A stretch of 64,000 nt of DNA, taken from assembly GCA_964545575.1 (NCBI GenBank), contig CAZJFL010000001.1, positions 221,812 to 285,811 on the forward strand. The letters run 5' to 3'. The notes under the pieces are model-generated. The model searched no databases and was not told the origin of the DNA. It worked only from the letters and a program-made list of their open reading frames with translations. Shown one piece after another: positions 1 to 64,000 of this stretch. Each line of letters opens with the position of its first letter. The first letter of the stretch is position 1. Origin of the DNA: an uncultured Planctomycetales bacterium. GTDB lineage: Bacteria; Omnitrophota; Gorgyraeia; Gygaellales; Profunditerraquicolaceae. The translations under genes and the position numbers were made by a program.

Positions 1-3000
1 GGCGGTCTGCCGGAGCATTGGCTGTCTCAAGGAAAAAGGTTTCACCCGTAGCCAGCGCCTGACAGGCAACCGGCAGCATCATATTTACCAACCTATCAAT
101 ATAATATTGCCTTCCCTGGTCTTTTGCCTTAGAATCCTTAAGATAGCCCTTGCTCCTCAAGAACTCCTCAATCATTTTCTTAAAACGCTGGTAGTCCATT
201 TTTTTCTTAATCTCCCTGATCTCATCACGTAGAGAGCTCAATTCCCCTGCCAGTTTATCCATCACTTCCTCCGGGACTTCTTCTCCCTGCTGGCTGCGCT
301 GGGTTGCCTCCTGATATTCATTCTCAGCCTTATCTACGGCAAGATTAAACTCGGCCAGTTGCTGCTTTAGATCTTCGGCTGACTCAGCCACGTCGAACCT
401 GCCCACATCATAATCCGCAAGCAGGCGATAGTGGAAAGGCAGGCGGCTACGCATACTGTCTACGCTCAGAGAGAAGTAGCGATGGCGTATTTCCGGGCGC
501 GCCTGCGGATTAATCTCATCATAGACATCGTAGTGGCGCTGCTCCAGGGCGAGCTTAAGAGCCGGCAGAATCTTGATAATATTTTCTGGCAAATCCTTCT
601 GGCGAGGCTCGTCATTAATCATGACTAATAAATCCTCGGCGATCTTCTCCCTATTCACTTCTTGTGCCTGGTCACGGGGCAGGCGCAAAACTTTAAAACC
701 GCATTTGACCTCATGGCCGTAAAGATGGTTCAAGAGGATAAAGATTGAATTAAAAGTCCTTTCCAGGCGCGGCAGGGTCAAGGACGCGGAATCAAAGCCT
801 AAGATGAACAGGATTATTGCCCCGACTAAGTCATTAGACGGCCAGTCCCCGCAGAAGCCGAGGGAAATCTTTTTCTTGGGGTCTTGGATCTTTTGATTAT
901 GCCGTTTGATCTCATTTGCCAGCGTAGCTAACATACGGATGAGCGAGATAGCCCGGTTATTCAAACTATCAAACCACGGCGCTCCCATCATCATCCTGTC
1001 CACGGCTTTGGTAAATTGTAATTGGTCGTTGCCTCCGACAGAACCAAACCCTATGCCTACTTCAATGAACGGCCGTATTTCAAAGGCCTGCGGCGTTTCA
1101 TTCATTATCCCTATTGTGATTTTATTTCTGTCTAAACCGACCTCATCAATGACCTGCAGAAGATCCACGAATTGTTGCGGGTCATACACTACCGGCGCAA
1201 AAATCCTGATCAGATAGCGATTTTTATCTACCAACGCCTTTATCGCCCGTAACTGCATCTTTAGGATCCGCTTATCATCAAGCATCATCCGGATGCCGCG
1301 GTATCCGGCCATGGGGTCGCGGTCTCTTACCACGCGGGAACCGGGCAGTTTCTCCAGCTCATCGCTCTTCCTGTCATCCAGGCGGCCAAAGAGGTACTTC
1401 TTGATCTGCTCGACAATTAAATATAAACAGAACTTATCTTGCTCTGCGGCGCGTTTATATAGCTGCTCGAATTTTTCCAGGTAATAGTGCGGGCCTTCCG
1501 GAACGGCTTCTGCGCCATAGGCGATGCCGGTCAATTGCGCCAAAAGCGTGCTTTGGTGTTCAAGGGCAGTCTGGCGGTAGGCTTTTTTATACATTTCTGC
1601 CAGCTGCATTGCTTCTTCCTGAAGCCGGGGATCGTTAATCTGCTGGGTCAATTTCATTAAGACCTCGGGCCAGACGCGGAATGTCTCGCTGATGCCTTCC
1701 AGGCCCCGGGAGAGTATCTGAATGTAGCGCTCTTCTGCCGATAACCAGCCCGAGGTAATCTTATCAAAAAACTCTATCAGCTTTCTGTCTTCCGATTTGT
1801 CCGGCTCATAGGGCTGATGCTCGGGATCATCCAGATAAGCCTTGTAGAATTCAAGGCCGGAGGTAATCTGCTCTTGGCTGCCGGCCTGCGCCGCCACAAT
1901 GCGCTTCTCTAATACGCGCAACTTCAGGTGCGCTAATTCGCTGTGCCGGGCAAGAGCCATACCCAGCCAAGCCCGCTCTTGCGCAGTCAGCCCTTCGTTA
2001 TCCATTTTCTTCAACATATTAAGATAGCGGTAATTATCGTAGCAGATAGCGCCTTCAGGGGCACAGCCAATCAGGCCGAGGAGCTGTTCAAAGCGCACCA
2101 GCCCGGAAACATAGGCATCAGGGCGCTTGCCTCCAAAGGGGCGCGCCTTTTGCGCGGTATCCGGTGCGTTGATATTTAAACCCAGCCTAAAACCTTCGGG
2201 CAATAAAGGCAATTCATCTACATTAAAATCATTACCCACGGGCTTGAGCTTATCCGAATGGTCTCCGGCAAAAATAATGCCTTTGCTGGCTACTACCGTG
2301 ACTTTACGGCCGTTATATAATTTGTTCAGGTCCGGAAGGCCGGTAATCACCACCCATCCGAACTCCGTCGCCATAATCGCGGTATGCGACTGCCTGCCGC
2401 CGACTAAAGTGACAATTGCCTTTGCCTGATGCATCGCCACATCCATATCCGGAGTCCCTTCTTCGGTAACCATAATTCTTCCCTTGACCTTATACCAATC
2501 CTGCGGCTTATTCTTAAAAGTCCAGATCACCCGTCCGGCTTCAGCGCCTTCACTGTGGAAGGTAGGGTCTTCATAAAGTACTAAACCTTGCTGACGCAAC
2601 ATCTCAACGTCCTTCTCGCTCATATCCTTGTATCTTAAGAAAATAACCGCGGGGTTCTTCTGGTTCCGGCTTGTCTCAGGCCTGACCTGCGTATAAACGA
2701 AGACATACTGATAGCGCGGATTTCCGGCATGGTCGCGGGCAATGCCGTCCGGTTGATTCGGGTCTTGGACATAGAGCGGCCTTGTCTCCCGGTCGCGCCT
2801 GATCACTAACCCACCTTCATAATCCTGATACATATCAAAGTATTCATACATCGTGCGGGCTACCAGGCCCATCTGGCCCAAAAGCTCCCAGTCAGTAGTT
2901 ACCGGCTTTCCTTTCAGCGCCTGGGGAAACTTTAAGGTAATCAGGCCGGCATCCTTCTCTTCACCATCTTGATTTTCCGTAGCGCCCAAGACATTAGGCA

Positions 3001-6000
3001 CCTGCCACGCCTGCCTGTCTTCGGAAATCTGATACTGCCTTAACTCTCCGTTAAAACGCACAAAGGCATTATCCGTGGTGGCTTTATTAGCCACAATGGC
3101 ATTAGCCGCACCCTCCACTAAACTCAAGTCTAATTCCGGCATACCGGTGTTGCGGTTGACGCCAAAGCCGACACAGCCGATATCAAAAATCCCCATCTGC
3201 TGGAACACCGAGCTCATTTTCACATTATCATCATAGATAGGAAACGGCGGGACTTGCTTCAGGCGGTAATCAATACTGCGGAAGTTAAATAATGAACGCT
3301 GATTCGCCAGCCACTCTTTGACAAATAGGTCTATTTCATCCTCTGTTACCGGCCCGATCACGGCATCCTGAAGCTTTAACTCTTCTACTAATGCCTTTAA
3401 TACCGCGTTCCAGGGTTCAACCGAAACACCCCATTTAGAGGCGTCGAGATAAAGAGAGATCTCCGCCGCTTTCATCGCCTCAACAATTATCTTTAATTTC
3501 CCCCAGGGGTCAGGCTGCTGAGCGAGTTTTGCTTCTGTGTCGGGGATATTAATCTTACGGTTGCCCAGAATCGCCAGCACCTTAAGGATCATCACAAAAA
3601 GCGAAGTATCCTGCCTGCCGGCAAAAGAAGCGGCTTCGCTATCTTCGCCCAGAGCAGAACTACGGATTGCCAGTATCAGGAGCCTCTCTGTAACCCCCAG
3701 GCGCTCCGCCATCTGCTTTAAACTTTCGCGCATCTCCTGAATTAAATCCGGGGCAATCTTGGCCTTACCCCATTCTAAATCTGCTTTGAACTTTTGGGAG
3801 CACTCGGTAAGCAAAATAAAGTACTGCTTGGTGTATTCCGGATCCTGTTTAGCTTCCTGGTCGCTGATTTGCTCTTTTGTTTTATTCTGCTGGTCGGCTA
3901 ATCTTTGTTTAGCCTGATCAATCAGGACGGGTAATTTTCTCTGGAGTTCTGCGGCAAGCGCTTTAAACTTCTCATCGTATCCGGGATTGGCAGCGATGAG
4001 CTTATCCGAAAAAGCCCTGCCGGCAGTAGCCAGGGCAGCCAAGGTTACGGCGCCCGGCGCATCCATCATCATCCCGGTATAGCAGGTCTTTCCGCCGAGT
4101 AAAGCAGCATCGCGGGCATCCACTTCATAGTCCCAGACAATGGTGCGGTCTTTAATTAAATCCTGATCCGCCAGATAATGGCCTTTCATCAGGAAGGTGG
4201 CTGTCCTGTCTTTATACTTATCAGCAGGGTCTTCTCCTTCGGGAGGGGCCTGATATTCATTGACTACGATCAGGCCGGGGTAATCACGGGCAATTGTCCT
4301 GAGCAACTTTTCTGCTGCTTCGGGCGTGAACGGCTCTCCTTCGGGAGTGCAGAGGGCAAAGAAACCGAACTCCCGGACTAATGCGTCTAAGGCTTGCCTG
4401 GCCTTAAATGAGCGGGTACGCTCCATCTGATCAATGAGCCATAATTTTTTCTCTGCGTCGGTGAGGAAGCGTTTTTCGCTGCGGATTTGCTGCCTGAGAT
4501 TAAAAAGTTTGATTGCATCTTCCAGGCGGTTCTGGTTGCCGGTGGCTTTACTTACCTGCGCGATACGGTTGACTACTACCTCTTGCTTCGCTATATCATC
4601 GGTTGAGGTATGCCTATCTCTTAAGTATAAGTCAGTTAAGATCCGAACAAAAAGCCCGGGCTTGACGCGCCTCATCCCTAAGCGCAACAGGTATTCCATA
4701 AAATCTAATTCGATGTAAGCAGTTTTTCTCCTTTTATCTACTGCGTAATGGCGTTCCCCTAATTTTCCGGAACGCACCAGGATGATCCGGGTATCTTTGA
4801 GAAGATCCGCCAAATATTGGAACTCTCCCTTACCTAAATAATGACGCAAGAAGTTGTAGGCTAAGGGTATGATCTTGGTGTAGCGCGGCAGGTCTAATCT
4901 GCCGACAGGAACATCTTCCATATTAGGGAAGCGGGTGGCATTGATAAGCAGGAGATCGCCGTTTCCTAAGACAAAGGCGCCGTTGTATTTAGTCAGCCAC
5001 AGCCTTCTTCTGCCCCTCTGGTATAAACCGACTTCATCGCGGGCAATCAGTTCGTCTAAAGTTGCCTTATCAAAGCGAAGCGTTAATGATTTTTTACGCC
5101 GCGGGTCAAAAGCCTGCACCGCTATTTTCCAGACGTTTTTGGCAGCGGGTTTCTGCTGGAGCGCTTTTGCTTGCCGTCCTTTTGCGGCAGCTAAACCTAG
5201 GGCCATCCCGTATTCCCTATCAAGCTGCACCTCAAAGATGGAGCACGCTCCGATAAAAGGAGTTAATTCATCGGGGTGAGCATAGAAATAATCTTCGCTT
5301 AATTTGCGGGCTGACTGACAGTCTAACTTTCGGAGGAGGGCGCCTTCGATATCATGGCGGATAATATCATCAATCATCCTTTGGTAGGCTTTACCTTCGG
5401 AAGAATTTTTATCCGGCGGAGCGCGGGCAGCCACACTTTCTAAGACCGCAACTTTTCCCAGCACGGTCTCGGTATCGGCAGCCCTTCCGCTGGCTGTCCT
5501 GGTTACCACCTCAACGTATTTAGCCTTGTCGCCAAAGTAACTCTTAAACTGATCCAGTTTATCTCTGGCCATCTCAACCGCTTCGCCGGTATAAGTAGAA
5601 GGATGCGGATGGCGGGCGCTGCCGGGCTTTCCAGCCTTGAACCAGCTACGGGCATACCCGCTTATCTTCTTTATTATTTGCTCAGGCAAAGTAGGGTTGA
5701 AGTTCGTCAGATACGCAGAATATACTATTGTGGCAATACCGATAATTAGGCCAATGATTTTAATCAAAGGATGGGGATGCGCTATTTTAGGCAGAAGTTT
5801 AGCGAAGAATATATTTTCCTCTAAGGCTGTAACTACTACGAAGAAGGCAGTAGCCAGGCCGATTCTTTGTTTGGCTGCGCCGATGGCTGCGCGCATAGCT
5901 AGAGCCGGGTCCGCATATCTGGCTTTAGATTCAGGAAGATAGGCCTTGGTCAGGGCCTTGGTGCCGTAAGGCCCGAGGCTGTAGAAGGCAATCGAGGCCA

Positions 6001-9000
6001 AAACTAGCAGCCCGACAACCCAGAAAGGCTTAATCATCGGGGCAAGAGAAAAATCAAATATAGCATTGCCTTTGGCAAGAAGCTTGCCCGGCAGATATAC
6101 AGTCAAAACTACTAACACCATGTGCCAGAAACACGACCCCACCACCACCATCAGCGGATCCGGCCTTGGTCCGCGTTCTAATTTAGCGGCGGTAGGGCTG
6201 GGATTTCCGCCGCGCTGCATCAGGTGGCCCATAAAGATGATGTAGAGGCCGTAGAATAAATCTACCCCTATCAAACAGGCATAGGCGATGGCAGTGGCTT
6301 TGTTAAGGTGAATTAAAGATGTCAGGTATTGCCACGCCAATTTATGCTGCATAGCAGCGAGGGTAGTGATAATACCGATTAAGGTCATGCTGTTTAAGGC
6401 CCACTGGTTGATATTGGTGGGCATCAGCTTAAGGTACTTGGCGAGCCTGCCGAAAGGCTTAGCCTCATCTAGAGCAAGCTTAGGCTTACCTGCTTCAACT
6501 GCCACCTTTTTACTGCCTCCTCTGATGATTATCTCCGTAATAATCATCGCCGGTATATTGACCGCGGCAATAAAGAGAGAAACTTCGGTGTTAGTAACGC
6601 CGGTAGTCTTTACGGCAAAGAAGGCTAAAGAAAGGGCGATCAGCGGCTGCAATGCCCCTACGATAAGCCATGCCAGCCAGTCGCGCTTCCACTCTGCGTT
6701 AAAAGAGTTATCTAATTTTAAAGCTTTATATATCACGTAAGGTACGAATCCTACCGCCAGCCACGCCCTTCTCGCCCCTTTATACTTAAACAAATCTTGC
6801 CTTAAATCTTTGAGGAAGGTGGGATTTTCTTTAGCTATGGCTTTGATAAGCTTGTAAAATAGGTAGCTGATCCCCGGCACTTCAGTCCAGGCGCTTCTCC
6901 AGAAGCAGATCCGCATAAAGTGATAAATAGTGACTAGCGGAGCGCCCATAGGCAGCTTCTTGGGGAGCAGGAAGACCTGGCATAAGCTGGAAGCGATGGT
7001 GAGGATAAAGAATACGGTCAGGGAATGTTTATCTTCGAAGATATTTTTGAGGAAGGACTTTATTGTTGTAACAATAGGTGGCGCGTTGGTCTGTTTGGAC
7101 CAGAAGAATAAGGCGATGAAAGCAAAAGCAGAAATCCCCAAGGCACGGCCTAAACCAAACGCAGGAACAGTAAAACCTCCCTGCTGCCCGGCAAAGAGCG
7201 GGGCGATGAAGGCGCTGGCGAGGAAGCCGATGATCGCGATACTGAAGAACTTTGGATAAGTATTGGTGCGCCTGGGATAAACTGGCGAAGGTCTAGCTTG
7301 CGGATTCTCTGTGATAACGTCACCTTGACTATGCATATCCTGATTTAATTTTACCCGATGATTCCTGCGGCCTAAGTATTTGCCTAAGGGGCCGGCAAAA
7401 ATTAAGCCTGCTATCGATAAAACGCCGAATACAATACTCAATGTAATAGGTAATGGCGAATTAGCTGACTTGGCAGTGGTTTCTGCACCTAATGGTACTC
7501 CTTGCGCCAGAGCAGGCAGAAGCAGCATGGCGGCGATGGCGATGCAGGCGAGGGTGTGGCGGTTTGTGCTAGTCGGCGCCTGGGCCACAGCAGAAGGCAC
7601 TTCTCTATCAATCGCATCCAATTTCAGTAAAACCCTGGCAATTCCCTCCCTGACCCCCGGCCTAGAACTATTTGTCTGAATATGTGCCAGGACCATACGA
7701 AAAGATGGACGATTAACGCACTGCCTATAAATAGTTACTAATAACTCTTCTGCCGTCGCTGCTACTTGGGGTTGGGAATCAGCTAAAGCACCGCCGGCTA
7801 TAGCCCCGATTGCGATTTTCATGTGTACAGGGGTAAAAGCGGCCATCTGCGGTATCAATGGCTTTAGCCTCTCGGCCGTGCGGAGGCTGCATTTCCCTAA
7901 TACACCCACGACTGCCTTAATTTCCCCGTCATTAACGAACTTGGCGCCTTGTACAATTAATCCTCCAGCTAAATCAGCGGTCTTTGCATCAAAGTCATTT
8001 TGTACATTTTGTAAAGCGTTAAGCAGAAGATTGATGGTATGGTGTGCCTCAGGCGGATTATTGTGCATGCGGCCTCTTAACTCTTTGCTCACTGCCTCCT
8101 GGTACGATAGATTACCCAGATAGCGTACTAACTCCGCCGAATTCATCGCGGATATATCGGATATCTTGGCTGAGCCTGATGGCGAAGAGGAACGGGGTTT
8201 TACTGGAGTAGGATGCAGCCTGGCCGGCGAGAGGCGGCGATAAAATATTCCCCCCACCATCAATCCTGCCAGCGGCAGCGAGCCGGCGGCTAGAGAGTGA
8301 TGGCCTAAGAGCCAGAACGCTGCCAGCGCCGCGGCGCCGAGGAGGGCTAAAATTATATACGGACCCGCGAAGATATCTTTGCGTTTTAAGGCATGGCGGC
8401 GGTAAATTGTTACAGCAAGGAAAACTACTCCGGCGACAACTGCGCCAATACTTATCCAGAATATTATATTGGCAATAGTTAAGGCAGTGCTGAACGGCCC
8501 ACCTAGACTGCCCCAGCCATCTGATGCTCTGTGTACGCCATCGATAATACCATTAGCCCCCTTGACAATATCGACTTTTTGAGTGAGGAATAAAACCGGC
8601 GCACCGGCAAAGAAGGCGGGGATAGCGCCTCTGATGCCATCCGGAAGTCTATCTATAATTAGCCTTAGTTGCTTTACTAGCCTAAAATATTCGGTCTTGT
8701 TTCTGGGTATTCCGTATTTTCCCGCGCCTTCTTCCTGACGGAATCCTAACTTGTATGCCTGCATGCTGCGTAAAATATCGTCTGCCTCTAAGATGCCTTT
8801 AATTGTATTTAGAGATAATACCTTGGCTCTCTTAAGAACAAAACTCCACATGCCCTCCTGGCCAAAATTGTCTGCTCCTAATAAGGTAACCGGCAAGACC
8901 TGCGTGGGTGACGGCGTCGCAGTAATCACCAGCATATCCCCTTCTTTCATTTCGCCTATCATCGTGGCATAGAAGTCAACGTGGGTGCCGTGCGTCCTTT

Positions 9001-12000
9001 CGGGATCCAAATATTTTATCACGTGTATGGCCGGCTGCTGCTTAGCCTCTAGCGGCGTCTTGCCTATGGCGCCGTCTACAAATTTGAAATTAATAACCTT
9101 GTTACCGGCCTTTAATCTGACCCTGATAGTTAAGGTTTTCTTATCCGCGCTTAAAGATTCTTTCAAGACTCTAAAACCCTGCTTTGACAGCTCATTCCTG
9201 AAACAATCGCTGCTGCTCTGAAGCGAGGCGGGGTCAGAAAAATCGTACTTCCTCTCCAGTAAGATAACCGTCTCTACTGACGGGCAGGACTTGACTAAAT
9301 CTGCGATTCCGGCAACATCAAAATATGCTCCCGGATAATAGATTACTTTCTTATCGCTTAAGGCATCCTTGATATATAAAGAACGTAATGCTTTAAAATA
9401 ACCCTGCGTAAACTTATAACCAGGCGTTAACCTGGCCTGCCAGCCATACTTATTGTGATCATCCAATTCTTCTTCTGCCTTCAAGGCGATCATCCAAGGG
9501 GCAAGGCCTAAATATTTCTTAATTAACCTCACTACCCCGCCTGCGCCAAGATCAGATTTCTTTTGTTCCGGCTTGATATTATATTCTGGCAGAATGCACA
9601 GCAGGGCAAAAAGCTCGTTCTCTGCATCTGTGCTTTCAGGATGAGCGATGACTCTGGCTTCATGGATAAGGGTAAGTAATAATTCAGTGCGGTTTGCATG
9701 ATTATTTAGAAGGGCCTCATCGAGATCAAGAATTTTGTTGCGGTAGGTTCCCCATATATAGGTAAACGGCCCGGCGCGGGTGACGATAGTATGGCGCATC
9801 TTTTCTAAGGCTGTGGTTACGCGATGGTCTTTACTGCCTACCTTAACCCTACGTATAGCTTCCTTGATAGCAGCATCAAGATAAGTTCTATCCGTAATCT
9901 TTTTGGCCTTGGCAATATCTTCTTGAATCTGCGCCTCTGTCGGCTGCATCCCGGGCTTTTTGCGGTGCGGGTCGGCTGAGGAAGCGGCGCTGGCAGCCTC
10001 CACCATTTCTTTAGCGAACTCATAATCATACAACGGCCTGCCGTCGCTGGTCCTTAAAGTCGCCCTGAGGATATCATAGAGATGCGGCCGCTGTTCTTCA
10101 AAGGGAGTATTCAGGCCGACGATTTGCTTACGCTTACGCTCCACTGCCTGAAGCCCAAGGTAGAAGGTTTCCAGGTCAAAGTTATCCAACAATATTTGTT
10201 CGGCTCTCTCCTGCGATATTCTAGATTGCACCAGCAATCCCTGCCCGGCCGCTGCGATATCGCGCTCAAACATCTCTTCCTTTGCCTTAAGCGCGGCTAA
10301 TAATTCAGTGTGGGCTTTTTCTGCGCGGTCTGGACGCGAACTCTGCTTCTCCAGTATATGGGCGACCTCAATTAAAGCAGTGTATTTGGCAACATAGTGT
10401 CCTTTTTCTTCTCTGATCCGCTCAAGCACGGTAAGCAGGTCCACCCCTTCGCCTTCTTCTACGCCGCCTAAATAAGAGATGATTGCCCGCTTTATCATAT
10501 GCCTGCCGATATCGCGGTGCGCCTGCCAATAAGGCTTACCCTGGGCGCGGCTTACTAAAAGGCCGAAGGTCAATTCCGTGGAGAGCACTGCCTGCATGCT
10601 TATAGGCTTGACCTGCATGATATGGATAAGGTGCTCCGGGTCAAGGCAGATATCCCGCGTCCCGTCTTCTTTTCTCTTGTTGCGGTCAATGCGGCGCTGC
10701 AGGTGATGCCTTAATACGCGCTTTAACATCCTGCTGGTAATATCGGTAATGCTGCCGATTTCAGGCACGCTTTTACCTTCAAACATCTCTCTGAAGTTCC
10801 AGTCAAATTCATCGACGCAGTTTAATACCCCTTTGCCGCCGTAACGCTTTGCCCGGTTATATAACTCTGTAAGCCCTTTTAAATCCTGCTCGTACTTGGC
10901 GGGGTTATCTTTTTGCTTGGCTACAACTGCCTCCTGGATAGCTGTTAAATCTATGCCCTTTTTAAATTTAAATATCTTTAAGTCGGCTTCGCGGGGGATA
11001 TCGCCCTTCTTTCTCTCCTGGGGAATTTCGTCAAAAAGGCCAAGATAATCGTCGGTTAATTGACATGCATAAACCTGGCCGTCAGTGCGGTATAAGGCCT
11101 CTTCAAAACCGGTGGAAGCGCCCGAGGGAGTGCCGGAGACCTCTTCTAAGAACATGCTGAATTTCTTACTATTCGGCACGCCCAAATAACCCCAAATCCC
11201 TAAAGTAGGATGGCCGGTATTTAAGGGTTCCTCCATCGCCAGGATATGGGTGCAGATTAAACTCTGCATTAATTTTTCGGTATCCGCTTCCTCCTCTTTA
11301 ATCCTGGCCTCTTCTTTAGCCAAGGCATCTGCTGCTAAGCCGGCTTTCCATTTAGCATAGCGCTCAAACATCCAGCGCTTGGCCTGGTCTATCTCTTTTA
11401 CCAGCTCGGTATCTTCGTAAAGCACCCCGCGCTCTGAATTTCCTCCTCCCCCGGTCTTTTGCCCGCGCGCCCTGAAGGCCATGGATAAATGCGGCTCGCG
11501 GCCATGGAAGGGGGCCTTGGAGCGGTGGGAGATGATTACCCCGCCGCCTTTACCGTAGACTACGGTTATGGCCACATCCGTTTCCAGAGTAGTTCCGACC
11601 TGGTTGTATTTAATCAGGGCGTCGTCGATTAAGCCCATTTCAAAGGCCCATTCAATTACTGAATCTTTGGTGGTAATCAGGTCATCACCGATGCGCCTAA
11701 AGGGTATCGGTACCGGCAGGTCTATCTCAATCTTATCTTTGCCCGGGATAATCACTTTTCCGTCGGGAGTCCTTTCAAAGGCAACTACCCTGCTCTGCAA
11801 TTGCCAGCCTGAGGTATCATCCTGGGCTAAGCCGTCCTCAACCGAGAGGATCGGAACGTTCTTCTCGATGATCGCCCTGGCAATAGCCTTTAAGATATCC
11901 ACAGCATCGTATAAATCAGGGTTCTTTGCATCTAGAAAAGCCAGGTATTTCATCGCATCCTCAGCTAATCCTTTCCGCTTACGCGCCTCAAGCACCCATT

Positions 12001-15000
12001 CGCTGCTGGCGATGTCAAAGGCTATTCCTACATCTTCTCCCGGCTCCAAATATTCATCTAAACTTCCTGGCTTGTGCACCGTGCTGATTGCCAAAGTCCC
12101 CAGGCGCCAGTTGCGTTCGTCAGCAAACTTATCCCCCTCTGCCCTCTCGACGATACCGGTAACCCCTCCTTCCGGGCCTTTGCCGCCTAAAGAGCAACCA
12201 TCGGTGCTGGCTAAGAGCCCTTTATATCTATTCTGAATCGCTGTCCTTAAGAGCCGGTCTATTTCCCCGGGATTCTCGTAGAGGCGCGCGCAAAGGATAA
12301 GCATCATCATCTCCTGGGAGCTAAGGTTGGTGCGGAACTTAGGCCAGACGTGCTTAGCACCCATGCCGAAATTTAAAAAATGATGGGCAGCAGCTACTTT
12401 TTCGCCATTCATTAAGACCGTCTCCCAGAGCCGGAAAAACTCCATGTCTAAGTTAAGCCTTAAGATCTTGTATTTAAAATCCCCCTGCGCTACGGGCTTT
12501 GCCTGTTTGGTCTTGCTGTCCCTTTCTCGTTTTGCCTCCAGTTTTCCCGGGTCGGCAAAGATAAAATCCAGGAAGCTCATCTCGCAAAAACTGAAGAACC
12601 ATCTGCCGATATAAGTGAAGAAGATCATCCCTGTTAACTGGCTTAATGCCATAAATAAGGGCCCCCCTATTGCGCCGATAATACTTAACCTGCGGCTGGC
12701 CAGGCGGCCTTCGGCCTCCTGGTCTAACTGCGGCTCTGCCTCGGGTTCAAATTTAACGCCGGTCCTTTTAATCCCCGGGAAGAGCCCGAAGAAGCCTAAA
12801 TAAATCATTTCCAGGTAGAATAAAATCCTTCTTGGCCTAAGCTGTTGTTTTAAGGAAGCAATGAAGGTGAGTTTTTCCTTATTCGTCGCCTCGGCAACAA
12901 TCAGCTCGCGTTCGGCAGTCAAGGTCTTAAAGGAAAACCATTTAAGCTTCATTATCAGGCTAAACTTGAGGTCTTGATAAAAGCGATAAGGCCTCCAGAA
13001 GAAATATTTAAGATTTTTCTTTTTATGCTCCTTGAATTCGTTATCCCGGTAAAAGTTAAAATCTGTCTGCGCCTTCTTTAAATCATTCTCCATCACCTCT
13101 TTGGATTTTAACGCCCCGACCTTAATCGCCTTAAGCACATGGCCTAAGCCTTCGTGCCAGCCCACAGCCGTAGGAAAAGCCACCCCCCAGATCATAGAGC
13201 CATAAAGCGGCTGGATAGAGACGAACATAAATTTTATAATATCCGCCGGATGATTATGCCCCGGGGGCATGCTTAAGGGGGAAAAGATAAAGATTGTCTC
13301 GATACCGGAATCAAAGATATGATTACCTTTGACCCAGTTTGCCTCTAATTTCGCTCTTGCGCCTTCATAAAGCTTCCTTAAGCTCGCCAGCCAGGGCAGT
13401 TGCTGGGCGAGGTCGCTTTCTTGGGCATCCGGGGTCCCTTCTTTCTTCTCCGGACGGCGGCCTACCTCGCCGCGATAGGGCTCAAGCTCATAAATACCCG
13501 AGGCCTCCCTTAAAACCTGGGCCAAGGATTTAGCAAATGGCTGCGCTTGGAGCTTCTGCACTAAAAACATACCAGCCTTAAACAGGTCCTGATAGGCAAC
13601 ATAATTAAAAAGATAAGACCAGAGCTCTAAAGCACAGGTCTTGGCTTTATCTTGCTGATATTTCTCTAAAGCAAGCTGGATACCGGCATTATCCGGCATC
13701 AGCCTAAAGATCTCCTCGCCTACGTATTTAGCAATCGCCTTGGCTAAAACAAGGTTGGCCGTACCCCGGATGCGCTGCCAGAGTTCTTCGCCGTCTAAAT
13801 GCGCAGCCAGCCTGTTTACGGCGCCGGAGGTAACTAAGGAGATCCCTGCGCCAAAACCTAATTTAAGCTGCAGGGCCTGGATCTGCTCAAACTCATCAGA
13901 GCTAGTGCTCAGCTTTCCGCGGCGCATAGATTCGTCCCGGTCTAAGCTAAGCAATTCTTTTTCTATGTCGATCAGGCTGCCGAGTTCCAGTAAGCGCCTG
14001 CCCTGGCCGGTTTCTGCGTCGATAAAGGCAGGCCGGATATAGCGATTAAAATATTCCAGGGCCTTCTGGCAGCCCATTCCGTTAGAGCGCTCAAAACGCA
14101 CGGTAAAAAGCCTCTCCAGCTCAGGGTCCTCCTGGGCCTTAATCAAGGCCAGGGCCTCTTCCCTGTCTTTAAAGAGGCTGGCGTTAAAAGTAAAGTTGCG
14201 GGTAGTCTGGTTAAATCTAAAGAGCGTTCTATATTTAGGGTGCTCTTTGCACCAGAGCTCGTCGAAATACTTCTGCGGCAGATCGTCCATTTCAATGATA
14301 GAATCAGTCAAGACCATGGCGTCCCCGGTTGAATGGATATCCGGGATAGATAAGGCGGCTTCAAATTGCAAGAGATCAAACCATTTCTGGCTGCCGTAGA
14401 TGCCGGCAAGGACATTCAATTTAAAGGTGGGGTCTCCGGAAGCAGTGGGGTATTCGCGCGGGATTAAGGCAGTGATGCGTAAGCGCGAAGCCAAAGTTTG
14501 CGCCAATTGCTCCAGTTCTTCAGGAGGCATCTTTTTAGATTCTTTCTCCAGGCGCTTGACGATCGCCCTTTTAGTCATTTTCACCAATCTTTCGTAGCGG
14601 ATTAAACTAACCATCCCGCTTACCCCGCCTACTGCCAAAACGTTCGGCTCCAGGCCAAGGGTCAGCTGGGTCTCTAAATCGTCGTCTGTACAAAGGGCGC
14701 AGCCGCCAATGGTAACATTCAAGCCTAAGAGCCGGGCAGTTAAAAAGGCATTGATCATCTCAGTCAAGCTCCCGCAACGGCCAGGGACAAGCACCACGGT
14801 ATTGGAATTTCCTTCCTCGCGCTTAAGCCGCGCTGCCAGGTCTTCGATAGAATCATCCCGGCAATAGATAGTGGTATCGTCGGCAATAAAGAGGGTCTGG
14901 CCTAATCCCTTTTCGATTACAGCACCGCTGGCATCCCGTTCTCCATAGTATAATTTATGGCTAGTGGCAGGGTCCTTGCGGTAGCAGGGGTTCTTATACA

Positions 15001-18000
15001 TAATAATCGGCATCCCGTCTTCATTGACCAGCTTCCTTAAGAGGCCCAGGTAATGCGGCGGCGTCAGCGAAGACTCTAAGCTGACCTCATAGGCATAGAA
15101 CATATAGCGGATATCCCCGGCGTTATTGGGCATCGCCTTATAGGCCTCGACCATCTCATCGGCATTGATCTCAACAATAAAGACTGCGTCCTTGCCTGCG
15201 ACTAATTTACGGCCTTTAAACTTGGAGTTATTCACTGCCTGCACCAGGTACCTTAAGATGCGCTGCTCCGGAGCAACCTCGCCTTTACCCTTAGGCACGC
15301 TTAAGACAAATCCGCCGCGCGGGCCCTCGCCATAAACAATACAGTCTTTTTCCGCAGTGCTCTTTACGGCATCCTGGAATTTTTCCGCGATTTCAAACCA
15401 GACCGGGCCCTTATCAGGCTCTTTGGCCAATTCGCCGACGAACTGCACCCAGATATTCCAGGTGACCGTGCTTTCCGGGAAGGAATCCTTGATCTGCCGG
15501 CCGCCTTCTACAAATAACTTTGCCTGGGTAGCATCTAAAACTACCCTCTTGATACCGTCTGCCTGGGGGCTATCAAAGAGGGTCTGGCCGTGGTCCTGAG
15601 CCATAATCTCTCTTTTTACCTCTGGGGCATGCTTTGCCCAGTCGCTTACGGTCATTGCCCCGCCTTTATGCGTTCTCTCTTTGCAGCGTTGTCTTGCGCC
15701 GGGGTCAGCGGTCCACCAGTCTAATCCAGCTGCCCAGAAGTTACCGAAGAAATAGCGGAAAAATCTGGTCAGCCATAACGACTGCGGCACGACAAAAGGC
15801 AGGAAGGATAACTGCAGGTTCTGATAGCTTAAAACCGAAGGCAATAAAATTATCGACATCACCAGCGAGAAGATGGCAAATTTCCCGCTGGCTATTGGCC
15901 CGGCAGCTAAGAACTGGTCAGAGTCTCCTTTGGTGGCCACAAAATATGCCGGCGGCTTTATCTTAGAGAAGAACCCTCTCTCCTTGGGCTTGTAGGCGAC
16001 AATCCCCGGGAAGAGCCCTAAAGGAGCGAAGGTCAAAATCTCAGCATATAACAGCAGGTTGATAAAGAAGAATGTTATCTTATCAAAAGCTAACTTAAAG
16101 AATGACTGTTTCTTCTTATCTGCCTGCATCCTGGCGCGCACTGCCTCCAGGGTCTTTAAGAATAGCTGGTGATGCAGGAACCTCTGGATATCTGCAGCAA
16201 GCAGGCTAAAGAAGGTTTTTAAATCAAACATGAGATTTTTATACCAGGGACGGGTTTTTCTCTGCTGGCCGTAATCCTGTCTTTGCTTGGCAATTTTCTG
16301 GCGCAGGTCTTTCTGGCTATTCTCTAATGTCGCGATCAGGTTCTCTTTGCTGACTAAAGTCCTTTCCATGATCGCGGCTTTCAGGTGGCCGGCGCCTTCG
16401 TGCCAGCCGATAGTATGGAAGTATTGGGCCAGGGTAATCAAGAGCGTTTCCGGTGCGCCTATAAGATAAGCCCAAATAATATAGAAATAGGTAGGATAGA
16501 CTGATTCTGGCGCCATGGTAAAGAGGGCGGCGGTATTGATAAAATAGCCCGGCACCAAGAGATGATTGACTAAGACCATCAGGCGGTCAAGAAAACCGGC
16601 GGCCAAGCCCGGCGCAGCATTCCCGCTTAATTCCCGGGCAGCGCGTTGAGTAGCTCTTTTATCGGAGAACACCTTTACCGCTATGCGTAACGAATAGAAT
16701 ATGGCCAGGTTAAGTAAAAGCGGCCCGAATGCCCGCGGGCCAACCACAGCCAAGAGGGATAAATTTAAGATAGTAACACCTAAGCCTAAGGCAAACTCTG
16801 TCAGATAAGCAGGCTGCAGGAGTTTTTTCAATTCAACGCTCAGGCCCTGGCGCGGGTAGTGTTTTTCTAAGAAGACAAAAGTTTTATTGATCGCGGTATT
16901 AAGTAGCCGCCCGGCTAAAGGTAATCCTTTAACAAAAAGCTGCTTTAGAGCGATAAACCCGAGAATGACCAAGAAGATGGCCTTACCTTTAAAGGCCAGC
17001 GCTATGGCAAGCGGCAAAAGTGTAGGAAGCGGGATGACGTTGTGTATGGCTTTAAGTATAGAGCGAAGGTTTGATTTGATGCGGCCGGATAAGGGGCCTT
17101 GCGGCGGGCCTTGCGAGTAGCCGCGGGATTTAAAGAGGAGTTTATAGAGGCCGTAGAGAATAGCGAAGCCGCAGGCAGCTACGGATAAAATCGGCTGACC
17201 CACAAGATATCCGGCAATGGCCAGGGCTAAAGAAGTGAGTAAAACCGGCGAATTTAAGATGACATTGCCGGCTCCCGATACACCACCCTTTCCTTGCTGT
17301 TGCATTAAACTTTCTAATTCTTTCAGGTATGGCTGCAATACGTCTAGAAATCTATGAACATCAATACCTCTATTAACCTCAATTATATTGTGGTCTAAGA
17401 AAAGATGGATATCCATTCTCGTCATCTTGTATAGTATTTTATTATTCTTTTTATCGAAGAGACAAATAAACACAGAAGGCATGCTTTTATCACAGATAGG
17501 GCATGTGCTTAAGCCTCTATCCTGAATGAGATAGCATTCAGGATCTGCCATGATCACTAACGGGCATATTTCTAGTGATTTATTATTCCTTATAGCCAAA
17601 AGGTAAGCAGCAACTTTACGGACTAATATGTCGGCAGGAGGAGCGGGAGGGGCAGGAAGAGCCAAGCTTTCTCTAATCGCCCTTATCGCCAAAATAGTCT
17701 GTTCTGGCGCTAAGACTGTTTGTAAAAGATGCTTATATAATAAATCGGCTTCATATCCTGTGATAGCATCGGCCAATGAATATAAAGCGGCAGCGAGATC
17801 GCTTGCATCTATAGGAGGAAGACGCTGAATACAGTCTTTATAATTCTCCAGACTAATCTCTAAGTAGTTACCAGCGGGATCACGCCGAGAAGCCAAAATA
17901 TATATAATCTTACCACTTGAGAGGAGCACATTTTGTAATAAATGTTTCCTCTCTGCCAAGAATTCCTCGACTTTTCCCAGATCCCAGCTGGTGTACTCGG

Positions 18001-21000
18001 TAATAGAGGATTTAATCGCTTGGACTATCCCGGGGCGGAATTTTAAATAGGCTAACTCTGCGGCTTTTTTCTCTTCGTAGTAGTCTATATAAGGTAATTC
18101 TGCCTGTAAATTCTCTTCGTGCGTGCCGCCACTTAACTCATGGACCGAGTGTTTAACTTGACGGTATAAAGGTAACTCACTACCATCATTGGCGTTAGTA
18201 GAGACGATGTAATCTACATCGTCATTGGCAGCATAGTAGGTGAGTCCATCCTGCTCATCTAAGATAGGTTCTGGCCCGGCGCGTAGGTGTCCACCTTTAA
18301 TCAACGCTCTTAATTTTGCCTCTTTCTCAGTCTGTCCGGTGGCCCGGTAGTATGCCAAGAGCTCTTGAGCCAGGGGATCATTCTCATCGGTGATTTGTCG
18401 GATGCCGGGGAAGTCGAAGCCTTTTGCCTTCATCCTGGCAAATTTAGCCTTAACTTGCGCCTCGGTCCTTCCTTCTCTGGGCTTGGCTGGGTCTTTTATC
18501 GACGCCTTGCGCGGGCATTCTTTACCATTAGTATTTTTACCAGCCGCTGCGGCTGGGGCTTCCTCCGGATGCAGAATCTTGTCAATCCTGGCAATAATAG
18601 CGGTGATTTCTCTTCTCTCCTGCTCATCACAGAAACCTAATCTGCCGCTATGAGTTGACGCCGCCATACCAAAAAGAATAACCAGCCTGTTGTGTAACTG
18701 CGCCCTTAAATGAGACATTGCCGCAGAATCGCCCTGTTTAAGATGAATGACTGCCGCGATATCATCTCTACCTTCACTAAGAGTAGTAGGGATGGTAGAG
18801 CGCAGTTTACCCATAGCATTACTAACTGCTTTTTTATCATAGCCTGCCTTTTTAGTTTTTTCTTTTTTAACTGCAACTTCCGGCTGCGCCGCAGAAGGCA
18901 GAGGCTTGCGCGCTTGGGCTAAATCCGGAATAAGGAATTCGGGATTTAAAAATGCTTCTTCAAGGCTCACGCTTAAATCCGTTTGCTTATTCTGGCCATC
19001 GACCATTAAAACAGCCAATTCTAACAATTTGCCTTCTAATTTATTCTTCTCCTGGGGGGCATAAGCGCTAATATAGCTTTCATACTCGCTCCCGGAGATT
19101 CTCAGCAATGCCTGACAATCAAGGGTAACCACCGCCAGTATGTTTTTCATAATATTGGCGCGAAGCTCTAATGCCGCATGTAATAGTTTTCTTGCCCTTC
19201 CCTGTTCTAAACGGCTTTCAACATCTTCTCTGCTATTACTGCTATAATGCGCTATGGCGCTTAATACTCTCTCCCGGATATTTTTCCCTGTGGGAATAAA
19301 AACACTTGGCGCCTCGCTGACAGCAGAAACAGCCGCGACTTCCTTGGGGTCATGCTGCACTGTCCCTGCTGGAGCCTCGGCTACCGGTCCAGCCACGGAT
19401 GAATCCGGTTCCCCTTGAGACGCCATTAGTGTTGATTTCGCTCTTCTTCTTGCACGCGCCCTATCAGCCCTGGACTGGCGACGGCGCAGTACGCTTCGTT
19501 TAATTGACGCCACCGCCTCATCCTTTAGCATCGCATAGAAATCTCCTTTTTTACCTAAAGCGGCTACGAGCTCGGCGAGACCGGCGCAGAGATACAACGC
19601 CCCTATAATTTCTACGATAAAAAGTGGCGTAGGCCCGAGTGAAAACGCTGCCCATGGCCTGATTACAAGAATTATAAAGGCATATACAACCACATTCGCC
19701 ATAAAGCCGCCGAATAGCGTCAGCAGACGGCCTGCAGCATGTCCGCCGGACTCCAATTTCACTTCTCCGGTATAGAATACGCCTTTTAGTCTGGCCTGCA
19801 TTTTTTGGCCGGTTATTTTCGCCATAATCATGTGGCCTAATACATGGGTGAGGGTAATTAACGTAAACATAAGGATTACACGTATAAAGGCGTTTAGAAC
19901 CGGATGGCTTTTCTTAAGGAAGCTGGCTAAGTAAAGATGTACCGTTCTATTTTTATCGGCCGCTGCGGCGGGCAATGAAGCCCTAAAGGCCCCCACCAGC
20001 CACGGAGAGGTGACCTTCCGCAGCGACCGAGGTATTTCCACTTGATACAACTTAACAAGCGGTTTACTAAAGCAATTAAACTCTTTGCAGACGATAAGCC
20101 CAATTTCTCTTGCCGCGCAGTATGCCTCGAATGATTCGCACTCACTTTTATGTATCGGGGCATAACAACCGTCGAGGTCATCGCCATGCAAAATATAACC
20201 ATGATTTTTGAGGGCCCTGATAACCGCATCAAACAACTTTTCCTTATCTGTTGTTTCCGTGGATACGCCAAGCATAATAATCGCCTTGGCTGAGTGCGGC
20301 TTGATTATAGCTTCTTCCATAGTAGTTGGGCGGTAAGAGATGCGGCCGGTGATATCTATGCCGGCGCGCTCCTTTACGGCGACTGCCGCCTCATCCACAA
20401 GCTCGCGTAGCGTATGGTTCTGCGTCCTGAATCTATTGGCGGGGTCAGAGCGAGTGTCCGGCTGAACTACGGTCACCTTTGCCCCGCAGGCTGCCGGATA
20501 AACAGCCTCTCCATACTTTGTGCGAGGACCAATGTTGATTACGCTATCGCCCCGCTTCAGGTACATTTCATCAGCTGCTTCCACAACCATGCCGGCTCTT
20601 AAAAGTTCTTTTACCTTTAAGAGTTTGGCGCGGCGCACGCATTTGACGATTAAATATACAACTATGCCTACCATAACCGTTAGGCAGATTACTAAACGCG
20701 CTACCTGCCCAAACTCTGCCTGCAGATGACTGAAGTTGAAGGGACTTGCACTGGCGACACCGACACCAGCCGCCGATAAACCAAGGGCGCATTTACCGAT
20801 CCTGGCTTTCATAAGTGCTCCCTGTACGGTATATATCCCCCCCGCAGTCCTATCCAGCTGCTGCCTGCCGAAAGAATGCCAATCAATCCGCGATTCATCT
20901 ATCGGTGGCTTATTCTTAAGCAACAATAAAATATTTATTAGTAATCTTCCGGTGCGGCCGTTGCCGTCTGAAAACGGATGGATATTAATGAATTCCAGAA

Positions 21001-24000
21001 ATGCTGCCGCCACAAATTCATAAAGCTCATCGTCCTTGGCAAATTTTTTACCTCTGATTACATTTAAGTTGGCGATAAGTGACTCCAGCTCCTCTGAAAG
21101 CTTATAGCGCAACGCAAACGGGTTCCGCGCCATAAAAGGACGGTCTTCGTTGGCCCTGAACCTCCCCATCACCCAAGACGGATTATCATCTTCATGCTTA
21201 GGGACAACCCGATTCATCTGCTGAAGCGCCTGCGCAGTAAATCCATCCTTATCTATACGCGAAAGTATTTCTCGGATTTTACCTTCCTCTACTTGCATGT
21301 TTTCGGCCACTGCCTTTATATGCGCCTGCGCAGACGGCTGCCGCTTACGCCGTGCGTGTGCACTCTCCCGCCTTATGCGTAATCCTAAAACCGTGCCTAC
21401 TGTGGCCAGCGCGCCGAGGCCAAGAATCAATTCCTGCGTCGCGCTTAAATCTATGCCGCAATATAAAACCAGCGTCACCAACCCCAAGCCCAACAGCCCC
21501 CTGCCGCTGCCGGGCAGCCGGCTCCGGATTTCGGCTAGCACATCTTTTGCTTCAGACGCCTCGCCCTCGCCGCGGGAATTGCCGTTGTCGCGGGAGATGG
21601 GATAAGGCTTATTTCCGTTATCGTTAGACACATTATTCTTTATTAGGTCATGTAAATACCAAAATAAATTAAAAGCGGCATCCGCAAAGAAAAGATACGC
21701 CACCAGAGGCATACTTTTAATTAAAGTGGCTACGCCTAAGGCGGCTGGCAATAGAATTGTGGCTAATCTCATTAAAGTTATCGAAAGCGCTTTCTCTTCA
21801 GCGAAAATAAAAATTGGCAATGCTCCGGGCCCTTTGGGTGGCCTTCGATTATTAAGAAGCCATAGGATAATAGTAATAGCTATGCTTAAGCCTGATAGCG
21901 AACTCATAAATAAATAATTTTTATCCGTAATTCCTATAAGATAACGCGCTACAATAGGCGGCAAGGCTATTCCCGACAGAATAATTAATGGAATTATAAA
22001 GGCGTACTTATGCCTGCTTATAAAGTTCTTGAGCCTTGAGGCAAGAGAAGGCGTAAGCGCTGCCTTCTCCTGCTTAGTGAGCGAGATTTGGCTTTGCGAT
22101 GAGAAGATTTCTGGCTTTCTCTCGGATGAACTCGGCTGCCTCGTTGCTGACTTCAACCCAGTTGCCAGCGCTCGTCCTGCCGCAGACTTTGCCGTCGGGC
22201 AGAATGAAGAAGTCATACTCATAGGACCAGTGGTCGTATTTGGCAGACGCCCATAACCCGCCTTTAATAGGAGTGACTCTACAAACCTCAAGATTCTGGA
22301 AGTTACACATCGGACACCTCCTTTTGTTTGTCTTGCGGCTAATAATTCTCTATCACTCTTAAGCAGCGCCTGATGGTCGGCGAAACTGTGGATATAGAAT
22401 ACTGCCGTGGCTATCAGCGGCAGAAAAGCCGACGCTTTATCTATACTGCCCAATATGTAGGCTGCCGCAAGAGATACTATCGACATGATAAAACTCACCA
22501 GCGGCCCGGCGCGTAAAGATTTCCTTGCCAGTAAATGTCCGAATTCATGGATGCCCCAGCCAACCAGTGAAATAATCAAGGAGGCCACAACGGAAAATGC
22601 CAGCCAGACCTGCCAGAGAGCGGCATATTTATTTCCCGGGCCAAGGCAGATAAAGAGCGTGCCGATTACCGCCCCCGCCAGCCACCCGCCCAAGAGGTAT
22701 TTCCAGTTCAGCTGCGGCTTAAGCGCCTCGTCCTCGCCGCGGTAGGCGGTATATTTATCCGCTACAGCAGAAAGGTATTCTGCAACATGCGCACCTACCG
22801 GATACCGCCCGCTTACTTCTATGGGCCATTTTACGGTCAAAAGGAACGCACAATCTTTAGTAGGACTGTAATTGCGTACGGTATAATAATTCCCCTGCCC
22901 CTTAAAGATAATCAAATCTGCCTGCTGCCAAGCGCGGAAAAATTCCGGAGAAATACGCGCTAAATCAGTGCCTAAGGCAATAGTGCCGGTGCCAATAATT
23001 TTTAAGCCAGCAAAATCCCGGCCAAAAATTTTCCGGATGCCTTCATCTGCCAACAGCCCTGCCAAATCTTCTCTTGTCGCATCATTAGAAGCGGGAAGCG
23101 ATTTCCCTGCAAAAGTTACCTTATGGCCAAGATTAAGCAGCTCGTTTATCAACGCTAAATCAAAAACGTCTTCGCCTACGTTATCGACTACGTACACAAT
23201 ATTCATCTGCTCGCGGAGCAATCTTTCTTTTAATTTTTCCGTATCATTCTTTTTCCAAAAATCAGCCGCGGCAAAATCACTTTCTATAATTTTCTCTACT
23301 AAAGAGAAGCCATCGGAAAGGAGCGCTTCGCGTATACGCGGCTCTGATAAATCTAAAATATTTCCGATTACGCACAAACGTAATGCCGCTTCCAAACGAT
23401 CTGGCGCCTTATTAATCAAAGTTAGCGCCTTGCCTAAAAGTGAGAATGCGGCAGTACGGATACCTTGTTTATACTGCCAGTCGGGATCAGCGAATTCCAC
23501 GGCAATGCGTATAATCTCTAAATCTACCTCTAAGACTTCATAGCTGGTCCAATCTTTTATCCGCGGCATTGCTAAGAATGTTTTGATGGCAGAGGCAAAT
23601 TTCTCCCTTACCTTTTCGTCAGGAACCGCCCTTTCCAAAAGCCTAAGATCGGTTTCACGACGCCGGTTGATTAAGTTAGTGGCAGAATCGCTACCTGCGA
23701 GCATATCTCTTATAAATGTACTGCCGTAATGATATTCGCTTGTCGGATGAGCTATCGCATTTAGCACATAGAGCTTGCTGCGGTCAAAGTATCTAATGAC
23801 ATTTTCTACGAACTCTTCAGGGCTAATTTTTCCCGCTAAAAAGCTCCTTCTCAATAATAGCGCGCTATCTTCAAAATCTTCCCGCAACAGGGCATTAACA
23901 TCTACCGGTGTCAGTAATAAAATGGCTTTGGATACCACCCAGCGCAAAGGATCAAGGTTTAACGCTGCTATATCAATACCATATTGGGCGCAAATACTAG

Positions 24001-27000
24001 ACACCCTCCGCGAAAGCTGGGCGTGTTCAGAATTATCTATATTGATAGTCCTGCTAAAATTATCCAGAACTGCCATGCGATTTTCTCCATCCGGCAGGAA
24101 TTGCAAACATTCTCTGGCGATATCATCTTCGTGTTCTTCCAGTAAATAGAAATAAAGGTTGCGGATTCCTTCCTCCGTATCCCTGATCGCCTCGCCATTA
24201 TCATCGCTTAGGCCTTTAACGATGTGGCTGATGAGCTCATGATACAGGATTTCGATTTGTTTGGCTTCGGGAAGGCTAAAGAAATACGGATGGAAATATA
24301 CGGTCTTGGAGGCAATATTGCATACGGCGACGTGGACTTTGTCGCCTACAGTAAAGTAAGGTTCGAAGTTAGTGACAATCAGCTGCCAGTCAGATAACTC
24401 CGGCGGCGCGCGGCCAAAAAACTGCTCCAGCAATTCTAAGGCCTTCCTCATCATATCTTCATCCCGGCTTCCTAATCTGGAGCCTTTAAGCGATGGAACG
24501 CGGAAACCTTCTCCCCGCGCCGCATACCAGAGATTAGGACGGAAGTTACGCTGCCGTTCTAGAAAATCCCGGGGCACTTCTAGCGGATGGGCGTTGGGTT
24601 CATCGGCATCCTTTACTTCTTTATTAATGACTACCCCTGAATCTTTCGTTACTGTACCAACTACGCCCCCGACTTTTCTTGCCAAAACAACCTGACCACC
24701 CTGCGCTGCTAAATCCTCGGCAGCCTCTGTTATATTTCTTCTTGCCACTCTTAAGTCTTTTGCGTTCCTGGTATAGCGCATTACCTGGCCCTCTTCATCG
24801 ATGGACTGGCCTGTTTCATCTACCATATCTTCTAAATCATCAATGGCATTACGCAACGCCTCTTTATCATGTGCCACTGCCAACAGGTATTGCGCCAGGC
24901 TTAAGCCTTTAATCCTGGCGATAGATGCAGAAATCCAGGGAGCGCTCAAGCCCACAGACTGCCTGTCACCCTCTACTAACTCTAATCTGACGTAACCACA
25001 CTGATATTGGCGCAGCCTGGCGAAACTTGCGCTCAAGCTGGCAAGGGAATTTATGAATTCCTGCTTTTCTTTGTCCCCGTAAGTATCAAGATCCAAAGCC
25101 GCTAGACCGCAGGCAGCCAGATGTATTCTCTTTAACACAGCCTTTTCTGCGTCAGAAAGGCGCTCATAAATCCCAAAAAGCTGTCTTCTATATTCCATCT
25201 TGTAGCAGGAAGCATCATTAGCTGCTCCGCCCCGCGCTCTAAATTCACCTTCGCTATAGATAAGACAACGCTGCATATCCATATTTCCGTAATGCTGGGG
25301 TTTATTCTCATCATTATCCTCGAGCAGTTGCGCAGTGGCATTACTGACGCCTAATTTGCTCAGCCGCCTATTTAACTCATCCCTGTAGCGAGAAACCTGC
25401 ACCCTAGAAAGATTCCCCTGATAATACAGGGTGAGCCGGTCGATATCGCAACCTACCATCCATAAGCCCAGATTAAACGAGCAAAGCATCGAGCTTATCT
25501 CGCTGATCCTCGCCCCGGTCTCGCTTTCTAATTTCTGCATAAAATCTTTTAAGGCAGCTATGATCGCCTCTGTGCCTTCGGGAAATCCGTATTCGCTCTG
25601 CGCTACTACATCACCGTTATCTACCGACCCGCCGTTGTCGCGGGAGCCGTTGTTAGAATCACTATCCCGGCGTTCTAACGAAGCGATGTAATCTAGCTTT
25701 CTCTGTATCTTGCCTGCCAAAGATGGCTGGAGCCTTACTACTTCTACCCAGTCCGCCCTGGTCTCGCTAAATTTTCCTAAGATAGCATGGGCATTACCGC
25801 GATTATAAAGTGCCTCAATATCTTCAGGATCTATTTTAAGTGCTGAGCTAAACCAATTGACGGCTTCACTAAACTCGCGCGCTTGCGCATAGATAATCCC
25901 GGTATTCACATGGGCATCGAGATTCTGCTGGTCCAATGCAATCGTCTGGGAATAATCGGAAAGGGCTTCCTTGGTATAGCCATTATCTAAATAGCTTAGC
26001 CCCCGGTTAAAGTATACGTTTGGATTTTGTGGATCAAACCCTAAAGCCCGGTTAAAGCAATTTAAGGCATTCTTAAAATCTCCTGCCTTAGAATATCTGA
26101 CACCCATTTTATCTAACACAGTGCAAATTAGGCCATCTTTATCCATTAACCTGATACGCCGATGCATATCTGTGACTCTGCCTAAATTAGAAAGATACTG
26201 ACTGCCAGACTCAGCCTTAAACTCATCTTCTAAGACAAAAATATGGCTTACTTTATGATATGCTAAATCTACCAACGCCTTCATATTGTTAGCAAGATTA
26301 AGTAATATGGCTACATGCGAAACCCGCTTGCCCCATATGTTTACGGTAATACTGATGGGGATTACCGTTAAGCCGACCGCTTTTGCGATGACAAAGAAAA
26401 GCTGGGTGAACCCTACGCAATCAGCCTTCCTCTGCTCAACTATATCTTCAAGATCAAACGCGCTTGCTTCTTCCATATCGGATTCTATTGCGGGATTAAG
26501 GGTATCGAAAATCTTTGCTGCGACCTTCACTTCCGCGCGAACTTTCCTTTCTTCGTTGCCACTTTGCCTTACATCCTCAAGCAAACCTTTAAGCTCCAAA
26601 ATATCTATCCCTAAGCTATCTAAAAACTCTCCTATGCTCTCGGATACCCTCTGGGGATTATCTATGTAACTTAACTCCTCAAGCTGAGCACGAAGTAATT
26701 TTTGCGCTCTGACCCTTGCTGTATCATCTAAAGAGCCGCCGTTGTCCACCGAGCCGGCGCTATCGCGGGCAGAACATGCCAATAAGGCTGCTCCCACCAA
26801 TGCCGCATCTACCATTTCTTTTACTTTTGGAATCTCATCGGCTAATATCACAACAAAATCATAGCTTTTATCTGTAAGTTCTTTTTGCAGTGCGGGCAAG
26901 GCATACCGGCGCGCCGGCTTACTTAACAGCCACCCTCCCAAAATAAATATGCTTGTTCCTTTCACGTCCTGCCAGAACTGAGCTTCTAAGCGAGGCTCTT

Positions 27001-30000
27001 TGACTACTCCTTTTCTGGGTTCTCCCTGCACGCCTCCTTCATAAGCCATAATCATAGTCCTTGCAATGGCTTCTCCCGCTTTTTGATAATAACCCCGTGC
27101 TATATCTCTTGCTTCCAAGTCTTCGCTTTCCGTCAACTCAGATATAAATTCTCCGGTTAACGCCTCAGCGCCAAATTTATGGAATAAATATTCGTTCTTC
27201 TTTGCTTGATATTCAAATCCTTTACCAGTTGCCAAATCTTCCGGTAGTAAGCATCCCGGGATTACCCTACCGCCTTCGCCTTTTTCTAAGATTATATCGA
27301 AGAACTGTTGCGGGCCCGAGATAGGTATTATTTGGCCATTCCTGATAATAAAAGCTCCTGCGCCAAAGCCGCTACCCGGAATAAATCCGGAAATTTTTGC
27401 GCCTTCCTTAACTACTTTTCCTATTTGTGTAAGGCTCTCTTTATAGACTAAAAGGCAATGCGCCATAGCTAAAACATGCGCCACTCCATCATTATTAACT
27501 ACCGCACGCCATTCAGAATTTGTTATCCTAGATAATTTTTTGGATAACTCCTGCGCTAATGTAAAATTCTCCAAGTCCGGCACATTAGGACTCGTTCCAT
27601 GGTAAGGCACGCCTTCTTCCAGCCAAGCCCCGGGGGCAGATACGCCTATTGTTTTTATCAAAGGGTAATTGTATCTCTCTCTAATCTCTGAAAGGCCGGC
27701 CCGTAAAATCGTCACGATTTCTTCTAAGGTAGCTTCTATATCAGGGACTTCTTTTCCCCCTACAGTTTTTGTGGGGCTCTTTATAATTTTCGGGTCAAAA
27801 AGAAGCTCGGGAACGCCGATAATTCTTCCGTTAATTATTGACGCTTTTACAAATGCTACCCTTGCGTGAGTTCCTCCTATATCAATTACAGGGATTATTT
27901 TTGTTGCGATATCCGCCAATGTTGTAAACTCGATATTTAATCTATGTTCAGTATAATCTAAGATGGCCTCGCTTTCCCGGATATCTTCCCACCCCAATTT
28001 AAATATTCTTCTTTCTCCCAATGCCTCAAAAAACTTCTGGCTTACGATAATATATAATTTTGCTGCATCGCCAATGGGGGCGCCGATCCAATACCTAGCA
28101 ACGCGGCTGCCTTTCTTATAAATAAAACCGAGGATGTGCGAGCCAGCTAAAGTCTTACTGTAACATTCTAGGGTATTAAATTCTTCTCCGGCATCATTGC
28201 TATTTCCTGTGGCTTCATATTCGAGCGATGTTTTATCCCCGTCATCCATAAGGGTAAATGTAAAGTGCGCTTCTATAGCTGGACTAAATTTTTTGTTTCT
28301 GAAGTGGCCAACGTATTCAAAAGACACCGCACCCTCACTCTTTATCGCCACATCTTTACCATCTTCAGAATCCCAATTGCTACCCAAAGGAATAAAACGG
28401 TATCCGTCATATCTGCTATGCCTACGCATAATCTCTTCTTGATGATCTTTGTCTATCGGGTTTCTCTTCCCCTCCGCGCCGAAGGCGGTATCGCAGGAAC
28501 CGCCGTTGTCCACCGAGCCGCCGGTATCGCGGGAGGACCCCGTCCTTAAATAGGCCTTATTTACATCCTGCACCCAGATAATATCGGCTTCCTTATTTAT
28601 AAATCCACGGAGATCCTGAAACTGGAATTGCTCCGAGGTAAATTCATTTATGACTTCGTCCACAGTTTTTCCTCTGGCTAATTCTTTGGCTAATTTGCGC
28701 TCAAGCCTGACCTTAGAATCCTCAAAGGTTATGGCTATCTTCAGGTCCAATAATTCTGTGATTCTCCGGTCTTCGGCTAATTTAAAAGTTCCGGAAATAA
28801 TAAATACATCTAGGTCCATAGCTATACTTCTACCTTCCATCTCAAAAGGACTTCTTTGATTAACTTTTATTAAAAGGTCCCTTATAATAGCTAAAAATGT
28901 TCTGTATTGGGGATCCTGAGGACCTATAAAAGCATCGAAGACTTCGGAACCTATATTTACGGATACCGCCTTGATACCGGCGGCATTCAAAGAAGAATCT
29001 AAATGGTCTGTTAATGTCTTTTTGCCGGAACACGGAAGACCGAATATTCCGATGATTAAAGGCCTCTTTGTGAGCTTCGGTATTAAATCCAATAACATCG
29101 CGATGAAATGCTCATCCTGCTGATCTTCGGACCCACCGTTGTCCACGGCGCCGCCGTTGTCCACCGAGCCGGCGTTGCCGCGGGTCATGAATAATTCTAA
29201 TCTCAAATCATATTTCCAAACCGCCTCTTTCATAACCCCGAAGAATTTAAAGGCAGCCTTAAATATGCCTCTTAAGTCAGTAGGATTCTTCAGGAAAACA
29301 GACAGTTGCGGATTAGCAAATAAAAGATACATTGGCTTACCAGTAGCTATCTTTAATTCAGGAATCTCTGTGGCGGGTTCAGCAAATCTTATCACTGCAG
29401 GATTACCATATCTGGGATTAAACTGTATTGTAATCTTGCCTTTCTCATTCCTTATAATATGGTATGCGTAGCCCCTGCGTGACTCTATTTCGCTTGAATC
29501 AGTCAAGACCTCGGGAGATTCAGTAATGCCTTCTTTGCCTCCGACCTCGCGGCAAATCCAGTTAGCTATCACCAAAGGCGCGTTGCCTCTATTGATTACA
29601 CGATGGGAATAATTAGGATTGATCATTACCTTTTCCCCCTGCTTGGCAAAGGTAATGATGGCTTCAAACCGGCAGGTTTCCGGGTTAATTCCCTGCTGAA
29701 TGTAAATAGCCTCACCATACCAGACCTCACATACCTCAGGATAGATATCTCCCTTTACAGAAATTGGATTTTGGTGCCCTCTAGTCATGATAAACTCAGG
29801 ATCCAGCTCCTTATTGATTACCCCGGGCAGCAGGACGATAAGATCAAATCTTATATTATTCTTCTTAATAGCCCCTCTATCGGATTTCAGGCCTACGTCG
29901 CGGTAGCCATAATAAACCACTCTGTCCCGCTCCTGCTTTGCTACTTGGGGCTCAGCGATGCTGTAGGCAATATCTTTAAGCGTCCGGCTCCATTTACCCT

Positions 30001-33000
30001 CAGAGGCAACCTCTTCGCCAAGTGCGATTTCGCCGGTGGCCAAATCAAGGGTTACCGGCAGGCCGGCAAAACCGGAAAGGTCAACCGCCTTGCTGGCCGA
30101 CCCGCCGTTGTCCACCGAGCCGCCTTGACCAGCTTGCAATTGCGCTCTTATTTTATCTGTTTTAAGCCCGCCCTTTAGCGGCCTTCTGGCTTGGTGACCT
30201 AAATCCGCAAAGGCACACGGCACGATCAGGCTCTCGTCTAAATCAAAGATCCTGGCTATACTAAGGCCGATTTGATATCTGCTGAGCTGTTGCGGCCCGC
30301 TGATATGATAAATGCCGGATGCGTTCTGCGCGATCAACCGCTCTATCGCATCGGCTAAACACCCCACCGCTATAGGATTGGTGTACATATCGTCAGCCAG
30401 CCTGATCTGGCGGCCCTGGCGACAAGCGCCGGAGACTTGTGCCGTAAACTTTGAGCCTAAGCCCAAGATCAGGGTCGGCCTGATAATCAAATAATTAGAG
30501 CGCGTATAGCGGATGGATTTTTCCGCATCTAATTTTATTCTACCGTACTCATTCACAGGAATAGTAACATCACTTTCTGAATAAGGCCCGTTTTCTCCGT
30601 CAAAAACATAATCTGAAGAGATGAATACAAGCTTGGCGCCGATAAATTTACTTATTTCAGAGATATTCTCTGTGCCTAATACTTGTATTTGAAATACTTC
30701 TTGGGGGTGTTCCTCGCAATAATCTATATCTACCATGGAAGCTGCGTGAATAACCACCTTAGGCCGTAATTTGGTTAATAAAGCGCGCACTGCCTTTGCA
30801 TCTCTTACGTCCAAGAAATAACCATTGTCAACTTTATTTCGATAGTATGTCCCGCTGGTCTTATAACCGGCTGCGGATAATTTACGCATCAGTTCCTTGC
30901 CAAGAAACCCTGACGCACCGATCACTAATATATCTACAGCTTTAGCCGTCTCTACCTCCTGCTTCAAGACGCCTTGAGATTCCAGGAATTCAGCAAGCAA
31001 CATAGTGCCGATAGCATAATATGCCAAAGAGTGCCTGCCGGTAGGATCCTGGCTGAGGCGGTTTACAGCATCGGCAATAAAATGCGTGGCTTCGGCAAAA
31101 AGCGCTTTGGCTAACCAGTCCGGCTCATCTTTTAAGAGTTTATTCAGCGTAGAATGATGAGCCAACAGCCCGGGCAAAGCAGCTCTGGCTTTCAGGAAAT
31201 TCGCAACTGCAGACTCGCTATCCCAGTATCCAAGCTCCATACGGAAATCCTCGTCTTCCTGCCAAATTCCTAATTCAAAGCGGTTATTGCGCACCAATTC
31301 CAATAAGATTGAATGCAGTATCTTGCCCAGCTCATAAGTAATATCTATCTGCGTAGGTATGCTGCGAGGTAAATCTACTCCGCGGATGTCTATCAGGCGT
31401 AAGGCTCCTCCTTCTGTCCTTAACACATTCCTTAATAATAAATCTCCGTGGGCGTAACGCGGGATAAAGCCCGGTTTTAATTTCTCTAATAACCCCGGCT
31501 GGGATTTCAAAAGAGCAAGCAGACGGGGTAAATTCGGATATTTTCTGCCATTGATATAAATATTTCTTGCCGCGAATAAATCCTCAAATAAATACGAAAT
31601 ATCCCTGTATCGATTGTTTTGTATCGTAATTGCCCTGTCTTTTATCAGGCGGCTGTAGGTAGCGGTTGTCCTATCGGTAAAGAGGCCCAGGCGGTAATCC
31701 ATCCTCTTTAGATGAATCCTATCTACGTAATCTTGGGGAACTTCTAACCTGCCTTGAGAATAAACAAAATCGCAAAGTAAATCTAGAAGACCGGATATCG
31801 TCTCTAAAAACTCTTCTGCCGCGGTAGGCGGATGATTAAGAAAATAGAAAGGTAAAGGTTCTGCATTCTCGATATATTGAGATGTGTAAAATACATAGCC
31901 CTCGCCTTCAACATAATCATAAACTTCAGGAATCAAAACTTCCGCCTCAGTAGGTAAAGTTTCTTTTAATTCCTTCAATCTCTTGTATTGGGCTTTTAGC
32001 CACGCTACACCATTGGCGCCGATGCCTTCCCAGTCAGAATATTTTAATATTACTATTCTACCCTCGCCATCTCTTACCAGGAAGGTCGTGGCTGAACTTC
32101 CGCCGTTTCTGATAACGTCTAAAATTTCGTAATGCTGCGTAACCTCCGGAGGCAGGCGCTCAGATAAAGCGTTTCTATTTCTAAACCCGTGGTAGACGCT
32201 TCCACCGTTATCCACCGAGCCAGTGTTGTCCACTGAGCCGTCTGAAATAACCGGCTTTTCATTTCTCGCAGGCGCAAATATCGCTCTTAATCTCTCGATG
32301 GCCTCCTGAGGGCTTAATCCCTGATTATTATGCAAAACATACGTTCCGGATATAAAGATACCGGCGCCTTTTTTGATCGCCTCAATGATCGTTTCCCCAT
32401 TAATGCCACCCTGAACCATAACCGGCTTAAAGAACTCCCTTGCCCGTAGCTGGTCAATCTTAGCTAAAGCTTCTAACTCAGTAGTACCGCCTATCTTGGC
32501 AGTAGGTATTGCGGAAACTACTATGCGGTCAACTTCGGATAATATTTCTTCCGGAACCGCGCTTATCTGCTCATCCGGCTCAATCACTACGCCTGCTTTT
32601 ATGCCGAGGGATTTCAGGTAGCGAATTCTCCTTAAAAGCCTTGCCTTATCTCTTCCAAAGGCGTCAAACTGCAAGTTGATGCTTCTGACTATACCTGTTA
32701 CCGCAAATGCCCTCAGGTACTTCTTAGATGGCTGCCAAGATAAGAGATGCACATCAAAAGGAAAATCCACACCTGCCAAGCTCATCTTCTCGATTAACTG
32801 CGGATTAAATTGGGCGGTGTTATCGGGATATTCGGTATTAGCATTTTCTCTGCCGGTGCGCTCAAAATAGGCGTTGGAGCGGACATCAAAATGTATCCCA
32901 TCTGCACCTGCCTCCTGGAGTATAAGGGCGGCACCAATTAAAACCTCATCGCTTACTTTACCCAATACTGATAGTGGCACATAAATTTTATAATTTGACT

Positions 33001-36000
33001 GGCCGTAAGCATCGGTGACAACGGTTAAATCCGGCCGCACTGTTATTGTCTGCAGATAATGTATAAAGGAAGGAGTATTTATCCTCCAGAATACCTCCGC
33101 CACCCTATCAATAGGCGAATGCCGGGCATCGCGCGGCAGGCGGCGCAAAATGCCCACCGAGGGCTTAGCCAACATCAGGATCTTTAAATCAAAATACCGG
33201 CTATATTTTCTGGTCAAAAGGTAATTCCCTTCAATGATGACCACAGTGGAGCGGTCAATGGTAATTTTTTCTTTGTGCGTTAATCCACCTCCCTCATATT
33301 TATCATAAAGCTCAGTTAAATCCAGGGTTAGGCTTTCTTCTCTGCCAGCGTTAAATTGCCTTATTTTTCCCAGTGCTTCTTTTTCAAACTTCTCTGCCCT
33401 TAGCGAAATCTCGTTATCATTAAGGCTAAATCCCGTTGCCCCTATCCTGCTTAATTCCGCGTCTTGCCGGGCATATCTATTTTGGCGACTGTCAATAAAC
33501 CAGTCGCGGCTGATCACCACGGCTTTGCCGCCCGCTCTCCTGATTAATTCTGCAGCCTTTTCTGCGGCGGTGGTTTTAAAAGCCCCGGAGTTGCCGTCAA
33601 TGGCAACCACTAAAGCTCTTCCTTCTGGCTTTCTTGATAAAGCCGCGGTTATCGCGTTCACAATTCTGGCGATGTAATCAACCGGGCTGGTGACCACAGC
33701 ACTCAAACTGCTCACGCGCTGCTCATACTCTGCATCAAACCTATCTTGCTGCGCCTGGTAATTCTGCATGCAGTTTTTCTGATAAAAGCCCAGCGTCACC
33801 CACCCAATCGCCTCTTCAAAGAACTGCTGTAGTTGCGGGCCGGAATTCTCGTTGTCCAGCTCGATGTTTACGCCCCATTGCGCCTGTAAGCTTTGCTTCT
33901 TCAGTTTGGCTAAGAATGCACGGCACTTGGGGTCATCGATATTACCCAAAAATTCCTCTACTCCTTTTGCAGCCTTCAGTAGGACCCAGATATTGGCTAA
34001 TCTCTGCATCATCGTCAGTTCCCCAAAAGTATATTCCTCTCCCGGAACCGGAATATCGCGAATATACTTCCTGACAACTACAAAAGTCTCAAAGGCGCTT
34101 AACAGGCCGTCCTGAATCTGCTGGTGCTTCCAGTGCTGGCCATCCGGCTCCAGGACACAGGCGGTATCTAACCTAAGCAGTCTGCGGATCTCTTTTGCCC
34201 AATAGCGGCTGCAACCCAAGAACTGGGTATCTGAACCATAAACTAAAAGGTCAGCGTAAGTCTTATTGTAATCGGCAGCCAGGATTAAAAGACAGGCATA
34301 AACACAAGCAGCATTCTGCCTGACTTCCTCATAGGTAATACCTTTAAGCTCAGCCATTCTTCTAAGGAGCAAGTCAAATTTTCCCTGATTTAAACCGCCG
34401 CTTCTATAGGCATAACCGTAATCTAAGGTACCGCCCTGAAAACCGGCCCTGTATTCTTCGCCGGAAGAAGCAGCAGTTCTTAAGCTGGCTAATATTTCGC
34501 TCACGCCCTTGCCTTGGGAGCGCTTAGCCTTAAAATAAGGCACGAAGCCGCTGAGCACCGTATCTTTACTTACCCAGACGCCCGGCTCATCGGCAAAATT
34601 GACGCCCATGCGGTTTCCGGCAATGGCAATGCCGACATTAAACATAGCTACCAGCTGGCCGATTTCTTCTTTTGCGGGCAAGACTACTTCTATCACCGAG
34701 AAACCGCTCTGACGCAATCTCTCAATTCTGGCCTGATAGCGATTATCTTGGGGCCCTAGTTTAAAATGCACAAAGAAATTCCGCTGGGGCTTATAGTAAG
34801 CCGGCTCTAAATCTTCTTCCTCGCTTAAAATAACTGGGATAACACCTCTCCTGGTTCCCTGGGAATCTTTTTTACCTAAGGACTCGGCAGTAATCTGGCC
34901 AAAGAAAGTAGATAAAGCCTTTAATTCCTCGGGCAACACATAAGTAATATGGGTTTTGCCGTGCGTTTCCATAAAGGCAATGAGCAAGCCAAAGAATAAT
35001 CCGGGGTTAATGACAGTGTTGTCTTCGCCTAATATCTTGGGATTTTGGCAGATAGACATCATCTTTGCTCCGGATTCTGTTACTGCTTCTAACAGCCAAT
35101 CGCCTGCAAAAGCTGCAGGGACCAGGCCTGGCTCGGCAAAGAATGAAGCATAGCGGCCGCCTGTGGCTTGGTCATGGTCAATGACAGTGCGATAACATCT
35201 TTCCGGCTTTTCTGTGGTGCGCAAGACATCTTTGGCATCGCCGTCTTTCTCTTTAGGATCAGCCACAGCCACGAAGTGGCTGCCGGTTTTTGCTTTGTCG
35301 CCGCCGTAGAGATCCAGTAATTTCTGATAAAAATAATCTTTCAGTTTGGTGATCTCTACAGTCGTCCAGGACTTACTGATCACAAAGAAAACCGTATGCT
35401 CAAGGTCAAGCTTCTCTTCTAATTCCCGAATGACCTGCGGCTCAACCGAACCTAAGATATAAATATTTTGCAGGCCAAAGATGCCTTTTAAAGCCACCAT
35501 CCCATTACCGGAACCGCCAATACCTAAAATTACTCCTGTGGTCAGACCGCCTGCTTTTAATTCAGCGGAGAGCTTTGTTAATTCAGGGATCCTTGCTCCC
35601 TGGATACGGCTTAAGATATCCACCCAGCCTAAACGACTCTTATTGTCTATCCAGTCCTTCGTTACTGTATCCCACCAGGTAAGTTTTCCGGAGAATAACT
35701 TGGGAACCAAGCCTTCTCTTTCTGCCTGCGTTACATAATCTCTTAGGTCAACGCTCTCTTTATCGGATAAACGCAGTTTAACCTCTAAAAGCGTAGAGAC
35801 TACTGCGCTTAATCCGCCGTTATCATGGCTACTGGCTAAAGCTGTCCCTTCAGCTAATCTTTGTAATTGAGCGGCACAAGATGAGCAGAAACCTGCTGCA
35901 GTGCGGTCCAATTCATCTGCGCTATGGCTTAAATGCATTACGCAAGAAGGAACATTGCAATGCAGGCGTAATTCGGTAGGAATAATGAATAAGCCACCGA

Positions 36001-39000
36001 TAAGATGCCCTACTTCGTGAATAGCATTTTTGAGGTTACGGCTAATGAAGGTATCTCTATCGGGATGCTGGAACCTGTATGCAGAATTGATAATGATATT
36101 TTTGGAGGGGTTGGTGCGGCCAAAAAGATAATTATATGCCTTACCGTCTTTACACAGGCCGGTAATATCTGCTTCGGTAATAACAAGAGTGGGGATTTTC
36201 TGTCTGGCGCCTTTAAAGAAATAAGGAAGTACAAATTGCTTGCGCTTTGCATCATAATAACCACCGATATTACTGACGATATCTTCAAATTTTACAGGAG
36301 AATCAATTATGACGTTTATATTGAAGGGGAATGCCTCGGTTATTCCTTTGGCAATCAACTGGGCTAATTCTATAACGGTATCGTGCCCTTGTTCTGTCGC
36401 GAAAGCAGGAATAATCTTTAAGAAAGGCGGAGCGCGGGAGGAATAAGGCAACCTCTCTACAGAAGCCATAATACCGCTTTCATCTCTTGGCGCTACGCCG
36501 CTTGGCTCCAGAGGCACATCCGCAAATAAGCCACCGTTGTCGCAAGAGCCGCCGTTATCAAAGGCACCTTCTAAATTAAACCCGCGCGTAAACCTGCGGA
36601 TAGATTCTTTGATCCTATCGATTACGTATTGCTGGGGATCTTTTACTCCGGATTCCCTGGCCTGAGCGTAAAGCTCCTGGCGCGCGGCTCTCACTCTCTC
36701 ATTATTCTGCACATAACGTCCGCAGCCTAAAACAACCTCCCGAAGCTGCGCTTCTCTTAAGCTGGCGATATCCTCAACCCCGGGGAACCATTTCCTCCAT
36801 CTTTCTGTTCCGCATAAAGCCTCTTCTACGATAGCTAAAAATCCACCTTTACCTGTTAGTTGTTCCAACTCCTCTAAGGCCAAGTATTCTTGGCGGGAAA
36901 ACTCCGGCCCTACATTTGCACAGGCTATCCCTGCCCCGGGCACCAGCGCCAGTTGCTCTTCTTGCATATAGTCAGAATTATGCTGTTTAAGATGTAACCC
37001 GTACCTAGCTGCCAAGTTAAAAAGCCTGACTACGCCCTCGGTATGGAATGTACCGAGCTGGTGGGAATCCAACACCTGGGTACCGGTATCAATAACCAGG
37101 TAAACTATGTTCGCCCAAACATAGTCCAACCCTTTCTCATCCAGTTTCTCCCGCAATAACCTTATATACTCTCCTACTGCATCCGGAGAATCCAGGACAC
37201 TGCCGGAGATGTCAGAACCGACCTCGTAAACAACCGGCGGCATATTCTGCTCTAACCGGTAAGCCTCACAGTCAGAGATTAAATCAACGGCCCTTTCCAC
37301 CATCTCGCCGATACTTACCAACGAGCCTTTCTTCTCGTAATCTAAAGTTACGTCTATATGGAGAATATCAAAGCCGGCATCTAAATCAGCGCGGTAGGTG
37401 CGCTTAGCATTTGCCATAGCTTGGCCTAAAGATAATAATTTATCTTGAGGCCTCTGCCAAGGGCCACCGTGGTCTCGCTCAATGAATACGCGCCCGCTAT
37501 AACCTACCTCAGAGGCGATTCTGCGGATTATAGTTACCAACTCTGCCTGGTTCCACCCCGTATATGAGCCTTCCACGTCAACCTGCCTTGGAGTAGCGAT
37601 AAATATAGGAATACAACCGTCTTCTTTTGCGACTTCAAGATAAGCCCTGATAATATCTTCGGACATCGGACAGACAGCAAGCAGCGTCATTTTCTTGCCC
37701 CTCTTGGCTTCCTGGCTTTTTACCTGTGCCCACATCCTAACAGATGCGCTCAACTGCGCATATTTGTCTAAAAATTCATTGACCAATATTACACTACGGA
37801 TATAAAATGCTTTTGCCCTTCTCTGGTCATGAATCCGCGTTAAAACATACCCGGCGAAATTTAAAGCGCAAATCAATTGCATTCTAAGCTGCCAATAGGG
37901 CTCGGTCTGGGAAAGATATGCTTTTACGCCTGACTTTGCTAAAATATCCTGGAACCTCTCCTCTAGCGCCTCGAACGCTTCCCATAGATAGCTCTCCTTG
38001 GCAAAGGAGAAATCAACGACGGTATTATCGCCTTGACGTATAGCTAAAGTATAAAGGCCTTTCTCCAATAGATAAAATTTACCGAATATGCCTTCTGCCA
38101 GCTTGCTTAAGTCATAGACTAAATCTCCCCGCTCATCCCCTCTGGGGTCAACAAATAAGAACTTGCTTCCTTCGGTCAGAATATTATGTAAACCCAGGTC
38201 GCCGTGATTAATACACAATGATAATGGATTAAGCAAAAGGAATAACTCCGGATTATCCTCCCATTCTCTTAATATGCGGGGAAGATTCCTGTACTTAGTG
38301 CCATTTATAATTAAATATTCGGACTGTAATAGAGATTGAAGATACGGCGCCCGCCTTAAGGCTTCTTCCAACCTGCTTCCCACCTTATCTAAGGTTATCC
38401 CCTTGAGATAACCGGCAGGGGCTTTAGCCTTGCTATCCGATACAATATCTCTCATATATGCGCTTAAGACATCCTGGATAATGCCACATGTTTCTTCCAT
38501 TGCCAGAGAGCCTTGCGCTATTCTATCGGCTAAGCTCTTAGCCTGCGAGTAATAAGGCATCTCATAATAAACATTCCCCTGCTCCAAGGAATAACTTAAC
38601 ACCCGCGGGAAATACCCTTGGAGCCTATCAGGTAGGTCCAAAATCCATCTTATCTCTCTTATCAAATCCTCTTCTGCGAATTCATACGCCTCTTTGCGAA
38701 CTATATATTTACCCTCTCTGTTTATAAGTAAAACTCTAGAGCAGGATTTACGCTCTATCACTCTTGCTATCTCTTTACGGGATACCCGGCGGGATGGGCC
38801 TACATAAGCAGAGCCGAATCTTTGAATTTCGGCTACTTTTTGTTTAAGGTCAGGGGCTTTTGAAAATATGCTTCTGGCGTTGAAAGAATCCGCCCCTGCC
38901 TCTACGACTCTTTTATAAGTATCTTCGGTAATGCCTCCGTCTATTTCTATGCTTACCCGGATATTCCTTTGCTGTATTAATCTTTTTAAGCTGCGTATCT

Positions 39001-42000
39001 TCTCTGTCATCCCGGGAATAAATGTGCGCCCTCCGCCTCCGGGCACAACGCACATAATCATTACCGTCATCATTCTGGCATCGAAATACCGCCAGAGGCT
39101 ATCTAAAGCAGAAATCGGGGTTTCCGGATTAAGAGAAACGCCCAGATATAAATCTCTCTGTTTGATATAATCGATCATTGCTTCCGCCTCGCCCAAAGAA
39201 GAAAAAGCCTCATAAGGCAATATAACTTTGTCTCTTCCGGGCTTTAACCCGGCGTTTATTAATCTATCTATCAAAGCTTTATCCGGATTTACTGCCCAAA
39301 GGTGCACATCCAGCGGCAACCCTATGCTGGATATTATCCTGATATCATCTGCGCAGTCCAAGATATCGCCTTGAGTCAACTTCCCGTCAAAATGGTCTAC
39401 GTGCACAGAATCCATGCCACACTCTTTAACCTGCTCAATTTCCTTTCTTAAACCGCTCTTATCCGCGTAGAGTATAGAATATGCCAGTGACAGGGAGCCG
39501 CCCTTACCGAGAAGCTTGACTGAAGCCCGCTTGATCTTATAGGCCTGGTAAGCTTTAGCAAAGTTATGGACCTTGGCCTGCCAGGGGTCTTTGCGGACGA
39601 TATCCGTAGTATCCAAGAAATCACCGGCAATAAGGAGGCTGAGCACTTCGTCTTTATCTAGTAAGGGGTTGATATCTTTGACAAATCTTTCAAAGGCAGC
39701 CTCGTCCGGCTGCAGTTGGGATATAGAATAAAGGGCGCTATGAAGCCTTATTACTTCTATCAAAACATCCCTGCTTGATAAATCTTTAGCTAATTCTGGG
39801 TTTTCTCTGAGCATTGCCGTTGATGCTCCGGCATGGTTTGGATACAGCTCGAGCATTAGTCCCTCTTCGGCAACTATCTGCGGCTTGATTCTGGACTTTC
39901 CGATATCATGCAGCAGGATGAAGAATTCGAAGAATAACCTGTTCCGCGGGTTAAATAATATGCTACGGTATTCCTGAGGTATGGATTGAAGGGCAGTGGC
40001 GGTATTTAGAGTATCGAGCATAACCCGGAGGTGGTCTATAAGTCTGGGCCCTTCGGTGTGTAATGGCAAAGGTAAATTAGGTATATCAAAACAATTATGG
40101 TATTCTTGAGACAAGCGGGTACAAATAAGAGCTCCTATATCGGTAGAACCACTCCTTACCTCTTCGCTGAAAGCAATGTCAAAGGCACCGCCGTTGTCCA
40201 CCGAGCCACCAATGAGTCCATCCAAATATTTATCCCATTTTGAAAAATCTATTCTTTCATACTGCCGCATCTTCCCGAAGAATAAGGTGGCTATCCTCTT
40301 AAGCGCTTCTTCGCTATAGCCCTCTGCGCGGCAGATTATCTTTGGTTCGGTTCCCGAGGCCCGCGCCAATGCCCAGCCATCGCTAAAAACAATCCTTAGG
40401 CCGTCGGTCTCATCGATATTATAATCTAATCTGCGGAAATACTCTTTGACCTCGCTGATAATGCGCTTCTTTTCTTCATTGGCATTATCGCCGGTCACGG
40501 TAAGACGAAACTCTCTGGTAGAAGGATAATGCGGTATTTCGTAAGCCGCAGCCTGGACGGTTGTGCCCTCTTTCCTTACCTTAGCCACAAAGCGCAATAA
40601 CTTAGCTGCGGTATAAATGCCGTCATCAATATTATGATTATCCGCAAAGAAGAAGTGGCCGGACTGCTCTCCGCCCATAATCGCGTTAACCTCTCCCATC
40701 TTCCTCTTAATATGGGAGAACCCTGTTTTCCATCTGATGGGCTTGCCACCGGCGTCTTTTACCACTTTTACTACCGCTTCCGTGCATTTGGCATCAAAAA
40801 CAACCGCCCTGCCGGGATTCTCTGCTAAGATGTCCCGGCTTAACATTGCTAAAATAATATCTCCGGAAACATCCTGCGCCATATTATCCACCACTACCAA
40901 CCTGTCAGCATCCCCGTCAAAAGCTAGGCCGATATCTTCTCCGCCTTCTCTTACCGCGTTAATCAGGCACTGCATATTTTCGGCTAATGTAGGATCGGGA
41001 GAATTATTTACACAATTCGGGAAATTGCCGTCGGCTACCCCGTTTATCAATCGCACTTGAGCGCCCAAAGCGGAAAATATTTTTGCTAAAGGCAGGGTGG
41101 CGGCGACGCCATTTAAAACATCAATCACGATTTTTAACCCGCTTAAATTCCCTGCTGCCTGAGATAATAAATCCGCATAGGCAGAAACCATATCTTTTTC
41201 TTCTATCTGGCCTGTGCCAGAGATAAAGCATCCGCTTTCTGCGATTTCGCGGATTCTCTTTAATTGCTCCCTACTGGTATTGACTATGCCTATGGTCGGT
41301 TTAAATCCGCCGTAATGGGCGGGATTATGACTTGAAGTAACCATAATGCCGGCATCAGCATTGTATAAAGGGACGGAATAAGAGAGCATCCCTGTAGAAA
41401 CAGTACCTAAATCAATGACTTTGACTCCGCTGGCTACTAATGCCTTAACCGTATCCTGATGTATTCTGGGTGAAGTAAGGCGGACATCATGCCCTACTGT
41501 TATCACTAATTTTCTCTTATTTAAAGCAGCAGCAGTAAAAGTAGCGAATGCTCTGGCTATGCGCGCGACCACATCCGTAGTCAATGTCTCCTCGGCATGG
41601 GCAGCGCGGATATCATTTTCCACAAAGATTCCGGCATCGACAGGCGCATATCCTAAATCTACCCATTGGCCGTCCGAACTCTCTATATTAGCCAATACTT
41701 GCTCTACTATACCTAAATACTCCTCTGCTGCCTTAGGCCCCTTATCCTTGGCGTTGATGAATAATCTGGAAGGTTTCTCCTCAGCAATATCCGGTCCGAC
41801 ATTAACCGTTGAATCCACCGCTAAAGCAGCTTCGCGGTCATTGCCTTGCGTATCAAACGAATCTCCGAAGAAGATAAAAGATTCTCTGCTTAGACCCAAA
41901 ATCTCTTCCGCTTTCCTAACCGCAAAGCCCTTATGTATTCCCGCCGGCAATATGTCAATAGCAGTCATCCCGGCAATTCTAATTTCCACCTCTATGCCTT

Positions 42001-49700: not shown

Positions 49701-52700
49701 ATAACTTCTTCGGTCCGCGATTTATCTAATCCGGCTTTCTCCAGGCCAACCCTTAACCCGTCCTCTTTTTGCAACTCCAACAGCGCCTGTAGTTGTGCAA
49801 AAGAATACCCCTGCCATACTTTATCATTCCAGATATCTTTAGGGTTAAGCTCTGTAGTAGAAACTATTCTGATTTTTTCTTGTGCGCCGTTGGCATTGAT
49901 AATCTTAACATCGCATGCCAACTGACCGGTGGTAATGGCTAACGGCTCTTCGCCTAACTCTTCCACATTCATTATCAGAGCTTTAGACTGAGCATCGATA
50001 TTCTTGATTACGGAATCGATAATAACGGTGCCTTTACGGACCGTGCCTTTATCAATGCGGCTCTTGCCCAGAATAATTACTCCGTCCTCAACCACGACCT
50101 CTTTGCCGAGTTTAACATCCGGGCCAACGATTGTCTTAGGCTTAAAGCCGCTTAAACCGACCAGGCAGCGTAAAATCTCTTCTTTAAAGAGTTGCTGTGT
50201 CGCCTGATAGTATCTTAAATTATCGCCTATCTCAGCCGAATAGGTGCGTCTTCCCGCCTCAAGGTAACCAAAGCTCATTTCGGCTTGCAAGACAGCGAGT
50301 ACTTTCAGCAAATCCTGATTCATATTCTGTTCGGTCTTAGTAATATCCGGACCTTGAGTCCTGCCGGGCTTAAGCAATACAGGTATGCTTCTGGCAGAGA
50401 AGTGATATACGGTAAGGTTATTCAGGGCAACTTCGGTTTTATCCTTGACATATTCTGCCTCTTCGGGAGAACCGCGCCTTAAAAGAGCGGTGATCCCATT
50501 TGTAGCGTCTAACTGCAATACGCCGTAATGCGCCCGGTCAGGAGAATTGACGCTTATGGTGGTCCCGACAATCTGTATATCCTGCCTGTCTACGCCGGTT
50601 AATGGCTCTGATATGGCAATCAGGCGATCAGTGGGCAACACCCATACGCCCGGTTGAGCAGCGCTGTAGAACTGCATACTCTGGCGCAATGCCTGAACGA
50701 GATTAGATTCTCCGTTAATGGAAGCGATCAAACCTTTGTTACCGCGGCCACTGGAGAGAGTGACGGGATAATTACGTTTTCCCTCGCCGCCGGCGAGAAT
50801 CACTAAAAGATTGGAGTGTTCGAAATCAAAACCGGCTTCCCTAAGCAAGTCCAAAGAGCGCAATAAGGCAGAAAGATTTCCGGGTATTGCTTTATTATTT
50901 ATGGGATAGATAAATACGGGAACTACCCCGGCTGCCTTCCTTTGAGATAAAGCTTCCTGCATCAAAGATATGCCTGAAGAATCTTTTGTAATGAGGATAC
51001 GCAGGTTATCCGGCAAGACCCGACCGGCTGCATCTTCGATAATTTGCCGGGTATAAGCAGCGGTTTCCCGGGTAGGTAAGACCAATACCGCATCATAATA
51101 ATGCGCGGAATCAAGCTGGGCTTCTTCGAGGTTGCGACGCTGGGTGCGCATTCCATAAAACGGAGTATCATTATAATAAGTAGTAACCTCTTCTTGACTG
51201 ATGCCCTCTGCGGCTAATATATCTGGGTGCACGTATTTTAAGGCCGCCAGATACATCGCGCCCACTGCCGGCCCAAAGGCAACCGAGAAGTTACCCTTGA
51301 ACTTTTCGCTGATTGCCTGGCCGAACTTTTTGGCGTAATCCGCTTCGGAAGCGATGGCAATCTTTACTTTTGCGGCAACCTGCGGAAATTCTTCTTTCAA
51401 AACTTTCTCTGCGGACTCTTTGACTATTTCTCCGGACCTGCCCATCATCTGGCCGCCAAAGAGTACAAGGTATTCCATGCGTAAATCCTCATAAGCATCA
51501 GCAACGGATATGGCTAAATACCTGCCGATGGTTTCAAACACTTTAATTGCTTTAGCATTACCTGAAGCGGCAAGCTGCTGTGCCCTCCAGGATCTAGCAC
51601 CATAATTATCTTCAGGGATAGCCTCACCTTTATCATCCTTATCCAGGCTTAAGCCTATTTCTTTAGCTAACCTTAAAACTGCGGCCTGCGGGATATATTG
51701 CTGGAGTGCACCTCTGAAACGTAATCCAAAATGCATCTCGGCTTTGGGATGAAAATCGATACTAACCTTGCTCATCTCGCCTAAGAAGTCGGACAAACCA
51801 ACGCTGCCTACATGGCCGCCGGCAAGGCCGGTGCCTACGCCAAAGACCGCGGCATTGCTGACACCAAGAGTAACTGCTGCAGATAAGGCAATCGCATCAC
51901 CGTCATTTAATACGCCTACGGGGATATTACCAAAGGCCTTGGAGATATGCTTGCTTAAAGGAGCGATTCTGGCCCAGAACTCTTCACCGCCGATATTCCG
52001 GAAGAGACGGGCTCCTTCCTGAACGATACGGCCCTCCACTACTGCGGCAGCCATACTTACTCCTACGGCATCTATTTTAACTATATTGATGCCGCAAGCC
52101 TCTACTGCTTTAATGAAGCTATTAATTTCTTTGAGGGTGGCGGTGCGGTTGGCTTCTAAGGTATCCAGCTGAGCACGCAACTGTGCATCGGCATTTGCCT
52201 GGCTGCGTACGGAGATAGCCGCCTGGGCAAACCTGATTAAAGTGACAAATACTTCCAAATGCTTATCTGCGCGATTTAAATTCTGAGGCAAGATTTCCCA
52301 GTTGTGGGCCTTGGTTAGAACAATTTGCCCGTCCTTTACGGCTAAGACCTTGATACTGGTGCCGCCGACATCCAAGGCTACGAAATTACCTTTACTGTAA
52401 TCAATGGTTTCCTGCTCCGCGGCTGCTTCTGTCGAGGTAACTTTAGTCCTGAAGGAAGCGATAGCTTCGGCTGTGGCGCGCAATAAAGCAAATGGCTTCT
52501 CATAAATACCGTTAAAATACATCAGCACGCGTTCATAACGGCCGCCCGGAAGGAGTATCTTGCTTAACTCCTGATAAACTGAATCGCTGGAAAGAATATA
52601 CATCTTGTGGGCGCCACAGCGATATAAGGTATTAATAATACTTAAAGCAATGTAATCGATAATCGCGGCGAATTCTTGCGGATTAATGCCTGCGGGAATC

Positions 52701-55700
52701 TGCCAGCTTAAGATGCGCGGCGCGGATTTACCTCTTTCCAGGGCCACCGTAACCTCTTCGGCCACTCCGGACTTACTGATCATATCTTTTAATCTCCAGC
52801 TCCAGTTGGTGATGGAGTCAAAGTAGTAAGCGCTCTTGGCGGTGGATAAATCTCTGACGGCGGCCAATCCCTGCTGATAATCCGCATCCGCAACGATGCC
52901 GAACTGTTTATTGGCGTAGACGTTAAGGAGAATATCCAGCTGGTTGAGGCGGCTGGCGAAATATTCGTAATTTACCCTGCGGCAGGCAGCTTCATCCGGA
53001 TAGATCGGATGGCTGGTCTCGTGGAGGATTAAATCTAAGAGGGCGATAAAGAAGGCGTAAGAATCCTCATTTGAGAGATTAAACGGAGGCGCGCGGATAG
53101 GCAGACGTTTATCTGAGATAATCTGCGGCGCAATATATTCGCCCATGGACTGGCCTCTTCTATCCTGATAGACAATAAGGTCTAAAGTAGAAACGGGCAA
53201 GCCCAAAACCTTGATGATTTCATTAAGATATAAGCTGAAATTTGCCGTGTCTTTAGTATCAACTTCGGCTTTTTCACCGGGGATGTCAGCAAGGCGAGTG
53301 GGAGACTTATCTTCGTCATCTCTAGTGCCTGTTATCCACCAAGGGTCATTTGGAGTATAATTTATTGCTGGCGGTATTTCTTCTTCTGAGCCTTTATCCT
53401 CTCTAGAAAATCTATAATTTGGACACTGCTCACAACCATCCCGATAAACATCGTTAGCCAAAGTACAAGTCAATGGACTTAATCCATCTCTGCAATGCAC
53501 CCTCTCTTCATTATTTCTACGGACTTCTGTATCATTTTCAACAGTTTGTTTTAAGGTACGTCGCCAAATAGTAATAGACCGGATAGCCAAGAATAAACCA
53601 ACTGCAATACCTACAACAACAAATATCCCTCCTATAATAGGCATAACTCCGATATTCTTAACGACGCCGGAACAGCCAGTTAAAAATAGCGTTGCGGTAA
53701 AAATAGAAATCCAGATCAGAATAGATTTTAACGTTGTCGAAGAATCACTACTCCCCTTTGTTCCAGCTGGCTTCTCACGATTTACTTCGCTATCTGATTT
53801 AGGAATAAATTTCTCGGCTACTTTTGCCATCCCGTCACCCAAAACCTTCTTTATATAACCTTGCCCCAGCTCTGTAGTGCCCTTTTCTACTTGTTTATAG
53901 GTCTTTTCGGCTAGTTCATAAAGCTGTTGCGCATCACTATCTCTCCCATCTAATTTAAATCTCTGCGCCATCTCAAAGAGAATTCTACTAAGAGCGAAAT
54001 CTAAATCCATTTTAAGCCCGGATACAAAATCTTTTATACTCTTAAACTTAAAATTATAAGCTTGGTCGTTCTTAAATCCACCCTTATCAATACTATCCGC
54101 TCTTACTAGTCTCGTAGCATAGTTAGCCAAAACTCGTCTCATATGATAAAACTTATTTATCTCCAGCTCTTCAGCTATTCTGGCGCGATAGGCCTCAGGT
54201 ATCTGTTGAATCTGTTTTTTCACGTAAGCATTCAGATTTAACTTAATGATTGGCTTTAATACTAAGGTCGTTGCCAAGAAATCCCAGAAGATAAAATAAG
54301 GCATGGCTAATAAACCGTGCAATATTGCTTTGCTATATTGTTCACCCTTTAAGCCGGCAATAACTAGCGCGGCGGCAAATATACTGGCAATAATCAAACC
54401 GAACGGCGCAGGGATAGGGATAAGGAAATTGTGGATGATGAATGCCAGGGCGCTTCCGCCAAAGATAATTCCGGGGATCCGCGGACGAGAATGCCCGTTC
54501 TTTAAGAACGGACCGAAGATATAGGCAAAAGGTAATACATAGAATAATAGCTGGGCTACGACAGCATAAGGATGGAAAGGAGCAAAAATGACGATTCCCA
54601 GAAGTATCACTCCCCAGGTGATAGAGGGCCTAAAAATTTCATATAATTCTTTAAAAGATTGAGAAGTAAGGATTGCGCCTTTTGCCCCTTTACTGAACTC
54701 TCCGCTCACCCCCTCCAAGGCATCGCGCATCTTCTTTTCCTGGATGGCGTTCAGAGGTAAGAAGGTGAAGATAAGACTCCAGAATCTTTGTCTATAGGCG
54801 GCGTATCCCTTCCAGAATCCTAGCTTGCTGGTCAAAGTCCTGATGCCGCCGGCGGTAATGGACTGGGAAAGGATAAAATACAGGCCGATAAAGAATAAAG
54901 GAAGCGCCAGATATGAGAACGGTGAGAAGGAAAGGAATAAGGCAAAGATGAATATTAATTCATTGTAACGCGGGATAATCGGCTCATTGAAATAATGGTC
55001 ATTGTTCAAGAAAAGCGTCAGTTTCTGCGTCCAATGCAGATTCTCAGCTCTTAGCATCTGCTGATAGTGGACAGATAATGCATCATCAAGCACTAAACCG
55101 CCAAACCTGTCTACGAAATTAGGCATCCCGAAGTTCTCTTTTTCCCTGGCTCTTCCTAAGATCATCAGCGGACTATATTCGGTATAGTAGCCGGCCTTAG
55201 AAAATTCGTTGCCCATCGCAGAATCCTCAATATTAGACATATAGACGGCATACGACCTCATTACCGACGCCCGGATAATCATCGGGCCATAACAGCTGGT
55301 GGTACCGATTCTTGGCTCAACAGCAAGCATCCTGGTATTCCAGTTATTCTCGGCTACGCTCTGGTCTTTGTTAGTGGCGGTCATGCCTTCATCGGCAACC
55401 TGCAGATTAGTCAAAACCACGCCCAGTTTAGGATTATTAGTAAATTTGTAGGCAATAAAAGGCAGGCAGAAAGCATCCGCGGGGAACAAGGTATGCTCCC
55501 AGTCAGTATTGAAGATAACGCCGTCTAAATCATTGATAAACTTAAAGGCAAAACCCCAGGAGTTGCCCTTAGCCAACCACGCTGCCCCGGCAGGATTGAC
55601 ATCGGTGAAATCAGCGATGGCCATCGGCTTACGCTCGTTCGGGTTGTTCGGATTAAGCGCCCAAGGACCGCCACATTCATCATATAATTTCTGATGCAAC

Positions 55701-58700
55701 ACATCGCCGCCGACCCTGGACTTCTGCCACCAGAAACTGAAAACACCACGGTAATATCTGTCTATATTCGCTTTTACTTTCTCGTCGTCGCCGCCATATA
55801 CATGTCTTAATAATATTCCGTATGCCAAAGTGCCGGCATTTTGCACAAAATTAATGGTTTTATAAATGTTATCTACCCGGTAGACTATCCACTGGGTAAT
55901 AATCATATTGGAAAGCTCTTTTATATGCTGTTCTTGCAGGCCGAGTGCGCCGGCAATTACTTTTTTAGTATTTTCAAAGGAAAGCTGCGAGTCGGTAAGG
56001 GTTATTAAAATGTCCTTTAAGTCGCCTGCGGATAGGCCGGTCAACAACCTGTCGACCTCTTCTGCTGTAAGGTCGGCAAAGAACAGGTTGACCGTTTCCT
56101 CATCTATGCCGCCTTCCCTACCTCCCAATAGATATCTTAAATAGGCCTCCCAATCTCCGGCAAACGCTTCTTTAATCAGCCTGAATGTACTCTTAATCGC
56201 CTTCGGATCATCGAGATTCTTTTCATTTACAAAGGCATCTTGCAGAAAACCAGTGATTTTAGCGACCACCGGTAGGAACTTGGTAGATGGCCCTTCGCCA
56301 TTTAAGTATGCTGCATCGTTGGACAGAATTTGTTCTTTGACCTTTTCAAAAATATGCACTCTGCGGCCACCCTCTTCTACATACCAATTTAGATAAATCC
56401 TTGCCTGATTGAAGAACTCGACGATTTTCTTTCTAGCCCGGGGATTACGTAATTGCGGTAATATATAGGAGTCGCCGTCTATAAAATCCATCATGGCCTT
56501 TGCCTCTGCAGTAGTAATAAGCCGATAGTAAAGCAGGCCTTTTTCTATGACTAGGACTTTAAAGACATCCCTTAGGTAGCCATTTTGTCTGATGCTATCT
56601 ATTACATCTGTCTGGCGATTCAGCTTTTCGTAAGCCTTGGCGCTATCCCATTCTTCATTTAGTTCAATACTTAACCGTTTTGCCTCTACCATCAGGCTCC
56701 ACCAGCTGCGCATTGCCACCCTGATATTTATAAAATAAATCAATATGGCAACAGGCCAGCCTATTGGAGGGAGAACTCCGATTATATAAAAGAGACTGGC
56801 AGCTCCTAAAAGGAAATTAGAACCGATCCACCAATTAAAATATTTCTTAAAGAAATCGGTCTTTTCTTTAATTACCGCAGAATTTGTATCGCCATTAAAT
56901 TTATTCCTATAAAGATAGATTGTATCCAGTGCCTTTGTCCAATACGCAAAATGAAACTTAAGATATGGCAGTATTCTCCATGTCTCTAATATCGTAAGCG
57001 CATATATAAAACCTACAAAGAGTAATCCCGAAAGCGGAATAGTACCTATTAAAGATACAAAAGTTATAGTTAAACCAATAGCAGCCAATGCAGTAATAAC
57101 TTTTCGTATGCCCTTACGCATATACGGATATACCGGCTGCTTTAATCCTTTTTCCTGATATTTCTGCTTAAGATAATCTAGCCATTGTTTAATAATCTCT
57201 TCGATGACTTGCGCCTTCTTTACGGAGGATAAACTAAGCAGGCCTTTACCGATATCCGGTAATAATCTTTCCTGGACGGGGCAGTTGAGCTGATATTTGT
57301 TAAAGAAAGCAAAGCCTGTTATCGGGTCTCTTTTCTCTTCGGCGCAAAACTCTAATAAACGCCTTAATTCCCTATCCGTAAACATAAATGTATCTTTAGT
57401 CATCTTTTTACGCCCCGGGCTATAATAGTCCTGCCAAGTGCCAAAATCCTGGGCCAGCATTGCTAAGAAGAAACATGCTACCGGTTCGATGATTAATTTC
57501 TCCAATTCAGTAAGCTCTATGTCTAATTTATTCTTATAGGCATCTTCTACTTTATCTTTACCTAATCTATCCTGCCGCTCAGAAACCTCTACTTTGAACT
57601 TCTTCTTTAACTCTTCCAGGCCGCCCTGCTGTTCGCCTTCCGCATATAACCTGATAAGATAATAGGTAAAAGGCCCGACGAGGTCAATCTTGGAGACGAT
57701 ACGGGAAATCCTGTAGAATTTATCTTCCAGCCATTCTCTCTTGAAGACTTCAAAGGCTTTAGCCGGCTCTCTTTGCGTATGAATATTTCTTATGAGAGGT
57801 TCTATCTCCTTAATTGCTTCGTTGGGATCAAAATGTTTAGTAACTGGCAACTTATTCATCTTCATATATCTTATTTTTATATAGCCTTTATAAATTAATT
57901 TAAATGGCAGGCTGGAAAGCCACATCAGGAAGTTGATAGGTTTACCTGGCCATGTATAGAACCAATCATACCACTTCTTTTTTGTTTTAAAATTAGTTAA
58001 GGAAAGGCAGCGGGTCACCCATAGCAATAAAGCAGCCAATGAAGTCCCGAGCAGAAACAATCCTAAACCAATAACTGTAACCATAGGCTTAAACGTTCCC
58101 CTCTCTTGTGGCTTAAGGATAAAGTTATAAATCCAATTATTCTTGGAATGCTCCCGGAAGTGGATCTTAAAAAACTCTCTTATACTTCCCTTGTAATCCT
58201 TGCGGAATATCGGCCTGAATCTGCTGGTATGTTCTTTTATTGTAGCGCCTAGGAACATCAGGGTGCCATTACGCAATTGAGGTTGCTCTGCCTTAGCCTC
58301 CGCAAGAATCCGTATCCTCGGCGTATTATCGGTTAACTGATTGCCATCGACGAAGGTATTAATACCCCTATTTATTCCGGAGAGCATATTTCTGCTTACA
58401 TCGCTACTCCAAACCCACATAAACCCTGGCTTATCTTTTAGCAAGATGACGTAATGCTTAAAGTATGGCTCTTCTGACGCTGGACCAAAAATACCTAAAT
58501 ATTCTCTTTTTACTTCGTTACTAATTGTAGGCAACCCGTAGGCATCATAATATGCCCTGATGGTTTTATCTCTCAGGGGTTTACCGCGGTGAAGCTGAGA
58601 ATACAGCCTTCCGTCCAGCCTTAGAACCATTTGTTTTATGGCTTTATTATTCTCCCTGTTATCTTGCACGTCGTAAATTATTCTGTTCTCTGCGTCAAAT

Positions 58701-61700
58701 CTTAAGTTGCCGGTTCTTGCTCTGGCCTTCTTATTTTTGTAATATTTAGTATCGTCATGGCCCGGAACATAGTTGTAGGTAATGCCTGCTCTGGGAATGC
58801 CGACGTTGAACGGCCCGGCTTCAGCGATAGCAAGCATGCTCTTATTTTCCCCATCGGTATAACTAAAAATGGTATAGAAGGAAGGGTTCACGCCAAAACC
58901 ATCTGCGCCAATACCGGTATGCCAATCAAGCTGAGCGATAACATAGCCCAGGTTGTTATTAATTTCTTCCCTTGTCCTTAAGACATGGAGATCTATGGCG
59001 TCATTAGCAACGAGAGAGTCTAATTGCTCATGGGTATAGGTGCCACCGGATAAAACCGGCTGCCCCTGAGCATCGGTAATGATATTACCCTCTGCGTCTC
59101 TGACAAAAACTAATCCTTCTTTAGTGCGATGGTGTACATTCCCAAAGGCATCTACGCCTGTAGTCTGGGTGATATCAAAAGGCGTCTCGCTGCCGCTACT
59201 GTCGGCAAGAACTATAGTGGTGGCAGACATATCTGGAATACCGTATTGCGCATAGTTGCCATTAAAGAACTGGTAGCTCTTAAGTTCTCCCGCAGGCACC
59301 ACATACTCTCCGCTTGAATCTTGGCGCACAGTCCATTTGCTTAGCAGCCTTCCCTGCTCATCCCTTACTTCCTGCTTATCCTGAGTAATCAGCTTATCTT
59401 TGCCGGTAGCGGCATTCTTACCAAAGAACTCGTCGTGCCTGAGGTAAATAATCCTCATCCAGCCTTTACCCATCTCCAGCTTCTCCAACCCAGACTTGCT
59501 GATGGCGCCGCTGCCTGCGTTTAATAATTGCGGTTGTATATCCTTAAACACCTTGCCTGCTAATAACTGCGGTTGGCCTTTGGTATCCAAGACATAGATC
59601 TGATCCAACGAATCGTTCAGATAACGCGTGCCGTCCTTGGCAAAAAGTAAACGCAAGTCATTGTTATACCAGCCATAAGTATAAGTCTCCGCCGGTACCT
59701 CCAAATGGGAAAGCTGGGCTGCGCTATAGCTATTATGATTAAAACGGAAATCTTTATAGGTAAAGACTTCTTCTGTGCCCCTCTTGAACTCTTTACTCAA
59801 CTGCTCAATAACTACAAGGTCCTGCTGTGCTCTTAATCTAGCTAACAGGGCGTGGAGGTTGTCTCTGGTGGCATACTTATCCTTGCCCAGATACTGGCCG
59901 TTATATTCTCCCCTGAACCTGCGCTGTAAAATACCGTACTGGTCTCTCTCTTCGACAAAGAAATTGTTATTAGCTACGTCGAATGCCAGCCACTGGTCGC
60001 GGCCTAAGGAAACAGCAAGGCTTAAGATTTCATTAGCGGGCTTGCCATTTATATACGGATAATCCACACTTCCGACCTTGGTGCCGTTAGCATCATAGAT
60101 AATCGCTCTTATTTTACCGACGGCATCGTTAATGGAAACGAGCTCCCGCCCGGTCTGGTTATCAAATACCGAGCGCCATCTTTTTACTATCGCGCCGCTA
60201 TCATCCAGGGCCTGTATTTGCGCCGTAGTGTAGCAGGTATCATCATTTTCTAAATCGTATAAACTATTATTGAATAAGCTGTCGCCGGTCTGCCTCATCC
60301 ATTCTTTTATACCCTCTACTTCGGGATTCGGATATTGTCTTTCTGTTGGCCCGGACTGAGACTGAAATATTTTCTTGCCTACCCTATAGCCTTGCTCATT
60401 CCATTCGTAGGTCTCGCGCACAATCGGATCGCCCGCAGCATTCACCTTATGGATAACATTGTCTTCAATGATGTAGCGTTGCTTTCCTGCGGCGGTAGAG
60501 AGCTCATCCTGAACCACTTTACCGAGCGTATCCAGGCTCTGGGTGCGGGTTAAGCGCCCTCCAGAAACGAAGGGATCATTTACCTGCCAAGAAACCGCCC
60601 AGCCAATGTTTCCATCAATATTATCCGGAGATAGCCCTGCGCCATCAAGCGTGACAAACGCGCCGTTATCGGCAAAATAGTAACGCCGGGCAAGAACCTC
60701 TCTGCCGGTGTAATTGTGCTGCTGGCGGATATACTCAGGCAGAGCCGCAGCTCTTTCGTCTAAATCAACATTAGCCTCGCCTTCTACGCGATAAGTAATG
60801 TATTGCGGAATAGTTAATATGGTACCATTCTCGATTTTTACGGTATCATCCTCAATTTTTCTGGTGATGTAGCGCGGGCGGCTGTAGAACTGCGCCACCT
60901 CTTCTCCGCTAGAGGTATCCACGCCAAAGGTTCTTTCGAGCGCTCCCGCTACAGAGGTGCGCTGAGATACCACCACAGTCCTCTCGCCGCCATTAGGCAA
61001 CGGCAGAGTCACCTGATGCACGGCATCCACATAGGCAATAGGCGCGTTTTCCTCGAATAAGCCGTTGTCTTCCAGTACATAGATAGTGGAATGCAGAAGG
61101 CTGTTGATTACTTCTATCTCGTGATCCGCTAAATATACCCGCTGAATAACCCGGCCATCGGCATCTAATTTAATAATCTGGGTTAGTCCGGCGGTTAATT
61201 CTTCTTTATTAGGAATTAAATCTCCGGGTTTGATGAAATAGCCGTAGTCTTTATCTTTGAGCACCACGAGGTAATTTTCTGCCTGCAGTCTAGCTAAGTA
61301 GGCGCGGCCGTCGCCGTTTAATTCCATCACCGCATCTTTGCCGTTAAATCCGGGCAGGCCTTTGACCCGCAGCACATTGTATTTACCTTCGCGGGTGGTA
61401 GTCATGTGATAAACCTTGCCGCTATCCTGGCTGCTTAATCCCTGATTAGAATATAATTGCGCAAGGGTGGCGGTGTCAGTGACAGCGGTGCGATAACCTT
61501 GATGCGTATCCGAGCCGTACATCCAGCCGATGACTTTCTTGGCGCTCTCAGGTAAAGCAGTCCTTGCAATATCCTCTCCCTGTACGGTATAGGTATTCCC
61601 TTCTTTAACCCAGTAGAATTGATCCCCTGCCAGATAAAGATTATTCTGCAGGAAAGCTAAATCTGCCTCCAGCATCGGCATGCCGGATCTGACAATCGTA

Positions 61701-64000
61701 GGATATGCCGAGTTGATTCCGAAACGGATGGCCATATAATCTTTGGGGATAAGCAGAGTCTTACCTTCAGGCCCGGAAATCTTACCCCGGTAAACCCTGC
61801 CGTCTATGACAAAATCCGCAAAATATCCGTCCTTATTTTTAATAATACCTTCGGCGGTTAATTGATCGGCATTAAATGCACTTAGCGGAACAACATAAGA
61901 AAGGTCTTCTATTGTAAGCTCTACAGGAAGGATTGAATCTAAGGGATTGGCAGTAGCATAAACGCCTGCCAAGCGAATCGTCCATTGGTTAGCTACCGAG
62001 CCCCAGGAGAGCGCTGCGCTATCAAGAGTAATTGGCCTGTTGATGGAAACGCTCTCAGGCGTGTTGCTGGCCGGAGGAGCAGTAGTCATCCGCGGATACA
62101 TTTCTTCAAACGGCTTCACCGGGTCAGCTGCGGTAATACCTCTTAAATCCACCTGTTTCTGCTGGCCTTTTATCCTTAATAACGGCCCTGTTGTCAAGTC
62201 GGTACTTAAGCGAGGATTACCTTCTTTTGTCCAGCCAAGATTAGCATCGATTCTGGCAGAAGCATCCGGATCAAGCGGTGCCGGAGTTTCTAATCCTAAG
62301 GATAAATTCTTGGTGCCGTATTTGCCGTTCACATCGCCGCTTACCTCTAACTTCATCTCACTGCCGGGAATGGCAACCTCGACGTTGCCCTGGGCAACTA
62401 CGTCCTTGCCGCCAGCATAGAGGGCTTGCGCGCTGGCAGTAACCGGGCCCACGGGCAGCTTTGCTTCTGCTCCGGCATAAGGATAGAAGGTTCTTTCTGC
62501 CCACTTAGAGAGGTCGACTTCCGGCTGGAAGACTAACTTCCACATCCTGCCCTGTTCATCCTGTTTGCCGAAAGATAAACTTCCGCGCAGGAGTTTCTCA
62601 TTGACTACGATATTCACCGGGACGTATCTAGTGCTGTTATCTAAATCGTTATGTACATAAACCGAATCATTAAACTGCAAATTGCTTAACGCCGCTCCTG
62701 CGCCTGCTTCCCAGAAGAATCCGGAGGCGTATTCCTGGCGTAAATGCAGATCATGCACCTGAATCTGGTTGTTTTGGTCTAAGCCCACATCCGCATACCC
62801 GGCATAAGCCAGAGAGGTTTTACCTTTAGAGAAAGCGAAGTTATCGAATAATATAATCCTGTGCTGCTTAAACTCCCGGTATTCAGTTAATGTGTCCGGC
62901 CCGGTTTGCTGATAGGTATACTCGTCAGCTACCAAAAGACCGAAAAGATTCAGCGCATTTTCTCCTAAAGGAGTCCGGATGCCGACGCCTCTCTCGGTAG
63001 TGGCAGAGGTTCCTTGGCTATATTGCCCGGAGTTGCGGTAAAGGTCAACCTGTGAACTGCCGAGCCCGAATAAGCTGGTTACGGCAGCAGAATTACCGAG
63101 TATCCCGTTCTGTAAGAAGGCGCCTAACGAACCTTGGGCGTCCTGAGCATCTACTATCTGCCGCAGTTCTCCGGCGGTATATGCCGGCAGTTCAGGAAAG
63201 ATTTTCTTTAACTCTTGGCTTTGCCGGCTCAGCGCGTCTGCCTGCTCGTAAAGCGCTTCTCTCTCCCGCTGGATGCGCATAGAATAATCTGCGATATCGG
63301 CAGTTAAGTATAAGCTGCGGCTTCTAGTATCAATCAGGCGGAACAATACATCTATCGCGCCTTTGATTGTACTATCATGCCACTTAGTATAAAGGATAGC
63401 CTTGTCCAAAGCCGCTTGCGTTTCCTGCGCATAATCAAGGGCTTTCTGATATTCCCGCTCAAACTTATCCGGGTCACTGGGATCGGCAAATCCTCGTTCG
63501 ATGTAAATATAGTGGGCGTAGCTGGTGGTATCCTGCCAATTAGTTTTTAACCACTGCATAAACTCAAAGTTGCCGCGGGCAAAATCTACCTGAGTCCTGA
63601 AATAATCTAATCCTGCCGGGCTATCGTAGGCCAAGAAATCCCTGAAGGCTGCCAATTTATCCCAGTTATTGCGGCTCTCCTGGAAGTCATTCCAGAGTTT
63701 TTCTCTCTCCGCTCTACCCTTATAAAACATCTGCAGGTTATCTTCGTAATACTGAAGCATTCTCTCCCGTTCGCCTACTTCCTCGCGCCACTCTAAAATG
63801 GTATTGGTATAAGTCCAGAGAAGGTCTAAATGCTGCGGATCATGCCGGAAGTAATATGCTCTCCTTTCCGGAGTCCAGAAAGGATCTTCTTTAGAAGGAT
63901 GCTGTTGGAAAGCGGTTAAGAAAATATCTAAATCCTGAATATCCACATCACCGTCGCGGTCTAAATCGTTTAACATCGGGTCTGCCGGATTAAGCATCGC
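49535..64000 (-). CDS. upstream (N-terminal-side) segment of a giant multidomain ORF; 5' end beyond the window; ends at in-frame TGA at 49535-49537
   Basis: Minus frame with codon low coordinates = 2 mod 3 is open from 63998 downward. Hand translation at 63997 gives AMLNPADPMLNDLDRDGDVD, and motifs at 58050, 53009, 52355 and 50774 sit in the same frame. The track lists no complete minus ORF in this frame, consistent with an edge-partial ORF. Plus-strand ORFs over this span are short and compositionally antisense-like. Confidence 0.8.
50000..51150 (-). other. sugar-1-phosphate nucleotidylyltransferase-like domain plus left-handed beta-helix hexapeptide repeats
   Basis: Verified HSNLLVILAGGEGKRNYPVTLSSGRGN (50774-50797, GGxGxR-type motif). 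Downstream translation IVGPDVKLGKEVVVEDGVIILGKSRIDKGTVRKGTVIIDSVI has hexapeptide-repeat character. Confidence 0.5.
51450..52420 (-). other. ASKHA-fold sugar kinase-like domain (ROK/glucokinase-like)
   Basis: verified DYSKGNFVALDVGGTSIK (phosphate-1 DxGGT motif at 52355-52372). Confidence 0.5.
53009..53023 (-). other. HExxH zinc-metallopeptidase-like motif (HETSH)
   Basis: hand translation AFFIALLDLILHETSHP. Confidence 0.35.
53430..53760 (-). other. membrane anchor followed by a Cys-rich segment
   Basis: Translation ...ILIWISIFTATLFLTGCSGVV... then CRDGLSPLTCTLANDVYRDGCEQCPNYRF. Not re-verified base by base. Confidence 0.3.
54300..55000 (-). other. transmembrane cluster 2
   Basis: Several ~20-residue hydrophobic segments in the translation (for example ...LALPLFFIGLYFILSQ..., ...GVILLGIVIFAPF...). 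This part of the translation was not re-verified base by base. Confidence 0.4.
56750..58100 (-). other. transmembrane cluster 1
   Basis: Verified hydrophobic helix KPMVTVIGLGLFLLGTSLAA at 58020-58090, with further hydrophobic stretches downstream. A large hydrophilic loop domain of unknown function follows (~55050-56700). Confidence 0.5.
59000..62900 (-). other. beta-rich region with YD/RHS-like repeat motifs (tentative)
   Basis: Verified segments IRAIIYDANGTKVGSVDYPYINGKPANE (60030-60115) and LDADGRVIQRVYLADHE (61139-61168) resemble the YxYDxxGRL repeat consensus. No enzymatic motifs were seen. Confidence 0.3.
63926..63967 (-). other. acidic DxDxDG-type (EF-hand/dockerin-like) calcium-binding-like loop
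   Basis: hand translation DLDRDGDVDIQDLD. Confidence 0.35.

Follow-up and report, generated by a model that had tools for sequence, protein, structure and literature searches.

The minus strand of the window, the whole stretch of 64,000 bases that was analysed, carries a single reading frame that stays open from end to end. Minus-strand frame 0 (codon 1 at 64000..63998) has 0 stops in 21,333 codons, compared with 712-1,637 stops in each of the other five frames of the window. Because the chance of such a run is (61/64)^21333 ~ e^-1024 (own calculation), the frame is not stop-free by chance. Its amino-acid composition and codon-position bias match real coding sequence, and codon usage is homogeneous along it. 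SD-like sequence lies upstream of 14 of the 368 ATGs in the frame, and none of these 368 ATGs provides an SD sequence plus ATG at the start of a module. The true gene is longer than the window and comprises at least 21,333 codons. All features are listed in Table 1.

Table 1. Features of the giant frame, ordered by residue number.
Feature	Position in window	Strand	Residues (aa)	Remarks
Single stop-free frame	2..64000	(-)		21,333 codons, 0 stops, open at both window ends
Last strong TM helix ahead of enzyme chain	53582..53638	(-)	3455-3473	hydropathy 2.87; followed by RSITIWRRTLKQ
ROK-like ASKHA sugar kinase	51317..52381	(-)	3874-4228	35 bits
Sugar-1-P nucleotidyltransferase-like module (NTP_transferase) and hexapeptide region	49946..50803	(-)	~4400-4685	weak
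Nudix module	49379..49573	(-)	4810-4874	Pfam NUDIX
Joint ITDNGG	47927..47947	(-)	5355	degenerate copy
CofD/YvcK-like module #1	46715..47398	(-)	5535-5762	profile match
Joint GSVDNGG	46046..46066	(-)	5979-5985	
Tight TM helical hairpin	44252..44380	(-)	6541-6583	followed by ARKLKQ
CofD/YvcK-like module #2	42773..43873	(-)	6710-7076	profile match
HAD-IIB phosphatase module	41828..42523	(-)	7160-7391	motif I DMDET
Phosphohexomutase	40286..41629	(-)	7458-7905	PGM_PMM domains I-IV
Joint GSVDNGG	40187..40207	(-)	7932-7938	exact 20-nt core; 5' boundary of variable unit U4
Unit U4	36560..40186	(-)	7939-9147	HD, RPE#1, APH-like #1, GatZ/KbaZ-like barrel
HD module		(-)	8012-8094	16.7 bits, under Pfam cutoff
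RPE#1		(-)	8172-8376	121 bits; H/D/H/D tetrad intact
APH-like kinase #1		(-)	8422-8754	19.7 bits, under Pfam cutoff; HGDLGLHN
GatZ/KbaZ-like barrel		(-)	8763-9143	101 bits
Double joint FDNGGSCDNGG	36530..36559	(-)	9148-9157	3' boundary of U4 and N-terminal boundary of protease unit
Archaemetzincin (Peptidase_M54)	35858..36355	(-)	9216-9381	
Joint SHDNGG	35813..35824	(-)	9393-9396	C-terminal boundary of protease unit
SIS-type phosphoglucose isomerase (PGI)	34559..35785	(-)	9406-9814	GIGGS, SKSWTT, GGRY, ESLGK kept
PRK/uridine-kinase-like P-loop kinase #1	33026..33610	(-)	10131-10325	
RPE-like barrel #2	32336..32917	(-)	10362-10555	
Double joint GSVDNTGSVDNGG	32201..32239	(-)	10588-10600	
APH-like kinase #2	30953..31957	(-)	10682-11016	HGDLLLRN
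RmlD-like NAD(P)H sugar reductase	30137..30934	(-)	11023-11288	186 bits; GASGFLG, YGRIK
Joint GSVDNGG	30101..30121	(-)	11294-11300	exact 20-nt core; homology to L003 stops
Cupin-type PGI-like module	29540..29935	(-)	11356-11487	76 bits
Double joint GSVDNGGAVDNGG	29132..29170	(-)	11611-11623	
P-loop kinase #2	28613..29101	(-)	11634-11796	GLPCSGKKT
Joint GSVDNGG	28499..28519	(-)	11828-11834	exact 20-nt core
Joint GSVDNGG	26735..26755	(-)	12416-12422	exact 20-nt core
Joint SRDNGGSVDNGD	25610..25648	(-)	12785-12797	homology to L003 starts again

Enzyme modules and their conservation

Module families were assigned by Pfam and NCBIfam profile matches. The interval flagged in the first-pass annotation (29200-52420, corresponding to aa 3861-11600 read downwards from 52420) comprises about eighteen modules assignable to hexose-phosphate and nucleotide-sugar chemistry. 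The annotation had proposed that such domains follow each other within one polypeptide frame, and the stop-free frame and profile matches bear this out: the order is as given, nearly every named domain was found, and the segments belong to the expected families, not to unrelated ones. Its list left out the archaemetzincin, and P-loop kinase #2 lies just beyond its end. The set includes kinases, two unrelated PGIs, a phosphohexomutase, 3-epimerase-like and GatZ-like barrels, HAD, HD and Nudix phosphohydrolases, CofD/YvcK-like modules, an RmlD-like reductase and a weak nucleotidyltransferase.

In the first half of the array, the ROK-like module keeps DVGGT, NDGD and GTGLAGG, with the ATP site retained, and lacks ExGH and the zinc Cys motif. 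The nucleotidyltransferase-like module combines an ILAGGEGKR loop with a left-handed beta-helix hexapeptide region; it scores 19.5 bits against NTP_transferase, under the Pfam cutoff, and 23.6 bits against glgC (NCBIfam). The Nudix box reads G-x5-S-x7-REIKEEL with an intact metal-binding REUxEE core, and CofD/YvcK-like module #2 carries the loops GGTG, ADSGGSSG, PGD and GPGSxxTS. The HAD module reaches 51.5 bits for HAD-SF-IIB, over the NCBIfam cutoff of 41.8. The family signatures claimed earlier for the phosphohexomutase were recovered as all four loops (SHNP, DGDADR, GEQSGH, RASGTEP).

In the second half, the GatZ/KbaZ-like barrel is 57% identical to a stand-alone gene (P0017), APH-like kinase #2 is a paralog of #1, and the archaemetzincin bears the signature HEVGH ... 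HC-x4-C-x-M ... CSSC. The SIS-type PGI scores 192 bits against the PGI half of TAL/PGI (NCBIfam) and the RmlD-like module 181 bits against NCBIfam rmlD, under its cutoff of 224. RPE-like barrel #2 keeps His, Asp and His, with the second catalytic Asp replaced by Gln (VMVQGG), likewise in the relative L003 described below. The cupin-type PGI has GHQN in place of GHxH and has thus lost one metal His, the distal His being retained. Both P-loops are off-consensus, yet GNSGAFKTT of kinase #1 is the same in the relative.

Catalytic motifs are accordingly retained in PGM, RPE#1, RmlD, HAD, SIS-PGI, CofD/YvcK, the Nudix core and the archaemetzincin, whereas ROK, RPE#2, cupin-PGI and both P-loops depart from the norm. 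The NTP_transferase, HD and APH calls stay below the Pfam gathering score. Because none of the modules attains an NCBIfam equivalog cutoff, their substrates are guesses. Every module comparable with L003 (80-88% identical) shows a dN/dS of 0.09-0.34, including RPE#2 (0.19) and a Pfam-dark stretch, which indicates purifying selection on all of them; it covers linkers and dark regions too, and L003 has the very same atypical active-site residues. The modules are genuine family members, most with their catalytic residues kept. With families as named, most catalytic residues present and purifying selection where testable, there is no systematic loss of catalytic residues across the array.

Giant genes of such a kind were described for Omnitrophota in two preprints (2023, 2026), with the same Pfam set (PGM, ROK, HAD, NUDIX, PGI, PPDK_N, TPR). 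By its domain content the gene is assignable to this known kind, termed 'Archaeovorin' or 'multi-enzyme metabolic cluster', and a sequence from a Candidatus Omnitrophota MAG (P0019) is collinear over CofD-HAD-PGM (39% identity, 1,290 aa). An Omnitrophota origin is probable on the basis of the architecture and this single relative; no marker gene lies in the window. The fusion, which had been called unusual, is so in general, yet it is known already from Omnitrophota giant genes.

Membrane topology

Transmembrane (TM) helices were called by hydropathy and the positive-inside rule only. The last strong helix ahead of the enzyme chain has 4 K/R among the next 15 residues, and past the hairpin at aa 6541-6583 the chain is predicted to be back on the same membrane side. 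Because K/R-rich flanks follow both the helix and the hairpin, the downstream chain is predicted to face the cytoplasm, which fits an enzyme chain tethered there by TM helices. TM clusters occur upstream and downstream of the enzyme region in the same ORF; in searches of the window they matched nothing known and showed no recognisable function.

An opposite placement was considered, in which the modules would be displayed outside the cell as sugar-binding or -processing parts of a surface protein that attacks prey or hosts, several of the modules being pseudo-enzymes. For many giants the two preprints lean towards a surface or effector role, and in some of these giants TMHMM or DeepTMHMM gives metabolic domains an extracellular position, DeepTMHMM doing so for the modules of the longest giant in the 2026 preprint. 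Some modules of the window are also atypical at catalytic positions. However, the kinases, nucleotidyltransferase, NAD(P)H reductase and phosphomutase depend on ATP, NTP, NAD(P)H and sugar bisphosphate, which are cytoplasmic cofactors, and these modules have intact, conserved motifs for cofactor and catalysis. By the positive-inside rule the chain lies inside, and profile searches of the window turned up neither a signal peptide nor any lectin, dockerin or glycoside-hydrolase domain. We therefore regard an extracellular effector as very unlikely.

A recurrent joint between exchangeable units

The motif DNGG, in its fullest form GSVDNGG, occurs 13 times in the giant protein (0.24 expected) and is its sole recurrent k-mer. 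The 20-nt DNA core of this joint, GGCTCGGTGGACAACGGCGG, was found 8 times, on the coding strand every time, and 0 times in shuffles. The joint codons are rare elsewhere yet consistent (TCG at 6/7 sites, P = 3e-6), and they recur in the relative. The joints are confined to aa 5355-12797 and divide the enzyme-rich stretch into 11 units the size of proteins (207-1,949 aa).

The mosaic comparison was based solely on L003, a 14.7-kb metagenome contig with one frame break. Unit U4 (HD-RPE-APH-GatZ) is wholly missing from L003, as is the cupin-type PGI module, and all three breakpoints fall exactly on joints (probability by chance ~ 5e-7). Relatives thus evidently gain, lose or swap whole units with breaks at joints, and from these breakpoints we infer that the joints are cassette-exchange points. 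Identity over ~20-24 nt would allow homologous recombination to insert, delete and exchange units in frame, a putative route of gene growth and diversification. The joint, its DNA core and the unit breakpoints on joints are apparently new here.

Repeats are classic misjoin places, and the frame break in L003 might likewise point to error, the unit swaps then being chimeric joins at repeated joints or the frame a stop-stripped operon or another assembly or sequencing error. Yet a frame of this length, in which a conserved peptide links the modules without a frame shift, is beyond random error, the same fused architecture occurs in independent contigs from other samples, purifying selection extends into linkers and dark regions, and the repeat core is shorter than usual assembly k-mers. 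An artefact is thus extremely improbable.

Metabolic role

The region is probably the enzyme-rich middle of a giant gene of the Omnitrophota kind, a sugar-phosphate toolbox of exchangeable units bounded by joints. Its modules would be co-expressed and co-localised and would interconvert sugar phosphates in no single linear pathway.

The first-pass annotation had instead suggested a series of steps that interconvert hexose phosphates and make nucleotide sugars, perhaps feeding membrane-embedded parts of the protein. Spelled out as one coherent pathway, it would lead from glucose via G6P and G1P to an NDP-sugar and a modified NDP-sugar, handed on to membrane-embedded, glycosyltransferase-like parts. 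Kinase, PGI, PGM, nucleotidyltransferase-like and RmlD-like modules are indeed all there and mostly intact, TM clusters lie on both sides, and the 2026 preprint reports that, across giants, PGM and ROK accompany starch-synthase and GT1 domains. Nevertheless, profile searches found no glycosyltransferase, RmlB or RmlC domain in the 21,333 residues of the window, the nucleotidyltransferase is sub-threshold, and the TM regions resemble nothing known. Two PGIs, two RPE-like barrels and four or five kinases beside four phosphohydrolases look more like a toolbox with redundant PGIs and kinases than like a linear series, no equivalog cutoff is reached, and the close relative L003 does without both the HD-RPE-APH-GatZ unit and cupin-PGI. 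One linear pathway is unlikely on these grounds. As regards the tethered metabolon also proposed, the cytoplasmic-face placement fits a tethered array; 'one chain' may hold at gene level only, with the double-glycine joint between units as a candidate cleavage site.

Possible processing at the joints

If the product is a polyprotein, a Gly-Gly-specific protease would cut after ...DNGG into at least 11 ordinary-sized proteins, leaving the enzymes free or separately anchored. We consider this possible, with the odds against it. As a short, strictly conserved peptide that ends in GG, lies in G/S/D/N-rich surroundings and bounds protein-sized units, the joint would suit a cut site. Flanked by joints, the archaemetzincin makes up a separate 235-aa unit with invariant metal-binding motifs, both in the window and in the relative, a layout in line with self-processing viral polyproteins.

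The protease could be this embedded archaemetzincin or a C39-type domain in the N-terminus beyond the window. In full-length giants, West-Roberts et al. reported peptidase domains of the C39 (double-glycine) and S8 types close to the N-terminus; they posed cleavage as a question and noted that no cut points were known. Profile searches found no C39 or S8 domain in the 64-kb window, which argues against cutting, as does the confinement of the joints, which would leave most of the chain uncut. Furthermore, the joint has Asp at -4, a position that is hydrophobic in the canonical C39 leader, and a cleavage site alone leaves the conserved joint codons unexplained; the toolbox of exchangeable units is preferred. 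Should the chain be cut at all, the double glycine would be the likeliest cut point, and such processing is compatible with a cassette-exchange role of the joints.

The giant reading frame

The first-pass annotation, made from the sequence alone, had placed a series of sugar-phosphate enzyme domains on one polypeptide, and a single stop-free frame was indeed found. Frame 0 of the minus strand (codon 1 at window 64000..63998; residue numbers refer to this frame) has 0 stops in 21,333 codons versus 712-1,637 stops in each of the remaining five frames over the whole window; by calculation, a random frame would remain free of stops over this length with a probability of about e^-1024. The ORF is open at both window ends and comprises at least 21,333 codons. 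The standard ORF list holds only four ORFs of at least 150 aa because the true gene extends past the window on both sides. Coding-typical composition and codon-position bias extend along the frame, and codon usage is homogeneous throughout. Antisense ORFs of 184-222 aa are without Pfam match and were therefore treated as spurious. Frame continuity, like the mosaic described below, is read from the assembled sequence.

Other explanations of the frame were considered. Internal translation starts were rejected, with Shine-Dalgarno-like upstream sequences at 14 of 368 ATGs and at none of the module boundaries. A tandem-repeat scaffold was rejected as well, since BLAST finds just two internal paralog pairs in the giant frame. 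A composition typical of foreign cassettes was likewise rejected: GC3 covers only the narrow range of 0.39 to 0.53 in the window, and the variable HD-RPE#1-APH#1-GatZ unit (U4) is no outlier. Rfam gave no match within the window.

Enzyme modules and catalytic residues

Pfam and NCBIfam recover the domain series in the order of the first-pass annotation, some of the matches being weak, and add an archaemetzincin protease missing from its list (see table). About 20 independent Pfam families exceed their own cutoffs in the window, any enzyme family being present in at most two copies, and none of the modules reaches an NCBIfam equivalog cutoff. At this level the family membership of the modules can be regarded as secure, their exact substrates cannot.

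Features of the giant frame (minus strand; positions in residues unless marked as window; the 11 units are bounded by joints)
Feature	Unit	Position	State	Motifs and remarks
TM-rich part		1-3473 (window 53579-64000)		3,470 residues without any Pfam match
TM-like cluster, 8 helices		3015-3473		directly precedes enzyme chain
Flagged region		3861-11600 (window 29200-52420)		
Joints, 11 loci		within 5355-12797 (loci: window 25610-47947)		exact 20-mer copies at window 26736, 28500, 29151, 30102, 40188
ROK	1		atypical	DVGGT, NDGD, GTGLAGG kept, among them the ATP and catalytic-Asp motifs; ExGH (sugar/zinc) changed to EMSK; zinc cysteines (CxCGxxGC) absent
NTP-transferase and hexapeptide region (weak)	1			
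NUDIX	1		REUxEE core kept	box G-x5-S-x7-REIKEEL-L; first Glu and final Gly of G-x5-E-x7-REUxEExGU replaced
CofD/YvcK-like #1	2			
TM hairpin	3	6541-6583		
CofD/YvcK-like #2	3		intact	YvcK-type loops
HAD-IIB	3		intact	DMDET
Phosphohexomutase (PGM/PMM), complete	3		intact	SHNP (7557, phosphoserine loop), DGDADR (7695, Mg loop), GEQSGH (7777, sugar loop), RASGTEP (7880, phosphate loop), all four loops; Pfam domains I-IV 48-94 bits, below equivalog cutoff
Whole unit U4	4	7939-9147		
HD (weak)	4			
RPE#1	4		intact	His/Asp/His/Asp tetrad: HVD, DVH, IDGG aligned to 1rpx and 1tqj
APH-like kinase #1 (weak)	4		intact	HGDxxxxN
GatZ/KbaZ-like barrel	4	window 36572-37714		
Archaemetzincin	5	9216-9381		alone in unit (235 aa); HEVGHLIG present, and CNVPSCVM and CSSC for the second site (C-x4-C ... 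CxxC); third His of the HExxHxxGxxH zinc site shifted by ~8-aa insertion (…LHC); NCBIfam 76.8 bits vs cutoff of 145; metal motifs invariant in relative
SIS-PGI	6		intact	GIGGS, SKSxTT, GGRY, catalytic ESLGK
PRK/uridine-kinase-like P-loop kinase (PRK#1)	6		atypical	P-loop off-consensus
RPE#2	6		atypical	Gln for second catalytic Asp, kept in relative; no full tetrad
APH-like kinase #2	7		intact	HGDxxxxN; paralog of #1
RmlD	7		motifs intact	GASGFLG (NAD(P)H site), YGRIK (YxxxK pair); RmlD_sub_bind (Pfam) 186 bits; TIGR01214 181 bits vs cutoff of 224
Cupin-type PGI	8		atypical	GHQN for GHxH; distal His kept; Glu ambiguous in alignment; Pfam GPI 76 bits
P-loop kinase #2	9	just beyond flagged region	atypical	P-loop off-consensus
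Dark unit	10			
TM/TPR	11			
Part downstream of joints		12798-21333 (window 2-25600)		
ARMT1-like damage-control phosphatase		13455-13725		downstream of flagged region
Dense TM cluster		13768-16055		
Fic		14254-14359		downstream of flagged region
Second internal paralog pair		16469-16790 and 17545-17871 (window 10388-14593)		
Enolase C-terminal barrel		~17323-17528		two matched stretches; downstream of flagged region
Dense TM cluster		18504-19432		
PEP-synthase/PPDK-like module		20079-21080		downstream of flagged region

Systematic loss of catalytic residues, which would have marked the series as pseudo-enzymes, was looked for; most modules keep their motifs and a few are atypical. Judged from its motifs, the ROK module is a ROK-related ASKHA kinase and no canonical ROK.

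The earlier reading as a single coherent nucleotide-sugar pathway was not supported: the steps are redundant and do not form a line, RmlB and RmlC, the partners of RmlD, were not found in the window, and close relatives can do without whole units.

Membrane segments and position of the modules

With a crude hydropathy method, 41 clustered TM-like segments were defined in the giant frame, the N-terminus of which lies beyond the window. Residues 3455-3473 form the final strong TM helix ahead of the enzyme chain and are followed by RSITIWRRTLKQ, and the hydrophobic stretch at residues 6541-6583 forms a tight hairpin followed by ARKLKQ. According to the positive-inside rule, the positive charges after helix and hairpin would place the whole enzyme chain in the cytoplasm, in agreement with the ATP, NTPs, and NAD(P)H that it requires. 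From these crude topology methods, the modules are probably tethered and cytoplasmic, and the window thereby supplies an argument for cytoplasmic modules; for the longest giant protein of a recent preprint, DeepTMHMM gave the opposite placement (Nielsen & Lui 2026, bioRxiv 10.64898/2026.06.07.730766). Searching the TM-rich regions against PDB sequences gave nothing but the Fic domain, and single-sequence AlphaFold models were unusable (pLDDT 36 for residues 5986-6540, 45 for residues 18490-19450).

The proposal of a tethered metabolon, or of a precursor feeding the membrane parts of the same protein, stands in part, with real enzymes in one frame that are probably tethered and cytoplasmic; a coherent single pathway feeding these parts is unsupported. 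The modules would rather serve as a toolbox that is tethered to the membrane on the cytoplasmic side, interconverts hexose and pentose phosphates as well as nucleotide sugars, and is produced at one place in fixed stoichiometry.

A recurrent joint between units

One oligopeptide, termed the joint, is recurrent in the 21,333 residues, and it is the only one. The tetrapeptide DNGG occurs 13 times versus 0.24 expected (maximum of 2 in 300 shuffles), mostly as G-S-V-D-N-G-G-S/A and at times doubled. All copies lie in one part of the frame, nearly all of them between Pfam modules. They split the enzyme-rich stretch into 11 units with lengths of 207-1,949 aa, and a joint lies on each side of the archaemetzincin unit.

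The joint is also conserved as DNA. Its core GGCTCGGTGGACAACGGCGG is present in 8 copies (up to 3 mismatches), always on the coding strand, versus 0 in shuffles. It is built from codons rare in this gene, and the same codons are used in the relative: TCG makes up 9% of the serine codons in the gene, yet is found at 6 of 7 joint sites (P = 3e-6), and AAC is found at 7 of 7. Similarity stops after about 24-30 nt, so a longer repeat containing the joint was rejected. A shared RNA structure was rejected too, with no common fold and z-scores from -3.2 to +0.95. The core contains GCTCGGTGG, which differs from the E. coli Chi site GCTGGTGG by one inserted base and may offer a lead.

The joint motif is absent from the searchable literature. 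In IMG/VR, the only exact match of the joint DNA (IMGVR_UViG_3300049830_000092, 3817-3836) is intergenic, directly 5′ of an ATG, on a contig without homology to the giant gene. By rough estimate a single match is about the chance expectation, and it was judged to be chance.

Relatives of the giant protein

An exhaustive HMMER search for relatives used four modules as its query. Ordinary PGMs formed a plateau at about 38% identity, and three matches stood above it. A protein of a Candidatus Omnitrophota MAG (P0019) is collinear with residues 6710-7954, i.e., CofD-HAD-PGM, with 39% identity over 1,290 aa; P0021 (501 aa, 57% identical) is a fragment beginning mid-PGM. P0020 is encoded on L003, a 14.7-kb contig coding end to end (JGI 3300063114, Ga0598272_0003294).

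The MAG contig (GCA_030647935.1, JAUSIU010000095.1) carries its CofD-HAD-PGM protein with a true start codon just 3′ of a small GIY-YIG gene, and the protein is cut off after 1,835 aa by the end of the contig. It is without the GSVDNGG joint, and the CofD-HAD-PGM block is therefore older than the joint system.

Among GTDB representative genomes just an ordinary Luteibacter PGM was found. Scans of the IMG/VR proteins and of JGI metagenomes gave no relatives, the latter in a collection evidently without the L003 sample. A word-index protein search missed P0020, which is 88% identical over about 750 aa of the query, so its negatives are weak. No taxonomic marker gene is present in the window; the window has the architecture of the Omnitrophota class, and the taxon is supported only indirectly.

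Mosaic structure and selection

L003, the single close relative available for comparison, is a short contig from a metagenome in which the giant frame is broken once, and by tblastn it is a mosaic with respect to the window. PGM (65% identity) is followed by a direct jump to archaemetzincin and SIS-PGI (88%), PRK#1-RPE#2-APH#2-RmlD (83.5%), unrelated sequence, and a further block (80%). All three breakpoints lie exactly on joints, a coincidence with a chance of about 5e-7. At the first, L003 reads ELVGGSVDNGG directly followed by LFADASL, fusing residue 7938 of the window to residue 9158, and is thus without the 1,209-aa unit U4. After RmlD, both sequences are identical through GGSVDNGGS and unrelated beyond, and homology restarts at the joint at residue 12788. 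Other units (HATPase_c, HAD, PPDK_N) are found in the unmatched part of L003. The relatives therefore differ unit by unit, with breakpoints at joints.

Between window and L003, Nei-Gojobori dN/dS was 0.09-0.34 in every module compared, with 0.19 for RPE#2 and 0.24 for a Pfam-dark stretch, and both sequences share the atypical active-site residues. This marks the modules as maintained protein rather than decaying relics. Together with the kept catalytic motifs, these ratios suggest that the enzyme modules persist as functional protein. The spread of dS among the L003 blocks, from 0.25 to >2, indicates a recombinant history.

In the PGM part (L003:3-1016 versus window 40187-41190), identity is 65% and dS >2, while the adjoining units are 84-88% identical; the phosphate loop reads RVSSNEP in L003 and RASGTEP in the window. 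This suggests that the PGM unit of L003 was replaced by a diverged copy. At L003:3317-3419 the giant frame is broken: P0020 ends at nt 3419, and an ORF in another frame continues the homology from nt 3338, where the window is unbroken (residues 9934-9941). Either a sequencing error or a genuine split may underlie the break.

Possible recombination and processing at the joints

RecA-type recombination has a minimal processing segment of roughly 20-24 nt. Identity of this length between joints would allow homologous recombination to move units in frame, which would explain how such genes can enlarge and diversify one unit at a time.

Any cutting of the chain would most likely take place at the double glycine of the joint. 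Clan-CA proteases (C39, papain-like LxGG enzymes) cleave after GG. For this reason, and because C39 domains lie at the N-termini of giants and the archaemetzincin is joint-flanked, the GG is a candidate cut site. The C39 domains were described for full-length giants by West-Roberts et al. 2023 (bioRxiv 10.1101/2023.11.21.568195), who state the cleavage points as unknown.

A processed polyprotein, rather than a tethered chain, would account for the 13 DNGG sites bounding protein-sized units (207-1,949 aa) and for a protease unit placed in the chain between such sites, as expected of a polyprotein protease. The context of the sites is, however, unlike that of known C39 leaders, and the joint codons themselves are conserved, which cleavage sites do not need. 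We consider processing less likely than not, but keep both it and the tethered chain as candidate readings.

A more general reading is that of operons without stop codons, in which each joint-bounded unit would be a former or potential stand-alone protein and each joint both an in-frame recombination site, by which giants would gain, lose, and swap units among each other, and a candidate GG cut site that would release separate enzymes. This is put forward as a conjecture that is more probably wrong than right. If true, it would represent a cellular polyprotein system built from cassettes, its modularity at the gene level being like that of integrons or polymorphic toxins but applied to metabolism.

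A complete stand-alone gene (L002, Logan SRR12594517 contig, 173-3058) encodes 961 aa with GatZ-like, B12-binding, and radical-SAM domains. Its GatZ-like domain is 57% identical to the GatZ module of the giant, and units, those of at least one module family, therefore also exist outside giants. Its B12-binding and radical-SAM partners are listed among the domains co-occurring with the sugar module by Nielsen & Lui 2026 (bioRxiv 10.64898/2026.06.07.730766).

The joint is a searchable punctuation mark (GSVDNGG or GGCTCGGTGGAYAAYGGNGG) that defines unit boundaries, predicts specific peptide termini for proteomics, and shows where the protein could rationally be divided for expression or structure prediction. 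Should joints prove widespread, the evolution and biogenesis of the whole giant class could be approached through them.

Comparison with known systems

Omnitrophota giant genes rank among the largest known anywhere, and the gene described here is a sequence-unique new member of this recently described kind. According to Nielsen & Lui 2026 (bioRxiv 10.64898/2026.06.07.730766), class 1 is a 'multi-enzyme metabolic cluster' with the sugar-metabolism Pfam module PGM, ROK, HAD, and NUDIX. The window shares with this class a stop-free ORF of >10,000 aa, a chain covered by many distinct Pfam families of which none dominates, the sugar set PGM/PMM, ROK, HAD, NUDIX, and HD, TM helices in about 2-4% of residues, sequence uniqueness, and an architecture better conserved than sequence. 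The class-1 genomes in that text are Omnitrophota, mostly Gorgyraeia, and the nearest named relative of the window is the 39% identical MAG protein. Unlike the class-1 set as presented there, the window has no starch-synthase, GT1, response-regulator, or radical-SAM domains. The preprint is a catalogue leaving function and sidedness open and describes neither a joint motif nor unit-level mosaicism; catalytic residues and selection, as analyzed here, are not discussed in the sections consulted. The words linker, cleavage, recombination, and fusion appear nowhere in its text. The punctuated, cassette-like organisation appears to be undescribed so far.

The Omnitrophota 'Archaeovorins' have NUDIX, PPDK_N, and TPR, with PGM/PMM and PGI less common (West-Roberts et al. 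2023, bioRxiv 10.1101/2023.11.21.568195). Like them, the window combines NUDIX, peptidase, TPR, PPDK_N, PGM/PMM, and glucose-phosphate-isomerase domains in a TM-rich giant ORF, and whether the product is cleaved is a question that arises for both. The Archaeovorin-defining SecA-DEAD, glycosyl-transferase, glycosyl-hydrolase, methyltransferase, and N-terminal C39/S8 peptidase domains were not found among the 21,333 window residues and may lie beyond the cut ends of the ORF, which continues on both sides. The Archaeovorin paper favours extracellular cell-wall attack, whereas the modules of the window look cytoplasmic.

In mechanism, the closest analogues of the joint are the junctions of polymorphic toxins (VENN in CdiA, DPxGL in Rhs; see Zhang et al. 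2012, PMC3482391), where a short conserved peptide/DNA motif is likewise the exact recombination point of variable cassettes; the Rhs junction is also a proteolytic site. Toxin systems have one junction before a single C-terminal toxin and an immunity gene, whereas at least 11 junctions lie among metabolic enzyme units here, toxin/immunity features are absent from the window, and the motif sequences are unrelated. With viral polyproteins and double-glycine processing (C39, papain-like LxGG), the gene shares protein-sized units in frame, a recurrent GG-ending site, and a joint-flanked protease unit; unlike viral polyproteins it is cellular and membrane-anchored, with candidate sites only.

AROM, CAD, FAS, and PKS/NRPS also join several catalytic steps of related chemistry in one polypeptide, with 2-10 or more domains in obligatory pathway order and, in megasynthases, carrier domains. 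In contrast, the window has redundant, non-linear steps and units that close relatives can lack, and no Pfam family of carrier (PP-binding), condensation, or KS domains is found anywhere in it.

Region downstream of the joints

No joints are present at residues 12798-21333, where dense TM clusters separate the modules. The enolase-like region lies between the two members of the second internal paralog pair, which share 23% identity over about 350 aa.
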